Source: Halarcobacter sp.
GTDB lineage: Bacteria > Campylobacterota > Campylobacteria > Campylobacterales > Arcobacteraceae
Direction: 5' to 3'
Assembly: GCA_963676565.1 (NCBI GenBank)
Contig: OY781089.1
Location: 2,592,001-2,656,000, forward strand
Length of the DNA: 64,000 nucleotides
The notes under the pieces: model-generated
What the model saw: only the letters and a program-made list of their open reading frames with translations
Database searches by the model: none
Told to the model about the DNA's origin: nothing
Made by a program: the position numbers and the translations under genes
Part shown: positions 1 through 64,000 of the stretch, one piece after another
How the letters are laid out: each line of letters starts with the position of its first letter
Numbering within the stretch: position 1 is the first letter of the stretch

Positions 1-464
1 AAATCATCTCTTAACAACTCTTGCACTTGTAAAGATAAGGCCAAGGATAAATCAGTATGAATACTTCTTTCATGAAACTCATCAAAAATAATCATCGCTA
101 CATCTTCCAAAGATTGGTCAGATTGAAGTTTTCTCACAAGTATTGCTTCTGTTACAACAAGAAGTTTTGTTTGTTTTGAATAACAACTTTCCATTTTAAC
201 TTGATAACCAATACTTTGACCTAATTCTTCTCCAAGTAGTTTTGCCATTTGTTGAGCTACCATTCTAGCTGCTACACGTCTAGGTTCTAGCATAATAATC
301 ATCTTAGAGTTATCATCAGAATGAAGCCATGATTCTTTTAATAAAGAGATTGGAACAACTGTACTTTTTCCAGCTCCTGGAGGAGCTTCAAGTATAAGTT
401 TTGAATTTTGATTTAATGTTTGTTTTATTTCATCTAAAACACTATATATAGGTAAACTTGTCAT
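1..464 (-). CDS. hrpB: ATP-dependent helicase HrpB, N-terminal part (runs off window start)
   Basis: Manual translation from ATG at 464: MTSLPIYSVLDEIKQTL...LEAPPGAGKST (Walker A), LEPRRVAAR, IIFDEFHER (DEAH-box type motif). Confidence 0.85.
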   Translation of the reverse strand, partial: MTSLPIYSVLDEIKQTLNQNSKLILEAPPGAGKSTVVPISLLKESWLHSDDNSKMIIMLEPRRVAARMVAQQMAKLLGEELGQSIGYQVKMESCYSKQTKLLVVTEAILVRKLQSDQSLEDVAMIIFDEFHERSIHTDLSLALSLQVQELLRDD

Positions 465-513
465 ATAAAATATTATACTTAGAAAACTCTCATACTTTTC
501 TAAATATGCAAGT

Positions 514-1821
514 TTAGATTTTTCTTTCTTTTATAAATTCAATAACTTTTTTTGCACTTTCTTTTGAACCATATAAAGAGCTATCAAGAGTTATATGATA
601 GTTAGTAGCATCTCTCCAATCCTTTTTTGTAAAATGCATACAATAATTTGCTCTTTTTTCATCAGAGTCTTTTAAATCATTATCCCCAAAAGGTGATTTT
701 GCTTTGTAGATTTTATTTATTTTATCTTTTCTATATTCATTATTAGCATGGATAAAAACATTTATGCAATTTGGATGATCTTTTAAAATAAAATTTGCAC
801 AACGACCTACAATAACACAAGACTCTTTTTCACAAATATCTCTTATAATCTTACTTTGAATTAAAAAAAGTACATCTTTAGGTGGTAATTCATCATTTAC
901 ATAATTAAAGTTTTGTTCATATAAATCATACAATAAAGAGTTTGTGAGTTTTTGTTCATTTTCTTGAATATATTCATGGGTATAACCTGTTTTCTGCGAA
1001 GTTAAATCAATTAACTCTTTATCATAAAAAGCAACTCCTAGCTCTTTTGCTATATATTTACCTATTTCATGTCCACCACTACCATATTCTCTTGAGATAG
1101 TAATCACAAAAGTATTGTTATATTTATCACTAATATCTTCAATATCTGATTCTTTTGTAACTTCATCAGCAAGCCAATTTTCAATAAAAGGTAGCTTTGT
1201 ACTAAAATATTTTATCATTGCTCCTATTAATAAAGCAGCAATAATACTACCTTCTCTAATTCCAACTAAATGATTTAAGAAAATAAAAGAACTGATAACT
1301 CCTAAAATCACCATCAAAGTATCCATAGATATCTTTATTTTTCCAAACTCTTTTTTGAAGGTTTTAGATATAACGACTACTAAGCCTTCCAAAGGAAGAT
1401 ATGTAAGTCTTGATTTAACTACAAGGAAAATACCAAAGGCTAATACAGCACAAGAGATTAAACATAAGATTAATTGTTCTATATAATTTGAAGGTATTAA
1501 ACTCTCTACTAAAAACATTGCAACATCAATGCAATATCCAAATACTATAATTGCAGGAAGTTGTACCAATTGAAAAGGATTGTATTTTTTACGAAGTATT
1601 GCTATTTGAATCCCCATAAATAAGACATTTAATAGTATTGTAAACTGTCCAATAGTTAAGGGAAAATATACACTATAAATATATGGTACACATGATATTG
1701 GGGATACTCCTATATCTGCTTTAACGGAAAATGAAACTCCAAATGACATAATAAAAAGTCCCACAATAAATACAAAAAGCCTTTTAAATAAATTTATATT
1801 GATAATATTTTCTTTTTTCAT
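514..1821 (-). CDS. YitT/YczE-like membrane protein fused to a cytidylate kinase-like domain
   Basis: Hydrophobic N-terminal half with GVSP and IREGSII motifs; C-terminal ITISREYGSGGHEIG P-loop and CVIVGRCA. Confidence 0.75.
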   Translation of the reverse strand: MKKENIININLFKRLFVFIVGLFIMSFGVSFSVKADIGVSPISCVPYIYSVYFPLTIGQFTILLNVLFMGIQIAILRKKYNPFQLVQLPAIIVFGYCIDVAMFLVESLIPSNYIEQLILCLISCAVLAFGIFLVVKSRLTYLPLEGLVVVISKTFKKEFGKIKISMDTLMVILGVISSFIFLNHLVGIREGSIIAALLIGAMIKYFSTKLPFIENWLADEVTKESDIEDISDKYNNTFVITISREYGSGGHEIGKYIAKELGVAFYDKELIDLTSQKTGYTHEYIQENEQKLTNSLLYDLYEQNFNYVNDELPPKDVLFLIQSKIIRDICEKESCVIVGRCANFILKDHPNCINVFIHANNEYRKDKINKIYKAKSPFGDNDLKDSDEKRANYCMHFTKKDWRDATNYHITLDSSLYGSKESAKKVIEFIKERKI

Positions 1822-1840
1822 CTTTCTCTTTTCTTAAAAT

Positions 1841-1857
1841 AACTGTACAGTACGGTT
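1841..1857. promoter_or_regulatory. Candidate TetR operator
   Basis: Near-perfect palindrome AACTGTAC-A-GTACGGTT in the divergent intergenic region upstream of the TetR gene. Confidence 0.55.
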
Positions 1858-1918
1858 TAATTAAAGGGATATTATCCATTTAAATGTTAATATTACTTTA
1901 ATAAATAGGAATAGTTTA

Positions 1919-2527
1919 ATGAGAAAGAAAACAGAAGAAAAAAAAGAAGAGATAATAAAAGCTGCTAAAGAGGTTTTTAAAGAGTTTGGTTTTGAAAAAG
2001 CCTCAATGTCAAAAATAAGTTCAAAGCTTGGTGGATCTAAAGCAACACTGTATAACTACTTCTCTTCAAAAGAAGAACTTTTTTTTGAAGTTATTTCTAT
2101 TGCAAATGCCCAAGAAAGTGATTTTGTACATCAAATTATAGATACTAAAAATGAAACCCTTGATATTCATACCCAACTATACGAATTTGGAAAAAGGTTT
2201 ATAAATTTTGTATATTCTCAAAAAATGGTTGAAATAAGAAGACTCACAATAAGTCAATCAGAGATAACAAACCTAGGTAGAATTACGTATAAAAACCGAG
2301 TATTAAAAAGTCGAGAAATACTTTCTAAATATTTAGAAAAAGCAATAAAGTTTAATAAAATAAAAAAAACAGATACAAATATAGCAGCAATACATTTTTT
2401 TGGACTTTTAGAATCGGAGTTGATGTATCCATTTCTTTTTCAAGTTGATACAAATTTTTCAAAAAAACATATGGATGAGATGGCTGAAAGGGCAATTGAT
2501 ATTTTTATATTAGCATATGGCGTCTAA
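1919..2527 (+). CDS. TetR/AcrR family transcriptional regulator
   Basis: N-terminal HTH AAKEVFKEFGFEKASMSKISSKLGGSKATLYNYFSSKEELF. Confidence 0.9.
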   Translation: MRKKTEEKKEEIIKAAKEVFKEFGFEKASMSKISSKLGGSKATLYNYFSSKEELFFEVISIANAQESDFVHQIIDTKNETLDIHTQLYEFGKRFINFVYSQKMVEIRRLTISQSEITNLGRITYKNRVLKSREILSKYLEKAIKFNKIKKTDTNIAAIHFFGLLESELMYPFLFQVDTNFSKKHMDEMAERAIDIFILAYGV

Positions 2528-2542
2528 GACTTCATATAGCTA

Positions 2543-3772
2543 TTATAATAACCCCTGCTCTCTTAACTTATCTTTTTTACTTTTTCTTTTACCTTTTATT
2601 GGTGCACTTCCTTTTTGTTTTGTAGTATTTGAAATAGTAAAATCAAAGCCATCTATTTGCTCTTTTTTTATATCTAATTTATATCTTTTTTCTATTAGTT
2701 TAAAGTGGTTTAGATTTTCATTATCTAAAAAAGATATAGCTGTTCCACTTTTCCCTGCTCTTGCTGTTCTTCCTATTCTATGAATATAATCTTCTGTACT
2801 TCTTGGCAAATCAAAATTTACAACACAATCAATATCATCAATATGCAAACCCCTTGATGCAATATCAGTGGAAAAAAGTATATCTATCTTTTTATTTTTA
2901 AAATCATTTAGAGTTAGACTTCTCTCCTCTTGGGTTAAATCTCCATGAAAAGATTCAGCCTCATATCCTTTTTTGATAAACTTATTTGCAATATTATCTG
3001 CTGCTCTTTTATTTGCCATAAAAACCAATACTGATTTAAAGTTATTCTCTTTTATTAGATGTCTTAAAAGCGCACTTCTATCCTCTTTTTTTACAAATAT
3101 TGCCCTTTGAGTTATCTCTTTCACATTTGTATTTGAATCTTCGATTTCTACTTTTAAGGCTTTGCTAGTTATCTTTGAAGATATATCAATAACTTTTGGT
3201 GAATATGTTGCAGAAAATAAAAGATTTTGTCTATTCTTTGGAATAATCTTTAAAATCTCATCAAGTTCTTGAACAAAACCTAAATCAAGCATCTTATCAG
3301 CTTCATCTAAAACAAAATATTCAATAGTAGATAAATCAATTTGCTTTTTACCTATAATATCAAGAAGTCTTCCTGAAGTTGCAACTACTATATCACACCC
3401 CTTTTGTATCTTTAAAAGTTGTTCCCCTATCTTTTCTCCACCTATAATAGAAACTATAGAAAGGGCTTTTGGAAAATATTGACTAAGGTCTGAAAATGTT
3501 TGGGCAATTTGAAGAGTTAATTCCCTTGTTGGAGCTAAAACCAACACTTTTATTTTTGCTTTTTTTTGTGTTTTATTCTCTTTCAATGATTCTAAAATAG
3601 GAATAACAAAACTTGCAGTTTTACCACTTCCTGTTTTTGCCTGAGCCATAATATCTTGTTTTGTTTTTACAAGAGGGATTACCTTTGTTTGAATAGGAGT
3701 TGGAGTTTTATAATTGTTTTGCTCTAAAGATTTTGAAAGTTCTAAAGATAGATTGAATATATCAAATGACAA
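2543..3772 (-). CDS. DEAD-box RNA helicase (RhlE-like)
   Basis: Q motif, GSGKT, PTRELT, DEAD, SAT, HRIGRTARAG. Confidence 0.93.
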   Translation of the reverse strand: MSFDIFNLSLELSKSLEQNNYKTPTPIQTKVIPLVKTKQDIMAQAKTGSGKTASFVIPILESLKENKTQKKAKIKVLVLAPTRELTLQIAQTFSDLSQYFPKALSIVSIIGGEKIGEQLLKIQKGCDIVVATSGRLLDIIGKKQIDLSTIEYFVLDEADKMLDLGFVQELDEILKIIPKNRQNLLFSATYSPKVIDISSKITSKALKVEIEDSNTNVKEITQRAIFVKKEDRSALLRHLIKENNFKSVLVFMANKRAADNIANKFIKKGYEAESFHGDLTQEERSLTLNDFKNKKIDILFSTDIASRGLHIDDIDCVVNFDLPRSTEDYIHRIGRTARAGKSGTAISFLDNENLNHFKLIEKRYKLDIKKEQIDGFDFTISNTTKQKGSAPIKGKRKSKKDKLREQGLL

Positions 3773-3790
3773 GATTTTCCTTTTAGTTTA

Positions 3791-4084
3791 TTATATAGAT
3801 TTTTCAGAATTTTTAGAAATCTGAGTATTGTAAATATTTGCGACATGAATTAAACTTGTGACTTTAATTAGAGGTTTTATCAAAAGCTGTGCACTTCCAA
3901 CTATAAATAGCCAAGTTCCACTATTCATTAATGTATCATTTAAAAAGAAAAAGCTACCTGTTAAAAACCAAATAGCTATAAGCAAATCATTGAAAGCACC
4001 TAAAAACTCATAACGTCTTTGTATAACAATATGCTGATTTCCAACATCTACATCAAGTTCATTTTCTTTTTCATAAAAATTCAA
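3791..4084 (-). CDS. YrhK family membrane protein
   Basis: NDLLIAIWFLTGSFFF...GTWLFIVGSAQLLIKP pattern. Confidence 0.7.
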   Translation of the reverse strand: MNFYEKENELDVDVGNQHIVIQRRYEFLGAFNDLLIAIWFLTGSFFFLNDTLMNSGTWLFIVGSAQLLIKPLIKVTSLIHVANIYNTQISKNSEKSI

Positions 4085-4102
4085 TTTTTCTCCTCAATTC
4101 TT

Positions 4103-4450
4103 TTATTCACCATTTAATACAGACATTACAGTTGCCCTACTTGTTTTTAGTTCTTTTGTAATTTTAGCAATATTTATATCACCATTATCATTGTAATATT
4201 CTTCATCATCTAACATTCTTAAGATCTCATCTTTTTTATCAAGTATCTCCTGAGAACTATCTCTTTTAGCAAATGTAAAATCCTCTTCACTCATAGTTTC
4301 CATAGCTACTAAATCTCTTTTTATAGTTTGAACTGTAACCTTAAGCTCTTTTGCTAAATCCTTTGGGTCTTCAATTCCTCTTAAGATTAAATCTCTTATG
4401 GCAATTCTTCTTGTTTTCATTTTTCTTCTACGATGATATGAGATTTTCAT
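4103..4450 (-). CDS. Small HTH-domain protein
   Basis: LAKELKVTVQTIKRDL (DeoR-like HTH) and a second HTH-like segment ITKELKTSRATV. Confidence 0.55.
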   Translation of the reverse strand: MKISYHRRRKMKTRRIAIRDLILRGIEDPKDLAKELKVTVQTIKRDLVAMETMSEEDFTFAKRDSSQEILDKKDEILRMLDDEEYYNDNGDINIAKITKELKTSRATVMSVLNGE

Positions 4451-4458
4451 TTATGTCC

Positions 4459-5220
4459 TCATTTTTTAGTTGATAAACTTATAAACCACAAATTACAAAT
4501 ATGTTTATAAATAGTTATATATGATTCAAGTTTTAAGATATCTTTTTTTGTAAAAGTTTTTAGGTACTTTTTCAATAGATATCTTTTTTCATTTTTATCT
4601 AAATCAAATTCAAAACAAATAGTTGCAAGGTCAAAAAATGCATCATTTAAACCTACATATTCCCAATCAATAAACTTAATATCTTTTTTATAAAAAAGAA
4701 TATTTTGAGGGTTTAAATCGTGATGGCATATAACTAATCTTTTTTTATATTTTTCTAAATTTTTTAACTCTTTTTTACATATCTTTAGACTATTTTTTGC
4801 CTCTTTTGTTTTTAGATAATTGTAATTTTTCAACTCTTTTTTTAAATTCAATTTTTTTGATTTAATCTTAATATTATGAAGTTTTTTTAAAGTTATAATT
4901 AAAGCTTTTAAATCCTCTTTATCTAATTTAGTTTTGTGCTTGCCTTTTAAAAAATTATAAATCATAAAACTTTTATTTTTATCAAGATAAATTGGTTTTG
5001 AAGCAATACCTTCTTTATAAGCTTTTTTTTGAATCTTATACTCAAAATCTCTACTTATATTTACAGTTGCATCACTTCTAAACTCCCTTAAAACATAAGT
5101 GTTTTTTGAAGTTTTCAACTCATAGTTTATATTACAAAAACCTTGATTTTTCAATGGTTCAAGAGTTAAAACCTCTTCATTTTTAAATATCTTATAATCT
5201 TGAAGTTTCTGTATTATCAT
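4459..5220 (-). CDS. Choline/thiamine kinase-like phosphotransferase (APH family)
   Basis: CHHDLNPQN and FIDWEY motifs; start placed at ATG 5220, overlapping the pnuC-family stop. Confidence 0.8.
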   Translation of the reverse strand: MIIQKLQDYKIFKNEEVLTLEPLKNQGFCNINYELKTSKNTYVLREFRSDATVNISRDFEYKIQKKAYKEGIASKPIYLDKNKSFMIYNFLKGKHKTKLDKEDLKALIITLKKLHNIKIKSKKLNLKKELKNYNYLKTKEAKNSLKICKKELKNLEKYKKRLVICHHDLNPQNILFYKKDIKFIDWEYVGLNDAFFDLATICFEFDLDKNEKRYLLKKYLKTFTKKDILKLESYITIYKHICNLWFISLSTKK

Positions 5221-5809
5221 ACTCTTTTTTCCAGTTTTGATATGCAACAAATGCTAATATAGTGTAAATCATAAATAAAACAGCTGTTAGATTTAAACCT
5301 TTTTGAATATAGATGTAAATAGAAACAATATCAATAACTATCCAATATATCCAATTTTCTATAATCTTTTTTGCAAGCATATAAGTTGAAAAGACTGCAA
5401 ATACTGTTGTAAAAGAATCAACATAAGCAAAATCAGCACTAGTATAATTTGCCATAACATATCCAAAACCTAAAGAGATAATACTTAAAACTATAATGAT
5501 TTGAATATTTTTACTTAAACCAAATGTTGATACTTCTAACTCTTGTTGTTCTAATTTACCACCAAATTTCCATGAATACCAACCATAAACTGCCATAATA
5601 AGATAATAAGCATTTAAAGCTGAATCCATAAGTAATGATACATCATAAAAAAGTATTGTATAAATAAGTGTTGAGACAAAGGCAGCTGGCCAACACCAAA
5701 GGCTTTGTTTTATTGCTAAAACTATGTAAGCTATTGCTAAAATCATAGCAATAGCTTCATAAGTAGTCATTACATTTAATGACTCAATTACTGTTTGCAT
5801 AAATTCCAA
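5192..5809 (-). CDS. pnuC: PnuC family vitamin transporter
   Basis: WCWPAAFVS, YGWYSW, DSFTT, ENWIYWIVID motifs. Confidence 0.85.
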   Translation of the reverse strand: MEFMQTVIESLNVMTTYEAIAMILAIAYIVLAIKQSLWCWPAAFVSTLIYTILFYDVSLLMDSALNAYYLIMAVYGWYSWKFGGKLEQQELEVSTFGLSKNIQIIIVLSIISLGFGYVMANYTSADFAYVDSFTTVFAVFSTYMLAKKIIENWIYWIVIDIVSIYIYIQKGLNLTAVLFMIYTILAFVAYQNWKKEYDNTETSRL

Positions 5810-5883
5810 AGTATATAATCCTCTATATTTTTTTAAATGGATTTTAATTAAATATACTGAGAATCATATAAAATAAAGAAAAT

Positions 5884-6846
5884 TTATTTCAAAATATGAG
5901 TTCTATCTTTACTTGATTTAACTCTTCCTGTTTTTATGGTGTTAAATATATGTTCAAAAACTTTCCCTGGGTTTCCTTTTTTATTTGTTAGAAAATATGA
6001 ATGACCTTTTGGATAATCATATTTATTACTCAATTCTTCACAATCAATTGAATAAACATTTTTTTGAACTTTTGATATATCTTCAGGGCCTGTATGGCCT
6101 AATCTTCTTGATGCAATTCTATTTTTTAGATTTGATACTTTACTAGCTCTTAAAGCCAGGTCACTAGATGAAAAGTAAACTGAAACATTGCTACTTGATT
6201 GACTTATAAATCTTCCTTTTTTATCCTCTTCCAAAGATTCATTTACAATATCTGCAGCCACTAAAAAGCTATGTCTAAATAAAAGAGGAACCCCATTTGC
6301 TAAATCATATCTATTCCATTGGTGTAAAGTTTCCCTATAAACTCTATTTCCCATAGAATGACTTAATACACTTATTCTTTTTAAACATATATCTTCATCT
6401 TTTGTGTAAGCATCTCTCCATTTCATAAACTTTTGAAGCACTCTTGCAAATGAAAAAGAACTAACATCTGCTGATTTTTGATCATCCCAATAATCTTTTA
6501 TAATACCTTTGTCATTATCACATGGCCAAATTATAGGTATCACTAGAACTAAGTCTTTCTCTTTTTCATCAAATAACTTTTGGAGAGTTTTAACTCTAGG
6601 AAAGATATCATTTTCTGGAAGATTAGAAAATCCATGAATAAAAAGAAGTATATTTTTAGCTTTTGACAATTTTAATTGTTTCATTAGGTTTGTTGAACCA
6701 ATTTCCATATAATCATTTTCGCTATTTCTTTCACAATAATATACTGAATTAGAAGGTGCATTTTTATCTAAATCAAAATCATACTTTACCCCTGCAGTTT
6801 GCTTTGCAAAGCTACCTTTTGGCTCTCTATTTGTTATAAAATACAT
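5884..6846 (-). CDS. DUF900-like alpha/beta hydrolase
   Basis: FITNR N-terminus, LFIHGF, SHSMGN nucleophile elbow, RLG and HSYF. Confidence 0.8.
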   Translation of the reverse strand: MYFITNREPKGSFAKQTAGVKYDFDLDKNAPSNSVYYCERNSENDYMEIGSTNLMKQLKLSKAKNILLFIHGFSNLPENDIFPRVKTLQKLFDEKEKDLVLVIPIIWPCDNDKGIIKDYWDDQKSADVSSFSFARVLQKFMKWRDAYTKDEDICLKRISVLSHSMGNRVYRETLHQWNRYDLANGVPLLFRHSFLVAADIVNESLEEDKKGRFISQSSSNVSVYFSSSDLALRASKVSNLKNRIASRRLGHTGPEDISKVQKNVYSIDCEELSNKYDYPKGHSYFLTNKKGNPGKVFEHIFNTIKTGRVKSSKDRTHILK

Positions 6847-7035
6847 ACTTTTCTCCTTTATTTTGTTACTTTAGAAATCAGTTCCTTTTGAAGATATAGT
6901 TTTTAATAAATTTTATAAATAATGAATAATTTTATATATTATAACAATATTTATATTCTTTTAAGTAATTTTTTTAGTAATTAATTAAATATTTTTAAAA
7001 AAGCTTATGTATTTGTTTAATTGATAAATTTAAAT

Positions 7036-7062
7036 TAGGCTAAAATAATTTTCTTTAGCCTA
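7036..7062. terminator. Hairpin, probable intrinsic terminator
   Basis: TAGGCTAAA-N9-TTTAGCCTA just after the stop of the 7068-7580 gene. Confidence 0.5.
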
Positions 7063-7067
7063 GTTTT

Positions 7068-7580
7068 TTATAAGATTTTGTTTATATCTTCGATTAGTTT
7101 TTGTGAGTTTTCATCTAATTTTGTATTAGAGTTTTTTGAAATAAAATCTTCTATACCTGAAGTTCTCATAGAAAATTGTTTTGAATATTTAATTATCTCT
7201 TCATCTAAGTTACTAACTCCAGCTTTTGTTTGAACTAAATAGATATTGAAACTATTATCTTCTATTGTGAATTTTACATGGTTAAAATAAACCTTTGCAT
7301 CTTTAAATATCAAATCTAAGGTAAGTGTATCTTTTCTAAAAAAAGGAAAGGCTTGTTGTGCTTCTCCTAAAACTTCTGTGATTAGATAATAAGCTAAAGT
7401 ATCAGGTGTCAAGTTATCAGTACTAATTCTTTTTTCCTGTTTATTAAAGTATTCATCAACTAATCTAATAAAAAAATTAGATGACATAACACCAATATCT
7501 TTTAATATTACACAATTTATGTATTCATAAACTAAATGTGCATTCTCTTTTATAAATGCTTTCAGCTCTTTTTCTTGCAT
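7068..7580 (-). CDS. Hypothetical protein
   Basis: 170-aa ORF with AGGA RBS; no motif recognised. Confidence 0.65.
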   Translation of the reverse strand: MQEKELKAFIKENAHLVYEYINCVILKDIGVMSSNFFIRLVDEYFNKQEKRISTDNLTPDTLAYYLITEVLGEAQQAFPFFRKDTLTLDLIFKDAKVYFNHVKFTIEDNSFNIYLVQTKAGVSNLDEEIIKYSKQFSMRTSGIEDFISKNSNTKLDENSQKLIEDINKIL

Positions 7581-7736
7581 TTTTGTTTCCTATAAAAATA
7601 TATTTATTTAAAAAAAAGATTTTATCTAATTAGTTGTTAAATAGTTAAAATGTAGATTTTAAACTAACTTCTAAAAATATTTTGCTTAGTGGTACTAAAA
7701 TTGCATATACAAAAAGATTAAGAAAAGGAATATATT

Positions 7737-8207
7737 ATGCAAGATTTTATTGATATGTACAAAGAAACTTATCAGATTAAACAGCAAATTAAACTCGATG
7801 AATCACTAAACCAAGGTGATATACAAATTATTGAAGATGGATATAAAATAAATGCTAGCAAAGATGCTGATGTTTTAGAGATATTAGGGAAAATAAAACT
7901 TCACACAATAGTTAAAGATGATAGAGTATTTAATCCAACAACTAATTTTATGGAAATCATTGTTTTAGCTTGGATATATAAAACTATGTCAACTGTTTTA
8001 GAAGTTTTAGAGATGGATTTATTACTTGAAAAACTTTTAATAAAAAAAGAACATGATCCAATAGCCTCATATGCCGTACTTAAAATACTTGAAGCTAATC
8101 CCCTACTTTCAGGAGCAGATTCTAGTATGATAGATCACTATCTAACAATGGAGCTTACAAGCGAACTAATGAATCAAATGGAAGATAAAAAAGAAGAAGT
8201 TAATTAA
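7737..8207 (+). CDS. Hypothetical protein
   Basis: 156-aa ORF with AAGGA RBS. Confidence 0.65.
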   Translation: MQDFIDMYKETYQIKQQIKLDESLNQGDIQIIEDGYKINASKDADVLEILGKIKLHTIVKDDRVFNPTTNFMEIIVLAWIYKTMSTVLEVLEMDLLLEKLLIKKEHDPIASYAVLKILEANPLLSGADSSMIDHYLTMELTSELMNQMEDKKEEVN

Positions 8208-8347
8208 GATTCTTCTGATGAGTCAGAACTTGATTCCTCAGATTTACTCTCTTTTAAAGATTCTTTCTTTTTACGCTTTTCTTCTTTTTTTCTAAGTTTT
8301 TCTAACTCTTTTGCTCTTTTTTCATAATTGTAATTAGTTTTAGCCAT
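8204..8347 (-). CDS. Small charged protein (47 aa), not in ORF track
   Basis: MAKTNYNYEKRAKELEKLRKKEEKRKKKESLKESKSEESSSDSSEES*, preceded by AAGGA RBS. Confidence 0.7.
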   Translation of the reverse strand: MAKTNYNYEKRAKELEKLRKKEEKRKKKESLKESKSEESSSDSSEES

Positions 8348-8530
8348 TCACTATCCTTGTTGTGTTTTATAAATTGGTAAAACAATAATTATTTTTAATA
8401 TTAAAAATATAGTAAATGCTCTAAAAATCTATGTTTTGTTATATTATATAGTGTAGCGTAGCTTAATGGCATTTTGTCTTAAGTATAAAAACTTATTAGC
8501 TTCAAAATAAAAATATTAATTTTAATAATA

Positions 8531-8600
8531 TGTATATATACAAAGTAATACTATTTAAACACTTAATATTTTGTATAAATACAAAGTATTATGATATAAT
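8531..8600 (+). promoter_or_regulatory. hipBA-like promoter with two palindromic operators
   Basis: TGTATATATACA (8531-8542) and TTTGTATAAATACAAA (8570-8585), followed by extended -10 TGATATAAT (8592-8600). Confidence 0.6.
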
Positions 8601-8618
8601 ATTTCAAAAGGAGTTCTT

Positions 8619-8957
8619 ATGGATTTTAACTTATTAACAAATGAAGATATTATAAAAGAACTTGGTAAAAACTATGAAGAGTTAAGACTTCAAAAAAGAC
8701 TTTCTGATGATGATGTTCATAAAAAAGGTGGTGTTAGTATTGATGCCATCCAAAGACTAAAAAATGGTTCTAATATAAACTTATTAAATTTTATAAAGAT
8801 TTTAAGAGGACTTGGAGAGTTAGACAAGCTTCAAAAACTACTTGAAGTAAAAGAGGAGTTTAGTATTCAAGAAAAAGTAAAAAACACTAAACCCAAAAGA
8901 ATATTCAAATCTAAAAAAGATACCAATAGTGACTTTATTTGGGGAGAAGATAAATGA
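8619..8957 (+). CDS. XRE/HipB-like HTH antitoxin
   Basis: ELRLQKRLS...GGVSIDAIQRLKNG...LLNFIKILRGLG; ATGA overlap with the hipA-like gene. Confidence 0.75.
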   Translation: MDFNLLTNEDIIKELGKNYEELRLQKRLSDDDVHKKGGVSIDAIQRLKNGSNINLLNFIKILRGLGELDKLQKLLEVKEEFSIQEKVKNTKPKRIFKSKKDTNSDFIWGEDK

Positions 8958-10273
8958 GTAAAATAGTTGAAGTAAAATTATGGGGTACAACTATTGGATA
9001 TCTTGGTTACCCAAAAGATTCAAATATAGCGCAATTTGAGTATGACAAAAACTTTATGAAATCTAATATTTCACCCTCACCTTTACTGATGAATTATCCA
9101 CCTGACAAGTTTTATTTTGAAGATATTAGTTTTAGAACTTTTAAAGGAGTAGCTGGAGTTTTTGCGGATTCTTTGCCAGATAAATATGGGAATCAACTAA
9201 TCGATCAATTTATGGCAGAGAAAAAAATCCCCAAAGAAGATATAACAACTCTAGATAGATTATTATATGTGGGGAAAAGAAGTATTGGAGCTTTGGAATA
9301 TCATCCTTGTGAATTTGAAGATGATTTTGAAAAAAGTGCAAAAGCTTTAGATATATCTTTATTGTCTCAACTAGCTGAATTAGTAATTACAAAAAAAGAC
9401 AAACTAAATGATAAATTAAAAGATTCAAAAACAAAAAAAGAGGCACTTGATTTGATTAGAGTTGGTTCTAGCGCAGGAGGAGCAAGGGCAAAAGCACTTA
9501 TTGCAAAAGATGAAGATAAAAAGAATATATATATTGATGGAACAAACTTATATGAAGGGAACTATTCTTATTGGCTTTTAAAATTTGATTCATCTGCAAA
9601 TCAAGATAGGGATTCAAAAGACCCAAAAGGGATGACTAGAGTTGAATATATCTATTCCTTGTTTGCTAAAGAGTGTGAGATAGATATTCCTGAAACCTCA
9701 TATTTAGAAATAGATGATGATTTTCATTTTATGATAAAAAGATTTGATAGAGTTGTAGAAAATAAAAAAACCTCAAAACTACACTATATATCTTGGGCTG
9801 GACTATCTCATTATGATAGAGATACAACAGGGGCATACTCATACGAACAACTAATCTTAAACTTACGTCAACTAAACTTTGGACAAGAAGAGATTACAGA
9901 AATTTTTAAAAGAGCTGTTTTTAATATAGTAGGAAGAAACCAAGATGACCACACAAAAAACTTTGGATTTTTGATGAATAAAAAAGGAGAATGGAGTTTA
10001 TCCCCTGCTTTTGATATGACCTACTCTTTTGACCCATCTGGGACTTGGACGAAAGTTCATCAAATAAGATTAAATAAAAAGCAAGATAATTTTACAAAAG
10101 AAGATATTATTGCATTTGGGAAATATTGTAATCTAACTCAAATACAATCAACAAAAATCCTTGAAAAAACTATTGGGATATTTAAAAAATTTGAAAAACT
10201 TGCAGATGAATATAAGGTACCAATAAAAGTGAAAGATATCATCTCTAAAAATTTGAGAAGAGATTTAATTTAG
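8954..10273 (+). CDS. hipA: HipA family Ser/Thr kinase toxin
   Basis: DSLPDKYG N-terminal domain, SAGGARAKA, KRFDR, NQDDHTKNFGF, LSPAFD. Confidence 0.9.
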   Translation: MSKIVEVKLWGTTIGYLGYPKDSNIAQFEYDKNFMKSNISPSPLLMNYPPDKFYFEDISFRTFKGVAGVFADSLPDKYGNQLIDQFMAEKKIPKEDITTLDRLLYVGKRSIGALEYHPCEFEDDFEKSAKALDISLLSQLAELVITKKDKLNDKLKDSKTKKEALDLIRVGSSAGGARAKALIAKDEDKKNIYIDGTNLYEGNYSYWLLKFDSSANQDRDSKDPKGMTRVEYIYSLFAKECEIDIPETSYLEIDDDFHFMIKRFDRVVENKKTSKLHYISWAGLSHYDRDTTGAYSYEQLILNLRQLNFGQEEITEIFKRAVFNIVGRNQDDHTKNFGFLMNKKGEWSLSPAFDMTYSFDPSGTWTKVHQIRLNKKQDNFTKEDIIAFGKYCNLTQIQSTKILEKTIGIFKKFEKLADEYKVPIKVKDIISKNLRRDLI

Positions 10274-10870
10274 TACCTTATTTATATTAGATAAAGAAGC
10301 AACCTCTCCTGGCATTAGACTATCAATATGAATCTCACCAATTCTAATTCGAACAAGTCTTAATGTAGGGAATCCAACAGCAGCAGTCATTTTTCGAATC
10401 TGACGTTTCTTTCCTTCACAAATCGTAATAGATATCCAACTAGTAGGTCCATGTTTTGGATGACGAATATTTTTTCCTCGAGGTGGTAAATCTGGCTCAC
10501 CATCAATTGCAAATGCTTTACAAGGAAGAGTTAAATATTTGCTCCCACTTACAGTAATTTCAACACCCTTTTGGAGATTAGAAATTGCATCCTCTGTAAT
10601 CACACCATCAACTTGCACATAGTACTCTTTTTCTATACTTTTATTTCTAACTTTATGACTTGTCATACCATCAGTTGTAAGTAATAATAAACCTTCTGAG
10701 TCATGGTCTAACCTTCCAATAGCCATAGTATCCTCAGGAAAATCATAAAAGTCACCTAATAAGCTTTTATTTTTCATTTTTTCTTGCTTGAATTGACTTA
10801 AACACCCATATGGTTTAAATATTTTAAAGTGCTGGTGAGTTTGTTCTGATGTAGAGTTTTCATTTGGCAT
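10265..10870 (-). CDS. rluE: RsuA/RluE family pseudouridine synthase
   Basis: KPYGCLSQF, GRLDHDSEGLLLLT, EGKKRQIRKMTAAVGFPTLRLVR. Confidence 0.8.
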   Translation of the reverse strand: MPNENSTSEQTHQHFKIFKPYGCLSQFKQEKMKNKSLLGDFYDFPEDTMAIGRLDHDSEGLLLLTTDGMTSHKVRNKSIEKEYYVQVDGVITEDAISNLQKGVEITVSGSKYLTLPCKAFAIDGEPDLPPRGKNIRHPKHGPTSWISITICEGKKRQIRKMTAAVGFPTLRLVRIRIGEIHIDSLMPGEVASLSNINKVLN

Positions 10871-10926
10871 TAAAGATATCCTTTAGATTATGTGGAATTG
10901 TAACTTTTATTTTATAAAGTTGCGAT

Positions 10927-12207
10927 TTAATCTTTAATATCTTTTTTGTATACCTTTCCATTGAATTTTAATATAGATTTTTGGTTCGTTGTTATTACTT
11001 TAGCATCACATTCCCCATTCTTATTAACTTCATTTTTGGTTTCTGTAACCTTGCTTTTTATCAAAATATTAAAAAAGCCATTTGATTTTTGGTTTGACAT
11101 AATTAAAGTGTTTTTAGTATCTGTAAATTCACCAGAACAGTTACCGTTCCATTCACCAATGGCGTTCATCACGGAGTATTTATCAAGAATTTTTTTTAGT
11201 CTGTTGCCTGATTTGATAAAAAGAGACAAGGTTTCGCTTGTATAAGGATTAACTCTTGACATTCCCTGATAGCGTACTTTAACACCAAAAGCTCGAATCT
11301 TTTTATTAATAAAGTATCGCGCTGTATCTATACTGATTTTTCTAAGCATTATGGCATCTGAAACCCATTGGTTCGTTTGACTGCTTTCAAAGAATTTTTG
11401 TATTATTTTTCCAGTACGATTATCGGCAATAACAATATGACTGTTGAGGGCAAAATATTGTATTCCCTCTTCTACAATCTCTGGTATAACTATAATCACT
11501 TCATTTGGAGTTTGAGGGTTGGCTTTTGATACAATCAAATCTGTTTTTACTAATAACGGATCAAGACCTAATTCTTTTAAAACAGATAAAACTAATGTGA
11601 AATTTGATAAGGTGTCATTTAGTCTCTTTGAATTTGTCCTGTCAATCGTACCATCAAAATTAATAACAAATTCCTGTACTTCTATTTTTTTGACCAAATC
11701 CCAAGAAGTATGGTGGCTTGTGATAGCACGTTCACTTATTCTTGATTTTATTTGAGTCAGACCTTCAGCTATCTCGTCATAGACAATCCGCTGATAATCA
11801 ATAACATTGCCTTTTAAATCATAGTTTATCAAGGTAGATTCCATTTCATATTCACCCAATTTATAGGTAACCACCACCGTATAGAAGTTTTGAGACAAAG
11901 TTACTTTGTAAGAACTCACTGCTTTATACTTAGATTTTTCTTGATAGAAATCAGGATATATAGTTTCAATCTTCAAAGCGTGACTATCAATGGATTTAAA
12001 GTCAGCAACGTCAATAAAATCATCAAAGTTTGTGGTATCAACTACTGGCAGTTTTCTCTCTTTTAGAGTATTTATCACGTCTTTAAAATCAATAGATTTC
12101 TCTACTTGTTCTATTGCACCTTCCACTTGCTTTTCATCTTGTTTTTCTTGTCCAAAAGAATAAGAGAACAACAGCGATATAAGTATAAAAATTTGCATAT
12201 GTTTCAT
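10927..12207 (-). CDS. Secreted hypothetical protein
   Basis: 426-aa ORF with N-terminal signal peptide. Confidence 0.65.
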   Translation of the reverse strand: MKHMQIFILISLLFSYSFGQEKQDEKQVEGAIEQVEKSIDFKDVINTLKERKLPVVDTTNFDDFIDVADFKSIDSHALKIETIYPDFYQEKSKYKAVSSYKVTLSQNFYTVVVTYKLGEYEMESTLINYDLKGNVIDYQRIVYDEIAEGLTQIKSRISERAITSHHTSWDLVKKIEVQEFVINFDGTIDRTNSKRLNDTLSNFTLVLSVLKELGLDPLLVKTDLIVSKANPQTPNEVIIVIPEIVEEGIQYFALNSHIVIADNRTGKIIQKFFESSQTNQWVSDAIMLRKISIDTARYFINKKIRAFGVKVRYQGMSRVNPYTSETLSLFIKSGNRLKKILDKYSVMNAIGEWNGNCSGEFTDTKNTLIMSNQKSNGFFNILIKSKVTETKNEVNKNGECDAKVITTNQKSILKFNGKVYKKDIKD

Positions 12208-12209
12208 GA

Positions 12210-12596
12210 TCAGATCCAGTCTAAAGTTTTTTCAAGAAAATAGTGTAAGAAAGCTAAAATAACTAATATTAACAACATAGAAATTCCACGTTTTAAGAAC
12301 ATATACTTAGATAAGTTACATTTTTTTTTCAGATAAAAGAGATCAAAAAGTATAAATAGTATAGCTAAAATGGCTCCTATAATACCTCCCACAAAAAACA
12401 CTCCAAAAAAAAGCATTTTGGAATAAATAAAAGATAAGAAATTTGTTTCTTCTGGCGTTGGACCTGCAATCAAGTATGAAAGTAAATACATATAGCCAAT
12501 ACCTAGAATCAAGGCAATGACTGTCCAAAGGGCATACTCTAAAATGAGTTTTCCCACTTTATTGGATTGAACAACGTTTTTTTCGTTCGTCTTCAT
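12210..12596 (-). CDS. Hypothetical membrane protein (about 3 TM)
   Basis: Three hydrophobic segments; tightly coupled to neighbours. Confidence 0.6.
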   Translation of the reverse strand: MKTNEKNVVQSNKVGKLILEYALWTVIALILGIGYMYLLSYLIAGPTPEETNFLSFIYSKMLFFGVFFVGGIIGAILAILFILFDLFYLKKKCNLSKYMFLKRGISMLLILVILAFLHYFLEKTLDWI

Positions 12597-14145
12597 TGGG
12601 TATTCCTTTCATTTTGTCTAACAAGTCAGGATCGCTAAAGTCTAACTCTTGCTCAATATTGCAAATATAGATAGATGAATTTTTTTCATTACTTTCTTTT
12701 ACCCTAAAAAGGGTATTGGTTAATACCCAATGAGTATTTTTAAAAGTAATGTAGTGGTTAGCCTCGTTAAGTCCGCGATCAGGAAATGTTGTTTGAATTA
12801 AAAAGCCATTTTCTTCTGCTAATACATCAACAATTTGATTTCCACCATCTTCTGAAAAATTGGTACTTTTTAAAGCAAATCGGTATGCTCCATCTTTATT
12901 GATAAACAGTAATAACTCATCTTCTTGGTATGGAATTGAGCTTACTACTTTGTCCAAAGCATAGTCATTGTTGATATCAATGTCTCTAACAAAATAATTT
13001 TTATTGTTCAAGTAGTATGATATATCTTTACCTATAGGATTTTTCTTATTCTCTTCCACATTAAATTCATTTGCAAACAAATCATATATAATATGCATTT
13101 TGTGATTATTAAAGCTATGCGTAAACTTTTTGTCAAATTGTGGATGTTGTCCATCAAAGAGAAAAAACAAAACTGACTTTGCTTCTTTAAATTCCAAGGT
13201 ATTGATTAGATTATATCGCTGTTTTTTCTTGATATACTTTATAAATTTATCTTGAAAATAATTAACGGCATCAGCTTGCCATTTACCATTTTTTGCAATA
13301 TTAATGAGTTTTTTTTCATAGTTCTTATACTTTTCATTTGAAATCAACTCAAAAAAATAAGCAATATAAGCATTGCTTTCATTGTAAAGTTTGCTGGGGG
13401 AATCGTTGTACTCATTCCATCCAAAATAACTTACAAATTCTTGAAAACTATCAGGAAAGAGATTTAGAAAAAGTACCTCATTTTTTGTGGAGAACGCCAG
13501 CTTTATTTGAGCTATAGAAATACTGTTATCTAGCGGTTCTTCAACATCAGAAATTAAATCATTGTTATTGAACTTGCGATTGGGTTTATTAATCAAATTT
13601 CCCTCATTGAAGAAACTAAACTTTCCACACTCTAAAGTGACATTGACTTTACAGTTAGAATAATCAAATTCTGCCAACTTATACTTACTATACATACCTA
13701 ATTCTTCAGTGACCAAGCCACCTAGATCTTCTTCGTTTTCTAAAAAATATGCTGTACCTTCATCTTGAAAAACACTAAAAGGAAAAGCCTTAGAATACTT
13801 ATAAAATAAAATTGAATCTTCTTTTTGATAAGCTAGTTTCTTGCCTGTTGAAAACCCTTTTTTCAAGTGTTCTGTTACTTTTTCCCTAATTACTTGATGA
13901 AGAATACTCTGATCCTTTTCAGGATACTTTACTAAATAAAGATTAGGATAGACCTCGGATTGTATAAACATCATATTCTTAAAAAAGAAGTGGTTAATAA
14001 TCTGTACAGTAAGACCAATAACAAATAAAGCCAAAGCCACTCGTGACCTTTCTTTATTTTGTAAAATCCACTTTATTAATCTAATGGCAAAAAATAGTAA
14101 GCCAATACTCAATAGAAGAAACAAAATGATGAGGATTATTTCCAT
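12559..14145 (-). CDS. Membrane-anchored hypothetical protein
   Basis: 528-aa ORF with two N-terminal hydrophobic segments. Confidence 0.65.
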   Translation of the reverse strand: MEIILIILFLLLSIGLLFFAIRLIKWILQNKERSRVALALFVIGLTVQIINHFFFKNMMFIQSEVYPNLYLVKYPEKDQSILHQVIREKVTEHLKKGFSTGKKLAYQKEDSILFYKYSKAFPFSVFQDEGTAYFLENEEDLGGLVTEELGMYSKYKLAEFDYSNCKVNVTLECGKFSFFNEGNLINKPNRKFNNNDLISDVEEPLDNSISIAQIKLAFSTKNEVLFLNLFPDSFQEFVSYFGWNEYNDSPSKLYNESNAYIAYFFELISNEKYKNYEKKLINIAKNGKWQADAVNYFQDKFIKYIKKKQRYNLINTLEFKEAKSVLFFLFDGQHPQFDKKFTHSFNNHKMHIIYDLFANEFNVEENKKNPIGKDISYYLNNKNYFVRDIDINNDYALDKVVSSIPYQEDELLLFINKDGAYRFALKSTNFSEDGGNQIVDVLAEENGFLIQTTFPDRGLNEANHYITFKNTHWVLTNTLFRVKESNEKNSSIYICNIEQELDFSDPDLLDKMKGIPNEDERKKRCSIQ

Positions 14146-14179
14146 GAAGTTACATCCTTAGGGCACTGCAATCAATAAG

Positions 14180-14563
14180 CTAATACCATTTAGTCAAATA
14201 CTTGATACGAGCATTTGTCATTTCAATTTCGCACTCAAGTCTGGCTTCATTGCGTTGCATACCCCCACTTTGAAGTACATAAAATGCATCACAATTTTTT
14301 TTCTTGAATTCAAGCCAGCTACGTTGGCTAATAATCAAGCTTTGTTTCAATTCATTAGCATCAACTAAGGCTGCATCGGGTAATTTTCCCGTGTTTATGC
14401 TACTCATAATAGCTTTATAAATACGATTCAATTCAGCATCAGATGACTCTTGTTCAAGCTGTAGCTCACATAAAGAAGTAGGCAGACCACAACGTTCATC
14501 AATATCTTGTGCAAACAATTGGAAAGTCGTACAATAAAAAAATAGAACCAAGAACCTAATCAT
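14180..14563 (-). CDS. Lysozyme inhibitor LprI / DUF1311 family protein
   Basis: Signal peptide, SDAELNRIYK, SQRSWLEFKKKNC, CEIEMTNARI. Confidence 0.8.
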   Translation of the reverse strand: MIRFLVLFFYCTTFQLFAQDIDERCGLPTSLCELQLEQESSDAELNRIYKAIMSSINTGKLPDAALVDANELKQSLIISQRSWLEFKKKNCDAFYVLQSGGMQRNEARLECEIEMTNARIKYLTKWY

Positions 14564-14585
14564 TTAACTTTCCTTTTATTAAAAT

Positions 14586-14639
14586 ATATAACGTTTAAGT
14601 TGAAAAACATTTAGTAATAGTTAATAATAAATATTTTTA
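14586..14639 (-). repeat. Truncated attC (right half only)
   Basis: Minus strand: AAAAATATTTA...TAAATGTTTTT-CAACTTAAAC-GTTATAT; same right arm as the 70-bp attC sites, but R'' and its spacer are missing. Confidence 0.6.
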
Positions 14640-15050
14640 TTTAACTCCACATTTACTATCAAGTATTTTAGCTAAACTATCTCTTTTTTTATCTGCTTTC
14701 ATCAGTCTTTGATACTCTGATTCATCATTATTCTTTTTAGCTTCAACTTTTGCCATAAAAGATTGATACGAATATAATGAATCATACATAAATAATTTTC
14801 CATCGATTTTATCTATCTCTTTTGCTGCACATTTACAATATTCTAATTCTTTTTCATTTTTGGCTTGTTTTTCACAAGTGATTTTAAACATCTGTTTTGA
14901 TTTTTTAATTTGCCCACTTTTTAGCATCTGTTCATACATCTCTTGATTTGCTTTAACTTGATAAAACTCTTCAATATTCATAGATAAAATATTGTTAGCA
15001 AAACATTGTAATGATAAAAAAGATATAAGAATTAAATATTTGATGCCCAT
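14637..15050 (-). CDS. Secreted hypothetical protein (cassette gene)
   Basis: Signal peptide, Cys residues; followed by an attC remnant. Confidence 0.65.
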   Translation of the reverse strand: MGIKYLILISFLSLQCFANNILSMNIEEFYQVKANQEMYEQMLKSGQIKKSKQMFKITCEKQAKNEKELEYCKCAAKEIDKIDGKLFMYDSLYSYQSFMAKVEAKKNNDESEYQRLMKADKKRDSLAKILDSKCGVK

Positions 15051-15219
15051 TCATTTCCTTTTATTTTTTAGTTTATTTAACAATCATAGTATCTTTTTGA
15101 GACTTAAATAATACTCTTCAAAATAAAGCTTGTAAATATATTAAATAATTATTAATATTACTCCAAAATGAAGTTAATTAAAATCATTTTCTGCAATAAT
15201 TTTAAACTATTCTTTTGTA

Positions 15220-15278
15220 GTTTAACGTTTGAAATAAGCCAATAAATTTCCCGCATGGTAATTTATTGGCTGTTATAT
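15220..15278 (-). repeat. attC of the blaOXA cassette, left arm shortened (59 bp)
   Basis: ATATAAC-AGCCAATAAATTACC-ATGC-GGGAAATTTATTGGCT-TATTTCAAAC-GTTAAAC. Confidence 0.75.
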
Positions 15279-16028
15279 AATATTCTTAAATTTTAAAGCT
15301 TCCATTACAATTTGTTTTCTATATTTTAACTCTTCTTTTTTAATATCAGCATTTAAGGCAAAAAACCAAATGTTATTTTTAGTTTCAACATATCCTACAT
15401 ACCATCCTATTTTACCTGACCATCCTGATTTGGCTTTTATTATATAATCTTTTGTTTTTTCAACAGTTAATATTTTTTTTGTAATATCGATATATTTTTG
15501 TTGAAAGGGTAAATCATCTTTATATAATTTTTTGAGAAACTCTATTTGTTCAACTGCTGATATTTGTAGATCACCTTCTAGCCAAAAAGTAGATACATCT
15601 AAACCAGTTTTTTCATTACCGTAATCTATTTTTTTTAACCAATCTAAATATTTTTCATTTCCTATTTTTTTTGCAAATCTTTGATAACACCAAACGCATG
15701 ACATTGCAATAGCACTTTGTAAAGTTTGATCTTTATTCCATGGTTCATAAAATCTTTTTTTACCATCCCACTTAATAATTTCATATTCGTCTTTTATCAC
15801 TCTTTCTTCTAAAACAATAAGTGTATTTGGTATTTTAAAAGTTGATGCTGGAATATATCTTTTTATGGCTCTTGTATCGTTATGTATAAACTCTTCATTA
15901 TTTAGTGATGACAAAACAATTGTTCCATTGATTTTTGTTTTTTTAAAAATGTTTTCTAACTCTTTATCTTGTGCTAGTGCAAAATTGAACAAAATGTTTA
16001 TCAGTATAATTATTTTTACATTGTTCAT
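15273..16028 (-). CDS. blaOXA: Class D (OXA) beta-lactamase, 251 aa, cassette-borne
   Basis: STFK, SCV, YGN, FWL and KSG motifs; signal peptide from ATG 16028 with AGGGG RBS; stop codon lies inside the attC TAAC. Confidence 0.92.
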   Translation of the reverse strand: MNNVKIIILINILFNFALAQDKELENIFKKTKINGTIVLSSLNNEEFIHNDTRAIKRYIPASTFKIPNTLIVLEERVIKDEYEIIKWDGKKRFYEPWNKDQTLQSAIAMSCVWCYQRFAKKIGNEKYLDWLKKIDYGNEKTGLDVSTFWLEGDLQISAVEQIEFLKKLYKDDLPFQQKYIDITKKILTVEKTKDYIIKAKSGWSGKIGWYVGYVETKNNIWFFALNADIKKEELKYRKQIVMEALKFKNII

Positions 16029-16040
16029 TTTTCCCCTTTT

Positions 16041-16166
16041 ATATAACGCCCAGTTAAGGGGTGAAGCACGCAATGACCAAGCCTCTGCATAGCACATCAA
16101 CATCGAAATCCAACGCATAGCAAAAATGCCACGCGTGCTGAATCCCTCTTGAACTGTTTGTTATGG
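16041..16166 (-). repeat. attC, Vibrio-repeat (VCR/VXR)-like, 126 bp
   Basis: Minus strand CCATAACAAACAGTTCAAGAGGGATTCAGCACGC...GCGTGCTTCACCCCTTAACTGGGCGTTATAT. Confidence 0.9.
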
Positions 16167-16643
16167 CGCTCCACTCAACGTTAGCTCTTGTATATCAACT
16201 TGGTCTACTTCCCTGCCTAATATTAGCTTGTACTCGACTAAACGATGAACTGGGATAACTGGCAACTCGATACCTTGATAATCTTTAATAACTGATTCTG
16301 AGAAGTAAATTTCAAGCTGGTGCCAAGAGCCATCTTGACATGATTGTATCTTAGTATGTTCAGACAAACCGATTTCAATTTTTTGATTTTGGTAAACCAA
16401 TTGGAAATACTCTAGATCCCAACCATATTCGGCATAATGAGTTAACGGTTTGGATATGTATTTTGCTACATGCGATAGCACTTTGTCTGCGTCTGAGTTT
16501 CGAATATAAAGATCTATATCTGCGATTTCCCGACTTCCACCATGAATAGTTGCCGCTAATCCACCTACTATTTGATACTCCACAACCTCTGCATCTAAGA
16601 TCTCTTTGAGCCACTGCAAGGCTACTTTAACTTTATCACTCAT
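16161..16643 (-). CDS. Nucleotidyltransferase-fold protein (cassette gene)
   Basis: IVGGLA...REIADIDL motif; visibly more GC-rich than host genes; stop codon in attC R''. Confidence 0.7.
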   Translation of the reverse strand: MSDKVKVALQWLKEILDAEVVEYQIVGGLAATIHGGSREIADIDLYIRNSDADKVLSHVAKYISKPLTHYAEYGWDLEYFQLVYQNQKIEIGLSEHTKIQSCQDGSWHQLEIYFSESVIKDYQGIELPVIPVHRLVEYKLILGREVDQVDIQELTLSGAP

Positions 16644-16673
16644 CTAGTTCCTTTAGCTGAATTTTGCCTTGCG

Positions 16674-16733
16674 CCATAACGCCCCACACATGGGCGCAGC
16701 TTTGCTGCGTCCTTGTGCTGTGGCTTGTTAAGG
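16674..16733 (-). repeat. attC, 60 bp GC-rich (59-base-element size class)
   Basis: CCTTAACAAGCCACAGCACAAGGACGCAGC-AAA-GCTGCGCCCATGTGTGGGGCGTTATGG. Confidence 0.88.
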
Positions 16734-17069
16734 GTGCGCATCAGGTTTTGCAACAACCTTAAGACGATTTGTTTTAACCCAAACACCTGCATCCTCCTCT
16801 TTGCCACCATATATAATTTGAGAGAATCCATCATACTCACTGTAAATACCTACTCCATCTTTTGGAATTATAAATTTCCCTTTAATCGAGCATGATTCGT
16901 GCGGTGCTGAATAAAATTGTGCTCGCCCTTCACCAACAACTTCACCCATCCATACCCTGTGCCAGTATTTGGCTTTTGCTTTAACATCCAGAGCTTTGCA
17001 ATCTATGTCTTCATTGCTATAGGCATTAAAAGATAAAACTAATGTGAAAAGCGTAATGATCATTCTCAT
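16728..17069 (-). CDS. Secreted hypothetical protein (cassette gene)
   Basis: Signal peptide; stop codon in attC R''. Confidence 0.7.
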   Translation of the reverse strand: MRMIITLFTLVLSFNAYSNEDIDCKALDVKAKAKYWHRVWMGEVVGEGRAQFYSAPHESCSIKGKFIIPKDGVGIYSEYDGFSQIIYGGKEEDAGVWVKTNRLKVVAKPDAHP

Positions 17070-17076
17070 GCTAAAC

Positions 17077-17146
17077 CCTTAACGTTTGAGTCGAGAAATA
17101 TTTGAGCCGCTAAGGTCAAATATTTCTCTCCAATGATTTGTTATAT
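17077..17146 (-). repeat. attC, 70 bp AT-rich type
   Basis: ATATAACAAATCATTGGAGAGAAATATTTGACC-TTAGC-GGCTCAAATATTTCTCGACTCAAACGTTAAGG. Confidence 0.88.
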
Positions 17147-17550
17147 ACTAGTTTACTATTAATAATTTGGATTATTCCTTCAACATTATCCTTAAGTATA
17201 ATAGCTCGTTCAATAAATAAAGATACATCAGAATCAATTATATTTTCATCATCAATTAAAGTATTTTCAATTAGACCGGAAAAGTATGAGTGTATTTCAT
17301 GTATTAAACAATTTCTTTGATCTTTTAACATATTTAAAGCAGGAACAACATTCTTCAATGAATCATGTTTTTTTAATTTAAATATTAATCCACCTAATGT
17401 GCTTTCAATAAACTGTGAATTTTCATTATTTTCATCAAGAAATTTTTTAATTAAGCTTTCTAATTTTCCAGTAATTAAAATGACACGACCAAGTTCCATA
17501 CAAAATCTATCATTAGTATATAAAAGATTATAAAAATGTTTATTACTCAT
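17116..17550 (-). CDS. Hypothetical protein (cassette gene; reads into its attC)
   Basis: AGGAG RBS right after GTTATGC; C-terminal YNKSLERNI is encoded by the attC left arm. Confidence 0.7.
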   Translation of the reverse strand: MSNKHFYNLLYTNDRFCMELGRVILITGKLESLIKKFLDENNENSQFIESTLGGLIFKLKKHDSLKNVVPALNMLKDQRNCLIHEIHSYFSGLIENTLIDDENIIDSDVSLFIERAIILKDNVEGIIQIINSKLVYNKSLERNI

Positions 17551-17563
17551 TCAAACTCCTTAT

Positions 17564-17634
17564 GCATAACGTTTAAGGAGAGCAATATTTGACACAAGGG
17601 CGGGTCAAATATTGGTTCCTACGTTTTGTTAGTC
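17564..17634 (-). repeat. attC, 71 bp AT-rich type
   Basis: GACTAACAAAACGTAGGAACCAATATTTGAC-CCGCCCTTGT-GTCAAATATTGCTCTCCTTAAACGTTATGC. Confidence 0.88.
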
Positions 17635-18105
17635 ATTTAGTTGACTCGCTGATTCTTCTATCGTCTTGATAGGGTCTTCCATAAATTTACAGGCTTTTGA
17701 AACTTTTAAATCTTCAATTATCTCAGATAAGTTTGGTTGTAGAACTTTACTAGACTCTTCAGCATATAACAAACACTTTTCTTCATCTGCTATTGTAATG
17801 AAATTTTCCAAAATTTTTATATTGTCTTGTGCTGGAGAAAATTTAAGAACAACAGCTTCAAATTTTTCATCTGTTTTATAAATCTGTATTTGAGAACCCC
17901 AGTTATCGTCTGATTTAAATTCTTCAACATCACCCCAACTATTATTAATTGGTAATAAAGAACGTATTGAATTCATGAAATTTGTTGAGGGGTTTGAAAA
18001 CTCTTCCCAAGCAAAATAATCATCTAGCGCACTTTGAAAATCAGTTTTATGCTTTTCTACAAACTCTTTAGGAATGATTTCAATATTATATTGAAAAATT
18101 GCCAT
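17629..18105 (-). CDS. Hypothetical protein (first cassette gene)
   Basis: AGGA RBS after GTTAGTCA; stop codon in attC R''. Confidence 0.7.
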   Translation of the reverse strand: MAIFQYNIEIIPKEFVEKHKTDFQSALDDYFAWEEFSNPSTNFMNSIRSLLPINNSWGDVEEFKSDDNWGSQIQIYKTDEKFEAVVLKFSPAQDNIKILENFITIADEEKCLLYAEESSKVLQPNLSEIIEDLKVSKACKFMEDPIKTIEESASQLND

Positions 18106-18118
18106 TATTTATCCTAGT

Positions 18119-18140
18119 GACTAACTATTTATTGAATATA
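18119..18140 (-). other. attI-like (or attG-like) junction at the array start
   Basis: Minus strand TTCAAT-AAATA-GTTAGTC; GTTAGTCA complements TGACTAAC of the first cassette's attC; no hairpin upstream. Confidence 0.65.
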
Positions 18141-18323
18141 AATTATATAAATAAAGTACTTAAATACACTTATTTATTATATATTTATAATAATTATATA
18201 AAATAATATTATTAGATATATATTGTGAAGAATAAATTTATTAAAGTATACTTCCAATAACTTAAAAGAGCTTGTCACATTAGTTTGGAGTGATTACCTA
18301 ACTTTGTCATAAATAGGGGGGGG

Positions 18324-18350
18324 GTAAGGACGTTTGTCCTTACTTTTTTT
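18324..18350 (+). terminator. Intrinsic terminator, plus-strand oriented
   Basis: GTAAGGAC-GTTT-GTCCTTAC followed by T7, preceded by a G9 run. Confidence 0.7.
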
Positions 18351-19098
18351 ATGAGTATAATTGAATAAACTTATTTTCTTGAAACTCCATTAAAATGCAT
18401 TTTGAAACTTTTAATTTTTCTAGTAAATCTTCTGGAGATATAGGTAAACAATTAAGATTTATTTTTTTAGTAACATTCATAATATTTATAAACTTTTTAT
18501 CTGTGGTTAAAAAATAATCTAATCCGTTCACTTCTGCACTCCATAAATGAAAAGCATCAGGTAGCTGTTTATCTGATAAACCTGAACATATCTCTTTAAA
18601 TCTTTCTATATTGTTAATAGATTTTTTTGTTAAGTTGGGATAACTACTAGTATTTCTTACTAAATTCTTTATATCAGCATTATTTAAAGAAAGCAAAAAT
18701 TTACAAAAGTCAATAACATTTTTGTTATCTATAAATTCAAGAAAATCCATACTTTGAAAGTAGCTTCTATCAATCGCTGGTTCAATAAATTTAATTGAGA
18801 CATTTTTTAAAAGATATCCTCTCTCTTCTAGGAAAGTTTTTTTCCAACCTTCAAATTTAACTTCATCATAAGAGAAGAAATGTATCTTATTCTCATAAAC
18901 TAAATTTACAATTGTTGGAATACACATAATTTGATTCCTTTTCCATTGATTATTATCATCTGGTAATGGTTTTCTAACATAGCCTAAAATATCATTAGTA
19001 AGTACTTGATTACCCCATTTAAGTGTTTTTTGAGAAATTTGATACTGTAATGTTTCACTTAAACTAAAAATACAATTATCTAAAAAAACTTTTATCAA
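18349..19098 (-). CDS. PIN-like domain protein
   Basis: VFLDNCIF at N-terminus and DAFHLWSAEVNGLDYFLTTDKKF near the C-terminus. Confidence 0.6.
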   Translation of the reverse strand: MIKVFLDNCIFSLSETLQYQISQKTLKWGNQVLTNDILGYVRKPLPDDNNQWKRNQIMCIPTIVNLVYENKIHFFSYDEVKFEGWKKTFLEERGYLLKNVSIKFIEPAIDRSYFQSMDFLEFIDNKNVIDFCKFLLSLNNADIKNLVRNTSSYPNLTKKSINNIERFKEICSGLSDKQLPDAFHLWSAEVNGLDYFLTTDKKFINIMNVTKKINLNCLPISPEDLLEKLKVSKCILMEFQENKFIQLYS

Positions 19099-19136
19099 TT
19101 ATTGACCTCTTAAAATAGTAGTTTGATTAAAATATA

Positions 19137-19241
19137 TTTTGTCGTAAGCTTGGTGTAGATTTTACCGAAGTCTAGCGAAGGTGTACTACTCGTACATCGA
19201 AGCTAGAATTCGGTGAAAGATGCGCCGAAATTACGGCAAAA
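19137..19241. repeat. Long imperfect palindromic element after the guaA stop
   Basis: Nested arms TTTTGTCGTAA/TTACGGCAAAA, TTTTACCGAA/TTCGGTGAAA, TCTAGC/GCTAGA, TGTAC/GTACA. Confidence 0.7.
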
Positions 19242-19244
19242 AAA

Positions 19245-20780
19245 TTATTCCCACTCGATTGTTGCTGGTGGCTTAGAAGAGATATCATATACCACTCTAT
19301 TAATCCCATCAACTTCGTTAATAATTCTTCTAGAAATAGTTTCTAATACATCATGAGGGATATGTGCAAATGTAGCTGTCATACCATCTGTTGCTTCTAC
19401 AATTCTAACACATACAGTATTGTCATAAGTTCTATTATCACCCATAACACCAACTGATTTTACATTTAGAAGTACTGTAAATGCTTGCCATGTTTTATCA
19501 TATAATCCAGTTGCATGTAAAACATCTAGCATGATAACATCTGCTTTTCTAAGTAATTCTAAATCAGGTTTATTAACATCTCCCATCACTCTAATAGCAA
19601 GTCCAGGACCAGGGAAAGGATGTCTACCAATCATATCTTTTGGAAGTCCAAGTTCAAGTCCTAAAAGTCTTACTTCATCTTTGAAGATTTCTCTTAAAGG
19701 TTCAATTAACTCAAAAGTCATCCAATCTGGAAGTCCACCAACATTGTGATGTGACTTGATAGTTTTAGAAGGTCCTTTAACTGAAACAGACTCAATAACA
19801 TCTGTATAAAGTGTACCTTGTGCTAAGAACTCAATACCATCGTGTTTTTTTGCTTCTTTATCAAATACTTCAATAAAAGTTTCACCGATAATTTTTCTTT
19901 TTCTTTCAGGATCAGTTACTCCAGCTAATCTTTCAAGGAATAGTTCACTTGCATCAGCAGTAATAAGATTCACACCTCTTGCTTTAAACATAGCTTCAAC
20001 TTGTTCTCTTTCATTTGCTCTTAATAAACCATTATCAACAAATACAGGAATAAGTTGGTCTCCAATAGCTTCAGCTAAAAGTGTTGCAACAACAGAAGAG
20101 TCAACTCCTCCACTTACACCACATAATACTTTTTTATCTCCAACTTGGTCTTGGATTTTTTTGATTTGTTCTTTTGCAAATGAACCCATGTTCCATGTTG
20201 ATTCACAACCACAAACATGTTTTGCAAAGTTTTTAAGAATCTTAGCACCTTCAGCTGAGTGATAAACTTCTGGGTGAAATTGAAATGCATAAATATTTTC
20301 ATCTTCTTTTGCAATTGCTGCAAATGGAGAGTTTTCACTTGTTCCAATAACTTCAAAACCTTCTGCTAATTTGTCAACTTTATCTCCATGTGACATCCAA
20401 ACAGTTTGTCCATCAGTTGTGTCTTTGAAAATCGCACACTCTTTTTCAAAAGTAAGTTTTGCTTTCCCGTATTCATGATGATCTGCAGGGATTACTGAAC
20501 CACCATAAAATTGAGAGATAAGTTGCATACCATAACAAATACCCAAGATTGGAAGTCCAAGATTAAAAATCTCTTCATCAGGGTGATATGCATCTTGTGC
20601 ATATACTGAAGCAGGTCCACCACTTAAAATAATACCTTTTGGAGTTCTAGCTAAAATATCTTCGATTCTTTCACTATATGGTACAATCTCAGAGTAAACA
20701 CCAGCTTCTCTTAATTTTCTTGCGATAATTTGTGTATATTGACTACCAAAATCTAATACAACTATTGGTACATGTTTCAT
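19245..20780 (-). CDS. guaA: GMP synthase (glutamine-hydrolysing)
   Basis: [37 protein letters not shown]. Confidence 0.98.
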
Positions 20781-20877
20781 TAAATAGATTCCTTATTTTC
20801 TAATTAGTATCCGCGATTATAACTAAAGAGTAATTTAATATTGATTAATAGAAAAATAAGTGAGTAAAAGAAGAGAA

Positions 20878-20904
20878 TGTAAAAGTGCAAAAAGCACTTT
20901 TACA
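20878..20904. terminator. Hairpin after nhaD
   Basis: TGTAAAAGTGC-AAAAA-GCACTTTTACA. Confidence 0.55.
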
Positions 20905-20911
20905 AATAAGA

Positions 20912-22306
20912 TTATCCTACGTGATAAAATCCTAAGATTTCGTATTGAACATACCAAATAGTAACAGAAGCAATATATCCAATAAGGATAGTCCATGCAT
21001 ATTTCATATGTGAACCAAATGTATAAATACCATGAAGTTTACCCATAACTCCAACACCTGCTGCTGAACCAAATGAGATCAATGAACCACCAACACCCGC
21101 TGTAAGTGTTACTAACATCCATTGGTCAAGACCCATTTCAGGAGATGCTTTAAGTACTGCTGACATAACAGGAACGTTATCAACGATTGCAGATAAGAAA
21201 CCAACACCAATATTTGACCAAGTTGGTCCTAATACTGATGGGTCATAAACTACAACTGCTAATGCTAACCATCCAATAAAGTATAATGCACCAACTGCAG
21301 CTAAAATACCAAAGAAGAACATTAATGTATTATTTTCAATTTTTGCCATTGAATGGAAGATATTAAAGTGGTCTTTACCATGTTTTCTTTTTAAACCATA
21401 AGAATAAACTTTAAGTAAAGAAAGACCAAACATCATACCCCACATAGCTGGTAAATGTAATACTTGGTGAGACATAACAGCACAGAAAATTGTGAATACA
21501 CCAAGTCCCATTACTACTTTTGCACCCTCTGCCATTTGTGGTTTAAGCTCTTTTGATGCATCAAAATCAGGTTTTGTTTCTGGAACAAATTTAGAAAGGA
21601 TAAATGCAGTAATTAAATATCCACCAATAGAAGATGGGAATAAAAATAAGAAATCAGTAAATGTACCCTTACCTGCAGTCCAAGCCATAAGTGTAGTAAT
21701 ATCTCCAAATGGTGACCAAGCACCACCTGCATTTGCTGCAACAACAATATTAATTGCACCAGGTACTAAGAAGTCTTTTCTTGTTTTTTCAATTGTTATT
21801 AATACAGTTGATAAAATAAGAGCAGTTGTTAAGTTATCTGCAATTGGAGAGATAAAGAATGCCAAAATACCAGTTACCCAGAAAAGTTTTCTATATGTAT
21901 AACCCTTTGAAACTAGATTATATTTTAAGCTATCAAATACTCCCATATGGATTAATGACTCAATATAAGTCATAGCAACAAATAAGAAGAAGAAAATTCC
22001 AGCAATTTCTAAAATCAAGTGTTGCGCTTCAGTGTGCACCAACCCTAAATCTAGACCATTTAACGCATAATATAGCGCAACTAGAATAAACATAAACGTA
22101 CCAATAAATAGTGCAGGCTTTGCCTTATCAATTTCGTACTTCTCCTCAGCAGCTACGAAATAGTAACCTACCACAAAAATAAATAGACAAGCGAATCCTA
22201 CCCAAGTCATAGTTAAATCAGGTGCAACTTCTGCCGTACCAGAAGCTCCACTCGCTGCTAACAGCGATAAAGATGATAAAAATAACATCATCAACAGTTT
22301 TAACAT
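20912..22306 (-). CDS. nhaD: Na+/H+ antiporter NhaD
   Basis: ADNLTTAL, ANAGGAWSPFGDITT, SAIVDNVP, GGSLISFGSAAGV. Confidence 0.9.
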   Translation of the reverse strand: MLKLLMMLFLSSLSLLAASGASGTAEVAPDLTMTWVGFACLFIFVVGYYFVAAEEKYEIDKAKPALFIGTFMFILVALYYALNGLDLGLVHTEAQHLILEIAGIFFFLFVAMTYIESLIHMGVFDSLKYNLVSKGYTYRKLFWVTGILAFFISPIADNLTTALILSTVLITIEKTRKDFLVPGAINIVVAANAGGAWSPFGDITTLMAWTAGKGTFTDFLFLFPSSIGGYLITAFILSKFVPETKPDFDASKELKPQMAEGAKVVMGLGVFTIFCAVMSHQVLHLPAMWGMMFGLSLLKVYSYGLKRKHGKDHFNIFHSMAKIENNTLMFFFGILAAVGALYFIGWLALAVVVYDPSVLGPTWSNIGVGFLSAIVDNVPVMSAVLKASPEMGLDQWMLVTLTAGVGGSLISFGSAAGVGVMGKLHGIYTFGSHMKYAWTILIGYIASVTIWYVQYEILGFYHVG

Positions 22307-23760
22307 TTTTTCTCCTTAATAAAATGTGCTCCAAGTGATTTTTTTCTTTCAATTGCAGCTTTTAGAATAGATTTTGCCGTAAGCAACCTTAAATAAAGCA
22401 GTCTACCAATGTTTTCATTAAAAAAATTATTAATTTCTTCTAAGGCTTTTTTTAGTGCTTCTTCATCTCTTACTATTCCAGCATTTTCCCACATAAGTTG
22501 TCTAACTCTCTCTTTTATGGGCTTATCAGCCTCTTTGTTACGAACATATGACCGTATGCTTTTATCATAATTTAGAGCTTCAATTTTAAAATTTTCTTTC
22601 ATTGAAATATCAACTGCAATTTTTGAATAAACTACACCTTCAAGTAAAGAATTTGATGCTAATCTGTTTGCTCCATGCAATCCTGTGCATGCACATTCAC
22701 CAATTGCATACAAGTTTTTCATCCCTTTAACTTTTGCATCAACATTTGTTGCAATTCCACCCATAGAATAGTGAAATGCAGGAGAGATAGGAACTCTTTC
22801 AAAGGGTAAGTCATAACCAAACTGTTTTAGGTTTTCATAAATATTAGGGAATCTTTTTCTAAATGAGTTTTTTTCAAAACTATCAAAAGAAAGATAAATT
22901 CCTAATCCAGTCTTACTATGGTAATCATAAATTGATCTACTTACAACATCTCTTGGTGCTAATTCACCATCAGGGTGATATTCAAATAAAAATCTATTAT
23001 TGTTTTCATCTACAATATGAGCACCCTCACCCCTTAGTGCTTCACTAAGTAATGATTTTCTTGCAAAAGAGGTACCTTTAAATACTGTGGGATGAAATTG
23101 CATCATCTCCATATCTTTTAGCTCAAAGCCCTTTTCAGCACAAATACCTTGTATCTCACCTGCAATTGCTGTTGAGTTTGTATGATATTTATAAATTGAG
23201 CCAATACCACCACTTGCTAATATTGTATTATGAGCATATACAACTTTTTGTTCAGTTTCACTAACATAATATTGAACCCCATAACAAACATCATCTTTAA
23301 TTAAAAGATCATTTACAACACAATTCGTTTCAATTTCATGTTGGCAAGTTCCCATCAAAAACAGATGAATCATTCTTCCAGTGGCATCACCGTCAGCGTG
23401 TAAGATTCTGTTTCTACTGTGAGCTGCTTCTTTTGTAAAGGCTAAGTCACCTTTGTTGTTTAAGTCAAATTGCATTCCAGCAGCAATCATATCATCAACA
23501 CAAGCCCTTGAGTTTTCACTTAAAACTTCAACAGCATTTATGTTGTTGTGATTAACTCCTGCAACTAAAGTATCTTTTATATGCGCAGGGATATCTTCTT
23601 TATCAACTGCAGTTGCGATACCACCCTGTGCATAAAAAGTATTACATTCCCAAGGAACTTTTTTACAAAGCACCAATACTTTTTTATCCTTTGGTATTAG
23701 CCTTGCTGCATTTAATCCAGCAACACCTGAACCAACTATAATGTAATCATATATATTCAT
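22300..23760 (-). CDS. nadB: L-aspartate oxidase
   Basis: GSGVAG, AQGGIA, EAAHS, QFHPT, SEALRGEG, HGANRLASNSLLEG. Confidence 0.93.
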   Translation of the reverse strand: MNIYDYIIVGSGVAGLNAARLIPKDKKVLVLCKKVPWECNTFYAQGGIATAVDKEDIPAHIKDTLVAGVNHNNINAVEVLSENSRACVDDMIAAGMQFDLNNKGDLAFTKEAAHSRNRILHADGDATGRMIHLFLMGTCQHEIETNCVVNDLLIKDDVCYGVQYYVSETEQKVVYAHNTILASGGIGSIYKYHTNSTAIAGEIQGICAEKGFELKDMEMMQFHPTVFKGTSFARKSLLSEALRGEGAHIVDENNNRFLFEYHPDGELAPRDVVSRSIYDYHSKTGLGIYLSFDSFEKNSFRKRFPNIYENLKQFGYDLPFERVPISPAFHYSMGGIATNVDAKVKGMKNLYAIGECACTGLHGANRLASNSLLEGVVYSKIAVDISMKENFKIEALNYDKSIRSYVRNKEADKPIKERVRQLMWENAGIVRDEEALKKALEEINNFFNENIGRLLYLRLLTAKSILKAAIERKKSLGAHFIKEKKC

Positions 23761-23855
23761 TATTTTGAAATTTCCTTATTGTCCTCAACATAAACGGGAG
23801 GTGCCTTATAACCACACCCACTAAAAGATAATATAAATCCTGCTATAATAATTGC

Positions 23856-24272
23856 ATGAAAAAAGTTAATGAAATTCTTAGTCATCTTAAAAATAATCCT
23901 GAATTCAGGAAGATTAATACACAAGCCACAATAATAAAATTTATTGAGCTTTTACCAGACAAATTAAAAAAAGGTGTTAAATTTGCCTATATAAAAAGAG
24001 AAATACTCTTTTTTGTACTTTCTCATCCTGTTTATAAAATGGAGTTTGAGTATAACAAGAGTTTAATAAATGACTTATTAAAACAAGCACGTATAGCAAA
24101 TGTCCAAGAATTAAGGTTTTTCGTTACTAATAAAATTGAAAAAAAGAAAAAAACAGAAGTTATTCCAATGACATTTAAAGAAAGATCATATGGTATATTT
24201 GAAAATAAAATCACAAATGAAAAACTTCATGCAAAAGTTGAAGAAATAAGAAAACTTATAAAAAACTCTTAA
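23856..24272 (+). CDS. DUF721/DciA-like protein
   Basis: ILSHL N-terminus, FVLSHPVYKMEF; basic. Confidence 0.55.
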   Translation: MKKVNEILSHLKNNPEFRKINTQATIIKFIELLPDKLKKGVKFAYIKREILFFVLSHPVYKMEFEYNKSLINDLLKQARIANVQELRFFVTNKIEKKKKTEVIPMTFKERSYGIFENKITNEKLHAKVEEIRKLIKNS

Positions 24273-24843
24273 GTAGTTTTTCCCTTTGCTTATAATCAGG
24301 ACAATATTCTTCAACTAAATTCCAAAACTTTTTAGAATGATTTTTATGCTTTATATGAGCTAATTCGTGAATTACAACATACTCAATAACCTCAATTGGA
24401 AACTTCACAAGTAAGGTGTTAAAATTTAATCCATTCTTATAATTGCAACTTCCCCAAGTTCTTTTGTTTTTTCTATACTTTAAACTAGTTGGAAAAAGAC
24501 TCATAATATTTGAATATCTTTCAACTATTGGAGGTATTATCTTTTTTGCTTCATTTTTATAAAAAATATCAATATCCCTTAGATCTAGATTTTTATGCTT
24601 TAGCCCTAGGAAATAAAATTCATTATCTTCTAAACTGTTTTTTTCAAACTTTAAAATAGAATTTTCTATCCATTTTTGTTTTCTTTCCAAAAGATTTATT
24701 GCATCCTCTTTTGTGAAATAATAATTTGTGTTAATTTGTATCATTTGGGAAGATTTTACCCTTAAATAAGTATTTTTCATACCCTTTTTTTTTACTACTT
24801 TAATCAATAGTGTTTTATTGTTGAATATAAGTTCAAATTTCAA
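24256..24843 (-). CDS. YgjP/DUF45 (M48-like) metallopeptidase-domain protein
   Basis: WGSC, YVVIHELAH, HSKKFW. Confidence 0.85.
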   Translation of the reverse strand: MKFELIFNNKTLLIKVVKKKGMKNTYLRVKSSQMIQINTNYYFTKEDAINLLERKQKWIENSILKFEKNSLEDNEFYFLGLKHKNLDLRDIDIFYKNEAKKIIPPIVERYSNIMSLFPTSLKYRKNKRTWGSCNYKNGLNFNTLLVKFPIEVIEYVVIHELAHIKHKNHSKKFWNLVEEYCPDYKQREKLLKSFL

Positions 24844-24934
24844 TTAATTCCTTAAGTATAATATAGATATAATCCGTGCCAATATTAGTTGCAAACTATA
24901 TTAACATATTGAAAATTATTCAGAGGATAAGTGA

Positions 24935-26101
24935 ATGAAAATTGCAAAAAGAATGGAGAATTTATCTCCGTCGGTTACAATGGCTATTACTGCGTTAGGG
25001 AGAGAACTAAAAGCGCAAGGTAGAGACATTTTAAGTTTTAGTGCTGGTGAGCCAGATTTTGATACTCCACAAGTTATTAAAGATGCTGCAAAAAAAGCAA
25101 TCGATGATGGACACACTAAATACACAGCAGTAGAGGGAACTATTGCAACCAAACAAGCAATTATCAATAAGTTAAAAAAGGATCATGGTTTAGATTATGA
25201 ATTAGGTGATATTGTTGTTAGTAATGGTGCAAAACACTCGCTGTTTAATCTTTGCCAATTATTAATTGAAGAGGGAGACGAAGTAATCATCCCTGCACCT
25301 TACTGGGTTACATATCCAGAGCAAGTTAAATTCTCAAATGGAACACCAGTAATTATTGAAACTAATGATTCAACAGAATTTAAAATAACAGCTGAACAAT
25401 TAAAAGCGGCTATCACACCAAATACAAGAGCCTTAATTTTAAATACACCTTCAAACCCAACAGGTGGTGTTTATACAAAAGAGGAATTAATCGCTATTGG
25501 AAAAGTATTAGAAGGTACTGATGTTCTAGTATGGTCTGATGAAATGTATGAAAAAATTATGTATGATGGAAAAGTATTCACTTCAGCAGCAAGCGTAAGT
25601 GAAGATATGTACCAAAGAACAATCACTATTAATGGTATTTCTAAAGCAGTTGCTATGACTGGATGGAGATATGGATATATAGCAACTCCTAAAAAAGATT
25701 TAGTAAAAGCTATGATTAAACTTCAAGGGCAAGTTACGTCAAACGTAAACTCTATAACACTTCAAGCAGCTGTAGCTGCTTTAGATGGAAGTGCAGATGC
25801 TGATATTGAAATGATGAGAGTTGAATTTGAAAAAAGAAGAGATGTTGCAATTGAACAATTTAATGCAATCAAAGGTTTATCTTGTGTTAAACCAGATGGA
25901 GCATTTTACCTTTTTGTAAATATCAAAGAAGCTTGTGATGATTCTTTAAAATTTGCTGCTGATCTTTTATCAGAAAAAGGTGTTGCAGTAGTTCCTGGTG
26001 ACGCTTTTGGTCTTCCAGGTTACTTTAGATTCTCTTTTGCTACAGACTTAGCAAGTATTGAAGAGGGAATTAGAAGAATTAAAGATTTTGTGGAAAAATA
26101 A
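24935..26101 (+). CDS. Aspartate aminotransferase (class I/II PLP enzyme)
   Basis: GEPDFDTP, PSNPTG, SDEMY, SKAVAMTGWRYG, RFSFA. Confidence 0.92.
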   Translation: MKIAKRMENLSPSVTMAITALGRELKAQGRDILSFSAGEPDFDTPQVIKDAAKKAIDDGHTKYTAVEGTIATKQAIINKLKKDHGLDYELGDIVVSNGAKHSLFNLCQLLIEEGDEVIIPAPYWVTYPEQVKFSNGTPVIIETNDSTEFKITAEQLKAAITPNTRALILNTPSNPTGGVYTKEELIAIGKVLEGTDVLVWSDEMYEKIMYDGKVFTSAASVSEDMYQRTITINGISKAVAMTGWRYGYIATPKKDLVKAMIKLQGQVTSNVNSITLQAAVAALDGSADADIEMMRVEFEKRRDVAIEQFNAIKGLSCVKPDGAFYLFVNIKEACDDSLKFAADLLSEKGVAVVPGDAFGLPGYFRFSFATDLASIEEGIRRIKDFVEK

Positions 26102-26106
26102 GAGTT

Positions 26107-27012
26107 ATGACTCCACAAAAAAAAGCTACCGTTGTTTCAAGTAGTGTTGCTGCTTTATTAACACTAATGAAACTAGTTATTGGTATAGCTAGTGGGTCTG
26201 TTGCAGTTTTAGCATCTGCAATAGACTCAGTTCTTGATATGTTTGTATCTTTATTTAACTACTTTGCTGTAAACAATTCTGAAAAACCAGCCGATGAAAC
26301 TTTTAATTATGGACGTGGAAAAATTGAAGCCTTAGCTTCTGTAATTGAAGGTACAATTATTACTATTTCTGGTTTATTTTTACTTTATCAAGCTATTGAA
26401 AAAGCAATCAATGGTGAAGTATCTCAATATCTTGGTATCTCTTTAGGTGTAATGGTTGCCTCTTTAATGATTACTGTTAGTTTAGTAATCTACTTAAATA
26501 AGATTGCAAAACAAACTAATAGTATGGTGATCAAAGCTGATGCTTTACACTATAAAACAGATGTTTACACAAATGCTGCTGTTTTAGTATCACTATTACT
26601 TGTAAACTTTACAGGTATTGAATTAATCGATGTTATTGTTGGTGGTGGTATCTCTATATTTATTATCTATTCAGCCTATGAATTGATTCAAGAAGGTGTT
26701 CTTGTATTATTAGATAGAGCAGTTGATGAAGAGATAGTAAAAGATATCAAAAAAGCTTTAATGTCAGAAGAAAGAGTTAACACATTCCATATGTTAAAAA
26801 CAAGAGAAGCAGGAAGTCAAATCTTTGTTGATGTTCACTTAGTTTATGATTGTCTAATCACTCTTATGGAAGCTCATAAAATAACTGATAAAATAGAAAA
26901 TAAAATAAGAAAACTAGATAGATCAAAGGATTGGGTTATCAATATTCATATGGATCCATATGATGATCTTGATAGTAATGAAGACAATCATCTATCAGAA
27001 GGTTCACATTGA
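26107..27012 (+). CDS. Cation diffusion facilitator (FieF-like)
   Basis: SAIDSVLD, YGRGKIEALA, ADALHYKTD, IHMDP. Confidence 0.9.
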   Translation: MTPQKKATVVSSSVAALLTLMKLVIGIASGSVAVLASAIDSVLDMFVSLFNYFAVNNSEKPADETFNYGRGKIEALASVIEGTIITISGLFLLYQAIEKAINGEVSQYLGISLGVMVASLMITVSLVIYLNKIAKQTNSMVIKADALHYKTDVYTNAAVLVSLLLVNFTGIELIDVIVGGGISIFIIYSAYELIQEGVLVLLDRAVDEEIVKDIKKALMSEERVNTFHMLKTREAGSQIFVDVHLVYDCLITLMEAHKITDKIENKIRKLDRSKDWVINIHMDPYDDLDSNEDNHLSEGSH

Positions 27013-29342
27013 ATTATATAAATATACTTGGAGCTAGTGGAACAAAAACACAATCTACAGGAACAACCTCATTTCAAATTTATAAAAATATCATAATTGA
27101 TGCAGGAAATGTAATAAAACCTCTAGGGGAAGAGGTTTTAAACATAAATCATATATTCCTAACCCATACCCATTCTGACCATATTATAGATTTACCTTTT
27201 ATTATTGAAAGTTTTTTCGAACAAAGAAAAGAACCTTTGACAATATATGGTTCAAGTCAAACTATTCAATCTTTAAAAAATCATACATTTAACGATGAAA
27301 TATGGCCTGACTTTTCAAAAATAAAACTTATAAATTCAGAAGAGTTTTCTATAAAATACCAAGTTATAAAAGAGAATGAAACCATAAAAATTGATTCATA
27401 CAGTATAACTCCTATAAAGGCAAACCACATAGAAGGAGCCTTTGGATATGTTATTGAAAAAGCTAATCTAGACTCATATTTTATTAGTGGTGATACTTAT
27501 ACAAACCCTTTGATTTGGGAAACAATAAATACTAATAAAAAAATAAAATCATTAATTATAGAATGTTCTTTTCCAAATAAGTTTGAAAAATTAGCTCACG
27601 AGAGTAAACATTTAACCCCAAAACTTTTAAAAGATATAATTTCAAAAATCAATAGAGATGATGTACAAATATTTATATATCATTTAAAACAATCCTATAA
27701 AAAACAATTAATTGAAGAGATTGAAAATTTAAATATTTTATCAAATGGCGGAAAAATTTTAGCAGATGGGGATGTTATTCATCTAGAAACAGGTGAAACA
27801 CAATCTAAAAACATAAGTCATGATAAGTTTGATAGAATAATGGAAATCAACAAAGAACTTTCATCACAAGTTGATAAAGACAAATTATTTGAAATGATTT
27901 TATCATTAACAAGGGATTTGACTAATTGTGAAGCTGGTACTTTATATATTGTTACAAAAGATAGAAAAAGCTTAGAGTTTAAAGTTATTCAAAATGATCC
28001 TTTAAATATAAAAATGGGAAATTGGGAAAAACCTATTTCATGGAATTCTTTACCAATTTACTTAGATGATGGAAAAGAGAATATAGAAATGGTTTCTGTT
28101 GTATCTGCATTAGAAAAAAGAATTATTAATATTCCTGATGTATACAACTGTGAAGATTATGATTTTGAAGGAACAAAAAAATTTGATAGTTCTTCAGGTT
28201 ATAGATCAAAATCTATGTTAGTTATCCCTTTAGTTAATCATGAAGAAGATGTTATTGGAGTATTACAGCTAATAAATAAAACTACCTTTTCACATGATGA
28301 AATTATCCCTTTTAACAAAGAAGATGAAAATATATTAAAAGCATTAGCTTCTCAAGCTGCTATGGCCTTAACAAATTCATTTTTAATAAACAGTTTAGAA
28401 GAGTTTCTAAACTCATTCGTAACAACAATTGCCCATGCAATTGACGCAAAATCAAAACATACAAGTAAACATATAGATAAGGTTGCAAAAATAGCTATCT
28501 ATTTAGCAAAATCTATTCATAAAGATAATACTATCTATAAAGATGTAAAATATAGTGAAAATCAATTTAAGCAAATTGAACTTGCCGCTTGGATGCATGA
28601 TATAGGTAAAATTTCCATGCCTGAATCAGTAATAGATAAAGGTACAAAACTCCAAACTATTTTTGACAGAATTGAAAATATAAAAGAAAGATTTGAAATA
28701 ATAAAAAGAGATTTAGAAATCTCCTATTTAAAAAATGAAATTTCAAAAGAGAATTATCTAGACCAAATTAAAAAAATAGATGATGATTTTACTTTTTTAC
28801 AAACTGCAAATATTGGTGGAGAATTTATGCAAGATAAAGATATTGAAAGGATTGAAGAAATCTCTAAATTTCAATATATAAAAAGAGGCGAAGTCTGCAC
28901 AATCTTAACAGAAGATGAAGTAAAAAATCTATCAATAAGAAAAGGTACTTTAAGTAAAGAAGAAAAAGACATTATGAACAGTCATGCTCAATTAACCCTT
29001 GATATGTTATCAACTCTTCCTTTCCCTAAAAAATACAAAGATACCCTAAATATTGCTGTAAATCACCATGAAAAGTTGAATGGAAAAGGTTATCCAAGGG
29101 GACTTAATGAAAAAGATTTAAGTCTTGAAGATAGAATCATGATACTTGCAGATATATTTGAAGCATTAACAGCAAGTGATAGACCATATAAAGAAGGTAA
29201 AAAATTATCTGAAGTATATAAAATCCTTTCATTTATGGTTAAAGATAATGAAATAGATGGAAAACTTTTAGAGTTTTTCTTTGAAAGTGACGCCTTTAAA
29301 AAGTATATTAGTGAAGAACTAAAACCAAATCAAATAGATTAG
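27009..29342 (+). CDS. MBL-fold hydrolase + GAF + HD-GYP phosphodiesterase fusion
   Basis: THTHSDH (HxHxDH), GAF segment SMLVIPL...GVLQLIN, MHDIGK, HHEKLNGKGYP, DRPYK. Confidence 0.85.
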   Translation: MNYINILGASGTKTQSTGTTSFQIYKNIIIDAGNVIKPLGEEVLNINHIFLTHTHSDHIIDLPFIIESFFEQRKEPLTIYGSSQTIQSLKNHTFNDEIWPDFSKIKLINSEEFSIKYQVIKENETIKIDSYSITPIKANHIEGAFGYVIEKANLDSYFISGDTYTNPLIWETINTNKKIKSLIIECSFPNKFEKLAHESKHLTPKLLKDIISKINRDDVQIFIYHLKQSYKKQLIEEIENLNILSNGGKILADGDVIHLETGETQSKNISHDKFDRIMEINKELSSQVDKDKLFEMILSLTRDLTNCEAGTLYIVTKDRKSLEFKVIQNDPLNIKMGNWEKPISWNSLPIYLDDGKENIEMVSVVSALEKRIINIPDVYNCEDYDFEGTKKFDSSSGYRSKSMLVIPLVNHEEDVIGVLQLINKTTFSHDEIIPFNKEDENILKALASQAAMALTNSFLINSLEEFLNSFVTTIAHAIDAKSKHTSKHIDKVAKIAIYLAKSIHKDNTIYKDVKYSENQFKQIELAAWMHDIGKISMPESVIDKGTKLQTIFDRIENIKERFEIIKRDLEISYLKNEISKENYLDQIKKIDDDFTFLQTANIGGEFMQDKDIERIEEISKFQYIKRGEVCTILTEDEVKNLSIRKGTLSKEEKDIMNSHAQLTLDMLSTLPFPKKYKDTLNIAVNHHEKLNGKGYPRGLNEKDLSLEDRIMILADIFEALTASDRPYKEGKKLSEVYKILSFMVKDNEIDGKLLEFFFESDAFKKYISEELKPNQID

Positions 29343-29359
29343 GTTATAATAACTTTATT

Positions 29360-31534
29360 ATGAACAAAAAAAATCTATTAAAAAAATTTATGATTTTTCT
29401 AGGTTTAGGAGTTTTCCTAAGCTTTATAATTTCTACAATATATATCAATTTTGATAAGCTTCCAAACTCTATAGATAATCGACTAAGAGACTATTTCTTT
29501 ACTCTTAGAGGAGAGATACCACATGAAGATAATATTGTAATTATTGATATTGATGAAGCATCATTAAAAGAAGTAGGACAATGGCCTTGGTCAAGACCTA
29601 AGGTATCTCAATTATTAGAAAATCTTACAAATATGGATATAGGCTTAATTGCTTTTGATATGGTTTTTGCTGAACCAGATAAAAGTTCACCCCATAGAGT
29701 ATTTAAAAAATATGGTATCACAAAGGAAAATACTCCTAACTATGACCTAATTTTAGGAGATACTGTTGCAAATACTCCTACAATATTAGGGTATGTTTTT
29801 GAATTTAAAGATAATGAATATATAAATAAAAAAGCTCCTCAAATCCCTGCAATCTTTATAGAAAAGAATAAAAAACTAGGAGATGACTTTTTATTAAAAG
29901 CAAAAGGGGCTATTATAAATGTACCTGAGGTTCAAGAAAAGGCATATACGAGTGGTTTTTTCAATAATATACCTGATGAATCAGGGGTAATAAGAAGTGT
30001 CCCACTTATAATCTCTTATGAAGATATGATATACCCATCTCTAGCTTTGGAAGTTATACGTTTAATTTCCAAAACTAAAAAAGTTGTTGTCAACTATGAT
30101 GAGTATGGAATAGTTAATATAAAACTAAATAATTTAACAATTCCAACGGATAGATATGGAAGACTTTTAATAAACTTTAGAGGTAAATCAAAAAGCTTTA
30201 AATATTATTCTGCAAAAGATATTTTAAATGGTTCAATTAGGAAAAAAGAACTTGAAGGGAAAATTGCACTAATTGGGACTACTGCAGTTGGACTATTAGA
30301 TCTTAGAGCAACACCTTTTGAATCAGTTTATCCAGGAGTGGAAGTTCATGCCAATGCAATTGACAATATTTTAACTGGTGATTTTTTAGCCAAAGAATCA
30401 TGGGTTGATGGTGCAAATATCTGGATTATATTTTTCTTAACAATCTTAACTGTTCTCTTAATAACATATTTACCCTTTTGGTTAAACCCAATTATTACCC
30501 TTTCATTACTAGGAGGAACAGTTTTAATTCTTTATACTTTATTATTTACCTATGGTTTAGTTTTAAATATATTTTTTCCACTTTTAACAATTGTTATTGC
30601 AGCCATAGTTGTAACTTTATTTGATTATTTTTATGAAATAAAAAAAGAAAAAGCAATAAAGAAGAAATTTGCTTCTAAAGTTTCTGCATCAGTTATGGAT
30701 AACCTTTTAAAAGATATTGATAATAATGAATTCCAAGCAGAAGAAAAAGAGGTAACAGTCTTTTTTAGTGATATTAGAAACTTCACGAATATCTCAGAAC
30801 AAATGGATGATGCAAAAGGACTTATTGAATATCTTAATGAGTATATGGAGCCAATGAGTAATATAATTACAGAATATGAAGGAACAATAGATAAATATAT
30901 TGGGGATTCAATAATGGCTTATTGGAATGCTCCTGCACAAGTAATAAATCATGCAGACAAAGCTGTTACTGCTTCACTTAAACAAATAAAACAACTTGTT
31001 CCACTAAATAGAAAACTAAAAAAAGAAAAAAAACCTCTTATTGATATGGGTATAGGTATTAATACAGGAAAAGCAATTGTAGGTGAAATGGGGAGTAAAG
31101 GTAGAAGTGATTACACAGTAATTGGAGATGCCATTAATCTTGGAGCAAGATTAGAATCACTATGTAAATTTTATGATTCTAAACTCAACATTTCAAATTT
31201 TACAAAAGAGCAACTAAAAGATAATTATACTTTTAGATTTCTTGACTTAGTAAAAGTTAAAGGAAAGAAAAAGCCTGTAGAGATATGGCAAGTAATTGAC
31301 TTTGGAGAAGCTAAAGGAGAACTAAAAGAAGAGTTAGCACTTTATAACAAAGCGATTAATCTTTATAAAGAATCAAACTTCAAAGAAGCATTAAAAATCT
31401 TTGAAGAACTAGAAAGCTATGATAAAAAAACAAATAAAAAAATATATGAAATTTATATAAATAGATGTAAAGAGTTTATAGTTTCACCTCCAACTGATTT
31501 TAACGGTATTTATGAACATCATACAAAAATCTAA
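29360..31534 (+). CDS. CHASE2-domain class III adenylate/guanylate cyclase
   Basis: IDIDEASL..GQWPWSR and PGVEVHA (CHASE2), three TM segments, FSDIRNFT, DKYIGD, DYTVIGDAINLGARLE. Confidence 0.92.
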   Translation: MNKKNLLKKFMIFLGLGVFLSFIISTIYINFDKLPNSIDNRLRDYFFTLRGEIPHEDNIVIIDIDEASLKEVGQWPWSRPKVSQLLENLTNMDIGLIAFDMVFAEPDKSSPHRVFKKYGITKENTPNYDLILGDTVANTPTILGYVFEFKDNEYINKKAPQIPAIFIEKNKKLGDDFLLKAKGAIINVPEVQEKAYTSGFFNNIPDESGVIRSVPLIISYEDMIYPSLALEVIRLISKTKKVVVNYDEYGIVNIKLNNLTIPTDRYGRLLINFRGKSKSFKYYSAKDILNGSIRKKELEGKIALIGTTAVGLLDLRATPFESVYPGVEVHANAIDNILTGDFLAKESWVDGANIWIIFFLTILTVLLITYLPFWLNPIITLSLLGGTVLILYTLLFTYGLVLNIFFPLLTIVIAAIVVTLFDYFYEIKKEKAIKKKFASKVSASVMDNLLKDIDNNEFQAEEKEVTVFFSDIRNFTNISEQMDDAKGLIEYLNEYMEPMSNIITEYEGTIDKYIGDSIMAYWNAPAQVINHADKAVTASLKQIKQLVPLNRKLKKEKKPLIDMGIGINTGKAIVGEMGSKGRSDYTVIGDAINLGARLESLCKFYDSKLNISNFTKEQLKDNYTFRFLDLVKVKGKKKPVEIWQVIDFGEAKGELKEELALYNKAINLYKESNFKEALKIFEELESYDKKTNKKIYEIYINRCKEFIVSPPTDFNGIYEHHTKI

Positions 31535-31598
31535 TTTTCTATTTTATTTATTTTTTTTTGATATAATAATTTTTAATTAATCAAAATGAGACCTATGC

Positions 31599-33173
31599 AT
31601 GAAAAAAAAACTTTTTTTATTTTTTTTATTAACAACTTTAGTTTATGCTAAAAATTATACTCTGTATCTTACTTCAACAAATTCTTTAGAATCAGCAAAA
31701 GAATATTATGAGAACATTAAATTTCATACTCCTGATTCTTTTGATACAATAATTCATCAAAGAGACGATAAAAGTTATACCCTATTAATAAAAGATATAG
31801 AGACTTTAGAAAAAGCAAAAAAAATTCAAAAGCTTCTTTATTTAACAACTAATTACCAAGACAGCTACATAAAAGCTTTTGATAAAAAACCTAACTACAA
31901 TGTAATTCAAATAAAAAATGAAGAAATAAAAAATGAAGAACCATATAAGCAAAACCTTGAACAATCTAATAAATATATAACTGCTGCAACAATGTACAAT
32001 GCAGAGCAGTTTGAGAAATCTTATGAACTTTTTAATAAACTTTTTTTAGAGAATAACTACAATCTAAATGTAAACTATTTTTTAGCAAAAAGTGCTTTTA
32101 AAATAAAAAAGTATGATGAAGCTATGGCTGCATACGAAAGGGTTTTAATAATAAAACCTGATTTCAACCAAGCAAGATATGATTATGCTAGAATATTATA
32201 TAAATTAAAACAAAAAAAAGAAGCCAAAATTGAATTTAATAAACTTCTTTCTTCTAATATAAATCCAGAAATTAAAACTGAAATATCAAAATACTTAGAA
32301 GTTTTAAATAAAAAGATGAAAGGTAGTGCAAATATTATTGTAGGCTTTAGTAGAAGTACAAATATAAATAATGGCCTAGTATCTCCTGAATATAGACTTC
32401 CTGGACTAAATGATATATTAGTTAAAGGGGAGGATCCAATTTCAGATACTGCACATAATGAAATATTAGATTTAAACTTCTATAATTATTTTAAAGATGA
32501 TGAAATGAGATTAAAAAACTCATTTTTAGTTTACAATAAAAGCTATTTTAATGAAAAAGATGAAAACATAACTTTACTATCATATAAACCTTCTTTATCT
32601 TATTTAGACAAAAACTACCTATATGCATTAGGTTTTGGTGTTGAAAGGATAATAAAATCAAACGAAGATTTTAATTCTTTTTTTATTAGCCCTCAAATTA
32701 CAAATAAAGACTTCTTAATATATTTAAAATACCAAAAAGTACAATATATAAGTGAAGAAAACAAAGAAAAAGACTTTAATAAAATTCAATTATTTGGAAA
32801 AATAAATTTGTTTAAATATATGAACTATTATACAAATCTATATAAAAATATGCGAGATAAAAATATACGAACAGATATAGATAAATATACAATAGGAAAT
32901 GGATTAAATCTTTTTTATATGATTGACAAAGATAATAAAATTAATTTAAAATATCAATTTAACTATAGTAAATATAAATACGAAAATGATTTCTTTGGAA
33001 CAAAAAGAGAAGACAAACAACATTTAGTTGAATTATCTTTAAACCATGCACTAAATAAGAGTAGTTTTATAAATATAAATACTTCATATATGAAAAATAA
33101 TTCAAATCAAGATGCATATGTCTATGATGAAACAGCGATTAACTTAAATTACCTTAAAGCTTTCAGGTGGTAA
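31599..33173 (+). CDS. TPR + outer-membrane beta-barrel protein (Slam/DUF560-like) with SPOR-like N-terminus
   Basis: Signal peptide; TPR AMAAYERVLIIKPDFNQARYDYARILY; Tyr/Asn-rich beta-strands; aromatic C-terminus (AFRW). Confidence 0.65.
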   Translation: MKKKLFLFFLLTTLVYAKNYTLYLTSTNSLESAKEYYENIKFHTPDSFDTIIHQRDDKSYTLLIKDIETLEKAKKIQKLLYLTTNYQDSYIKAFDKKPNYNVIQIKNEEIKNEEPYKQNLEQSNKYITAATMYNAEQFEKSYELFNKLFLENNYNLNVNYFLAKSAFKIKKYDEAMAAYERVLIIKPDFNQARYDYARILYKLKQKKEAKIEFNKLLSSNINPEIKTEISKYLEVLNKKMKGSANIIVGFSRSTNINNGLVSPEYRLPGLNDILVKGEDPISDTAHNEILDLNFYNYFKDDEMRLKNSFLVYNKSYFNEKDENITLLSYKPSLSYLDKNYLYALGFGVERIIKSNEDFNSFFISPQITNKDFLIYLKYQKVQYISEENKEKDFNKIQLFGKINLFKYMNYYTNLYKNMRDKNIRTDIDKYTIGNGLNLFYMIDKDNKINLKYQFNYSKYKYENDFFGTKREDKQHLVELSLNHALNKSSFININTSYMKNNSNQDAYVYDETAINLNYLKAFRW

Positions 33174-33197
33174 AATAATTTCTATAAGGACATTAAT

Positions 33198-34556
33198 ATG
33201 AGTACTTTACCTATTAAAATAATTTTTTTAACCCTGTTGTTCTTTTCAACATCTGTTTTTGCAAATGTTGCAAAAGTTGTAGCTCTTGTAGGTAATGCCA
33301 CAATTGAGCGTGAAGGGAAAACAATTGATCTTACAAAAAAATCTATACTTTTAAAACATGATGAGATAAAAACATCAGATAACACAAAGGTACAATTATT
33401 ATTTAAAGACAATACCATTATTTCTATAGGAAACAACTCTACATTTCAAATATATAACTATCTTTTTGATGAAAAGAATAATAAATTTGAAGCAAAATTT
33501 AATATGTTAAAAGGAACATTTAAAACAATCACAGGAAAAATCGGGAAAAAAGCTCCTGAAAATTTTCTACTTAAAACAAAAACTGCATCTATTGGAATTA
33601 GAGGTACACAAATTGTATTAAGTATTAAAGATGGTCAAGAAAAGATTTTTTGTACAGAAGGTAGAATTTTTGTTCAAAAAAATAATTCAAATTTAAGTAC
33701 ATCTGTAAATGCTGGTCAATTTATATCAGTTAGTGAAAATACAAATAAACTTGAAGTAAAAACTATAAAACCAAGTGATATTAAAAATATAAATAAAAGT
33801 ATTACAATTAAAAGTAATCTAGCTGTAGATAATATCACTGTAAAAGATGAGACGCCTGAAAAAGCAGAAAAAGCAGAAAAAGCAGAAAAAGCAGAAAAAG
33901 CAGAAAAAGCAGAAAAAGCAGAAAAAGCAGAAAAAGCAGAAAAAGCAGAAAAAGCAGAAAAAGCAGAAAAAGCAGAAAAAGCAGAAAAGCCTGAGAAAAT
34001 TGAATCAACTGAATCAACTGAATCAACTGAATCAACTGAATCAACTGAATCAACTGAATCAACTGAATCAACTGAATCAGCGGAATCAGCAGAGTCTACC
34101 ATAGAAAATAGTATAGATGATGATTTATCTGAACTTACTCCAAAATCATATTTTGAAAACAATAACTCAACGGCAACATATAAAGGGGATTTTAATAGTT
34201 ATGGTTTTAATAATGGACAACAATATCTAAAAAATGTTAATAATAGAAAAGTTGAAATTCCAACTGATACCACTATTAACATGGATATAGATTTTGGGAA
34301 AACAAGTGATCAAATATCAAATGGTGAAATTAAAATAAATGATGTTGGAGATAGTACCTCTAGGACATTAACATTTGATGGAAGTATTGATACTTCAAAA
34401 TCAACTTTTGATTTATCACCAACTGGAACTACAGAAGGAAGTGGTGGCTCTGGTAAAATTTATGGAAATGAAGCAGACTTAATCAAAGGTGAAGTAAATA
34501 TGAGTTCATCTGATAATATTCAAATCAAAGGTAACTTCGACGCAGAAAAACAGTAA
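33198..34556 (+). CDS. FecR-domain secreted protein with repeat linker and TbpB-like C-terminal barrel
   Basis: FKDNTIISIG, TASIGIRGT (FecR); (EKA)14/(EST)8 linker; C-terminal GKIYGNEADLIKG...GNFDAEKQ. Confidence 0.75.
   Translation: MSTLPIKIIFLTLLFFSTSVFANVAKVVALVGNATIEREGKTIDLTKKSILLKHDEIKTSDNTKVQLLFKDNTIISIGNNSTFQIYNYLFDEKNNKFEAKFNMLKGTFKTITGKIGKKAPENFLLKTKTASIGIRGTQIVLSIKDGQEKIFCTEGRIFVQKNNSNLSTSVNAGQFISVSENTNKLEVKTIKPSDIKNINKSITIKSNLAVDNITVKDETPEKAEKAEKAEKAEKAEKAEKAEKAEKAEKAEKAEKAEKAEKAEKPEKIESTESTESTESTESTESTESTESTESAESAESTIENSIDDDLSELTPKSYFENNNSTATYKGDFNSYGFNNGQQYLKNVNNRKVEIPTDTTINMDIDFGKTSDQISNGEIKINDVGDSTSRTLTFDGSIDTSKSTFDLSPTGTTEGSGGSGKIYGNEADLIKGEVNMSSSDNIQIKGNFDAEKQ
33858..33983 (+). 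repeat. Tandem repeat (GAAAAAGCA)x14
   Basis: Perfect in-frame 9-bp repeat encoding EKA. Confidence 0.95.
34002..34073 (+). repeat. Tandem repeat (GAATCAACT)x8
   Basis: Perfect in-frame 9-bp repeat encoding EST, followed by degenerate copies to about 34100. Confidence 0.95.
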
Positions 34557-34720
34557 ATAAGATTTATTATATTATTCAATTAATTTACAACATAAATTAG
34601 ATACAATTTATACTTAACTGAATGTACTTTATTATTGTATAGACAAAATTATCTTATACTTATTTAATAGTCTAATACAAACTACTCAAGAAACATTATC
34701 TAAGGAATTAATTAAATAAA

Positions 34721-36673
34721 ATGGCACTAATAGACTTACAAAACATTACAAAACAATATGATATAAAAGTTATTTTAAAAGATGCAAACTTCACTCTAAC
34801 TCAAGGTCAAAGAATTGCAGTTATTGGGCAAAATGGACAAGGAAAATCTACACTTTTTAAGATAATTATGGGACAAACTGAACCAGATTATGGTGAGATT
34901 TCAATTGATAAATCTTTAAAAATTGAGATGCTTGACCAACAACCAAAATTTGAAGCAAACCTAAAAGTTAGAGATGCAATTGAAGCACAACTTACTGAAT
35001 TAAAAGCTGCAAAAAAAGAGTATGAAGATATAACAGCTCAAGTTGCCTCAGATTATGAAAATCAAGATTTATTAAAAAGACAAAGTGAACTTGCAACCTT
35101 TATTGATTTTCACAATGCTTGGGATTTAGATAATACTATTGAAAGAGTTTTAAAAGAGTTCAAACTAAAAGAGTATGAAAATAAAGATGTAAATCTTTTA
35201 AGTGGAGGGGAACAACGAAGAGTTAGTCTTGCTGGCTTACTTTTAAAAAAACCAGATGTTTTATTATTAGATGAACCTACAAACCACCTTGATGTTTATA
35301 TGGTTGAGTTTTTAGAAAGTTTACTTTTAAAAAACAACTTTACCCTACTTTTCATCTCTCACGATAGATACTTTATTGATAATATCGCAACTTCAATCGT
35401 AGAAGTTGAAGGGGGAAATCTTAAAAAATTTAATGGTGGATATTCTTCATATTTAGAACAAAAGCAACAACTTCTCGAAAATATGCAAAAAGACCATGAA
35501 AACTTACTAAGACTTGTAAAAAGAGAAGCCCACTGGATGCAACGTGGTGTTACAGCTAGAAGAAAAAGAAATGAAAGAAGAAAATCTGAATACTTTGATT
35601 TAAAGAAAAAAGCTAAATCTAATCCTGCAGCTATTAAAAAGATGTCGCTAGAACTTCAAAGGGAACAAAAAGCATTTAATAGTGAAGAGAAACAACAAAA
35701 CAAAAGAAAAATGCTTTATGAACTAGACAATATCAAAAAATCTTTAGGTGACAAAGAACTAATAAACGACTTTACAACAAGAATTTTACAAAAAGATACA
35801 ATAGCAATTGTTGGTCCAAATGGAAGTGGAAAATCAACTCTTCTTAAAATCTTTATGGAAAAACTAAAAGTTGATGCTGGAAGATTTAAAAAAGGTGATT
35901 TTAACATTGGATACTTTGACCAACAAAGAGAGATGTTAAATGATGACAAAAACCTAATGGAAACTTTTTGCCCAAATGGTGGAGATAGAGTTGTCTTAGA
36001 TGATGGGCGAAACATGCATGTTTATGGCTACTTGAAGAACTTCTTATTTCCAAGAGAATACCTTGATAAAAAAATTGGCGTATTAAGTGGTGGAGAAAAA
36101 AACAGAGTTGCCCTTGCCCTACTTTTTACAAAAAAAGTTGATTGTTTAATTCTTGATGAGCCTACAAATGACTTAGATATCCCAACAATCAATATTTTGG
36201 AAGAGTACTTACAAAACTTTCAAGGTGCCTTAATTTTTGTATCTCACGATAGGTATTTTGTAGATAAAATAGCAAAAAAACTTTTTGTTTTTAAAGGTTA
36301 CGGAGTTGTTGAAGAGAGTTTCCAAGCATATACTGAATATTTAGAAATTGAAAAAGAATTAAAAGATTTAGAAGATTTAGAAAAAGAATCATTAAAAAGT
36401 GAAAATAATACTAAGCAAATAAATACTCCTAAAAAACAAAATAAACTTTCTTATAAAGACCAAAGAGAATATGATAGTTTACCAAAAGAGATTGAAGAAC
36501 TTGAAGAAAAAATTGAAGAGATTAATCAATGTCTTTCTAATCCTGAATGTTACGAACAAAGAGGTATCGTAGCAGTCTCTAAAGAGTTAGAAGAGACAGA
36601 AGCTATTTATGAAGTAAAAGTTGAAAGGTTTTTGGAATTGGAAGAACTAGTTGAAAGCTTTAATTCCAAATAA
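34721..36673 (+). CDS. uup: ABC-F family ATPase (Uup-like)
   Basis: Two ABC domains (GQNGQGKST, LSGGE, LDEPTN), no TM segments, C-terminal KLSYKDQRE coiled coil. Confidence 0.85.
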   Translation: MALIDLQNITKQYDIKVILKDANFTLTQGQRIAVIGQNGQGKSTLFKIIMGQTEPDYGEISIDKSLKIEMLDQQPKFEANLKVRDAIEAQLTELKAAKKEYEDITAQVASDYENQDLLKRQSELATFIDFHNAWDLDNTIERVLKEFKLKEYENKDVNLLSGGEQRRVSLAGLLLKKPDVLLLDEPTNHLDVYMVEFLESLLLKNNFTLLFISHDRYFIDNIATSIVEVEGGNLKKFNGGYSSYLEQKQQLLENMQKDHENLLRLVKREAHWMQRGVTARRKRNERRKSEYFDLKKKAKSNPAAIKKMSLELQREQKAFNSEEKQQNKRKMLYELDNIKKSLGDKELINDFTTRILQKDTIAIVGPNGSGKSTLLKIFMEKLKVDAGRFKKGDFNIGYFDQQREMLNDDKNLMETFCPNGGDRVVLDDGRNMHVYGYLKNFLFPREYLDKKIGVLSGGEKNRVALALLFTKKVDCLILDEPTNDLDIPTINILEEYLQNFQGALIFVSHDRYFVDKIAKKLFVFKGYGVVEESFQAYTEYLEIEKELKDLEDLEKESLKSENNTKQINTPKKQNKLSYKDQREYDSLPKEIEELEEKIEEINQCLSNPECYEQRGIVAVSKELEETEAIYEVKVERFLELEELVESFNSK

Positions 36674-36706
36674 GCTATAATTTAAAATAATTTAAAAAGG
36701 TTATAA

Positions 36707-37150
36707 ATGAGTTTAAAACAAACATTAAAAGATGATTTAAAAACAGCAATGAGAGAAAAAAACATTGTAAAAAGAGATTCTATTAGAGCGATTAATACAA
36801 TGATAAAACAAATTGAAGTTGATGAAAGAAAAGAATTAGATGATTCAGAGGTTTTAAAACTTATTCAAAAGGGAATAAAACAAAGAGAAGAAGCAGTAGT
36901 TCAATATAAAGAGGCTTCAAGAGATGACTTAGTTCAAAAAGAACAAGAGCAAATTGATGTTTTCAAAGAATATATGCCAAAACAATTATCTGATGAGGAA
37001 CTTGAAGCAGGTATGAAAGAGCTTATTGCAGAACTTGGTGCAACATCAATGAAAGAGATGGGTAAAATCATGGGGCAAGCAAGTAAAAAGTTTGCAGGTA
37101 TTGCCGATGGTAAAAGAATAAATGAAATGACTAAAAAACTTTTAGGTTAA
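36707..37150 (+). CDS. GatB/YqeY domain protein
   Basis: DLKTAMREK, KQREEA, YMPKQLS, MGKIMG. Confidence 0.9.
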   Translation: MSLKQTLKDDLKTAMREKNIVKRDSIRAINTMIKQIEVDERKELDDSEVLKLIQKGIKQREEAVVQYKEASRDDLVQKEQEQIDVFKEYMPKQLSDEELEAGMKELIAELGATSMKEMGKIMGQASKKFAGIADGKRINEMTKKLLG

Positions 37151-37159
37151 AAATTTAAA

Positions 37160-38419
37160 ATGGATACTAATAAAGTAAATGAGATTGTAAAAGAGACTTT
37201 AATAAGTCTTCATAAAAAGAATATTCTAGCAACACCAAATGAATACCATAAAGAGTTTTGCAAAATTTCTAATGTGTATGATTTTACTGTTGAAGAGTGT
37301 GAACAATTCAAAAAACTTGTTAAAAAATTAAGTAGAAATGAACAACTGGAAATAAAATCAAAAAATATTACAACTATTGAAGATATGATTCCAATATTAC
37401 TTAATAGAATTTCTAAAGAAAATATTAACAACCTTGCACTTCTTTTTAATAACTCTTTAAAACCCTCAATTAGTATTGATATAGACAAAGACTTAGAAAA
37501 ATTTACTATAAAAATTGGTGATTCACCAGCATTGTTATTTGAAGATGATATTCAAAAAGAGATGCAAGACTTTATCACAAAAAGATTTGAAGCTGATAAA
37601 AATGTTGTAAAACAAAAAACATCAGAGATTGCAAAACTATTAACCTTGATGGGACAATATTTTAGTGATGCTATTCATAGTAGTGATAAAGGCTCAAATG
37701 AAGTTTCAAATATCAAATCTAAAATTCAATCTATAGATATGAAAGATGGTATGCAAAGCCTTAGTGACTTGCAAAGTCAATTAATTGATGCCGCTAAATC
37801 TATTGAAAATGAGATGTCAAATGTAGGAGAAAAGTTAAATTCTGGTAAATCAAAAGTTGAAACTTTAGAACAAAAAGTGAAAAAATTAGAAGTAGAATTA
37901 GAAAAAACAAGAAAACAAAGTTTGATAGACCACTTAACAGGTGTTTTAAGTAGAGGAGCATACGAAAACGCCGTAAAAAAAATAGAAAATACTTTTATGA
38001 GAAATAATACTCAATATGCAATTGTTTTCTTTGATCTAGACCACTTTAAAAAAGTTAATGACACATACGGTCATGATGCTGGAGATATTATTTTATCTAC
38101 CTTTGCAAAAGTTTTGAGTAAAAACACTAGAGAACTTGATATTGTTGGAAGATATGGTGGGGAAGAGTTTGTTGCAATTATCCATTTTAATCTAAAAAGA
38201 GAACTTTTAAAATATCTAAAAAGAATCAAAGCAATTATAAAAGATAATGACTTTATATATAAGAATCAAAAGATACATTTAACTTTTTCTGCTGGTGTTT
38301 CAATTAGAAATAATCATAATAGCTATGATAGCACTATTCAAAAAGCAGATATGCTTTTATATGAAGCAAAAGAAACAGGTAGAGATAAGATTATACTGGA
38401 GGATGGTACTATAATTTAA
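37160..38419 (+). CDS. Diguanylate cyclase (GGDEF)
   Basis: DHLTG, DLDHFKKVNDTYGH, RELD I-site, RYGGEEF. Confidence 0.92.
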   Translation: MDTNKVNEIVKETLISLHKKNILATPNEYHKEFCKISNVYDFTVEECEQFKKLVKKLSRNEQLEIKSKNITTIEDMIPILLNRISKENINNLALLFNNSLKPSISIDIDKDLEKFTIKIGDSPALLFEDDIQKEMQDFITKRFEADKNVVKQKTSEIAKLLTLMGQYFSDAIHSSDKGSNEVSNIKSKIQSIDMKDGMQSLSDLQSQLIDAAKSIENEMSNVGEKLNSGKSKVETLEQKVKKLEVELEKTRKQSLIDHLTGVLSRGAYENAVKKIENTFMRNNTQYAIVFFDLDHFKKVNDTYGHDAGDIILSTFAKVLSKNTRELDIVGRYGGEEFVAIIHFNLKRELLKYLKRIKAIIKDNDFIYKNQKIHLTFSAGVSIRNNHNSYDSTIQKADMLLYEAKETGRDKIILEDGTII

Positions 38420-38428
38420 GGAGTCCCT

Positions 38429-38857
38429 ATGAAAGCCTTATTAATGTTTTTGGTTGTTGGTTTTTTTTCTAACTTATTGGCTATTGAAAGTTCAGGTTTT
38501 ATAAAAAAACTGACAGGTGAGGCGATTATAAAAAGAGATAACAAAACTATTATAGTAAAAACTGGAGTTAAAATATACCCAAAAGATATAATCATTACAA
38601 AAAACAACAGCTCTGTTGGGATTATATTTAAAGATAATACTCTAATCTCCCTTGGAAAAAATACTGAATTTATTATTGAAGAATATAAATTTAATCCAGA
38701 AGAAAAACACGAAGCTTTTATATCAAGAATTACAAAAGGAACACTATCCTGTTTAACAGGATTAATGCCAAAATTAAATCCTGATGCTATGAAAATAAAA
38801 GCAAAAACAGCTTCTATAGGTATAAGAGGTACACATTTTTTAATTAGCGTAGACTAA
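38429..38857 (+). CDS. Stand-alone FecR-domain protein
   Basis: Signal peptide, FKDNTLISLG, TASIGIRGT. Confidence 0.8.
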   Translation: MKALLMFLVVGFFSNLLAIESSGFIKKLTGEAIIKRDNKTIIVKTGVKIYPKDIIITKNNSSVGIIFKDNTLISLGKNTEFIIEEYKFNPEEKHEAFISRITKGTLSCLTGLMPKLNPDAMKIKAKTASIGIRGTHFLISVD

Positions 38858-38867
38858 AAGGGTATTT

Positions 38868-39443
38868 ATGAAAATTTTTATTACTATTATTTTACCATTA
38901 TTCTTTTTTACAGCCTGTTCAAAAGTAAACGTTGTCCTACTTCCAGAAGATGGAGATAAAATTGGGAAAATAGAGATCCAAAATGAAGACAAAAAATTTG
39001 TTATAGATAAACCATTTGAGCAAGTAAATGCTATTGATGGAGACTCATCAATTCTAACCAAAGAAGAGGTTCAAGAAAAGTTTAAAGACTCAATTGCAGC
39101 ACTACCTAAAAAACCAAAAAGTTATCTAATCTATTTTGAATGGGATTCAACAAAAGTTGTTCCAAAATCAAAAAAAGAAATTAAGAAAATCATCGAAAAT
39201 ATAAAAAAAGAAAACACAAACTATATACATATTATTGGTCATACTGATAGAGCAGGAGATAACCAATACAATAAAAAATTATCACTAAAAAGAGCAAACT
39301 ATATTAAAAAAATACTTATTAAAAACAAAATACCAAAAGAGATAATTGAAATAGACTATTATGGAGAATCTGCACCTTTAGTCAAAACACGAGATGACGT
39401 GCCAAGAAAAATAAATAGAAGAGTAGAAGTAACTGTAAAATAA
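38868..39443 (+). CDS. OmpA-family lipoprotein
   Basis: Lipobox FTAC, IGHTDRAG, NKKLSLKRA, NRRVEV. Confidence 0.88.
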   Translation: MKIFITIILPLFFFTACSKVNVVLLPEDGDKIGKIEIQNEDKKFVIDKPFEQVNAIDGDSSILTKEEVQEKFKDSIAALPKKPKSYLIYFEWDSTKVVPKSKKEIKKIIENIKKENTNYIHIIGHTDRAGDNQYNKKLSLKRANYIKKILIKNKIPKEIIEIDYYGESAPLVKTRDDVPRKINRRVEVTVK

Positions 39444-39555
39444 TATTAAAGACTAAATAAGTTTCTCTTGTCCAATTCTATATAGGGGAAGAAACACTTT
39501 AAATAAGTACTTGTAGAAGTTATATAATTAAAAGTGTCCTATTATGTGTACATAT

Positions 39556-40215
39556 TTACTTAAAGTTCCTAATTACACGATATGTAATACTACTATTATT
39601 TGCATTTATAACTTCAATCAAAGCACCTTTATAACCAATAGTTTTTGACTCTGATAAATCATATTCTACATCATTATTAAAAGCTGGTCTTGCTCTATTA
39701 TTAGAAAACTCTCTATAACTTATATTAATTTTATTACCTACCTTTCCACTATATATTAATGTTTGTTGAAAAGATTTTCCTCTTTCTGAAACTTTTTCTA
39801 CTAATTCCCAATCACCATCATAACAAGCAGTACCACCAAATACTGTTACAACACATAATTGCTTTTTGTCAGTTTTCTGCAAGGCTAAAGATTCAAAAGG
39901 GTCAAATATAGCTCCACGAACAACTCCTGTAGGGTTGAAAAATAAATATTTATCATCATAACCAATTGGTGGATAATATTTAGGTGGAATATCATATGCA
40001 ACTCCATCAATTAATTGGTTTACTCTTAAGCCTTTTTCTTGATAAACAACTCCTTTTTCCAACAAATGGTCACCTATAAATGCAGTAACTTCATTATTAA
40101 GTTTAGGATAGTTTACATTTTTTACAACAGATGCACCTCCATTATACTTTGTACTTGCACAACCACTAAATAAAATAACAAATCCTATTGACATTAATAT
40201 CCATATTCTTTTCAT
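39556..40215 (-). CDS. Lipoprotein (element cargo)
   Basis: Lipobox FSGC. Confidence 0.75.
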   Translation of the reverse strand: MKRIWILMSIGFVILFSGCASTKYNGGASVVKNVNYPKLNNEVTAFIGDHLLEKGVVYQEKGLRVNQLIDGVAYDIPPKYYPPIGYDDKYLFFNPTGVVRGAIFDPFESLALQKTDKKQLCVVTVFGGTACYDGDWELVEKVSERGKSFQQTLIYSGKVGNKINISYREFSNNRARPAFNNDVEYDLSESKTIGYKGALIEVINANNSSITYRVIRNFK

Positions 40216-40261
40216 AGTAATCCCCTTATAATATAAAAGTTTATCAAAAAAAAATGAAATG

Positions 40262-40516
40262 TTAATTAATATACTTATAAAAGTTATTATTCTTTATTAT
40301 TGAATTTAGCTCTTTTTGTTTTCTCAATAAAATATCTAACTCTTTCATTAAACCATGCAAAACTAAATCATTCTTAAGTGCATTCATTTTTGACTTTTCT
40401 TTACCCTCTTTTGTTTTAGCTCCAGTAGATTTTAACCACGGTTTATGTTTATGTATTTCTTCTCTTGCTTTCTGTTTTGCTTCATCATTCCAAGCTAACT
40501 TATGATATTTACTCAT
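40262..40516 (-). CDS. Small basic protein with PW-x-x-STG-x-KT-x-EGK motif
   Basis: KPWLKSTGAKTKEGKEKSKMNALK, resembling the HGGxSTG-related motif. Confidence 0.65.
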   Translation of the reverse strand: MSKYHKLAWNDEAKQKAREEIHKHKPWLKSTGAKTKEGKEKSKMNALKNDLVLHGLMKELDILLRKQKELNSIIKNNNFYKYIN

Positions 40517-41327
40517 TAAGTGCCTTTTCTTTTAAAGTTGTGACTTCTACCTCATCATTTGTTTTATCCTCTATAAGCTTAGTTTCATTTTGTAGTTCGT
40601 TTTCTTTTTCTATTTTTTTTGGTGAATTTTGATGAAGATGATTATGTTGTGAAGCTTCTTTTATAAATGTTGTTCTTTTAGGATTAACTATCTCATTAAT
40701 TGCCATAATGCTCTTTCTTGTCTCTTGCATAACTTTTATCTGCATATTAGATAACCTTTCAAAATTAACTATTTGTTTTCCTGCTTCACCAGTTATATTA
40801 TTAGTAATGGTGCTATTAAAAACTTGAAGTTGCAACACATTAGTTGTAAGTATAGTAATTAAATGAGAAGTATCACCCTCTTTTACTTTCTTTACCATTT
40901 CCAAAATATCATCACCTAAAATTTGTTGTGAAATTGGTATATCTTTGTTTGGATTTTGATTTAATATATTAATCATTCCACTATATAAAGGATTACTCAT
41001 TTGTTTTGTTGCGTGTTTCTCTGCATCATTCTTTTTTTGTTTAGCTTCTTGAATATCCTCTTTATACTGTTCTTTCCATTGGATACATTGACTTAAACTA
41101 ATTTCATAGCTTTCTATGATTTCCTTATCACTAATACCACTTGAAGATAAATAAATATAGTTTTTTATCAAACCTCTTTCATAAGCTCTTAAAATTTGTT
41201 CATCTTTTTTTAATCTTTTTGAGATACTTAATTCTTCAAATAGTTCATCTAAGCTATACTGGTCTTGTGCATAATCTTCTATATCTTGTAACATTTCATC
41301 TGTGATTTTATATCTTCCCATTATCAT
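40509..41327 (-). CDS. Hypothetical protein (element)
   Basis: 272-aa ORF overlapping the next gene. Confidence 0.7.
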   Translation of the reverse strand: MIMGRYKITDEMLQDIEDYAQDQYSLDELFEELSISKRLKKDEQILRAYERGLIKNYIYLSSSGISDKEIIESYEISLSQCIQWKEQYKEDIQEAKQKKNDAEKHATKQMSNPLYSGMINILNQNPNKDIPISQQILGDDILEMVKKVKEGDTSHLITILTTNVLQLQVFNSTITNNITGEAGKQIVNFERLSNMQIKVMQETRKSIMAINEIVNPKRTTFIKEASQHNHLHQNSPKKIEKENELQNETKLIEDKTNDEVEVTTLKEKALNE

Positions 41328-41390
41328 TTCCTTTTTTAAAAAGTGTAAAATTAGCTATTGCATATATTAAACCAATACTTTTTATTTTTT

Positions 41391-42290
41391 TCATACTCTA
41401 TACCCTCCTATATATCGTCGTTCTGTTAAAAGTGTAAAGTTAGCTATTACATTATGGTACTTATACTCATAAGCTAAAAGATGGCTATACAAATATACAT
41501 ATGAAACAAAAAAAAGAGGAAGAATAGAAAAAATGCTTTCTTTTATTAGCTTTGTTACTGTTGGTCTTGATAAATTTAGTTCCTCTGCTATTGCCTTTAT
41601 ATTTGGTTTTCCATTTAGCTTTATATAACTACCTTCATTTATCAACTTTAATATCATTCTTGTATTTTGTTGTTTCTGCTTCTTCATTTGCTTCCCTCTC
41701 ATTTCTCCACCTTTCTTATATGCCTTTTTTAACTCAATAGGTGTTAGTTGTTGTTTTAAATTGTTTTTGTTCTTTAAAATAAAGCTATATACTCTATTTG
41801 ACATATTTAATAACTCTTTATAGCTATATGGTTTATTTAATTTGTCATTTATCTTATGTCCTGCATATATAATCATTTCAAGTGATAATATTTTGTGGTA
41901 GTACAAATTTTTTGCATAGATACATAGTCTTTGATACATATCTTTTTTATTTTGCGCAAATAGTATTATTGGATATTTTGTATTTATTGATTTATAGTGA
42001 TTTGATAAGTCATCTAAAGAGTATTTTTTGTATTCAACCTCATCAATATCTGTACTTTCTACAAATTCAAAATTTACTTTTATATGATGTTTCATTGAGT
42101 GCTTTATATTTGCTAACCATTTAAGCTGTTTAGGTGAACTTATAGAGTGTTTTAGTTCATAAGTAATACAAACATAGCCTTGATGATTAAACTTCGTTAG
42201 AGTCTTTATATGAGTTGGTATTAATAAAGAGTATGCAACCTTTTCATAATCATTAAAAAGAAATTGTAACGATATTTTATTTAGTTGCAT
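41391..42290 (-). CDS. Putative replication protein with C-terminal HTH
   Basis: Basic KAYKKGGEMRGK helix followed by HTH IKAIAEELNLSRPTVTKL; position in the element. Confidence 0.5.
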   Translation of the reverse strand: MQLNKISLQFLFNDYEKVAYSLLIPTHIKTLTKFNHQGYVCITYELKHSISSPKQLKWLANIKHSMKHHIKVNFEFVESTDIDEVEYKKYSLDDLSNHYKSINTKYPIILFAQNKKDMYQRLCIYAKNLYYHKILSLEMIIYAGHKINDKLNKPYSYKELLNMSNRVYSFILKNKNNLKQQLTPIELKKAYKKGGEMRGKQMKKQKQQNTRMILKLINEGSYIKLNGKPNIKAIAEELNLSRPTVTKLIKESIFSILPLFFVSYVYLYSHLLAYEYKYHNVIANFTLLTERRYIGGYRV

Positions 42291-42304
42291 ACTACTATTT
42301 AAAC

Positions 42305-42589
42305 CTATTTTCTAACTAACTTTTTCTTAGGTTTATTAACTTCTCTAAAATCCAAGTGAGGATTTTCTTCAAGTAGTTTATTTTTCATTCTACTAACTGC
42401 AACACTATTACTTATAGTCTCAAAAGTTAAATCTTCAACTTTAGTTTTTGGATTAAACTCCATTAAATACTGTTTTATAATTGCAGGATTTCCAATATCT
42501 CCACCAAATAAAAAAGGGTCATCTTCTATCTTTGAAAATGTCCACTTTTTAATATCATTGTCAATTGCATTTACATAATTCTTTTTCAT
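42305..42589 (-). CDS. Hypothetical protein (element)
   Basis: 94-aa ORF with AAGGA RBS. Confidence 0.65.
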   Translation of the reverse strand: MKKNYVNAIDNDIKKWTFSKIEDDPFLFGGDIGNPAIIKQYLMEFNPKTKVEDLTFETISNSVAVSRMKNKLLEENPHLDFREVNKPKKKLVRK

Positions 42590-42772
42590 AATCTTCCTTT
42601 TTTAGGCATTACTTTATTGACCCATTATTTCAGAGCAACCTTTTTTTACTTCACTATTTAAAACTTTGTTGAATAAAACAAATTATGATAGAATTCTATT
42701 GCGATATAGCCTTATCAATTTGATTATTCATTTTGATAGGGTTTTAACTACTATTCATTTTATTACCTCCTT

Positions 42773-42985
42773 TTATAGATTTACTTTTACTGTTCTATCT
42801 TCTAAGTATCTGATTAATTCAGTTCTTGAAACATGAAGTTTGTTTCCAATTTTTACTGCTTCAAGTTTTCCATTGTAGATTAGTTTTTTTGCTGTTGGGG
42901 TTTTTATAATATGGTAGTCTTGTAGTTGTGCTAAATTAAATAACACACCTTTTGGGATTATGTTGTTATAGTCTGTTATTGCCAT
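42773..42985 (-). CDS. Excisionase-like small HTH protein
   Basis: 70 aa, TAKKLIYNGKLEAVKIGNKLHVSRTELIRYLE (HTH_17/Xis-like); AGGAG RBS. Confidence 0.75.
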   Translation of the reverse strand: MAITDYNNIIPKGVLFNLAQLQDYHIIKTPTAKKLIYNGKLEAVKIGNKLHVSRTELIRYLEDRTVKVNL

Positions 42986-43115
42986 TATAATTACTCCTAT
43001 ATGGTTATAAGTGTAAGTATAATATATATTTAGAAGTTTGGTATATTACATTTTTATAAAAATATTGATCTTTTGTATTGTTATATATTATGTATTAAGA
43101 AGTAAAAATATATAC

Positions 43116-44225
43116 CTAAAAAAAACTCTGAAGTTTTGATTGGAAGTCTTTAAATATTTTAGGTTTTAGTTCTAAAGGAGTTAGTGTTTCAAAATATTTA
43201 TTCATTGTAGCTTTAGAGACATCAAAATCCGTAGCTGATTTAATATATGAAGTTATTTTACTTGTTTCAATATTAAGTACAATTGATAGAGGTTTAAAAA
43301 TCATAAGTTTATGACAAGTTTTTGGAATAGAACAAATTTCTATTTTTTTTGATAATAATTTTATATGTCTTTCATTACCTTCATATCTTTTTAATACTTC
43401 TAAATCTTTTTTATACTCATTAATCTCTGTTCTACTTATATTACTTAGAAAAAGATAATGAGTGTAGCCATCAATCAAAGCATTTGTAAATTCAAAATAA
43501 ATATCCTTATTCTCACCTTCTGGCTTACATATTTTACATTTATATAAAAAACTCATATAATGGTTATTGCTTTTAAGTTGATATTGTCTCTTTTTGCTAT
43601 TGTCAAAAATCATATGTGTTCTATATTTCTCTGCTTCTAAGAAACTTACAACATCGTCTGAATTACTAATTTTACTTACTTCTCTTATTATAAGTTCATA
43701 ACTATTTTCAAGAATTCTTTGATTATCTTTTTGACTATTAACTAATATATTAGAATTAACCTCATGATATATTTCATGCCATAAGTTTATCTCAGCAAAT
43801 GAATGACTATCTAAATTAACAAAAAGTGTACTATAGTCTGTTAATGTATATTTATTCAATGGTATCTCTTTAATATTATCCTCATAGTCATCATATTTAT
43901 CAAAATCTATACTATCACTAAGTACATACTCCTCTTTTAATCTATCAAAAAAATCATCATTTATACAAAATTCAATTCCTGTTGTATCTAAAATATCAAC
44001 ACTATAATCGGAAGAACGACCATACCTTATAAATTCAATTACAGGCTCTATCATTTCAAGTAAATGTTCTTTATACTCATAATTAGTATGATTTACTATA
44101 GTTTGTACAAAATGTTTTTCAAATTTTTTTATTCGAATATCATCGAATATATAGCTTGATACTTCTTCATCAGTGTCAAAATCAATTTCAGTACCATAAA
44201 AAAAATCATCTATATAAAAAGTCAT
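43116..44225 (-). CDS. Hypothetical protein with acidic N-terminus (element)
   Basis: 369-aa ORF directly downstream of the integrase. Confidence 0.65.
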   Translation of the reverse strand: MTFYIDDFFYGTEIDFDTDEEVSSYIFDDIRIKKFEKHFVQTIVNHTNYEYKEHLLEMIEPVIEFIRYGRSSDYSVDILDTTGIEFCINDDFFDRLKEEYVLSDSIDFDKYDDYEDNIKEIPLNKYTLTDYSTLFVNLDSHSFAEINLWHEIYHEVNSNILVNSQKDNQRILENSYELIIREVSKISNSDDVVSFLEAEKYRTHMIFDNSKKRQYQLKSNNHYMSFLYKCKICKPEGENKDIYFEFTNALIDGYTHYLFLSNISRTEINEYKKDLEVLKRYEGNERHIKLLSKKIEICSIPKTCHKLMIFKPLSIVLNIETSKITSYIKSATDFDVSKATMNKYFETLTPLELKPKIFKDFQSKLQSFF

Positions 44226-44234
44226 TCAATATCC

Positions 44235-45476
44235 TTATCTCATTAAACCATTAAAGGCATTAATTGCCCTACTTGCTTGTTCTTTACTTGTTTTAGCGTA
44301 CCTTTGTTCTGTTATAGTGATACTACTATGTCCTAACATTCTACTTATATCTTGTATAGGCACTCCATTTTGCACTAATGTAGTTCCTAACATATGTCTT
44401 ATATCATGTAATCTTAATTTAGGTAAACCTAAAGCCTTTAATATATTTTGAAAATGTACTCTTGGTGTTTCTCTTGTATATGTAAATATCTTGGCTTCAC
44501 TTTTAGAATATAAATCAATATTTCTCAATCTTGATTGACTCTTTAAAGCTTCTAAAATATATTCATCAATTTCAAAATCAAGCTCTTTTTTTCCCTTTGT
44601 ATTTGTAGAGACTATTTTAAAAGAATTTGACTCAAAATTTAAATCACAAAATCTTAAATTTAGTATTTCATTTATTCTTCTTCCAGTCAAAGAAAAAGCA
44701 AATATATTTTTGATTTCTTCATATTGATAAAATACTTCATCACCTATATCAATTCGTGAATATTCTCTTAAAACTTTTATTATCTTCTTTGTATCATCTA
44801 AAGATAAAGTATATTCAACCTTGTTATCAACTTCGGGTAATTCTAAATCATCAAAATCAAGCGATATTTCTTTTTTATATGTTTTAAAAAAAGCCCTTAA
44901 TGTCCTTGCATATAAGGCTACTGTTGCAGGTGCTTTTTTAGAATCTAATAATCTATGAATAATCTTTTGAATATCTTTTATTGTAATAGCTGAAAAATTT
45001 TTATCATGTAATTCTCTTGAGTGAGTTCTTAGTGTAGTTTCATAGTTTTGTAAAGTTGATTTTCTTGCAGATACTTCTTTGTCTTTTAAAAAGTCATCAA
45101 CTTTATCTAAAAATGTTTCTTTTTCTTTTATATCTATTTTATCTATTTTTTTCTTTTTTCGTAGACTTTCACCTGCTTTTAGTTTTTCTTTTATATCAAG
45201 TCTAATAGAGTCTACAATATCAAGTAAGTCTTTGAAGGATTTAACAAAAAGTAGTTCTTTATTTGTCTTTGTTTCATGATAGTTAAAAATGAGATTCTTT
45301 TTACCTCTTTTTCCTTCTATCTTTACTCTAAGTTGTACTTTGATTTCTTTCTTCTTTTTGAGTAATTCATTACCTTGTTTAACTGTTGTTATATCATCTT
45401 TAAAAGTATCATCAAACTCTAAAAACAATCCTACACAATTTCTATTTGTAATATTAATTAATCTAAATTCACTCAT
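44235..45476 (-). CDS. Tyrosine recombinase/integrase
   Basis: Catalytic set TGRRINE (R), KGKK (K), HDIRH, LGHSS, RYAK (Y). Confidence 0.93.
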   Translation of the reverse strand: MSEFRLINITNRNCVGLFLEFDDTFKDDITTVKQGNELLKKKKEIKVQLRVKIEGKRGKKNLIFNYHETKTNKELLFVKSFKDLLDIVDSIRLDIKEKLKAGESLRKKKKIDKIDIKEKETFLDKVDDFLKDKEVSARKSTLQNYETTLRTHSRELHDKNFSAITIKDIQKIIHRLLDSKKAPATVALYARTLRAFFKTYKKEISLDFDDLELPEVDNKVEYTLSLDDTKKIIKVLREYSRIDIGDEVFYQYEEIKNIFAFSLTGRRINEILNLRFCDLNFESNSFKIVSTNTKGKKELDFEIDEYILEALKSQSRLRNIDLYSKSEAKIFTYTRETPRVHFQNILKALGLPKLRLHDIRHMLGTTLVQNGVPIQDISRMLGHSSITITEQRYAKTSKEQASRAINAFNGLMR

Positions 45477-45627
45477 TCTAATATATCCTTAGATAAAAAA
45501 TGTCCTTTAAAGTACCCTTTTTAGTGTCCTAATATTTGATTTATCTATGAATAATCATATCTATTTGTATATATAGTTTAGATTAAAACCACTAATTAAA
45601 GGTACATATAGAAGTATTAGTATATAT

Positions 45628-46410
45628 TTAGATTATCTTTTCCTGACCAATTCTATATAAAGCAAAATCATATTTTATAGGATCTTCTTTATCAAAATGT
45701 TTTAATTTTTCAGTTATATCAATTGCACTTTTTAAATCATAAGTTTTTCTATCTAAAAGCCCTATTCTTTTTGAAACATTAAAAGTATGAGTATCGAGGG
45801 GCAAGATTAAATCTTTTTTATCAATTCCATGCCAAAGACCTAAATCTAGATTATCTTCTCTAATCATCCATCTAAGATACATAAACCATCTTTTATAAGG
45901 TGCATTTCCTATGTGCTTAATCTTTCCATCTTTATCCCTTTTAAATGGGCTTGAAACTAAAAATTTAAATCCTTGTGATTCATAATTTGCTAGCTGATGT
46001 ATTTTTAATATAAGAGCATCTAAAGCTTCTAGTATTGAGTTTGTATCTATATAAGTTTTTTTAAAAATCTCATTTAAACTGTATTCTTGTTTCATATTTC
46101 TAAAGGTTTGAAATATTTTTATAACATCCTCACTATTTTGAAATCTATAATAATGATTAGACAACTCTTTTTTTATAGTATCTTCATTTTTATCAAGTAA
46201 ATCAAAATCTAATGAATCTAAAAACTTAACTATTAAACTAGCTTTTCCATATCCAAACAAAGCACAAAGTAAAATTGCATATTCATCTTTATATCTACTT
46301 GCAACTAACAAAGGATCGGGTTTTTCATAGCTTAGTTCACAGGAAGAGTCTCTACATAAAACCTCTTGGTCTAAAAGTTGTTTTAATTCTAAATCTTTTT
46401 TAGTCATCAT
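45628..46410 (-). CDS. TIGR02757 / DUF2400 family protein
   Basis: KRWFMYLRWMIR, DLGLW, PLDTH, DPIKYDFAL. Confidence 0.85.
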   Translation of the reverse strand: MMTKKDLELKQLLDQEVLCRDSSCELSYEKPDPLLVASRYKDEYAILLCALFGYGKASLIVKFLDSLDFDLLDKNEDTIKKELSNHYYRFQNSEDVIKIFQTFRNMKQEYSLNEIFKKTYIDTNSILEALDALILKIHQLANYESQGFKFLVSSPFKRDKDGKIKHIGNAPYKRWFMYLRWMIREDNLDLGLWHGIDKKDLILPLDTHTFNVSKRIGLLDRKTYDLKSAIDITEKLKHFDKEDPIKYDFALYRIGQEKII

Positions 46411-47113
46411 TTCTCATATCAATTAACTCTTCTAAATCCTCTTCAATTTTTGCATATGCATTATTGGCATCTTCATAATAAATTTTGTTAAAGTTTTCTT
46501 CATATATCAAGTGGTTTGCTTCAAGATTATTCAATATAGAATAATTTGCAAATGAAGACAAATAATTAACATCAATCACATTTCCACTTGTACCAATAAC
46601 CACCAAAATATCACATTGTTCTAAAATATTATACATAAGTTCATACTTAGGAGCAGCTTCTCCAAAAAATACAATATTTGGCCTCATTTTTGAACCACAA
46701 ATTTTACATTGGCTATTTGTTTCATCTTGCAGTTTATAATCAATATTTACTATATTCTCACATTTGGTACATTTAATCTCTTTTAAAAAACCATGTAAAT
46801 GTATCACATCTTTACAATTTGCTTTTTCAAGTAAGTCATCAACATTTTGAGTAATAACTTCTATTTTTTCGGGATATTTATCTTTTAATCTTGCAATCAT
46901 TTTGTGAGCATTATTAGGTAGTTTTTCTTCAATATCTTTTCTTCTTAAATTATAAAAGTTAATTGTATTTTCATAATTCCAATCTAAGCACCCTGCACTA
47001 CATATCTCATTTATATCATGATTTTCCCACAATCCATCACTATCTCTAAAAGTTGAAATACCACTACTAGCACTAAGTCCTGCACCACTAAAAATTATGA
47101 TTTTATCTCTCAT
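46400..47113 (-). CDS. cobB: Sir2 family NAD-dependent deacylase
   Basis: GAGLSASSGISTFR, TQNVD, HLHG, CxxC pairs, RPNIVFFGE, GTS. Confidence 0.85.
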   Translation of the reverse strand: MRDKIIIFSGAGLSASSGISTFRDSDGLWENHDINEICSAGCLDWNYENTINFYNLRRKDIEEKLPNNAHKMIARLKDKYPEKIEVITQNVDDLLEKANCKDVIHLHGFLKEIKCTKCENIVNIDYKLQDETNSQCKICGSKMRPNIVFFGEAAPKYELMYNILEQCDILVVIGTSGNVIDVNYLSSFANYSILNNLEANHLIYEENFNKIYYEDANNAYAKIEEDLEELIDMRNDD

Positions 47114-47180
47114 AATACCTTCTATTTTTTCTGATATAATACCATTTTTAAAAAATGATATTGTTTAATTAGGATTACAC

Positions 47181-48002
47181 ATGAGAAATATACTTATAAC
47201 TGGATGCTCAAGCGGGATAGGCTTAGAAACTGCAAAAATATTAAAAAAAGAAGGTATAAAAGTATATGCAAGTGCTAGAAAAGAAGAAGATGTAAAAATT
47301 TTAGAAACATTAGGTTTTACTACTTTTTTATTAGATGTTAGAAACAAAGAACAAATTGCTAATGCCTTAGATTCTATTTACAAAAATGACGGAAAAATTG
47401 ATGCAGTTTTTAATAATGCAGGTTTCGGACAACCAGGAGCTGTTGAAGATGTAAGTGTCCCTGTTTTAAGAGAGCAGTTTGAAACAAATGTATTTGGTAT
47501 GCATGAAGTTACATGTCAGGTTCTTCCATATATGAGAAAACAAGGGTACGGAAAAATCATTCAACATAGTTCAGTTTTAGGGATAATTTCACTAAAATTT
47601 AGAGGTGCATACAATGCCTCAAAATATGCTATTGAAGGCTTGGCTGATACCTTGCGACTTGAATTAGCCAATACAAAAATTTTTATCTCTACAATAAATA
47701 CTGGCCCTGTTACAAGTAAGTTTAGGGAAAATGCAGTTAAGAAATTCCAAGAAAATATTAATCAAGAAAATAGTGCTTTTAAAAAAGATTATGAGACACA
47801 GTTAAATGAAAGATTAAATAATGACAAAGATGACACACCATTTAACCTACCCCCATCAGCTGTAGCTGAAAAGATTTTAAAAATAATGAATACAGATAAA
47901 CCAAAACCTAGATACTATGTTACAAAAGCAACATATATCTTAGGTTTTTTCAAAAGAGTTTTATCAACATCCCTTTTAGATTCAATACTAAAAAGAATAT
48001 AA
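47181..48002 (+). CDS. Short-chain dehydrogenase/reductase
   Basis: TGCSSGIG, NNAG, YNASK. Confidence 0.9.
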   Translation: MRNILITGCSSGIGLETAKILKKEGIKVYASARKEEDVKILETLGFTTFLLDVRNKEQIANALDSIYKNDGKIDAVFNNAGFGQPGAVEDVSVPVLREQFETNVFGMHEVTCQVLPYMRKQGYGKIIQHSSVLGIISLKFRGAYNASKYAIEGLADTLRLELANTKIFISTINTGPVTSKFRENAVKKFQENINQENSAFKKDYETQLNERLNNDKDDTPFNLPPSAVAEKILKIMNTDKPKPRYYVTKATYILGFFKRVLSTSLLDSILKRI

Positions 48003-48024
48003 AAAGAGAAAAATCTCTTTTTAT

Positions 48025-49734
48025 CTATTTAGAAAGATATGGTTTACCATAAAATCTAATTGTTAAGAATACCACAGCCAAACTGATTGGTAAAAGGATA
48101 TAAACTGATACACCAAATGCAGCAGGTAAATACCCACAAACTACAGCAACAACACCAACAAATAATGCATAATATAGCTGTGTAGAGATATGGTCCATAT
48201 GATCACAAGAAGAAGCCATAGATGATAAAATTGAAGTATCTGAAATAGGAGAACAATGATCACCAAAAATTGCTCCTGTTAAAACAGCTCCCACATTTAA
48301 AACTATATAGTTATGTAAATCAACACCCTCAAGTCCTGTATTTATTCCAATAGCATTTGCTAAAGGGATTGTAAGAGGCATTAAAATACCCATTGTTCCA
48401 TATGAAGTTCCAGTTGAAAAAGAGATTATAGAACCTAAAATAAAAATCACTGTAGGTAAAATAACTTGTGGTGTTGAATCAGATAATAATTGAACTAAAT
48501 AAGTTGCAGTTCCTAACTCTTTCATTACAGCACTTAAAGACCATGCTAAAATTAAAATAACAGCAGTAATAACAAGTGCCTTTACACCATAAACCCAAGT
48601 TTCAATTGCTTCATGTAAAGAAAATAGTTTTTGTTTAAGTCCCATTGCAATTGCAACAATTGAAGCTAATAATGCCGCTTCGAAAATTACTATAGAAGCA
48701 TCAGCAGCACCAAAAGCATCTCTAATTGAAGCAAAAGAGTATGGATCTGCCTGAACAGCCTTTAAAGCTTCCCCTTCTAAACCAGATACCCCATTTACAT
48801 AAAATCCAACAAAAGCAACAACAATTAAAATTGCAATTGGAATTATCGCATTATACATAGAGTATTTAATACCCTCTTTTGGTAACATATATGAGTTTTC
48901 TTGATTCATTAATTCATTTAATGCTGAATTAGGGTCAGTAACTTCACCTTTATGATGGGCTCTAGTTGCTGCTTTATGCATTGGTCCAAATTCTCTTAAT
49001 GTAATTGCAGAAAATAAAACAAATGCAAGCATTAAAATGTTGTAAAATCTATAAGGTAAAGTTTCTACAAAAATAGCAAAAGCATTTATTTCTGGTTGAC
49101 CAATTACACTATAAGCATCTTTAATCAGCGATAACTCATAACCAACCCAAGTTGAAATCAATGCAAGACCAGCAATAGGAGCAGCAGTAGCATCAATAAT
49201 AAATGCTAATTTTTCCCTTGCAATCTTTAACTTATCTGTAACAGGTCTCATAATTGGCCCAACTACAAGTGAGTTCGCATAATCATCAAAGAATATAAAA
49301 AACCCCATAACCCAAGTATAAAGTTGCGCACTTGCAGGAGTCTTTGCTTTTTTTGCTAGTTTTTCAGCAATAGCCCTAGGACCACCCATTTTAGTTATAA
49401 CTGCAATCATACCACCAATTGTAAGTACTTGTAAAACAATACCTGCATTCCAAGAATCAGCAAGTGAACCTACCATTTTTGATGAAATATCTACAAAAAT
49501 ATTAAAAAATGAAGAAAAGATATTCTCTCCACTAATATTTACAATAAAAGTCCCAGTAAAAATTCCCATAAATAGTGAAAATACTACATTTCTTGTAACA
49601 AAAGCTAATACAATTGCAACAAGAGGAGGAAGTAAGGTAAAAGCTCCATAAACAGATGTACTATCTTTAGTTTCTGCAAAAGATATAAGTGGAACAATAG
49701 CTAATAATAAAAAGATTTTTAGAAATCTACTCAA
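48025..49734 (-). CDS. NhaC family Na+/H+ antiporter-like transporter
   Basis: FFDDYAN, DATAAP, GTSYGTMG, GDHCSPISD. Confidence 0.88.
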   Translation of the reverse strand: MSRFLKIFLLLAIVPLISFAETKDSTSVYGAFTLLPPLVAIVLAFVTRNVVFSLFMGIFTGTFIVNISGENIFSSFFNIFVDISSKMVGSLADSWNAGIVLQVLTIGGMIAVITKMGGPRAIAEKLAKKAKTPASAQLYTWVMGFFIFFDDYANSLVVGPIMRPVTDKLKIAREKLAFIIDATAAPIAGLALISTWVGYELSLIKDAYSVIGQPEINAFAIFVETLPYRFYNILMLAFVLFSAITLREFGPMHKAATRAHHKGEVTDPNSALNELMNQENSYMLPKEGIKYSMYNAIIPIAILIVVAFVGFYVNGVSGLEGEALKAVQADPYSFASIRDAFGAADASIVIFEAALLASIVAIAMGLKQKLFSLHEAIETWVYGVKALVITAVILILAWSLSAVMKELGTATYLVQLLSDSTPQVILPTVIFILGSIISFSTGTSYGTMGILMPLTIPLANAIGINTGLEGVDLHNYIVLNVGAVLTGAIFGDHCSPISDTSILSSMASSCDHMDHISTQLYYALFVGVVAVVCGYLPAAFGVSVYILLPISLAVVFLTIRFYGKPYLSK

Positions 49735-49826
49735 TTTAAATCCTTCAATAAAATTTTGAAGGTGAAATTATATAAAAAAATTGCTTTAAAGTTTCATATA
49801 AATTACATTTGTGTTTAAAGTATTTA

Positions 49827-50627
49827 TTAAGTTTGTTGAATCTCTTTTGTATTTGCTTTTTGTTGTAAAAAATCAGATATTTGCATTAAACAAAAAGTAA
49901 CTATAAATATCATCAGACCAGGGAAAAAACTAACCCACCAAGCAATATCAATTACAGCTTTCCCATCACTTAATAAACTACCCCAAGACATTTGAGGAGG
50001 ATTAATTCCAAGACCTAAAAAAGAAAGCCCTGATTCAGCTAAAATTGCCCCTCCAACTCCAAAGGTAAAAGATATCAAAAATATTGGAGCTAAAAGTGGT
50101 GCAAAATATTTGAAGATTATTTTGATTTTTGAAACATTTGCAAGTTTTAAAATCTTTATAAAAGGTTTATTTCCAATTGCAAAACTCTCACTTCTAATAA
50201 GTCTAGCCATCCCCATCCAGCCAGTTATTGAAATCACTATTATCAAAACTAAAGCTGATGCTTGTATATATGAAACAAGTGCAAGAAGTAAAAAGAAAGT
50301 TGGAAACGTTAAGAAAAGATCAATTAATATTGTAATCCCTTTATCAATATTTCCTCTGAAATACCCTGCATTAATTCCAATAAAAAGTCCAACTAGTGAA
50401 GCAATAGCTGCACTTAAGAAACCTATTATAAGTGAAGTTTGACCCCCATTTAAGATTCTAGCAAGAACATCACGCCCAAGTCTATCAGTACCAAAAAGGT
50501 GGTTAAAAGAAGGTGCTTCAAGTATTCTTGCAGGATTTAATTCATAGGGTGATACAGTATAAAAAAACGGCATAAAAAATACCAATAAAATCAAAGATAT
50601 TAAAATATATGATGCCGCTTTTACCAT
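49827..50627 (-). CDS. Peptide/nickel ABC transporter permease (DppC-like)
   Basis: HLFGTDRLGRD, ESGLSFLGLG, SWG. Confidence 0.88.
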   Translation of the reverse strand: MVKAASYILISLILLVFFMPFFYTVSPYELNPARILEAPSFNHLFGTDRLGRDVLARILNGGQTSLIIGFLSAAIASLVGLFIGINAGYFRGNIDKGITILIDLFLTFPTFFLLLALVSYIQASALVLIIVISITGWMGMARLIRSESFAIGNKPFIKILKLANVSKIKIIFKYFAPLLAPIFLISFTFGVGGAILAESGLSFLGLGINPPQMSWGSLLSDGKAVIDIAWWVSFFPGLMIFIVTFCLMQISDFLQQKANTKEIQQT

Positions 50628-50629
50628 TT

Positions 50630-51226
50630 TTATTCTTCTCTTAAACTAAAGTATGAAAGTGAGCTCTTACCAAATTTTTTCGTTTTATCAAGTGAAAACT
50701 TACCTAAAGTTTCTGGTATTTCTAAAGTACTTACATGTTCAACTATTATCATATAAATATTTTCATTTTCAAAATTTTCAATCATTTCAAATGATTTCTT
50801 ATAAATATCTTCCATGCCATCTCGAAAATCAAATGGTGGATCGATATAAACGATAAGTTCATCATCACTGTTTTTTAAACTATTTATAATAGAAGGTGTT
50901 TGAACAAAAGTATCACCCATCATAGTTTGACATGATTCAGGCTCAATTGCTTTACAGTTTTTTGTTAATATTTTATATGAGTTTTTATCAAGTTCTACAA
51001 AAAATGATTTTTTTGCACCTCTACTAATAGCTTCAAGTCCAATGCTTCCACTTCCAGCAAAGCTTTCTATAAAAATTTTTTCTATTATGTCAAATTGCAA
51101 AACATTAAAAAGTGACTCTTTTAACCTTGCTTTTGAGCTTCTAGTAACATCTAATGAAGGTAATTCTAAAACTTTACCTTTATATTTTCCTGCAATAATT
51201 TTTGTAGTTGGTTTATTGTTTTTCAT
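50630..51226 (-). CDS. rsmD: 16S rRNA m2G966 methyltransferase
   Basis: IIAGKYKG, FAGSGSIGLEAISRGA, DPPF. Confidence 0.9.
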   Translation of the reverse strand: MKNNKPTTKIIAGKYKGKVLELPSLDVTRSSKARLKESLFNVLQFDIIEKIFIESFAGSGSIGLEAISRGAKKSFFVELDKNSYKILTKNCKAIEPESCQTMMGDTFVQTPSIINSLKNSDDELIVYIDPPFDFRDGMEDIYKKSFEMIENFENENIYMIIVEHVSTLEIPETLGKFSLDKTKKFGKSSLSYFSLREE

Positions 51227-51379
51227 AATTCTCTTATTGTATAAATTTTTTCGTATTATAGTTAAACTTTGTTGAGGGTTTAATTTGAAATGATTATTGT
51301 TAAACTTGAGTTAATATTGAGTTTAACTTTCGTAATTTTAATAATATAGAATTTTATCATTAAAAAAGGAAGGACTATA

Positions 51380-51868
51380 ATGAAAAATTTTAAGATAAGA
51401 GACTATGCAACATCTTTTACAACATTGATGTTTTTGGTAATTGGGATAAGTGGAATTATGATGTATTTTCACTTTTATGATAAATATATAAAAGAATTAC
51501 ATGAGATTATAGGTTTAGTTTTTGTTACCGTTGCTTTATTCCATGTTTTAGCAAATTGGAAAGCTATGAAAAACTATTTTTCAAAAAAGGTGTTTTTATT
51601 TGCTGTAGCAAGTACTATTGTAGTTAGTTCAGTATTTGTAATAAATAGTTTAGGGAAGGGAGATAACCCAAAAAAAATGTTAATCGGAAAAGTTTTAAAT
51701 ACTCCAACAACTATCTCTTTTAAACTATTAAATGGGGATTATGAAAAAGCCATTGAAAAATTGAAAGCTCAAAATATAATTGTAAGTGAAGGAAAATCGA
51801 TAAACGCTATAGCAAAAGAAAACAATACTAGTCCATTTAGAATAGTTTCAATTATCACAACTAACTAA
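51380..51868 (+). CDS. DUF4405-like membrane protein
   Basis: ISGIMM, LHEIIG, FHVLANW (His-containing TM segments). Confidence 0.65.
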   Translation: MKNFKIRDYATSFTTLMFLVIGISGIMMYFHFYDKYIKELHEIIGLVFVTVALFHVLANWKAMKNYFSKKVFLFAVASTIVVSSVFVINSLGKGDNPKKMLIGKVLNTPTTISFKLLNGDYEKAIEKLKAQNIIVSEGKSINAIAKENNTSPFRIVSIITTN

Positions 51869-51932
51869 ATTTTGTAATCAAACCCATACCTTTTTTAGAT
51901 AAAATTACGCGATTTTATACAAAAGGTTATTC

Positions 51933-52445
51933 TTGCCAAAAAAAAGATTGAAAAAGATTTTACCAAGTCATGAAAAAATAAAAGGACAAAGATTTTTAAA
52001 AATATTTGGAAAACTTTTAGATAATAAAGATTTATGGAGTTTGTCTAGAAAAAAGGTTTTAGGTGGAGTTTTTATTGGAATTTTCGTAGCTTGTTTACCA
52101 ATGCCCTTACAAATGGTACTTGCTACATTTTTAGCAATTATATTTAGTGTAAACCTTCCCCTAAGCTTTGCACTAATATTTATTAGTAATCCAATTACAA
52201 TGCCTCCATTATTTTATTTTGAATACCAAATTGGAAAACTATTAATAAATCCACAAAACCCTGTAAAATTTGAGTTTGATTCTATGTATGATAACTTTGG
52301 AGATATTGCATTATGCCTTTGGAGTGGAGCTTTAGTTGTAGGAATATTTTCAAGTGTTGTATGTGTTGTAATTGTCAATTTTCTTTGGATTTATACTGTT
52401 AAAAAGAATAGGAAAAATGGTTTTAAATTAGTGTCAAAAAAATAA
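51933..52445 (+). CDS. DUF2062 family membrane protein
   Basis: PMPLQM, NLP, SNPITMPP. Confidence 0.8.
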   Translation: MPKKRLKKILPSHEKIKGQRFLKIFGKLLDNKDLWSLSRKKVLGGVFIGIFVACLPMPLQMVLATFLAIIFSVNLPLSFALIFISNPITMPPLFYFEYQIGKLLINPQNPVKFEFDSMYDNFGDIALCLWSGALVVGIFSSVVCVVIVNFLWIYTVKKNRKNGFKLVSKK

Positions 52446-52452
52446 GTTTTTT

Positions 52453-52594
52453 ATAGGCAAGAGAAGCTTTAAATTTTTGTTTTAATTAAGGCGAATGAAA
52501 AAATTTAAGTGGGAGCTTACATCAAGTAAGTGAGTACTTAAATTTTTTCGTTCAACGCAAAGTAAAGCTAAAAGATGAAGCTTATCTTGCGTAT
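52453..52594. repeat. Long imperfect palindromic element overlapping the rny stop
   Basis: Arms ATAGGCAAGAGAAGCTT/AAGCTTATCTTGCGTAT, AAAAATTTAAGT/ACTTAAATTTTT, CTTAC/GTAAG. Confidence 0.7.
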
Positions 52595-54129
52595 GATTGA
52601 GCTCGTAGCTCTCGAATTACATTAACTTTAATTTCCCCTGGATATTGAACTTTTTCTTCAATCTCTTGGGCAATCTCTGTTGCTAGTAACACAGCTTCGT
52701 CATCATTTACTAACTCAGCTTTTACTATTACTCTAACTTCTCTTCCAGCGTTAATTGCATAGGCATTAATAACACCAGTTTTACTAGTTGAAATATTTTC
52801 AACCTCTTCTACTCTTTTTAAGAAGCTTTCTAAAACTTCTCTTCTCGCACCTGGTCTTGCTGCACTAAGTGCATCAGCAGCACATACAGCAGCTGATTCT
52901 ACATTGATTGGTTCCTCATGACCATGGTGAGCATAAACTGCATTAATAACAGTTGGTGGCTCATCATATCTTTTACAGATTTCTGCACCTAAATCAACAT
53001 GGCTACCTGGCATATCATGAGTTAATGCTTTACCAATATCATGTAAAATACCAGCACGTCTAGCTAATACAGTATCTCCTCCCATTTGAGCGGCAATAAG
53101 TCCAGCTAAGTTTGCAACTTCTAAAGTATGTTTTAATGCGTTTTGACCATAAGAAGCTCTATATCTTAATCTACCAATTAATTTAATAAGTTCTGGATGC
53201 ATAGATTTAATTCCTAGCTCCATAATAACATCTTCACCCTCTTTTAAGATGTTTTTATCAAATTCCGTTTTAACCTTATTATAAATCTCTTCGATTCTTG
53301 CAGGTTGAATTCTTCCATCTTCAAGTAATTCTTGAATAGTTCTTGTTGCAATAGCTCTTCTATATAGATTAAATGAAGAGATTGTGATTGTATTTGGAGT
53401 ATCATCGATAATAATATCAACACCTAATAACATCTCTAGAGCTTTTATATTTCGCCCCTCTTTACCAATAATTTTACCTTTTGTTTCTTCATCAGATAAT
53501 GGTAGATTATTGATAAGTCTTTCAGCTGCAAATTCACCAGCATATCTTGTAACAGCTTGAGAAAGGATATTGTTAATTTCCTCTTTAGATTTTTGCTCTG
53601 CTAGTTTATATTTTTTTCTGAAAATCGATGCAATTTGAGCCCTTGAGTCTTCTTTTACTTTCTCAATCATCAGCTCTTTTGCTTCCTCTTGAGTAAGACC
53701 TGAAGAGTTTTCTAATACTTTAATTGCCTTAGCAATCTTTTCTTCAAAAGTTTTTTGCTGTCTTTTTAAACCCTCTTTTAAAGTAGTTATTTTTTCATTT
53801 TTTTCAACAATTTCCGCTTTTTGTTCTTTGATTATTCTTAGCTCAGATTCTAAATGATGATTTAATTCTTTCTCTTTCTTCTCTATTTGAGAAAGCATCT
53901 CATCATATTCTCTCTTTGCAGCCTTAAATTCCCTGTCGTAATCTTTTTTAGCTTTAATTTGTGCATCTTTTAAAACAACTTCAGCTTCATGCTCAATCAC
54001 TTTTGCTTTTGCTTTTGCTTGTTCAATATAGATGTCAAATTTTGCTTTGTTTATTTTCTTTAATACATATATTGTTATTGCTACACTTAGTATTGCAACA
54101 ACTATAGCGACTATCACTGTTGTCATCAT
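52582..54129 (-). CDS. rny: Ribonuclease Y
   Basis: N-terminal TM segment, coiled coil, KH domain (IIGKEGRNI), HD domain (LHDIGKA), SAARPGAR. Confidence 0.96.
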   Translation of the reverse strand: MMTTVIVAIVVAILSVAITIYVLKKINKAKFDIYIEQAKAKAKVIEHEAEVVLKDAQIKAKKDYDREFKAAKREYDEMLSQIEKKEKELNHHLESELRIIKEQKAEIVEKNEKITTLKEGLKRQQKTFEEKIAKAIKVLENSSGLTQEEAKELMIEKVKEDSRAQIASIFRKKYKLAEQKSKEEINNILSQAVTRYAGEFAAERLINNLPLSDEETKGKIIGKEGRNIKALEMLLGVDIIIDDTPNTITISSFNLYRRAIATRTIQELLEDGRIQPARIEEIYNKVKTEFDKNILKEGEDVIMELGIKSMHPELIKLIGRLRYRASYGQNALKHTLEVANLAGLIAAQMGGDTVLARRAGILHDIGKALTHDMPGSHVDLGAEICKRYDEPPTVINAVYAHHGHEEPINVESAAVCAADALSAARPGARREVLESFLKRVEEVENISTSKTGVINAYAINAGREVRVIVKAELVNDDEAVLLATEIAQEIEEKVQYPGEIKVNVIRELRAQSYAR

Positions 54130-54139
54130 GGTATTTACC

Positions 54140-54676
54140 TTAACTTGTAATTATATAGTCGGCTTGAATATCGTATTGATTAGATAGTTTTTTATCTGAT
54201 TTACAAAGTGTTAATTGAGTAAAAACAATTACAGGTTTATAGTCCAACCTATCGAAAAACCTGTCATACATTCCTTTTCCAAAACCAATTCTTTTACACT
54301 CTTTATCAACTCCAACAACAGGCACTATTGCTAGATCGATTTTAAAATTTTTGCAAAATGAATTATTTGGTTCTTTAATACCAAACTTTTTTTTATGTAA
54401 TGGTAATCTATATCTTACTAATTTAAAACTGTCCTCAACCATAAAGGGAACAAAAACATTAGTTTTTGTTTTCCTTAGTTCGTTTATTAATGGAAGTACG
54501 TTTACTTCCATACCCATTGGAATATATAACAAAATGTTTTTAGGTTTATAACTATTTATAAAACTTTTAATTTTTTTTACTGTTTTTTTATCTTTGTAGA
54601 ATTTTAAAAAACGGCTTTGAAATTCTAATCTTTTAATACACGATTTTCTAAAATCACTCTTGTGATCCCTCATCAT
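54140..54676 (-). CDS. 5-formyltetrahydrofolate cyclo-ligase
   Basis: FGIKEP, IVPVVG, RIGFGKGMYDR. Confidence 0.88.
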   Translation of the reverse strand: MMRDHKSDFRKSCIKRLEFQSRFLKFYKDKKTVKKIKSFINSYKPKNILLYIPMGMEVNVLPLINELRKTKTNVFVPFMVEDSFKLVRYRLPLHKKKFGIKEPNNSFCKNFKIDLAIVPVVGVDKECKRIGFGKGMYDRFFDRLDYKPVIVFTQLTLCKSDKKLSNQYDIQADYIITS

Positions 54677-54736
54677 ATTTAAGCCTTACTTGGGTAAAAT
54701 TCTTACCTTAAAATATTTTACCCATAAGGAATTAAA

Positions 54737-55309
54737 ATGCAGTTTAAAAAATTACTTTTTTTAATAATTTCTGCCACGCTGCTACTAATTGGATGCGACT
54801 CTAAAGATGAAAATACAAGTAAGGCTGGAACTGAAACATCAACTCAAAAAGAGATACAAACAAAATATCAACTAGAAACATTAGGTGAAGCACCTATCAA
54901 TTTAACTTATAAAAATGAAACACTAAAAATTGATGAGATTCAAGGAAAAGTTATACTTGTTAATTTTTTTGCTACTTGGTGTCCACCTTGTAAAGCAGAG
55001 ATTCCACATTTAATAAATTTAAAAAATAAGTATAAAGATAATTTTGAAATTATTGCTGTAAATGTAGGTGAAAAAAGTGGACAATTAACAGAGAAAACAA
55101 CTCTAACTAATTTTGTAAATGAATATAAAATTAATTACACAGTTACAAACTCTGAAAACAATTTTAAAATTGCAGAATTAATGGGTGGAGTTAGAATAAT
55201 TCCAACTATGTATCTTTTTGATCCAAAGGGAACTATTGTTCAAAAATATGTAGGTATTGTTCCAGAAGAGATGCTAGAAACAGATATTATAAAAGCTTTA
55301 GGAAAATAA
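54737..55309 (+). CDS. TlpA-family thiol-disulfide oxidoreductase lipoprotein
   Basis: Lipobox LIGC, NFFATWCPPCKAEIP. Confidence 0.9.
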   Translation: MQFKKLLFLIISATLLLIGCDSKDENTSKAGTETSTQKEIQTKYQLETLGEAPINLTYKNETLKIDEIQGKVILVNFFATWCPPCKAEIPHLINLKNKYKDNFEIIAVNVGEKSGQLTEKTTLTNFVNEYKINYTVTNSENNFKIAELMGGVRIIPTMYLFDPKGTIVQKYVGIVPEEMLETDIIKALGK

Positions 55310-55311
55310 AT

Positions 55312-56397
55312 ATGTTTAGTTTTTTCAAGAAAAAAGATAAAAAAGATGAAGAGATTGTTGAGAAAGAACTTCAAGAAAAAGAACTAAAAGAGCAAGAGTC
55401 TAAACAAGATGAACTTCCAGAAGAAAAAGTTGTAGAGACAATTGAAGAAATTATTCAAGAAGAACCAAAACAAGAAGAGATTAAAGAAGAGACGCAAAAA
55501 GAAGAAGAGAATGTAGCTTCAAAGAGCTTTTTCTCAAGAGCTTTATCAAAAACCTTTGAAAATATTAAATCTGTAGTACCACAAAGACAAGAAAAAATTG
55601 CCTTTGATGATATTGAAGAGCTTTTAATTGAATCAGATATGGAATATGAAATCATCGAAAAAGCGATGGATGGACTTCCTGAAATGATTACAAGAAAACA
55701 ATTAAGACACAGACTTGTAATGTTATTTGAACATGCTCCTGATGTAGATCTTTCAAATTTACCTAAACCTTTTGTAAGATTAATCATTGGTGTTAATGGT
55801 GCAGGAAAAACAACAACAATTGCAAAACTTGCTAATAAAAGTAAAAAAGAAGGTAAATCTGTACTTCTTGGAGCGGGCGATACATTTAGAGCTGCTGCCA
55901 TTGAACAATTAGATACTTGGGCAACAAAATTAAATGTTCCAATTGTAAAAACTAAACAAGGTCATGATGCAAGTGCTGTTGCATATGATACTATTTCTTC
56001 AGCTATAGCAAAAGATATTGACAATGTTATTATTGACACAGCTGGGAGATTACAAACACAAACAAATTTAAGTAATGAGCTTAAAAAGATTGTAAAAGTT
56101 TGTGGAAAAGCTATGGAAAATGCACCCCACCAAAAACTAATGATTTTAGATGGAACTCAAGGAAACTCAGCAATAGCACAAGCTAAAGCTTTTAATGAGA
56201 TGATAGGGATTGATGGAATTATTGTTACAAAACTTGATGGTACAGCAAAAGGTGGAGCACTTTTCTCTATTTCAAATCAGTTAGAACTTCCTATCTTTTT
56301 TGTAGGTACTGGTGAAACTGCTGATGACTTAATGCAATTTAGTCCTGATAACTTTGTTGATTCAATATTAGATGAAATATATCCAGAAGAAAACTAA
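55312..56397 (+). CDS. ftsY: Signal recognition particle receptor FtsY
   Basis: Acidic N-terminus, GVNGAGKTTT, DTFRAAA, DTAGR, TKLDGTAKGG. Confidence 0.96.
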   Translation: MFSFFKKKDKKDEEIVEKELQEKELKEQESKQDELPEEKVVETIEEIIQEEPKQEEIKEETQKEEENVASKSFFSRALSKTFENIKSVVPQRQEKIAFDDIEELLIESDMEYEIIEKAMDGLPEMITRKQLRHRLVMLFEHAPDVDLSNLPKPFVRLIIGVNGAGKTTTIAKLANKSKKEGKSVLLGAGDTFRAAAIEQLDTWATKLNVPIVKTKQGHDASAVAYDTISSAIAKDIDNVIIDTAGRLQTQTNLSNELKKIVKVCGKAMENAPHQKLMILDGTQGNSAIAQAKAFNEMIGIDGIIVTKLDGTAKGGALFSISNQLELPIFFVGTGETADDLMQFSPDNFVDSILDEIYPEEN

Positions 56398-56402
56398 GAT
56401 AT

Positions 56403-57191
56403 ATGGATAAAACTATTAACTTTTTTGTTACAAAAGAACTTGAAGAATCTGTTCTAAATGAAATAAAAGTTAACAATAAAGAGATAATAAAACACACATA
56501 TAATGATGAAACCATTTGGATAAAAAGACCAAGGGCAACTAAATCAAATATCTTTCACAAAATGGCATATTCTTTAACAAATATAAAAGGACTTATGCCA
56601 GTTGAAAGTAAAACAAAAGAACAAACTTTAATCCATGAGGTTTCAAAACTACAAAGACTAAAAGAAAAAAGAATCAATGTTCCTAAAGTTTTAGGATGTA
56701 ATAGTGAAGTTTTTGTTTTAGAAGATAATGGTATAACAATAAAAAGTTTTTTAAGAAATAAAGAACTTGAAAAAACTGTTTTTGAAAATAGATTAAAAGA
56801 TACACTAAACCTACTAATAAAAATCCACAATAATGATGAATACCACGGTGGTCCACAAGTAAAAAACTACACTTTTAAAGATGGTGTTGTAAGTGCTATT
56901 GACTTTGAAGATAGCTTTGATAAAAGCTTTAAACTAGAATATATTCAATTTAGAGATTTCTTCTTGTTTTTATTCTCACTTACAGAATTAAAAAAAGATA
57001 TTGACTACAAAGAGATTATTGATATTTACATGAAAGAAACAAAAAAAGAAGGTATTGATAAAGAGTTAAAATCAATTGCTTTAAAATTAAGATTTTTAAC
57101 TAAAATTATTGAAAACAAACTCTTTTATAATCTATTTTTTGATGATGTAATTAATACTTATAAATTAGTGAAAACCTTACAGAAACTTTAA
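56403..57191 (+). CDS. Kinase-like fold protein (Kdo/InaA/Bud32-like)
   Basis: IWIKR, VPKVL, HGGPQVKN, IDFE. Confidence 0.55.
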   Translation: MDKTINFFVTKELEESVLNEIKVNNKEIIKHTYNDETIWIKRPRATKSNIFHKMAYSLTNIKGLMPVESKTKEQTLIHEVSKLQRLKEKRINVPKVLGCNSEVFVLEDNGITIKSFLRNKELEKTVFENRLKDTLNLLIKIHNNDEYHGGPQVKNYTFKDGVVSAIDFEDSFDKSFKLEYIQFRDFFLFLFSLTELKKDIDYKEIIDIYMKETKKEGIDKELKSIALKLRFLTKIIENKLFYNLFFDDVINTYKLVKTLQKL

Positions 57192-57384
57192 AGATATTAT
57201 TAAACTCCTTGCTATTTGAATTTTTTTCAGATATAGTGTACTCACTTAAAGAAAAAATTAGTACTTATTCATTGTTTGCTTTTTATTAACATCTATGTTG
57301 ACACTTATCTCTCATATAATTTACAATCTGGTTTAACTTTACTAAAACTTCACATATGAAGTAAACATATATAAAAGGATTTCT

Positions 57385-57603
57385 ATGTCAAATAGATACA
57401 ATGGAACAGTAAAATGGTTCAATAATGAAAAAGGTTTTGGATTTATCCAATTAGAAGATAATAGCAAAGATTTATTTATTCATCACAGTGAAATTAATAA
57501 TAGAGGTTATGGAAAGTCATCATTAGATGATGGACAAAAAGTTACTTTTAATATTGGTGTAAATCAAAAAGGTGAACATGCAACGAGTGTAGAAGCTCTA
57601 TAA
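57385..57603 (+). CDS. Cold-shock protein
   Basis: GTVKWFNNEKGFGFI, DLFIHHSEI. Confidence 0.95.
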   Translation: MSNRYNGTVKWFNNEKGFGFIQLEDNSKDLFIHHSEINNRGYGKSSLDDGQKVTFNIGVNQKGEHATSVEAL

Positions 57604-57607
57604 TCTT

Positions 57608-58258
57608 TTGTCTAATATAAGATATAAATATCAAACAATAGAGTTTGATAATGTTGATATCCATTTAAAAACACTTAAAGATACTCAACAATTTTATGAC
57701 AAAAACAATGAAGCACAAGATTTAGGGATAAACTCTGCATCTTGGGCCTTATTTGGTGTCTTATGGCCTTCAAGCCAAATCTTAGCTGAATATGTTTATC
57801 AATCTGATACAACTTCAAAAAGAATTCTTGAAGTTGGATGTGGTATTGGTTTAAGCAGTTTACTTTTAAATCATTTAGACCAAGATATAACAGCAACAGA
57901 CTATCACCCTGAAGTAAAAGCCTTTCTTTTAAAAAACTCAAACTTAAATAATGATGAAGAGATTCCTTTTTATAGGTTAGACTGGGAAGATGACGCTATA
58001 AAGAAAATTGGAAAATTTGATTTAATAATAGGAAGCGATTTACTTTATCAACAAAACCATGGAGAGTTACTATCTCATTTTATTAACAACTATGCTAATA
58101 AAGTATGTGAAGTAATAATTGTCGACCCAAGTAGAGGTAATCATTCAAAATTTAAAAAAGCTATGATAAGTTTTGGATTTGAATATGAAAAAGTAGATAC
58201 AGTAAAATATTCTGAAACAAACTACAAAGGCTCTATCCATAAATACAATAAGGAATAA
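57608..58258 (+). CDS. Class I SAM methyltransferase (Methyltransf_16-like)
   Basis: FGVLWPS, LEVGCGIG, TDY, LDW, IIGSDLLY. Confidence 0.82.
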   Translation: MSNIRYKYQTIEFDNVDIHLKTLKDTQQFYDKNNEAQDLGINSASWALFGVLWPSSQILAEYVYQSDTTSKRILEVGCGIGLSSLLLNHLDQDITATDYHPEVKAFLLKNSNLNNDEEIPFYRLDWEDDAIKKIGKFDLIIGSDLLYQQNHGELLSHFINNYANKVCEVIIVDPSRGNHSKFKKAMISFGFEYEKVDTVKYSETNYKGSIHKYNKE

Positions 58259-58457
58259 AACTTTTACTAAAAATTCAAGTTAAAAACTACCAATTTCTCT
58301 AAAATATCTTTCTATATTTTCAAAAAATATACCATCATTATAATTCATAACGATACAAAACAAAAAAATTTAAAAAATTTTATATTTTCTATTTACCCCA
58401 TGTTTTAGGGCTTTTTATTTATAAAAAACTCTATCCATATCACTCTTTAATGTAATT

Positions 58458-58476
58458 TACTTTGCATTACAAAGTA
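58458..58476. promoter_or_regulatory. Candidate PadR operator
   Basis: Palindrome TACTTTG-CATTA-CAAAGTA upstream of a TATACT -10 box and the PadR gene. Confidence 0.55.
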
Positions 58477-58534
58477 TATTGTGATATACTTTCATATGTT
58501 AAAAGATTGAAAATAAATAAATGAAAGGCAAACT

Positions 58535-58879
58535 ATGGAAGAAGATTATAAAAAGTGGTTAGCTCAATTTCGTAAAGGATACATTGAATTATGTACTCTT
58601 ATTACTTTAAAGCAAAATGGGGCACATCATGGTGTTGCACTTATAAAAGCTTTTGAAGAAGTTGAACTAAGTATAAATGAGGGGACATTATATCCCTTAC
58701 TAAATAGAATGGAACAAAACGGTTGGTTAGAGTCTTCTTGGAACATGCCTAAAACAAGTGGGCATCCAAAAAGGGAGTATAAAATCAGTAAAAAAGGTCA
58801 AGAACTTTTACCTAGATTAATAGAAACCTTCGATTCACATAATAAAAGTTTAGAAAATCTAAAAGGAAAGAAAAAATGA
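58535..58879 (+). CDS. PadR family regulator
   Basis: QFRKG, EGTLYPLLNRME, KREYKIS. Confidence 0.9.
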   Translation: MEEDYKKWLAQFRKGYIELCTLITLKQNGAHHGVALIKAFEEVELSINEGTLYPLLNRMEQNGWLESSWNMPKTSGHPKREYKISKKGQELLPRLIETFDSHNKSLENLKGKKK

Positions 58880-59640
58880 AAACAAATGACTACATAAAAC
58901 AGTTAAAAAAACATTTATCTGTTCTTGAAAATAATAAAAAAGAAGAGATAGTAAAAGAGATAGAAAGTTACATTGAAGAAAGCGATGCTAGTTATTCTTT
59001 ACTTGTTGAAAGATTTGGAACACCCCAAGAGCTTGCAAACAGTTATTTAGAAGATATGCCAATTAATGAATCTAAAAGTAAAAAGATATGGTCAAAAACT
59101 AAAAAGGCTGTTTTTACAATTATTATTTTCCTTATTGTAGTTTCTATTGCTGTTGGAATTTTTATTTATAATATAATAAAAGACCCATTCGACTATGCAG
59201 AGTTTGATGCTAATACAATTGATACAAAAATTGAAGCCAAATGGGAAAAAATCGATAATATAGACTCTATAGATATTGAACAAGCAAAAGTTGTACTTTA
59301 TGGGAGTGATAAAAATGTATTTGAAGTAAGTTGTGAAGGGAATAAAAATGGGCAAAACGAAAATACTTTTGTAATAAAACAATCAAGATGCTTTTTGAAA
59401 GTACCAAAACAAAAACTAAATATAAAATCTATTCAATCTGAAATTGTATTTGTTGAACCAAAAGATGAGATACAATTTAATTCAAGACAAAGTAGAATAA
59501 GAGTTGCTTCTAAGAAGACCCAATATAAATATGAATTAAATGGGGAAGAGAGTGATTTTAAAAAGATAAAATCAAATGAAAATGGTATACTAATAAAAGG
59601 TAAATTTTATCAAAGTGAAGTTATACCATACGAGTATTAA
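58876..59640 (+). CDS. DUF1700/HAAS-domain membrane protein
   Basis: YIKQLKKHL...FGTPQELA followed by a TM segment; ATGA-coupled to PadR. Confidence 0.7.
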   Translation: MKTNDYIKQLKKHLSVLENNKKEEIVKEIESYIEESDASYSLLVERFGTPQELANSYLEDMPINESKSKKIWSKTKKAVFTIIIFLIVVSIAVGIFIYNIIKDPFDYAEFDANTIDTKIEAKWEKIDNIDSIDIEQAKVVLYGSDKNVFEVSCEGNKNGQNENTFVIKQSRCFLKVPKQKLNIKSIQSEIVFVEPKDEIQFNSRQSRIRVASKKTQYKYELNGEESDFKKIKSNENGILIKGKFYQSEVIPYEY

Positions 59641-59641
59641 A

Positions 59642-59670
59642 TTTTAGGGGAAGAATTTATTCCCCTAAAA
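59642..59670. terminator. Bidirectional terminator-like hairpin
   Basis: TTTTAGGGGAA-N7-TTCCCCTAAAA between convergent genes. Confidence 0.6.
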
Positions 59671-60211
59671 AACTACCAATTTTTCTAAAGTAGCTTTCAA
59701 TATTTTCAAAAGAATGATTACCACCCTCTTCTATTACAAGTTCACTTTCACTTAACTTTTCTTCTGCTTCTGTGTAATCTAATACCTCATCTTCAGTTTG
59801 AAGTAGTGTTAAAAAATTTTCTTGGTTTTCTATCTCATTTACTTCTAAAGCTTTTAGTTGTTGAATATGTTCAGTTGTAACTTCAAAAGATGTACTATCA
59901 TAATAATTTATCGCCATTCCAACTTTATCTAAAGTTTTATACGGGTAAACAGCTGGATTAATTAGAACTGCTTTCAAATCATATTTGTTTGCTAAATATA
60001 TTGAATAATACCCACCTAAAGATGAACCTACTAAACCTACATTTTCATTTTTTTCTAAAAGTAATTCAATTAGTTGTTCTAAAGTATCTATTGCTAAATT
60101 AGGTACATATGATAAAGATGGTGCGATCACCTCTTCCTCAAAGTATTCCCTAAAAAGCATTGCTTTACCACCATGTCCACTACTTCCAAAACCATGTATA
60201 TATATAATCAT
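59657..60211 (-). CDS. YqiA/YcfP family esterase
   Basis: YIHGFGSS, GSSLGG, LINPAV, GGNHSF. Confidence 0.88.
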   Translation of the reverse strand: MIIYIHGFGSSGHGGKAMLFREYFEEEVIAPSLSYVPNLAIDTLEQLIELLLEKNENVGLVGSSLGGYYSIYLANKYDLKAVLINPAVYPYKTLDKVGMAINYYDSTSFEVTTEHIQQLKALEVNEIENQENFLTLLQTEDEVLDYTEAEEKLSESELVIEEGGNHSFENIESYFRKIGSFLGE

Positions 60212-60678
60212 ATTTTCTCTTTTTTATTAAATTCTCTAAGTGCTTTTCTAGATGCTTTATCAACCAAATTAAAAAGCTTGTCAATATCATCTTTCAAAGC
60301 TGTTTTTTTGTGACCTTTTATTTTAACAAAGTTCAAATTTAGTTTCTGCATTTCTGAATAAAACTTTTTATAAAGCTCTTCGTTTTTAACTTTTTTACCA
60401 CTACTTGTTAAAAAATCATTTTTAAATAGTTTTTCTTTTCTTTTTTCAAGTTGCAAAATGTTTTGACAATCTGTATATACTGTAACTTCCAACTCACTCA
60501 AATCTTCTAAAGCCCAAAGTAAAACCTCTAGTTCAAGTTTTGTTGAAGAGGTGTTTTCAAACTTTTTTACAAATATATTTTGATCTTCTAAAGTTTCATC
60601 ATATATAAAATAAGCTCCAAAACCAATTTTACTTTGTGGATTTACACTACCATCACAAAAGAGTTTTATCCCACTCAT
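60208..60678 (-). CDS. Ribonuclease HI-like protein
   Basis: FCDGS, LELE, YTDCQ, KIKGH, VDKASR. Confidence 0.82.
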   Translation of the reverse strand: MSGIKLFCDGSVNPQSKIGFGAYFIYDETLEDQNIFVKKFENTSSTKLELEVLLWALEDLSELEVTVYTDCQNILQLEKRKEKLFKNDFLTSSGKKVKNEELYKKFYSEMQKLNLNFVKIKGHKKTALKDDIDKLFNLVDKASRKALREFNKKEKI

Positions 60679-61310
60679 TTATATCTAATCTCTTTATTTA
60701 AAGAACAATTTATCTGATACTCAACCATTTTTGAAAATGGCTTTAAAAAATTCTCAAACTCTTTTTTTGAAATATCTTCTAACTTGTGTTGGTTTAACAA
60801 TTTAAGAACACAAAGTGTTGATTCAATAGTAGATAAACAATATTGATTAGGTTGTGTTTTAATTTTAAAATCTGATTTTTTTGTATATTGAAAACTAACT
60901 TTTGGCAAGGTCTTTAGATTTTTACTTAGTCTTAACATCTTTTTAGAACAAGGCCAAGTAGAATCTATGATAAATATTACATTTTCTTTTTTACTACTTC
61001 CAATTGGTTTTGTATTTAAATCAATGCTATCAAGGCCAGGATATAGAACATAAGAGTTTATGTTTCTATTTTCAATTATTTCATTTACTCTTTTATGATT
61101 GGTAAAATCTATCCCTATATGTATCTCTGAGTTTGGTAATGAAAGATTAGTAAAATGCCCTGTCCCATTTTTTGTTTTTCTAAACTCTTTTGGATGCATC
61201 AAAATCACAAATTTAGTTTTAGTTTTAATTCTTTTTATGTACGAACACATACAAGAACTTTTTGGTCTATAACATTTGAAGCAAACTTCCCTTGAATCTA
61301 TTATCATCAA
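60675..61310 (-). CDS. DTW-domain tRNA aminocarboxypropyltransferase (TapT-like)
   Basis: CFKCYRP..CMC, HPKE, IIDSTW, LSTIE. Confidence 0.85.
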   Translation of the reverse strand: MMIIDSREVCFKCYRPKSSCMCSYIKRIKTKTKFVILMHPKEFRKTKNGTGHFTNLSLPNSEIHIGIDFTNHKRVNEIIENRNINSYVLYPGLDSIDLNTKPIGSSKKENVIFIIDSTWPCSKKMLRLSKNLKTLPKVSFQYTKKSDFKIKTQPNQYCLSTIESTLCVLKLLNQHKLEDISKKEFENFLKPFSKMVEYQINCSLNKEIRYK

Positions 61311-61358
61311 TCCTTTAATTAAAAAGGAATTTTATTCACTTATTACTTAAATAACATC

Positions 61359-61655
61359 TTAATACTTACTTTCCCCACAATTCCAACATACTAAAAATTG
61401 CCCTTCATGAACTTCATTACAGTTTTTGCATCTCCATGAAGGTAGATTATCATTTGTTTTTTCTAAAATTGACTTAGCAAAATCAAGATCTTTTTCTTTT
61501 ACTAATACCTTAACACCCGTAGTTGCTTGTAGATGTGGATGCATTCCACCAGCATCATCTTTATCAATTATAGATTCTATATTTCTATCTTTTAACATAG
61601 AAACTAAAATCTGTGCTTCGATTTCACTATATAATGTTTTTAACTCAACAAACAT
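61359..61655 (-). CDS. DUF2007-like protein with C-terminal zinc ribbon
   Basis: EAQILVSML; WRCKNC...CWNCG. Confidence 0.75.
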   Translation of the reverse strand: MFVELKTLYSEIEAQILVSMLKDRNIESIIDKDDAGGMHPHLQATTGVKVLVKEKDLDFAKSILEKTNDNLPSWRCKNCNEVHEGQFLVCWNCGESKY

Positions 61656-61785
61656 ATTAATCCTTTATATTATAATTCTAATATAGCTTTTTTCTAAAAT
61701 AAATTAAATTTTTAATTTTGATATATTATTTAATCTCTTAAATATATTTGATTATAATTGCACTTTAAATTTAAAGGTAACCTAA

Positions 61786-62634
61786 ATGGCAAAAAACATT
61801 ATCTCAATACTTACATTAACTGTTGTTTTTTTCTCTCTTACTTTTTTTGCTTTCAACTCATATAAAAATGCAAAAATCTATGAAAATACTTACAAACAAT
61901 ATGCCCAAGAACAAACTATAAAAAATAGTGTAGAAGAAAACACAAAAGAGATGCTAAATGATCTTATTGGAGCACTCTTAGGAGAAAAACCAACTAAAAA
62001 TAAAAATGATATAGCATCAAAACAATTAGAACTAGAAAAACTAAAAGAAAAGCCAATAGAGTATGTGATTATCTTTGCAACTATAATCACCCTATCTCTT
62101 TTGAGTTTCTTTATTGTCTCAAAAAAAATATTTCTAACATACTTACATAGTGTTACACTTTTAAGTCTTGTATTTGGTCTTATAAGCCCTATTTTTATGA
62201 TGTATATTTTACTTGACTATAATTTTCAGAATATAGTAAATATAAAAGATGCAATTTTGCAGTTTGAATCCCTTACTATAATAGAATCTATAAATAAACT
62301 TATCTATATCCAAGAAAAATATTTCGTAGGAATAATTATCTTACTTTTTTCAGTGATTTTCCCTCTTATTAAAACCCTACTTTCATTTGTAAATGTATTT
62401 ATAGGTCATATTTCTATACTAAATAAAAGTACTAAACTACTTTCAGCTCTTAGTAAATGGTCTATGACTGATGTATTTGTTTTATCAATATTTTTAGTAT
62501 ATTTATCATCTGTTAGTAGTGGAATGTCAAAAATAGTAACCCAAATTGAAGTTGGATTTTATTTCTTTTTTATATATGTAATTCTTTCTATAATTCTTAG
62601 CTTTTTTAATAAGATTAAAATTGGTGTAAATTAG
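61786..62634 (+). CDS. PqiA-like membrane protein
   Basis: FSVIFPLIK, SKWSMTDVF, GFYFF. Confidence 0.75.
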   Translation: MAKNIISILTLTVVFFSLTFFAFNSYKNAKIYENTYKQYAQEQTIKNSVEENTKEMLNDLIGALLGEKPTKNKNDIASKQLELEKLKEKPIEYVIIFATIITLSLLSFFIVSKKIFLTYLHSVTLLSLVFGLISPIFMMYILLDYNFQNIVNIKDAILQFESLTIIESINKLIYIQEKYFVGIIILLFSVIFPLIKTLLSFVNVFIGHISILNKSTKLLSALSKWSMTDVFVLSIFLVYLSSVSSGMSKIVTQIEVGFYFFFIYVILSIILSFFNKIKIGVN

Positions 62635-62687
62635 AAAAAAGAATTTACTTTATATTTATTGATATTTTTTTCATTTAATATCCAATC

Positions 62688-63185
62688 TTATTTCTTATGA
62701 GCTATTACTTTAATCTCTAATTCTTCACTTTCTAAAGGTATTTCAAAATACTTAGTTACATGATAAAACATCTCTTCTGTATCAAAAGCTGGACGATCAG
62801 GTTGTTCAAGTCGTCTTTTAGCTATTTGTTTTAAACATTGTTCGTCACTAACTTCCAAATATATCAATAGGTGTAAAGCATCAATCTCTTTTGAAATACT
62901 TTTAAGCCAAGCTCTTTGTTTAAGTGTATTTGCAGGGAAATCTAAAACTACATTTGTTCCTGTTAAAAGAATTTTTTGAACATGTGATTTAATCAATGGT
63001 CTTAATAATGCAGAATATTTTATATAGTCATCAAAAGATGAAATTTGCTGAGGATACAAAGCGGACAACCACTCATCTTCTGATATTAACACTGCATTAT
63101 TTTCTATAGCATATTCTTTTGATTTTGTGGACTTTCCAGCACCCATTTTTCCGCAAAAAAATATTAAAGTTCCTATTTTTTTCAT
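62688..63185 (-). CDS. P-loop kinase (AAA_33-like)
   Basis: CGKMGAGKST, SEDEW, VVLDF. Confidence 0.8.
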   Translation of the reverse strand: MKKIGTLIFFCGKMGAGKSTKSKEYAIENNAVLISEDEWLSALYPQQISSFDDYIKYSALLRPLIKSHVQKILLTGTNVVLDFPANTLKQRAWLKSISKEIDALHLLIYLEVSDEQCLKQIAKRRLEQPDRPAFDTEEMFYHVTKYFEIPLESEELEIKVIAHKK

Positions 63186-63273
63186 CTAATTTGTTCTTCT
63201 CTTTCAATATGCTTATTATTTGGTTTCATAAATTATAAAGCAATAATTAATTCACCAAAATATTTTGTAGGAG

Positions 63274-63771
63274 TTAGTATAAAAACTTAACCTTATAAAG
63301 TGTAATATTTGAACTCCCTTTATATGACTTCAATAACTTATTTCCTGAATAAAAATCTACAGTACAACCAATAATTTTTACACTATCTTTGCCACGGAAA
63401 AAATTAAATTTAGCCGTTAGATTAGAGTTTTCTTTAGCTGTAAGTTCTAATGTAGCTCCACATGAAGATGAAAAACCACCGCCACCTTGCATTAAATTCA
63501 ACGTGAACATAAGCTCTTCTTTTGCTGGTATTGTAAATGAATATTTAGGCTGATCATTTTTAATCAGTTGCTCTCCACCCCAACTTTCATCTGCATTCTT
63601 AAGAGTTAAGTAAACATTTTCAGTATTAGTTATACTTCTTTCTTCTGCAAAATTAGTGACTTCTACATTTAATTTTGAGGTTGCTCCTGTTGAAGGGGCT
63701 GTAATCTTAGCTGCACAGCCAGCTAGAAAAGCAGACAAAATAAATGTAATAATAATATTTGAATATTTCAA
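63274..63771 (-). CDS. Hypothetical lipoprotein
   Basis: Lipobox LAGC. Confidence 0.7.
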   Translation of the reverse strand: MKYSNIIITFILSAFLAGCAAKITAPSTGATSKLNVEVTNFAEERSITNTENVYLTLKNADESWGGEQLIKNDQPKYSFTIPAKEELMFTLNLMQGGGGFSSSCGATLELTAKENSNLTAKFNFFRGKDSVKIIGCTVDFYSGNKLLKSYKGSSNITLYKVKFLY

Positions 63772-63906
63772 TTCTTATCCTTTTATTGATTATTTGAACT
63801 TTTATTTTAGCTTTTTTGTTCTAAAAAGATAAAATAATAAAGAGTATAAATTTACATTTATTTTGTTATAATATTCATTATTTTTTAAATAAGCAAGGAG
63901 TCTTTT

Positions 63907-64000
63907 ATGTCTTCAATTGATAATATAGTAGATAAATTTAATATTGGTTTTCTTAGTACTGTTATTGATTCAAATAATTCTCTTATGAATCAATTTAGTC
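63907..64000 (+). CDS. Partial ORF running off the window end
   Basis: AAGGAG RBS, then MSSIDNIVDKFNIGFLS... Confidence 0.5.
   Translation, partial: MSSIDNIVDKFNIGFLSTVIDSNNSLMNQFS

Follow-up and report, generated by a model that had tools for sequence, protein, structure and literature searches.

An integron cassette array next to guaA in a Halarcobacter chromosome that encodes no integron integrase

A row of small genes lies on the minus strand beside guaA in a Halarcobacter chromosome. Do these genes form an integron cassette array, and if so, how did it come to stand there with no integrase gene beside it? The window analysed here is the whole stretch of 64,000 nucleotides. A cluster counts as a CALIN when two or more attC sites fall within 4 kb of DNA and intI is missing from the vicinity; we found five attC sites within 2.4 kb, and intI was absent both from the 64-kb window and from the genome.

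Layout of the array and its attC sites

At 18125-14586 on the minus strand stand six cassettes, five bounded by canonical attC sites and the last ending in a decayed one, agreeing with the original prediction of at least five consecutive cassettes with attC sites on that strand. The minus-strand ORFs are all co-oriented and spaced by ...TAAC(N)GTTA... inverted repeats. Features of the locus are as follows (attC coordinates run from R'' to R').

19245..20780, minus strand: guaA, platform anchor gene, 90-97% amino acid identity in 14 congener loci
18349..19098, minus strand: PIN-like gene, 249 aa, filling the intI slot of congeners in the orientation opposite to intI
18122-18190, minus strand: putative attI heading the array, GTT crossover at 18125-18123
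17570..18124, minus strand: cassette 1, 158-aa ORF 18105-17629 and native-type attC1 17635-17564
17083..17569, minus strand: cassette 2, 144-aa ORF 17550-17116 and native-type attC2 17147-17077
16680..17082, minus strand: cassette 3, 113-aa ORF 17069-16728 and GC-rich attC3 16735-16671
16047..16679, minus strand: cassette 4, 160-aa ORF 16643-16161 and 131-nt Vibrio-type attC4 16169-16039
15226..16046, minus strand: cassette 5, 252-aa ORF of a predicted class D beta-lactamase 16031-15273 and attC5 15280-15220
14592..15225, minus strand: cassette 6, 137-aa ORF 15050-14637 and decayed attC 14627-14586
10921..14591, minus strand: distal four-gene block without internal attCs, beginning at R' of the decayed attC and abutting the rluF-like promoter region; ORFs LprI-family 14563-14180, 528-aa, 128-aa and PA3715-family 12207-10927
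10265..10870, minus strand: putative rluF-like pseudouridine synthase gene (label assigned here), conserved flank at the distal end of the variable region

The ends of cassette 1 are complementary (GTTAGTCA at 18125-18118 with TGACTAAC at 17635-17628), and the further pairs are GTTAAGGGT / ACCCTTAAC, GTTATGGCGC / GCGCCATAAC and GTTATATAA / TTATATAAC, all four being present as first quoted; in cassettes 2 and 6 the end match is 5 bases only. Through reading and folding, the attC architecture (R''-L''...L'-R', RYYYAAC and GTTRRRY cores, a hairpin, the ORF strand) was recognised at five sites. Folded as single-stranded DNA, attC1 gave z = -6.8, attC2 -4.8, attC3 -2.9 and attC5 -4.6; for the 131-nt attC4 the fold was indistinguishable from that of shuffled sequence (z = 0.0), and no hairpin formed at the sixth site (z = -0.8). 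The R''-L'' arm of attC4 carries two extra bases, which presumably correspond to the canonical extrahelical bases. A crude genome-wide scan of both strands found 39 TAAC..GTTA hairpins of at most 85 nt, four of them within 2.4 kb of the array; its long class was noisy, with 240 matches that are largely tandem repeats.

The original prediction was open to refutation by an attC covariance model that failed on these hairpins. The model R1, built solely from 15 attCs of eight other species and specific to the native family, matched the native hairpins attC2 (82.1 bits, E 2.6e-16), attC1 (57.4 bits, E 1.6e-10) and attC5 (37.8 bits, E 6.4e-6), in each case on the expected strand and with a score well beyond that of the opposite strand. 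The sixth site was insignificant under R1 (13.5 bits, E 3.3), and attC3 and attC4 gave no R1 match; attC3 is identified solely by its hairpin and cassette-end complementarity. Within the genus attC family, 4 of 17 pairs showed covariation, and in 28 loci examined 51 of 53 R1 matches fell on the strand predicted by array orientation, the other two being weak opposite-strand echoes of strong matches. Rfam, which does not hold the attC model of IntegronFinder, gave no matches at gathering thresholds, and no T-tract terminators were called at the attCs.

The sequence of attC2 is 90-97% identical to attCs of many congeners. Two native attCs have internal deletions: attC5 is of the native type minus 10 nt, with a full-length counterpart in congener G093, and the decayed sixth attC, aligned to native attCs, keeps R'' and the 3' part through R'. 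These deletions fit decay after integrase loss.

The distal block spans 3.7 kb and has no far-end attC, so the stretch from attI to the rluF-like gene does not consist of canonical cassettes throughout. Its family scores include PF07007 at 3.9e-14 and NF052451 at 1.5e-67. A truncated version, 93-96% identical in amino acids, is held by G087, and the terminal junction segment of G101 and G090 is absent here.

The guaA platform, attI and the integrase

The locus order in congeners is guaA-intI-attI-cassettes-rluF-like gene. We found intI between guaA and attI in G096, G101, G087 and G093; among 14 guaA loci it is intact in four, present as remnants in four and absent from six. Genomes with intI above the cut-off number 7 of 24 congeners and 44 of 184 in the family. 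The rluF-like gene marks the far side, beyond the cassettes, in G096, G101, G104, G085, G090 and G086, the last having the order hipA-like / rluF-like / PIN-like / guaA with attI and cassettes absent.

In the present genome the upstream side holds the 249-aa ORF (18349-19098) and guaA (19245-20780) in place of intI, as had been noticed from the sequence. This PIN-like ORF had no Pfam or NCBIfam match. The top Foldseek matches of its model (pLDDT 92) were HARP/PRORP PIN-like RNase P, at weak scores (E 3.7e-4, TM 0.35-0.47). Alignment of 38 homologues showed no variation at E79, E83, D181 or D200 and almost none at D7. A 91% homologue occurs in a record named Arcobacter arenosus, and matches are otherwise patchy, at 24-49% identity.

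No integron integrase was detected in the complete 3.34-Mb chromosome, where the best TIGR02249 score was 50.4 bits (cut-off 265) and tblastn with congener IntI returned only a 43-aa Xer-like match. The genome's two best tyrosine recombinases resemble Xer and score 43.6 and 83.6 bits against the same cut-off of 265. The adjacent IntI gene of a complete integron was thus found neither in the 64-kb window nor in the genome, while five attCs stand on one strand, and the proposal of a chromosomal cassette platform without integrase holds. It had left a choice between a distant IntI and deletion of intI. Deletion is supported by intI at the same slot in congeners and none here, and the search elsewhere in the genome, with nothing above the cut-off, favours the orphaned option over a distant IntI. 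The assembly being one chromosome, an integrase may reside on an unassembled plasmid.

The first cassette was said to join a non-hairpin site. The junction is real: CAATAAATA/GTT is the family-wide attI core. The core TATAATGTATRTTCAATAAATA/GTTR closes the intI-proximal intergenic region in all aligned intI-bearing loci of the genus, and the aligned loci diverge immediately beyond the attI GTT; at the family level, 8 of 12 loci have this core 160-311 nt upstream of intI. Through alignment to the intI-adjacent site of congeners, the GTTRRRY-ending site at the array head was placed at 18122-18190, a putative recombination site judging from its conservation next to intI across genus and family. 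A conserved TATAAT box precedes the GTT crossover by about 18 nt, and we infer that it acts as promoter Pc. A promoter scan gave no enrichment (31 sites found, 30.4 expected), and each cassette ORF is preceded by its own Shine-Dalgarno sequence. Besides the guaA-linked attI, two further orphan attI sites were found.

Cassette genes and their relatives

Cassette 5 encodes a predicted class D (OXA-type) beta-lactamase, scoring 275.6 bits with NF012161, above the curated NCBIfam cut-off of 250. The product also matched PF00905 (1.8e-38) and, in PDB, an OXA-48-like enzyme (4e-58), and conserves the stretches PASTFKIPN, DYGNE and AKSGWS, whose STFK, YGN and KSG we take to be the class D motifs. It missed the NCBIfam cut-off of every named OXA family (OXA-198, -372, -2, -48, -10 and others), the best being OXA-198-like at 250.6 bits vs a cut-off of 515, and it has at most 45.8% amino acid identity to OXA-198. 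Named members of its clade are mostly Arcobacter, Poseidonibacter, Halarcobacter and Sulfurimonas, at 54-83% identity. A 91% amino acid copy of the cassette, flanked by attC, exists in a different array in G093. The blaOXA cassettes of mobile integrons (OXA-2, OXA-10 and OXA-198 families) are likewise single-gene class D cassettes with their own attC, but cassette 5 has an attC of native type and lacks the mobile-integron context. A 2026 paper describes Arcobacter class D beta-lactamases as chromosomal or transposon-borne (PMC13644095), and our literature search turned up no account of integron arrays in Arcobacter, nor of blaOXA carried there on a cassette.

Cassette 4 showed 93% nucleotide identity with a cassette of Vibrio alginolyticus (NZ_CP099958.1) annotated as 'MazG-related protein', and the identity is bounded on both sides by GTT cores. 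Its attC4 is 89-95% identical to repeats that occur up to 40 times per Vibrio record. The ORF has a putative nucleotidyltransferase fold, with weak TM1012 / ANT(2'')-family similarity below the cut-off. GC content and attC type are the sole basis for suggesting a direction of transfer between Vibrio and Arcobacter. Cassette 3 is likewise foreign-looking and GC-rich (0.42-0.44 vs about 0.25-0.30 in neighbouring cassettes); its orphan ORF has a hydrophobic N-terminus, and among about 5.8 billion proteins only one homologue besides itself was found, at 55% identity.

The ORF of cassette 1 had no Pfam, NCBIfam or PADLOC match, and a 92% amino acid copy stands at another array position in G105. That of cassette 2 had no family match even at E<=5. 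The cassette 6 ORF has a hydrophobic stretch at its N-terminus, and a 77% amino acid copy adjoins the rluF-like gene in G087.

A fixed gene order in relatives would have spoken against cassettes, so the guaA locus was compared across them: gene order is not fixed and cassette content is variable, with any of cassettes 1-6 present in only 1 of 14 guaA loci (G105). Read evidence was taken from assembled contigs. Contigs of run X10 match 9000-17147 and diverge exactly at the attC2 edge, being without cassettes 2 and 1 and without the PIN-like gene. From run X3, one contig of 71 kb contains the entire array, unrearranged and about 98% identical, and X3 is possibly from the same population as the window's genome. 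In run X2 the depth was about 45 at the flanks vs about 5 for cassettes 1-3 and the PIN-like gene. From the edges of the Vibrio match, the OXA cassette in another species and the X10 divergence, the cassettes are discrete units bounded at G/TT. Dispersed attC clusters were also found in congeners with one intI (22 R1 matches in G087 and 28 in G101).

Origin of the array and its meaning

The array is very probably the remnant of a sedentary chromosomal integron orphaned by intI loss; with no integron integrase on the chromosome it is frozen, a CALIN. The ancestral platform of the genus would have had the order guaA - intI - attI - cassettes - rluF-like gene, and in this lineage the PIN-like gene would have replaced intI together with the intI-proximal half of the intergenic region, leaving attI intact. 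The cassette boundaries suggest that cassettes were captured singly by IntI-mediated attC x attI recombination at G/TT while the integrase was present. Capture would have drawn on a native pool (cassettes 1, 2, 5 and 6, of the genus-specific attC family) and on a foreign pool (Vibrio-type cassette 4, and cassette 3). The cassettes are probably still co-transcribed from the attI promoter, the class D beta-lactamase in fifth position included.

It is unlikely, though the strongest rival, that the array was imported as a block from an intI-bearing relative through homologous recombination in guaA and the rluF-like gene, after the PIN-like gene had replaced intI. The closest relative, G086, has the PIN-like gene and guaA with no attI or cassettes, the flanks are conserved enough for recombination (guaA 90-97% amino acid identity), and the X2 depth contrast (about 45 vs about 5) implies that co-occurring strains differ at the locus. 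However, the PIN-like gene is contiguous with attI, and the homology of G086 extends up to the attI edge, which is more simply read as a later deletion of attI and array in G086; the examined X10 contigs share the distal and not the attI-proximal cassettes, as stepwise insertion at attI predicts. Lower still stands the chance that the array is active and served in trans by an IntI encoded elsewhere, on a plasmid or at a distant chromosomal locus. According to Cury 2016 (PMC4889954), half of CALINs occur in IntI-encoding genomes; attI and three attCs (1, 2 and 4) appear intact, and congeners with a single intI hold many dispersed attC clusters. Against this stand a 99.97%-complete single-contig genome with no integron integrase, whose best tyrosine recombinases are Xer-like, and the deletions in two native attCs.

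That the hairpins belong to a small-gene operon, as its ordinary terminators between genes or as REP-like repeats, has next to no probability. An AT-rich genome with many hairpins, the noisy long-class scan and the want of a matching Rfam family would suit it, but it is contradicted by the strand polarity of the repeats with their complementary cassette ends, by an exact cassette-sized unit common to Vibrio, and by the presence, in other species, of this repeat family downstream of genuine intI and attI; T-tract terminators, too, are missing at the attCs.

Taken as an orphaned integron, the array can be set beside known systems. CALINs from intI loss are an established category (Cury 2016, PMC4889954); in that study only 15 of the 279 CALINs had a recognisable intI pseudogene close by, and only 31 of 1933 CALIN cassettes held a resistance-type gene. 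Our array resembles those CALINs in having at least two same-strand attCs and no intI, in being small (five to six attCs) and in carrying cassette genes that are for the most part unknown; unlike most of them, it has a traceable origin, keeps attI and carries a resistance-type gene. It is like the Vibrio superintegron (VCR-type attCs) in its genus-conserved chromosomal platform, its homogeneous genus-specific attC family and its mostly ORFan cassettes of variable content between species, and differs in the host phylum, in having small and dispersed arrays instead of one huge array, and in the repeated loss of the integrase within this genus.

In this array a Vibrio-type cassette has entered, by recombination, an integron belonging to another phylum. 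In two species at least, a predicted class D beta-lactamase of an Arcobacter/Sulfurimonas clade takes the form of a mobile-format cassette, which bears on the origin of resistance cassettes. Most CALINs have no traceable origin, whereas in this one genus the full course of decay is visible, from intact intI through a pseudogene and a 23-aa remnant to its replacement by another gene and, finally, the disappearance of the array as a whole. A wider reading is offered tentatively, as one we consider rather doubtful: the genus may hold several integron platforms per chromosome (anchored at guaA, at radA and at a site between cysS and an exonuclease gene), each having a separate attI leader. All three platforms of this genome would have lost the integrase and still have intact attI cores in front of co-oriented genes, the arrays persisting as fixed operons driven by a promoter. 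They would also record an exchange of cassettes across phyla with marine Vibrio, and show a beta-lactamase gene native to the clade packaged with the attC type of the genus. If this is true, the group would be a tractable natural system for cassette making and integron death.

Structure of the cassette array

Through reading of the sequence, we found seven ORFs, all co-oriented, on the minus strand from 18400 to 14100, each with a Shine-Dalgarno-like AGG/GGA stretch ahead of it. After each of the first five comes an imperfect inverted repeat with ...TAAC at its start and GTTA... at its end. The cassette array with hairpins described in the original prediction was confirmed, with five attC repeats read and with evidence from folding, from R1 (a covariance model of the native, genus-type attC family) and from comparison with Vibrio. 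The four complementary pairs of cassette ends were found exactly as they had been quoted; at the ends of cassettes 2 and 6 the complementarity comprises five bases only.

Recombination sites of the array and the evidence for each
18122-18190: attI, heading the array
17635-17564, minus strand: attC1; sequence reading, folding and R1 (57.4 bits, E 1.6e-10)
17147-17077, minus strand: attC2; sequence reading, folding and R1 (82.1 bits, E 2.6e-16)
16735-16671, minus strand: attC3; sequence reading and folding
16169-16039, minus strand: attC4, 131 nt; sequence reading and Vibrio comparison
15280-15220, minus strand: attC5; sequence reading, folding and R1 (37.8 bits, E 6.4e-6)
14627-14586, minus strand: sixth site; TAAC and the end ...CAACTTAAAC followed by GTTA kept, hairpin missing; R1 13.5 bits, E 3.3, below significance

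R1 was built independently of the window, from arrays of eight other species that have intI, intact or decayed, beside them; 17 short hairpin sites were gathered, two GC-rich ones were dropped for poor alignment, and the remaining 15 made up the model, which showed compensatory changes in four of its 17 pairs. With filters off, its matches to attC1, attC2 and attC5 in the window all had minus-strand orientation, the plus strand reaching at most 24 bits. attC3 and attC4 were unmatched in the window, as expected, since R1 models one sequence family. At E < 0.01, R1 gave eight matches in the whole genome: three in this array, four in a second array and one solitary.

As single-stranded DNA, attC1, attC2, attC3 and attC5 were far more stable than their shuffles (z -6.8, -4.8, -2.9 and -4.6), while attC4 and the sixth site were no more stable (z 0.0 and -0.8). 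A crude scan of both strands found 39 TAAC..GTTA hairpins of up to 85 nt in the 3.34 Mb genome, and four of these lie within 2.4 kb here; the scanner's class above 85 nt, composed mostly of tandem repeats and coding sequence, was left out. The same scan gave 34 identical matches at 315-bp spacing at C1:1910777-1921314 of the genome's contig, a long perfect tandem repeat which is probably a giant repetitive gene, and a like repeat with 441-bp spacing is found at 3022138-3024041. No Rfam family matched in the window at gathering thresholds, and a scan for sigma-70 promoters and terminators did no better than shuffles.

The evidence for attC3, a putative site, consists of its high GC content, the hairpin and the complementarity of the cassette ends. 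For attC4, a full-length match of 93% identity was found between cassette 4 and a Vibrio alginolyticus cassette annotated as "MazG-related protein", which stands amid small co-oriented ORFs. In the pairwise alignment the identity runs from the GTT of the preceding attC to the GTT of attC4, and the flanks are unrelated. Repeats 89-95% identical to attC4 are also present in many Vibrio entries, with up to 40 copies per record. The Vibrio match gives attC4 independent support.

The guaA platform and probable loss of the integrase

To map the integron platform, 40 relatives were searched at the DNA level, and 22 loci were then examined with tblastn and blastn. The layout in the genus is guaA, intI (divergent from the cassettes), an intergenic region of about 230 bp, the cassettes and an rluF-like pseudouridine synthase gene, for which rluF-like is our own label, given without a family-library scan. 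Alignment of the congener loci revealed a conserved core, TATAATGTATRTTCAATAAATA followed by GTTR, upstream of the first cassette, and the sequences part directly after it, the pattern of an attI with different first cassettes. In other genera of the family, this core is located 160-311 nt upstream of intI in eight of 12 loci; three of the four loci missing it had less than 300 nt of flank available. The window carries the conserved element at 18122-18190, so the non-hairpin site which the first cassette had been said to join is the attI, conserved beside intI in congeners. Going upstream, similarity to the intI-attI intergenic region ends at about 18192.

Two other features of the locus were observed. 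The conserved stretch downstream of guaA (19099-19245, minus strand) folds to give an approximately 105-nt hairpin (RNA z -3.2); several congeners share the stretch at 77-95% identity, also between guaA and intI. At the other side, a hipA-like gene (8954-10273, plus strand; our own label from reading the translation) is convergent with the rluF-like gene (10265-10870, minus strand), their 3' ends overlapping by 9 bases, and the pair is kept in two relatives (G086 and G104).

The absence of intI near the array was borne out, and a PIN-like ORF and guaA stand upstream instead. Among 14 congener guaA loci, intI was intact in four (G096, G101, G087 and G093), fragmentary in four (G105, G094, G099 and G097, the last a 23-aa remnant) and undetectable in six. 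The integron integrase model TIGR02249 matched above cut-off in seven of 24 congeners and, across the family, in 44 of 184 genomes, in agreement with a common integron lineage. In the genome studied here, the search for an intI elsewhere, as had been proposed, revealed no integron integrase, the best TIGR02249 match scoring 50.4 bits (cut-off 265); the genome is a single contig, 99.97% complete, in a chromosome-only assembly, where a plasmid-borne intI would not show. Through tblastn with congener IntI, nothing was obtained in this genome but a 43-residue stretch of an Xer-like gene, and the two best tyrosine recombinases (43.6 and 83.6 bits to the IntI model) are Xer-like in look. The former, a generic Xer/phage-integrase-like protein of 413 aa (44235-45476, minus strand), is located between the two platforms at guaA and radA and may mark an integrated element.

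The 249-aa ORF beyond attI (18349-19098), in the slot where congeners carry intI, is on the strand opposite to the expected intI orientation and had no Pfam or NCBIfam match. A record under the name Arcobacter arenosus has a homologue of 91% identity, and the remaining homologues are patchy (24-49% identity); acidic residues are invariant or near-invariant among them. The structural model (pLDDT 92) had its best solved-structure matches, which are weak, to the PIN-like HARP RNase P (E 3.7e-4, TM 0.35-0.47), and the label PIN-like, resting on this model, is reasonable but not proven. As a replacement recombinase this gene was rejected, because the predicted fold is of nuclease type and the 91% homologue in G086 sits without an array. 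A hairpin downstream of the gene is followed on the plus strand by a T-run and so resembles a terminator directed towards the array; right after it there is a run of nine C at 18316-18324 (minus strand), where G086 has three.

Two further attI copies were found in the same genome. One (C1:164338-164401) heads a second array without integrase, flanked by cysS and an RNase T-like exonuclease gene, in which the four R1 matches lie within 160.7-163.6 kb. The other (C1:2659039-2659103; 7040-7104 of locus L031), some 3 kb after the window ends and directly at radA, keeps the complete intI-attI intergenic region without intI.

Second array of the genome
C1:160737-164401 (4738-8402 of locus L030), minus strand: ORFs encoding HNH_2, two ABM, a transglutaminase-like, two unknown and another LprI-family protein

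The same radA position holds an intI pseudogene in one relative (G106) and an intact intI in another (G146), which makes radA a second conserved integron anchor. The genus thus has more than one integron platform, each of which appears to have lost its integrase in this genome. Small dispersed attC clusters are also numerous in congeners with intI. In one array of the intI-bearing congener G104 (G104:C1:2644000-2661900, locus L037, 7574-11639), attI-like copies were observed three times at intervals of about 2 kb, and ahead of one copy stand half a native attC and a shortened intI-attI intergenic region; this suggests that the copies may be duplicated platforms that lost intI.

Of the two origins offered originally, service by a distant IntI and orphaning by intI deletion, the second is supported.

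Cassette contents

Cassette 5 was identified as a class D beta-lactamase by NF012161 (275.6 bits, cut-off 250), the sole one in the genome. It falls under every named OXA-family cut-off and shares 45.8% identity with OXA-198; its Ser-Thr-Phe-Lys, Tyr-Gly-Asn and Lys-Ser-Gly stretches align with an OXA-48-like structure. Among named sequences, the nearest to it are class D enzymes from Arcobacter, Poseidonibacter, Halarcobacter and Sulfurimonas (54-83% identity), and a 91% identical copy stands between native attCs in a different array of G093. Direct derivation from an OXA gene that resides in the genus outside cassettes was considered and rejected: at the three loci checked (G101, G104 and G095) these genes are only 52-63% identical in amino acids and without attC, and so are not immediate progenitors.

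For the protein of cassette 4, similarity to TM1012 and the ANT(2'') nucleotidyltransferase family extends over nearly the full length, is weak and stays below threshold, and no functional claim is made from it. Cassettes 3 and 4 have a GC content of 0.39-0.44 versus about 0.20-0.30 in native-type cassettes. No credible protein family was found for cassettes 1, 2, 3 and 6 with Pfam, NCBIfam and PADLOC, and among about 5.8 billion proteins that of cassette 3 had, apart from itself, one homologue (55% identity). A search for defence systems with PADLOC yielded no credible match for any cassette, the only two matches being marginal (E 8e-4 and 1e-2) and both on the PA3715-family protein.

Turnover and decay of the array

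The proposed comparison of the guaA locus revealed the variable content anticipated: only one of the 14 congener loci (G105) shares any of cassettes 1-6, namely cassette 1 at another array position. In G086, the closest relative (guaA 97% identical in amino acids), the order is hipA-like, rluF-like, PIN-like and guaA with neither attI nor cassettes, and homology to the window ends at the edge of the attI element.

Three public sequencing runs were seen as assembled contigs, which are evidence for presence and junctions, not for absence. Listed RNA runs matched at most 0.07 of the words and were left out. Against 9000-21000, a 71-kb contig from run X3, which may be non-independent of the window's genome, covered the region completely and with unchanged order at about 98% identity. 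Run X2 contained every part, with depth of about 45 on the flanks versus about 5 on cassettes 1-3 and the PIN-like gene. The contigs of run X10 match 9000-17147, leaving cassettes 1 and 2 and the PIN-like gene with next to no cover, and one of them continues into different sequence precisely where attC2 ends on its outer side; joints with a short side under 30 letters (e.g. 15271 to 18122 in X10), probably repeated attI/attC copies, were left out. Distal cassettes shared and attI-proximal ones different, as in X10, is what stepwise insertion at attI would predict.

Two native attCs are damaged: attC5 is without 10 nt between R'' and L'', which the G093 copy of the same cassette keeps, and the sixth site has lost its hairpin. 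Between this decayed attC and the rluF-like gene, ending within 60 bp of the latter, lies a block of four genes (LprI-family, 528 aa, 128 aa and PA3715-family) containing no attC. The far end of the array region is no clean cassette junction, and the terminal junction segment present in G101 and G090 is missing there.

The array belongs to an already known category, the CALIN (attC cluster without intI), and falls under its definition in the consulted sections of Cury et al. 2016 (PMC4889954). Those sections list intI loss among the possible CALIN origins and report 95% of CALINs without a nearby intI pseudogene; the consulted part of Ghaly et al. 2021 places Campylobacterota among the phyla with integrons and gives the same origin mechanisms. 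In the literature searched, we found no paper on integron arrays or cassette-borne blaOXA in Arcobacter. What the locus adds is a traceable series of integrase decay, a cassette shared across phyla, a clade-native beta-lactamase in cassette form and several orphan attI sites in one genome.

Follow-up and report, generated by a model that had tools for sequence, protein, structure and literature searches.

A Vibrionaceae-type gene cassette in an integrase-less integron array of the Arcobacter family

In the present study, a window of 64,000 nucleotides (positions 2,592,001 to 2,656,000 of contig OY781089.1, assembly GCA_963676565.1) from Halarcobacter sp. was analysed, and we found in it an array of gene cassettes of mixed descent. 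We believe that this array is what is left of a sedentary integron of the Arcobacter family, which one cassette (D) would have entered from the cassette pool of the Vibrionaceae and another (C) from a different donor, and whose integrase has since been lost. The probability given to this reading is about 0.88.

Results

The host genome is 3.34 Mb in one contig with a GC content of 28.4%, and the proteins that are at least 90% identical to those of the cassettes and of the flanks in the window are named Arcobacter sp., Halarcobacter sp. and Arcobacter arenosus. The array lies on the minus strand; all cassettes are coded on it, and the attC sites are read on it as well. It begins with a putative attI, followed by six co-oriented cassettes designated A to F (Table 1). 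Four of the attC sites are AT-rich (the last of them degenerate), one is short and GC-rich, and one is of the Vibrio type. An earlier note, made from the letters of this DNA, had described three such architectures side by side, and the four sites that it named were all recovered within 1-3 nt of its coordinates: two AT-rich sites of 70-71 bp (attC_A and attC_B) with the common core AATATTTGAC...TCAAATATT, a GC-rich site of 60 bp (attC_C) and a site of 126 bp (attC_D) with the ends listed in Table 1. Two further AT-rich sites, attC_E and attC_F, lie outside the range of that note (16041..17634) and are absent from it.

Table 1. Features of the cassette array and of the adjoining island (positions within the window)
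Feature	Position	Strand	Length	Description
Putative attI	18125..18192	-		Head of array; ends ...AATAGTTA; crossover between G18125 and T18124
Cassette A	17570..18124	-	555 nt	ORF 17629-18105, 158 aa, no family; attC_A 17564-17634
attC_A	17634-17564	-	71 nt	AT-rich type; GC 0.41
Cassette B	17083..17569	-	487 nt	ORF 17116-17550, 144 aa, no family; attC_B 17077-17146
attC_B	17146-17077	-	70 nt	AT-rich type; GC 0.34
Cassette C	16680..17082	-	403 nt	ORF 16728-17069, 113 aa, no family; attC_C 16674-16733
attC_C	16733-16674	-	60 nt	GC 0.58
Cassette D	16047..16679	-	633 nt	ORF 16161-16643, 160 aa; attC_D 16041-16166, Vibrio-type
attC_D	16166-16041	-	126 nt	GC 0.47; ends TAACAAACAGTTCAAGAGGGA ... CCCCTTAACTGGGCGTTA
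Cassette E	15226..16046	-	821 nt	Class D beta-lactamase ORF 15273-16028, 251 aa; attC_E 15220-15278
attC_E	15278-15220	-	59 nt	AT-rich type; left arm short by about 10 nt
Cassette F	14592..15225	-	634 nt	ORF 14637-15050, 137 aa; attC_F 14586-14626
attC_F	14626-14586	-	41 nt	Degenerate; native R' box CTTAAACGTTAT retained
Distal island	10921..14591	-		LprI-family ORF 14180-14563; three-gene block 12559-14145, 12210-12596, 10927-12207

In the inverse core sites of attC, R'' ends in AAC and R' starts with GTT, the consensus being RYYYAAC / GTTRRRY. All six sites start with ..TAAC and end with GTTA.., and the outer bases of their 7-mers match the consensus loosely. Each of the co-oriented ORFs has one such site at its 3' end. 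In four of the six cassettes the first bases are complementary to the own R'' over 8 (A), 9 (C), 10 (D) and 9 nt (E), and in B and F over the 5-nt core only; this cassette-specific complementarity exceeds chance. An attC is internally an imperfect palindrome and, as single-stranded DNA, folds with some bases left unpaired. When folded in this way, attC_A, attC_B, attC_C and attC_E gave z values of -7.2, -3.9, -3.5 and -4.4, with none of 200 shuffles as stable. The terminal arms of attC_D were paired in its best structure, which was no more stable than chance (z 0.0; 91 of 200 shuffles equal or better), and attC_F gave a z of -0.8 (44 of 200). With a nhmmer profile built from 12 native attCs, the sites B, A and E were found again, together with three clear sites and one marginal site elsewhere, at C1:160.7-163.6 kb. 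We also wrote a scanner that looked for attCs by paired TAAC...GTTA ends and by complementary arms, and gave it up, as it was at first too strict and then unspecific, scoring sites inside guaA like real attCs.

The element at 18125-18192 is regarded as a putative attI by homology and position. In the same-genus genome G419 a copy with 97% identity has the first cassette on one side and a divergent, intact integrase gene (intI) on the other, in G424 a copy lies 200 bp upstream of intI, and partial copies adjoin intI or its fragments in G403, G422 and G410. The host genome holds three copies of the element, the similarity of which ends directly after GTTA, and it was present in 17 of the 25 same-genus genomes, with up to 6 copies in a single one (the genome sets searched hold one genome per species). 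Similarly, sites of the attC_B family (90-94% identical) adjoin intact intI in the same-family genomes G275 and G268 and in G419; attC_B itself shares 94% identity with an attC of the G275 integron and 92-94% with those of G268, and attC_E is of the type found in both. Because the same attCs and attI adjoin intact integrases in genomes of the same genus and family, the AT-rich attC type is judged to be native to the host family, which the earlier note had thought probable.

IntI scored above the cut-off in 7 of the 25 same-genus genomes, 5 others having fragments of it, and in 28 of the 401 sampled genomes of the phylum. The whole G419 protein could be aligned with Vibrio IntI4 (PDB 2A3V; 273.7 bits, E 1.8e-80), and by this alignment the IntI of the Arcobacteraceae is clearly related to it. 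A complete integron has, beside its array, an integrase gene with the extra domain specific to IntI. In the whole host genome no integron integrase was found, the best TIGR02249 match reaching 50.4 bits against a cut-off of 265, and no fragment of intI either; therefore, no capture takes place in cis at present. The position that intI has in G419 is occupied in the window by a 249-aa ORF without known family, which also occurs in G414, there with no array. A comparison of window positions 18191-19240 with the intI side of the integrons of relatives found no homology. The cassette promoter (Pc) of a complete integron lies upstream of attI. A scan of this AT-rich DNA for promoters and terminators gave 31 promoter-like sites, where 30.4 were expected in shuffles. 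In the terms of IntegronFinder, a cluster of attC sites without an integron integrase is a CALIN. Since the host genome is without an integron integrase, the array is such an integrase-less remnant. It resembles other CALINs in having at least two attCs in a row, co-oriented cassettes and no intI nearby or in the genome, and differs from them in that it is still headed by an attI, which can be recognised and is homologous to the one beside intI in congeners. As this attI has been retained, the array is to be seen as an integron minus its integrase and not as a stray fragment of an array.

Cassette D encodes a nucleotidyltransferase-like protein, annotated in the source as 'MazG-related'; among solved structures the nearest in sequence is no closer than TM1012 (E 0.012). 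The cassette lies about 1.4-2.1 kb downstream of attI. Its DNA is 94.7% identical over 641 nt to that of Vibrio sp. YIC-376 and V. hepatarius, and 88-92% identical to four further loci in three genomes, and the alignments to Vibrio begin and stop at the limits of the cassette. The protein is 97-98% identical to its Vibrio relatives, including 97% to a V. parahaemolyticus protein. A search with it yielded 179 relatives at E<=0.001 among 194 candidates; the organism names among the 120 relatives listed are all of marine Gammaproteobacteria, and the 32 genome loci carry titles of Gammaproteobacteria save one unclassified 'Bacterium sp.'. Campylobacterota were absent among the named relatives of those 120 and among the 32 loci, and none of the other 183 same-family genomes matched the gene (two candidates scored per genome; a lower bound). 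Best matches in Campylobacterota, which by the earlier note would have spoken against its inference, were not seen in these sets. In the ML tree, D falls into a clade of 8 rows with support 100/100, and the other 7 rows are all Vibrionaceae.

The composition of D is also that of its Vibrio copies (GC 41.1% compared with 40.0-41.9%). Its ORF has a GC content of 0.387 and a GC3 of 0.323, more than 6 sd over the host mean, which was 0.150 +/- 0.026 in 1449 long ORFs with the 99th percentile at 0.22. Among 14 host-specific substitutions, 7 are GC->AT and 5 AT->GC, with no visible drift to the 28% GC of the host. Identity alone has no direction, and it could be asked whether the cassette arose in the Arcobacteraceae and spread from there to the Vibrionaceae. 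This reverse transfer has no specific support, and we regard it as highly improbable: no match in the 183 other same-family genomes stands against 179 relatives in marine Gammaproteobacteria, the copy in the window is nested within the diversity of the Vibrionaceae, its attC type is resident in Vibrio arrays and single in the host genome, and the GC3 of its ORF is far from that of the host.

The Vibrio-like character that the earlier note had seen in the length and ends of the 126-bp attC was borne out. Vibrionaceae attCs of the VCR/VXR type measure about 120-130 nt and have conserved ends. attC_D is the sole site of its type in the host genome. It shares 72-91% identity with the neighbouring attCs of Vibrio and Oceanospirillum arrays (ten loci), and with one attC from a record of Vibrio vulnificus the identity is 95.9%. 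It might instead belong to a second native family of the Arcobacteraceae that resembles the Vibrio repeats by shared ancestry or convergence, in which case the gene would be an old resident. Of 184 same-family genomes, the host among them, 5 do have Vibrio-type attCs, the integrase of the family is related to IntI4 as described above, and attCs are reported to group by environment over host phylogeny in the parts of PMC8352920 and PMC8618304 that were available. Against this, the DNA identity of about 95% over ORF and attC between phyla is far beyond what shared ancestry would leave, the sites are rare (7 in the 184 genomes), and D has the same GC as its Vibrio copies. The Vibrio-type sites of G402 and G542 lie within native arrays behind ORFs with GC3 of 0.29 and 0.27, and with a partial site in G550 the upstream ORFs range over 0.27-0.29. 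A second native family is therefore a very unlikely origin for attC_D.

The foreign composition within an otherwise AT-rich genome could also raise the suspicion that the Vibrio-like DNA came from a chimeric assembly or from contamination. The likelihood of this is close to nil, as the two ends coincide to the base with crossover points of cassettes where R'' and R' are complementary over 10 nt, the assembly of 3.34 Mb consists of one contig, a 3636-nt contig of another run (X9) crosses D, C and attC_B, and gene calls on other contigs (the cluster-mate beta-lactamase ORFs P0146, P0149 and P0150) start within the same Vibrio-type attC and run from there into the beta-lactamase gene. Matches in RNA libraries covered small shares of the query; the one in X15 was to cassette D only, at about 96% identity and from another organism, and carries no information on expression in the host strain.

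Overall, the sequence comparisons show that cassette D is from the cassette pool of the Vibrionaceae and was captured across phyla. The best Vibrio match, at about 95%, falls short of identity, so the actual donor strain would be unsampled. In a search for a vector, the phage collection gave a single weak attC-like match, and in the plasmid collection D was matched best (93.0%) by a linear, non-mobilizable Vibrio record of 217 kb resembling an array fragment. A vector is identified by neither of the two.

Cassette C carries an ORF with a GC content of 0.386 and a GC3 of 0.289, and its protein is likely to be secreted, judging from the hydrophobic N-terminus. The word-indexed search returned its own cluster and one match of 55%, and the exhaustive HMMER search 169 remote relatives, the best of them 55% identical. 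Among the ten best clusters one was named, a distant DUF4431 protein of Pseudomonas tohonis. A metagenome scan yielded one relative in 240 candidate stretches, on a contig of 46.6% GC with no attC behind it. In the 183 other same-family genomes no match to C was seen (again two candidates scored per genome, a lower bound), and at 75 loci attC_C had no match beyond the 15 nt which are part of cassette D. Cassette C is considered foreign by its composition and the type of its attC. It had been noted earlier that the two genes with non-native attC looked more GC-rich than the host, and this holds for both ORFs (0.387 in D and 0.386 in C, compared with 0.284 for the genome), their GC3 also exceeding the 99th percentile. 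The gene flow from marine Gammaproteobacteria that had been proposed with it is supported for D by the DNA identity and the Vibrionaceae clade; for C, composition and attC type suggest a distant lineage at most.

The remaining cassettes are of native type. The ORF of A (GC3 0.201) has 95% DNA identity in the same-genus genome G406, and that of B has a GC3 of 0.117. The whole of cassette E (GC3 0.147) is 92% identical in G403, where the ORF of F is also found at 95%. The ORF of E matched NCBIfam NF012161 with 275.6 bits (cut-off 250), and in its translation STFK, SAV, YGN and KSG can be read, which we take to be the active-site motifs of class D beta-lactamases. None of the named OXA subfamilies reached its own cut-off, the best being OXA-198-like with 250.6 against 515.

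Several observations show that the cassettes move as discrete units. D is found in Vibrio arrays, A, E and F occur singly at 92-95% identity in separate congeners (E and F in G403, A in G406), C is preceded by a different native attC in the P0139 contig, and the upstream neighbours of C and E differ in other contigs. Furthermore, one contig of run X2 joins 16042 to 16676, that is C directly to E, with exactly 633 nt skipped; its depth is 8, and on one side it extends over 21 nt only, under the 30-nt caution line of the tool. Parts of the array left uncovered in runs X2, X3 and X9 were not counted as absence.

Beyond the array lies the distal island, in which no attC was recognised (10921..14591), the genes have GC3 of 0.27-0.30, over the host 99th percentile, and LprI alone was matched by Pfam. 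In G414, window 8534-10920 is joined to 18198-21358 with only about 30 bp between, so that attI, array and distal genes (10921-18197) form one indel of 7.3 kb relative to that genome. This raises a different view of the last step, namely that another Arcobacter strain bearing intI captured D (and C), and that a segment of several cassettes then reached the host by homologous recombination or transformation between arrays. Such an import concerns the last step only and is compatible with the Vibrionaceae origin. The single indel is in line with it, as are the lack of intI and of intI fragments in the host genome, the C-D segment in the contig of another run, the D-E junction in the cluster-mate ORFs of other contigs, and the frequency in the genus of attI-headed arrays without adjacent intI, seen in the distribution of the attI element. 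On the other side, the joint of C to E without D and the varied upstream neighbours of C and E reveal events of single cassettes in the strain group, and such events need an integrase somewhere in the population. No result separates the import of a segment from vertical inheritance with loss of intI, and we hold the former tentatively, as a serious possibility that is not the favoured one.

Discussion

Integron integrases recombine a circular cassette's attC, as a folded bottom strand, with attI or another attC, between the G and the TT of the core. The region is most probably the remnant of a sedentary chromosomal integron resident in the Arcobacter-like family, with a putative attI and six cassettes preserved and intI gone. 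Cassette D was formed in the superintegron pool of the Vibrionaceae, or long resided there, and probably entered the array of the Arcobacter lineage as a discrete 633-nt cassette by site-specific recombination of attC; cassette C would have entered likewise, from a more GC-rich donor. The integrase that catalysed these insertions was probably that of an ancestor or of a related strain, or acted in trans, and some vehicle would have brought D from one phylum to the other, where the cassette may be expressed or of use. The integrase would have been lost from the host genome at a later time, leaving the array static unless an integrase is supplied.

According to integron theory, cassettes are exchanged among co-habiting bacteria irrespective of phylogeny, and the capture of cassette D is a fresh example of this known process and no new mechanism. 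D is like the cassettes with VCR/VXR attCs of Vibrio superintegrons in the length class of its attC, in the ends, in the attC identity of 72-91% and in the gene family. It is unlike them in its isolated position among unrelated AT-rich attCs, in a host chromosome (Campylobacterota) with a GC content of 28%, in the different attI that heads the array, and in the absence of an integrase from the genome. In the available part of PMC8352920 (Ghaly et al. 2021), the resistance cassettes blaP3, blaP7, dfrA6 and qnrVC1 of mobile integrons were traced to Vibrionales by their attC type. As in those cases, the attC signature of the taxon that formed the cassette has been kept in a foreign integron; the difference is that the recipient here is a chromosomal array of another phylum and not a mobile class 1 integron. 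The 11 taxa modelled in that part of the study do not include Campylobacterota. 'The Natural History of Integrons' (Ghaly et al. 2021, PMC8618304), as far as its text was available, lists Campylobacterota among the phyla with sedentary chromosomal integrons and goes no further than the listing. Complete integrons do exist in the phylum, with 28 of 401 genomes over the IntI cut-off in the present analysis. Our literature search found no account of the Arcobacteraceae attC family, of its attI or of Vibrio-type cassettes there.

Well-resolved exchange between chromosomal arrays of different phyla is uncommon in the literature that we searched. In the present case one can identify the pool of the donor as well as the platform of the recipient, the limits of the cassette are exact to the base, the attC and attI types of the recipient family itself can be defined, and the same sample would, by one contig, contain forms with D and forms that lack it. 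In addition, a class D beta-lactamase circulates as a native cassette among environmental Arcobacter-like bacteria.

In the Arcobacteraceae, several arrays headed by attI but without an integrase are found at conserved loci of the chromosome. It is conceivable, though in our view rather unlikely, that Arcobacteraceae and Vibrionaceae, although of different phyla, draw on one shared marine cassette pool, with one IntI serving such arrays in trans and accepting VCR-type attCs. That IntI could be resident or visiting, and would be clearly related to Vibrio IntIA. If this is true, arrays with an attI and no integrase would serve as live docking sites and would not be dead remnants. The IntI and attI of the Arcobacter family and the VCR-type attC offer a concrete pair with which it may be learned how the tolerance of an integrase for attC sites bounds the flow of cassettes.

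Results

Organization of the array

All genes of the cassette region lie on the minus strand, and each of the six units (cassettes A to F, with sites attC_A to attC_F) follows one plan, a single ORF closed by an imperfect palindrome between ..TAAC and GTTA.. The cassette limits were set by crossover at G/TT of every 3' core (the slash marks the crossover point).

Features of the integron array and the adjoining island (window coordinates)
Feature	Position	Strand	Description
Conserved head element	18192-18125	minus	68 nt, terminates ...AATAGTTA
Cassette A	18124-17570	minus	555 nt; attC 71 nt, GC 0.41
Cassette B	17569-17083	minus	487 nt; attC 70 nt, GC 0.34
Cassette C	17082-16680	minus	403 nt; attC 60 nt, GC 0.58
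Cassette D	16679-16047	minus	633 nt; attC 126 nt, GC 0.47
Cassette E	16046-15226	minus	821 nt; attC 59 nt, GC 0.31
Cassette E gene	within 15226-16046	minus	intact class D beta-lactamase, 251 aa
Cassette F	15225-14592	minus	634 nt; degenerate attC 41 nt, GC 0.17
Distal island part	10921-14591	minus	LprI-family gene and three-gene block (528, 128, 426 aa)

The first bases of cassettes A, C, D and E are complementary to their own R'' over 8, 9, 10 and 9 nt, respectively, which is the mark of a circularising unit; in B and F this complementarity is limited to the 5-nt core. As single-stranded DNA, attC_A, B, C and E fold more stably than 200 of 200 shuffles (z -7.2, -3.9, -3.5 and -4.4). The fold of attC_F does not beat its 200 shuffles (z -0.8), and that of attC_D is no better than shuffles (z 0.0, 91/200 equally stable), its terminal arms being paired in the best structure. 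Because of the complementarity in A, C, D and E and the folds of A, B, C and E, the site pattern is not due to chance. The four sites listed in the earlier note are attC_A to attC_D, with positions matched almost to the base, and attC_E and attC_F are additional to its list. Its observation of mosaic attC types was borne out by a six-site array of native (AT-rich, host-family), GC-rich and Vibrio-type attCs.

Origin of cassette D

Sequence comparison supports a Vibrionaceae cassette pool as the origin of cassette D. The encoded 160-aa protein shares 97% identity with one from V. parahaemolyticus. Among 194 candidate relatives, 179 passed E<=0.001, and wherever the 120 listed entries gave an organism name, it was that of a marine Gammaproteobacterium; Vibrio was the most frequent, and Photobacterium, Thaumasiovibrio, Marinomonas, Oceanospirillum, Halomonas and others also occurred. 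A genome scan with D gave 32 loci, all Gammaproteobacteria by title except one unclassified 'Bacterium sp.'. In nucleotide alignments, the 641 nt of window 16684-16044 share 94.7% identity with Vibrio sp. YIC-376 and V. hepatarius HF70, and identity to four more loci (three genomes) was 88-92%; these alignments begin at G/TTATGGCGC and end at GGGCG/TTA, that is, at the cassette limits. The window copy is 93-94% identical to the YIC-376 and HF70 copies, no more distant than the Vibrio copies among themselves (87-96%), a range that excludes two near-identical copies within one genome. In the maximum-likelihood tree (32 rows), D falls in a clade of eight with support of 100/100, the rest of which is Vibrio, Photobacterium and Salinivibrio. 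Furthermore, this genome has no second site like attC_D, which shares 72-91% identity with other attCs in the compared Vibrio and Oceanospirillum arrays and 95.9% with an attC in a V. vulnificus record.

The GC content of cassette D is 41.1%, compared with 40.0-41.9% in the Vibrio copies, and its 14 private substitutions (7 GC to AT, 5 AT to GC) have no AT bias; therefore, its residence has been too short for drift towards 28% GC. The D protein matched nucleotidyltransferase families below threshold in all cases (PF10706, E 0.026; solved structure TM1012, E 0.012), and it contains a G-G...D-x-D pattern, typical of the nucleotidyltransferase fold.

Host, base composition and cassette C

The host genome is a single contig of 3,340,668 bases with 28.4% GC. 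Among proteins that share 90% identity or more with those encoded in the cassettes and flanks of the window, the named sources are Arcobacter sp., Halarcobacter sp. and Arcobacter arenosus; therefore, the host is an Arcobacter-like member of Campylobacterota. GC3 of 1449 long host ORFs was 0.150 +/- 0.026 (99th percentile 0.22). ORF D (0.323) and ORF C (0.289) are far beyond this range, ORF A (0.201) is slightly high, and ORFs B (0.117), E (0.147) and F (0.174) are host-typical, as is the neighbouring guaA (0.135).

Cassette C is compositionally foreign. Its attC (58% GC) resembles none of the other compared attCs, its protein relatives are metagenomic with at most 55% identity, and the single metagenome locus recovered with such a relative has no attC. 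Neither the C gene nor the D gene was matched in any of 183 other same-family genomes (two candidates scored per genome). The earlier proposal of a Vibrio-like cassette is thus supported for D, whose Vibrio matches begin and end at the cassette limits and whose company in the clade is Vibrionaceae only. The accompanying observation, that the two genes with non-native attC are GC-richer than the host, stands for both D and C, and its reading as gene flow from marine Gammaproteobacteria is supported for D.

Cassettes as mobile units

Three proteins of the beta-lactamase 90% cluster on other contigs (P0146, P0149, P0150) have gene calls that start inside the same Vibrio-type attC, and their N-termini match the window translation of attC_D; a fourth (P0151) starts in a native-looking attC instead. 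In one further genome (P0139), cassette C sits after a different, E-type native attC. We also compared Logan contigs of four public sequencing runs with the array. In run X9, a 3636-nt contig covers D, C and attC_B. In run X2, D-bearing contigs have a depth of 4-5, and one 489-nt contig (depth 8) joins 16042 to 16676, with exactly 633 nt skipped and 9 nt common at the joint. This is the array without D, seen in a single contig with 21 nt on one side, which is under the 30-nt caution line.

Run X15, an RNA library of another organism, yielded a 648-nt contig on 16043-16675 whose sequence is cassette D in circularly permuted form (~96% identity, the joint going back 633). An excised circle, a tandem copy or a loop of the assembly graph across the near-identical attC ends could each account for it.

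Native integron platform

No integron integrase was found in the whole genome, the top TIGR02249 match having 50.4 bits against a cut-off of 265. A 417-aa open frame at 44520-45113 (minus strand), with a weak tyrosine-recombinase match, was rejected as an integron integrase at 28.3 bits to the IntI model, far under the cut-off. IntI above cut-off occurs in 28 of the 401 genomes sampled from the phylum and in 7 of 25 same-genus genomes, with fragments in 5 others. The intact intI genes of G275 and G268 (same family) and G419 (same genus) are adjoined by arrays of the same attC sequence family, with 90-94% identity to attC_B and further members matching the attC_E and attC_A types. By this homology the AT-rich attCs count as native to the host family, as does the head element by the evidence below.

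In G419, the head element is present at 97% identity precisely between the first cassette, whose R'' is likewise complementary to the junction, and the divergent intI. G424 has another copy, 200 bp upstream of its intI, and in G403, G422 and G410 partial copies adjoin intI or its fragments. Because of these copies, the head element is read as the putative attI of this integron lineage, by homology and position. Thus, with a putative attI and native attCs but no integrase, the array is an integron deprived of its integrase gene, a CALIN (attC cluster lacking integron integrase) retaining its attI.

The attI element is multi-copy, with up to 6 copies in one genome and presence in 17 of 25 same-genus genomes, the majority of copies having no adjacent intI; this suggests attI-headed satellite arrays. 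This genome has three, at window 18125-18192, C1:164338 and C1:2659039 (C1, its own contig). After the third, ~3 kb past the window end, no native attC was recognised among the ORFs. The second (164338-164401) belongs to another integrase-less array, located outside the window at C1:160150-164461, with three clear native attCs, one marginal match (E 0.25) and a foreign cassette (136-aa ORF, GC3 0.47, then a short GC-rich attC). Between attI and a 249-aa ORF, a G-run, an 8-bp hairpin (GTAAGGAC / GTCCTTAC) and a T-run at 18317-18345 look like a plus-strand terminator, though no plus-strand gene lies upstream; the automated promoter/terminator scan did not list this element.

Beta-lactamase cassette E

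The E protein scored 275.6 bits with NF012161 (cut-off 250) and reached no named OXA subfamily cut-off, the best being OXA-198-like (250.6 against 515). The entire cassette is 92% identical in same-genus G403, a cluster mate is named 'Arcobacter sp.', and its GC3 is host-like and its attC native. From these comparisons, cassette E appears to be resident in the Arcobacter pool. Its attC_E is shorter than the most closely related sites of G275 and G268 by ~10 nt of the left arm, missing from the stretch that separates R'' from the left stem; as a speculation, it may be a crippled site fixing the beta-lactamase cassette in place.

Locus and flanks

In G414 (same genus), window 8534-10920 is joined to 18198-21358 with ~30 bp between; therefore, window 10921-18197 is one 7.3-kb indel, containing attI, the six cassettes, the LprI-family gene and the three-gene block. 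In G416 the position beside guaA is occupied by a different array, and in G542 (another genus) an array ends beside a homologue of the pseudouridine synthase gene flanking the island here. The locus is therefore an integron site that is both old and variable. Within the distal part, no attC was recognised between the genes. The three-gene block had no Pfam match, has GC3 of 0.27-0.30 (above the host 99th percentile) and is absent from G414, and the LprI gene has a 95% identical copy in G417. At the island boundary, 8619-10273 (plus strand) encodes an HTH protein together with a HipA-like kinase (Couple_hipA and HipA_C). They form a HipBA-type toxin-antitoxin pair, which is conserved in both G414 and G416.

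Discussion

Integrase-mediated capture is the account with most support. The folded attC of a circular cassette would recombine with attI or another attC at G/TT, catalysed by an integrase of the family's own type; that of G419 can be aligned over its full length with Vibrio IntI4 (PDB 2A3V, 273.7 bits). There is no integrase here, so capture would have taken place in an ancestor or related strain, or by an integrase supplied in trans, and the integrase gene would have been lost afterwards. Alongside such capture, and compatible with it, homologous recombination may have brought in a segment of an array as the last step.

Vibrio-type attCs recur in the family. A search of 184 same-family genomes with attC_D found 7 sites, spread over 5 genomes (this one counted) and 3 of 22 genera. 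Those of G402 and G542 close cassettes with ORF GC3 of 0.29 and 0.27, in arrays also carrying other, non-Vibrio-type attCs, and the G402 cassette has R''/R' complementarity of 10 nt.

Assigning a cassette to its source taxon from the type of its attC is an established approach (PMC8352920). Of the 11 taxa modelled in that study, those named in the passages considered here do not include Campylobacterota, the phylum of the present recipient. A review lists Campylobacterota among the integron-bearing phyla, in the part cited here (PMC8618304). In the searched collection of open-access main texts, we found no paper that deals with the attC family of Arcobacteraceae, with its attI or with cassettes of Vibrio type therein. 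The mechanism itself is not new; the present array is a new, well-resolved case of a known process, cassette capture.

Follow-up and report, generated by a model that had tools for sequence, protein, structure and literature searches.

A 6.2-kb integrative element in the last codons of a TIGR02757/DUF2400 gene that very probably re-supplies the end of its target

The 64,000-nt stretch analysed here (the window; Halarcobacter sp., contig OY781089.1, positions 2,592,001 to 2,656,000) carries on its minus strand a 260-aa ORF at 45628-46410 that matches TIGR02757 from end to end (profile positions 2-229 of 229, E 8.8e-71) and also matches PF09674 (DUF2400). Profile matches and the predicted structure mark it as a full-length gene, here called the target gene, whose sequence is chimeric. 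The model of the protein (pLDDT 93) has an HhH-GPD-like fold, an assignment taken from VIA-align, and its last helix (residues 244-256) includes YRIGQ. Comparison of the protein sequence with solved structures gave no significant match, and Foldseek returned only weak rows (E above 0.06).

The true end of this ORF, read on the minus strand from 45657 to 45628, is TAT AGA ATT GGT CAG GAA AAG ATA ATC TAA (YRIGQEKII*). An orphan tail with no ORF upstream of it, read on the same strand from 39482 to 39453, is TAT AGA ATT GGA CAA GAG AAA CTT ATT TAG (YRIGQEKLI*); 9 nt separate its stop codon from that of an OmpA-family lipoprotein gene in the host flank (38868-39443, plus strand; PF00691, E 2.3e-20). 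The longest identical run between the two tails is 13 bp, plus-strand CCAATTCTATATA, at 39472-39484 (repeat family D5, at the junction far from the gene) and at 45647-45659 (at the junction adjoining the gene, within the codons Leu-Tyr-Arg-Ile-Gly). Beyond this core all seven codons differ, the stop included. There are eight base differences, seven at third positions and one at a first position (Ile/Leu), an excess of third-position changes with a hypergeometric P of 6.9e-5, although kinship between genomes means that such counts overstate significance. Re-reading the sequence thus confirmed the positions and peptides of both tails as given in an initial annotation of this DNA, together with its description of a 13-bp core followed by different codons for a nearly identical peptide, with a single amino-acid change (Ile/Leu) before the stop. 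We consider chance to be excluded as the origin of the two tails, because a degenerate YRIGQEK pattern with up to one mismatch matches exactly twice in the 3.34-Mb genome and a control pattern matches nowhere in it.

Between the cores lies a 6162-bp interval (39485-45646, minus strand) that includes the gene-attached tail. The two direct repeats bound it, one inside the target gene and the other at the displaced gene fragment. The suggestion that this interval is an integrative element was borne out by its content, an intact PF00589 tyrosine integrase beside the junction and an HTH_17/excisionase-like gene. All eight of its ORFs are on the minus strand. The integrase (44235-45476) is an uninterrupted 413-aa protein with a SAM-like N-terminal domain (PF00589, E 5e-22, 78.9 bits against a cutoff of 27.1, covering profile positions 33-171 of 172; phrog_1, E 4.3e-45). 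In a 10-sequence integrase alignment TGRR, HDIRH, GH and RY, which we take to be the catalytic Arg, His-x-x-Arg, His/Trp and Tyr, are kept in every sequence covering those columns, eight sequences spanning the C-terminal part that holds the last three. The excisionase-like protein (42773-42985, 70 aa; PF12728 HTH_17, E 6.3e-7; TIGR01764 excisionase domain, E 3.2e-5, under the cutoff) is the only non-integrase protein of the window element that is also found in its sister elements. A 219-aa predicted lipoprotein (39556-40215), so read from an N-terminal LFSGC, is presumptive cargo; it matches phrog_1353 (E 1.5e-62) and had no match in Pfam, NCBIfam or PADLOC. ORFs of 84 aa (40262-40516) and 94 aa (42305-42589) had no family match in Pfam, NCBIfam, PHROGs or PADLOC. 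A 272-aa ORF (40509-41327) has a weak N-terminal DNA-binding-like match far under the cutoff (NCBIfam PRK00118-type, E 6e-4), and a 369-aa ORF (43116-44225), with no family match, has only unnamed clusters as Atlas neighbours, at a recognition value under the guide value.

The remaining ORF (41391-42290) encodes a 299-aa protein with a C-terminal winged HTH (HTH_24, E 2.7e-4), whose Atlas neighbours include Replicase PF03090/PriCT_1 clusters. In its model, residues 1-100 resemble the AEP domain of the S-2L PrimPol (Z 7.2) and residues 113-239 resemble ColE2 Rep (Z 7.8, rmsd 12.5). Since all Z values are below 8, a prim-pol type replication initiator is a lead only for this protein. Its homologues were found solely on contigs of 1.5-11.5 kb, and none was found among 72,556 plasmid records.

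What kind of element this is can be judged in part from its gene content. A PHROGs scan of the eight proteins matched only the integrase, a weak excisionase and phrog_1353 (function unknown), and found no virion structural, packaging or lysis genes. We did not classify the element as a prophage, given the lack of such genes; 6.2 kb is also too small for a tailed phage. Neither was it taken for an integrative conjugative or mobilisable element, as relaxase, coupling protein and type IV secretion genes were absent from the eight ORFs (Pfam and NCBIfam, E<=0.01). The integrase, excisionase-like and possible prim-pol genes would fit a PICI-like phage satellite, and no packaging or capsid-redirecting gene was recognised among the eight proteins with PHROGs. 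The seven non-integrase proteins gave no match in PADLOC, and we therefore claim no defence role for the element's own cargo. Defence-like genes, restriction-modification among them, do occur in sister elements.

A sister species (G014) has the corresponding locus (L045) in its empty form. Window positions 38868-39484 align to 9886-10493 of that locus (93.2%) and window positions 45647-46410 to 10483-11243 (82.3%); the two alignments share nothing but the core, and no part of the element is matched at that locus. As had been predicted for an empty site, an OmpA-family orthologue (94% identical) abuts the target gene, joined to it precisely at the core. The predicted ending YRIGQEKLI was not found: the gene in G014 ends YRIGQEKLV, since this is another species and not that of the window. 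Over 21 bases, its native tail, GGC CAA GAG AAA CTT GTT TAA, has 3 differences from the orphan and 8 from the gene-attached tail. The orphan tail beyond the core (39453-39471, minus strand; the G, QEKLI and stop) is therefore annotated, from its likeness to the G014 tail and its place in the left flank, which the empty-site alignment covers, as the displaced native 3′ end, and the stretch on the element side of the other core (45628-45646, minus strand; the third base of the Gly codon, QEKII and the stop) as an element-supplied replacement. An ordinary duplication of a gene fragment is ruled out, because the integrase-bearing insert, which the empty site lacks, has the repeats precisely at its two ends.

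We conclude that the element's attP very probably recombined into the last codons of the TIGR02757/DUF2400 gene and re-supplies its end. The 6.2-kb element, with its lambda-type tyrosine integrase, would have recombined with the chromosome by strand exchange within the Tyr-Arg-Ile codons (TATAGAAT). Because the exchange would fall there, the present gene end, from the third base of the Gly codon through Gln-Glu-Lys-Ile-Ile to the stop, would come from attP, and the native end (Gln-Glu-Lys-Leu-Ile and stop) would have been pushed 6.2 kb away, beside the OmpA-family gene. With the conserved protein end spelled by attP in synonymous codons, the host gene would keep its full length on insertion. 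The target gene is indeed still full length with an end from the element, and the supplied residues retain the invariant G255, Q256 and E257.

The attP region has features expected of such an integrase. The lambda-type heterobivalent integrases use arm-type and core-type sites, and the window element resembles these systems in its 413-aa integrase with an N-terminal extension, in short motifs repeated on each arm at a set distance from the core (candidate sites), in a short overlap region between imperfect inverted repeats, and in a small HTH protein as directionality-factor candidate. No close relative of its integrase was found in the phage collection or in viral contigs: the best matches in the phage collection are partial and 25-29% identical, streptococcal satellites at 29% among them, and no relative was confirmed in the viral contigs. 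The candidate arm-type sites, located by position-specific comparison of elements, are all on the plus strand: AGTGTCC at 39533-39539, about 50 nt into the element from the core, and AGTACCC and AGTGTCC within 45511-45529, in the stretch separating the integrase start from the replacement tail (+121 and +133 relative to the core), with a third, weaker copy at 45498-45507. All seven elements of the window's type (type A) have the motif AGT[GA][TC][AC]C at -57 to -72, against a background of 0.07 per 200 nt, and six have it on the other arm at +118 to +144, the seventh (G003) having it at +128 and +164. A search of the whole window for AAGTGTCCTA with up to two mismatches showed no enrichment (39 matches against 62 expected), and only the position-specific comparison across elements is informative for these sites. 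These AGTGTCC-like repeats on both arms may be bound by the N-terminal domain of the integrase.

The element is not alone in this site. Among 184 genomes of the family, 15, from 8 genera, show the two-tail layout, with the tails 4.7-34 kb apart or on separate contigs; the control pattern had no match in any of the 15. The pattern behind this set demands YRIGQEK and would miss elements with decayed tails, so that only the 7 genomes of the genus found via the integrase are free of that bias. The shortest identical run over the 15 genomes is only 8 bp, TATAGAAT, for which reason the 13-bp core is specific to the window pair. Integrases of one clade, 47-92% identical, are present in 10 of the 15. 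A survey of the genus for the integrase itself (E<=1e-40) found a homologue in 7 of 25 genomes, and all seven have both tails. The expectation that integrase homologues would use the same target therefore held, as did the proposal of long-term use of a target that is not a tRNA gene, the same site having been used repeatedly by a diverged integrase clade. In a mismatch-tolerant search of 12 two-tail genomes and an unoccupied one (G010), every orphan found was a perfect match to the coding pattern. No third, decayed tail was found near five of the loci (G125, G086, G089, G172 and G093): the two-mismatch matches fall in other parts of these genomes, and at that level the control pattern matches too. 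No integrase remnant was found in the 18 kb searched past the orphan of G125.

An earlier proposal held that the tail is under protein-level selection, and the comparisons support it. All 16 orthologues of the target protein that were compared have Y252, R253, G255, Q256 and E257. When element-borne tails are set against each other inside integrase clades, Gly-Gln-Glu-Lys shows 12 synonymous and no non-synonymous codon differences, a count drawn from seven non-independent pairs that represent at least six separate changes, whereas the 40 nt downstream of the element-borne tails differ at 7-25 positions. YRIGQEK shows 20 base differences in the seven genomes of the genus found via the integrase, every one at a third position, a figure whose significance is overstated because the genomes are related. 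The last two residues of the supplied tails vary freely (II, KI, MI, KL, IL, LY and LI), and hence only part of the tail is constrained. That the conserved codons of the element-borne tails have diverged only synonymously is direct sequence evidence, by way of conservation, for the importance to the host of the C-terminal YRIGQEK in this uncharacterised protein. The tail may be kept since hosts with a broken gene are selected against.

The same DNA may also be read by the integrase. If constraint on the DNA were the whole explanation, the Gly-Gln-Glu-Lys stretch would be an integrase half-site present in attP and attB, and the shared peptide a by-product. Consistent with this, the element-side arm by the core of type-A elements, such as TATTTCCTTTCCTA, agrees with the tail's reverse complement in 7-11 of 14 positions, as inverted half-sites would, compared with 4-8 of 14 in the other eight pairs. 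However, constraint from a binding site would not restrict variation to third positions, where all the differences in YRIGQEK are found, and type-B elements retain the peptide though their other arm is unrelated to it (4-6 of 14). We regard constraint on the DNA alone as highly improbable. The two constraints probably act together, the tail that preserves the protein end probably also serving as a core-type half-site of the integrase.

The tail could also have been captured passively and recently from another host's gene end, for example by imprecise excision, so that its synonymous differences would record the divergence of hosts. Every codon of the element tails is indeed also found in native tails of other species, and capture of a host gene end is the most likely ultimate origin of the tail. 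Recent passive capture is nevertheless highly improbable as an account of its present state: integrases as diverged as 47-56% identity all carry a tail, and the tails track integrase clades, changing synonymously inside them (at least six changes, none non-synonymous) while the flanking non-coding DNA differs at 7-25 of 40 positions. Moreover, all 10 integrase-bearing elements supply exactly two residues past the Lys, compared with 2-10 in native tails.

Maintenance of the tail by a functioning element has further to be weighed against the possibility that the island is a fixed remnant that no longer moves, its tails being fossils of one old insertion that nothing now maintains. Such decay would suit some relatives: three islands with both tails have no integrase (G093, G098 and G172), and in two genomes (G003 and G017) the integrase has an in-frame stop. 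In the window, however, the integrase is uninterrupted and has the conserved catalytic motifs, and the island retains the excisionase-like gene, the two cores and arm-type sites on each arm, which makes a dead remnant unlikely here. The element may still be able to excise, with the HTH_17 protein as putative directionality factor.

Comparable arrangements are known. The cryptic prophage e14 lies in icd of E. coli K-12, where the functional gene extends into the element, a C-terminal pseudogene (icdC) remains at the far end, and synonymous changes with a few conservative ones distinguish the two gene ends; like the window element, it is a tyrosine-integrase element in the 3′ end of a protein-coding gene (PMC13626634). 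The two differ in target gene and host lineage, and at the level tested their integrases show no relationship; excision is experimentally established for e14 and predicted for the window element. While e14 replaces more than 50 codons, the window element replaces only about six. Phage 21 follows the same principle as e14. The dusA-specific genomic islands pair one integrase family with one protein-coding target in many genera, vary in size and cargo, and themselves bring the gene end that takes the place of the old one; they differ in that the 5′ end is replaced, in their integrase family, and in that excision was shown by PCR (Farrugia et al. 2015, PMC4482086). Restoration of the target gene has been stated as a general rule for integrative genetic elements, from which the window element does not differ in principle (PMC10111431). 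As an integration target, TIGR02757/DUF2400 received no mention in the literature searched; the tables of Mageeney et al. 2020, reportedly a catalogue of integration targets, might list it. The phenomenon follows a known rule and involves no new principle, and the window element is a clean further example; current understanding of how such elements work is left unchanged.

A wider reading, which we put forward tentatively and hold at somewhat under even chances, is that the Gly-Gln-Glu-Lys DNA is doubly constrained, as coding sequence for the end of the final helix in an HhH-GPD-fold protein and as the core-type half-site of a clade that holds its attB across at least 8 genera. Islands, many of them with defence-like cargo, would then use the gene end as a family-wide landing pad, being exchanged there and at times left behind with no integrase, and the clade could move to the 3′ end of a different protein gene with its attP arm architecture unchanged (G498, an SBP_bac_5 gene). 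Protein-gene integration sites gain a well-defined attB, the last TIGR02757/DUF2400 codons, with a matching integrase clade, and the 15 two-tail loci from 8 genera, together with empty sites, make a clear natural experiment. A site-specific integration tool might be built from the integrase with its core and arm sites. For this bacterial family, the site marks a hotspot at which to seek variable cargo, restriction-modification and defence-like genes included.

The initial annotation had described two ends for one gene, 6.2 kb apart, and both are present as claimed. The target ORF (45628-46410, minus strand) finishes TAT AGA ATT GGT CAG GAA AAG ATA ATC TAA, and an orphan tail on the same strand (39482 to 39453) reads TAT AGA ATT GGA CAA GAG AAA CTT ATT TAG; this copy is not preceded by a gene body. 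The two share an identical 13-bp core (39472-39484 and 45647-45659), past which every codon differs (7/7, including the stop). Eight bases differ in this stretch, seven of them at third positions (P 6.9e-5 for the third-position skew between the two tails), and the encoded tails differ by a single conservative residue, Ile/Leu. When the 3.34-Mb genome was searched with one mismatch allowed, a degenerate YRIGQEK pattern matched exactly twice, at these tails, and a reversed control pattern gave 0 matches.

The 260-aa product of the target ORF spans the whole TIGR02757 profile (E 8.8e-71) and also matches PF09674 (DUF2400); the gene is present in 40/41 related genomes. YR[IL]GQEK adjoins the stop codon in 28/30 of the loci returned, a count in which the script gave no result for L027 and L030. 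Across 16 orthologues, with identity down to 53%, Y252, R253, G255, Q256 and E257 are invariant, and the structure model (pLDDT 93) places them in or just past the last predicted helix (244-256). The best 22 structural matches to this model all belong to the HhH-GPD superfamily (Z 6.7-11.2; unrelated rows begin near Z 3) and include endonuclease III, Ogg, MutY, AlkA, MagIII and the DUF2419 queuine-salvage enzyme. The PLDTHTFNVSKRIG motif is similar to the helix-hairpin-helix region of EndoIII.

It had been predicted that relatives lacking the element would carry an empty site ending YRIGQEKLI beside the OmpA-family gene (38868-39443, plus strand). We found the flanks joined at the core beside that gene in G014, so the interpretation passes the refuting check set in the initial annotation, a lack of any such junction in related genomes; the site belongs to a sister species rather than to another strain, and its gene ends ..QEKLV. 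In G014, the OmpA-family and target genes converge, with stop codons 2 nt apart, and its OmpA-family protein is 94% identical to that of the window. Window positions 38868-39484 and 45647-46410 align to the G014 locus (L045) with 93.2% and 82.3% identity, respectively, the two alignments share 11 nt, which are the core, and the element sequence has no match there. The native tail of G014, GGC CAA GAG AAA CTT GTT TAA, is 3/21 bases away from the window's orphan and 8/21 away from the tail now attached to the gene (both counted by hand). The native gene end is therefore the orphan, and the tail that the gene now carries is of foreign origin.

The two flanks differ markedly in how closely they match G014, at 93% for the flank with the OmpA-family gene and 82% for the one with the target gene, and the same split is seen in the proteins (94-97% and 79-81%). 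Among the relatives, the most similar target gene (90%) is that of G010, which has neither an orphan tail nor the OmpA-family gene; ORFs of 397, 161 and 286 aa lie between its target gene and the conserved flank (L046, 2820-5800). Even where no integrase is present, then, the stretch past the target gene varies.

Eight ORFs, all on the minus strand, lie between the two tail copies. Adjoining the gene end is a 413-aa tyrosine integrase (PF00589, with a SAM-like N-terminal domain; phrog_1). The others are a 70-aa excisionase-like protein with an HTH_17 domain, a 299-aa protein with a winged HTH at its C-terminus, ORFs of 369, 94, 272 and 84 aa that have no assigned family, and a predicted lipoprotein of 219 aa (39556-40215). 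The lipoprotein, a cargo gene, matches phrog_1353, a family of no known function, end to end (E 1.5e-62), and has 0 Pfam, NCBIfam or PADLOC matches. A role as a prim-pol type replication initiator is possible for the 299-aa protein: its Atlas neighbourhood includes Replicase/PriCT_1 clusters, and its model resembles an AEP prim-pol domain over residues 1-100 (Z 7.2) and ColE2 Rep over residues 113-239 (Z 7.8, with poor rmsd), both scores lying within the tool's inconclusive range. Every homologue of this protein that was encountered lay on a contig of 1.5-11.5 kb, and the plasmid collection yielded none. The GC content of the element is not distinct from that of its surroundings. Family and profile scans of the element ORFs picked out no gene for virions, packaging, conjugation or known defence systems. 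We therefore take the whole to be a small integrase/excisionase element that may bring a replication protein of its own.

Use of this target is recurrent. The survey of integrase homologues that the initial annotation had proposed returned 7/25 genomes of the genus (E<=1e-40), each with a gene-attached and an orphan tail. Two pattern matches occur in 15/184 genomes of the family, spanning 8 genera, either 4.7-34 kb from each other on a single strand or on separate contigs; the control pattern gave 0 matches in each of the 184. In ten of these 15 genomes the integrases belong to a single clade, with 47-92% mutual identity, and two of them are stop-interrupted (G003 and G017). At E<=1e-50, only 4 of 401 sampled genomes of the order had an integrase homologue. 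In seven elements, including that of the window, the integrase comes after the replacement tail (type A). In the three type B elements, L043 (G012) 1233-17554, L044 (G017) 2306-11098 and L050 (G089) 1622-15792, it lies at the opposite end, beside the orphan, and reads inward. The type B element-side arm (..AATATTA) is unrelated, the tail that these elements supply reads QEKLY or QEKLI, and the DNA past it is common to G012 and G017.

Three islands of 4.7-9 kb, fetched in full, have both tails but no related integrase (L051 in G093, L052 in G098 and L055 in G172), and look like stranded remnants at a hotspot. From order and sizes alone, the ORFs of the G172 island form a putative type I restriction-modification set, and the G098 island encodes what we take, from its N-terminal sequence, to be a serine recombinase. 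Two further two-tail loci, G013 and G178, are interrupted by contig ends; the G178 tails (L056 1501-1553 and L057 1-51, one at a contig start) are identical across the 53 nt compared, which may reflect a long repeat or an assembly effect. The cargo of two sister elements is defence-like: an LmuB/AriA/Ppl-like ATPase and a protein with TCAD9 plus a receiver domain in L041 (G011, 1480-11600), and a patatin-like phospholipase, a C5 cytosine methylase, an AAA_5 ATPase and an HATPase_c_3 protein in L040 (G005, 1-19700). Each of these two also has a second, short integrase-family ORF.

In G125 (L053 1577-1606 and L054 6824-6853), the orphan tail, QEKMI* followed by ..tcatatccccatata.., looks like the tail and arm of an element rather than a native end. 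This suggests that the gene end had come from a previous element by the time a further one inserted there; the 18 kb searched past this orphan held no integrase remnant. In a genome of another family (L064, G498:C10), an SBP_bac_5 gene (E 4.3e-82) is followed directly at its 3' end by a 49%-identical integrase. There, a 17-bp repeat (L064 1306-1322) has an identical second copy on that strand, 8.0 kb farther downstream (L068 1501-1517), AGTACAC-type repeats occur on both arms, and the peptides encoded past the two copies show no conservation. In G498, the integrase clade appears to have switched to the end of another protein gene.

The initial annotation had attributed the recoded tail to protein-level selection, and synonymous-only change of the Gly-Gln-Glu-Lys codons within integrase clades supports this. 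In the seven genus genomes, whose selection relied on the integrase and not on the tail pattern, 20/20 paired-tail differences inside YRIGQEK are at third positions, and the orphans match the coding pattern perfectly even though mismatches were allowed in the search. Across all 15 pairs, the differences at codon positions 1, 2 and 3 number 0, 0 and 39, a partly circular count of little weight, since the search pattern itself requires the YRIGQEK peptide. Stronger evidence comes from comparing elements inside each of three integrase clades: over 7 pairs, which are not independent, the element-borne Gly-Gln-Glu-Lys codons differ 12 times synonymously and 0 times non-synonymously, through at least 6 distinct changes. 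The two codons after Lys show 3 synonymous and 8 non-synonymous differences, and 7-25 positions differ in the 40 nt past the stop. Exactly two residues are supplied after Lys in 10/10 integrase-bearing elements, as against 2-10 in native tails. This pattern agrees with purifying selection acting on the peptide as the element carries it, and does not agree with a constraint at the DNA level alone.

Of the identical runs in the 15 tail pairs, the shortest is TATAGAAT. The overlap region of tyrosine recombinases is of the same size, and because of this match strand exchange would be placed inside the run. Compared with the reverse-complemented tail, the core-adjacent element-side arm of type A elements (e.g. 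TATTTCCTTTCCTA) agrees at 7-11/14 positions, and the arms of the other eight pairs do so at 4-8/14. This suggests that the tail-coding DNA doubles as one of two inverted core-type half-sites. AGT[GA][TC][AC]C, with a background of 0.07 per 200 nt, occurs on one arm at -57 to -72 from the core in 7/7 type A elements, and at +118 to +144, between the tail and the integrase start, in 6/7; in G003, the other-arm sites are at +128 and +164. The window's candidate arm-type sites are 39533-39539, 45511-45517 and 45523-45529, in the orientation opposite to those of G003. Repeats on both arms around a core are arranged as the arm-type sites of a lambda-type attP are. The integrase would bind these candidate sites, and the HTH_17 protein would control directionality.

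A comparable arrangement is described for e14 in E. coli icd in PMC13626634: the gene runs into the prophage, a C-terminal pseudogene, icdC, lies at the far end, and the two icd ends differ by synonymous and conservative changes. The window's element has the same architecture, with the gene reaching into the element and a gene-end fragment at the far side. The Discussion of PMC10111431 states outright the rule that integrative elements restore their target genes. The dusA islands, as described in PMC4482086, are a mirror case at the 5' end of the gene, unlike the window's element, which sits at the 3' end. We found no mention of TIGR02757/DUF2400 as an integration target in the literature searched by family name, and nothing relevant on an Arcobacter integrase with attL/attR among the best 10 matches listed. 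We conclude that the observation of the initial annotation is confirmed and its interpretation supported; the mechanism itself is ordinary, and what is new here is the attB and the integrase clade.
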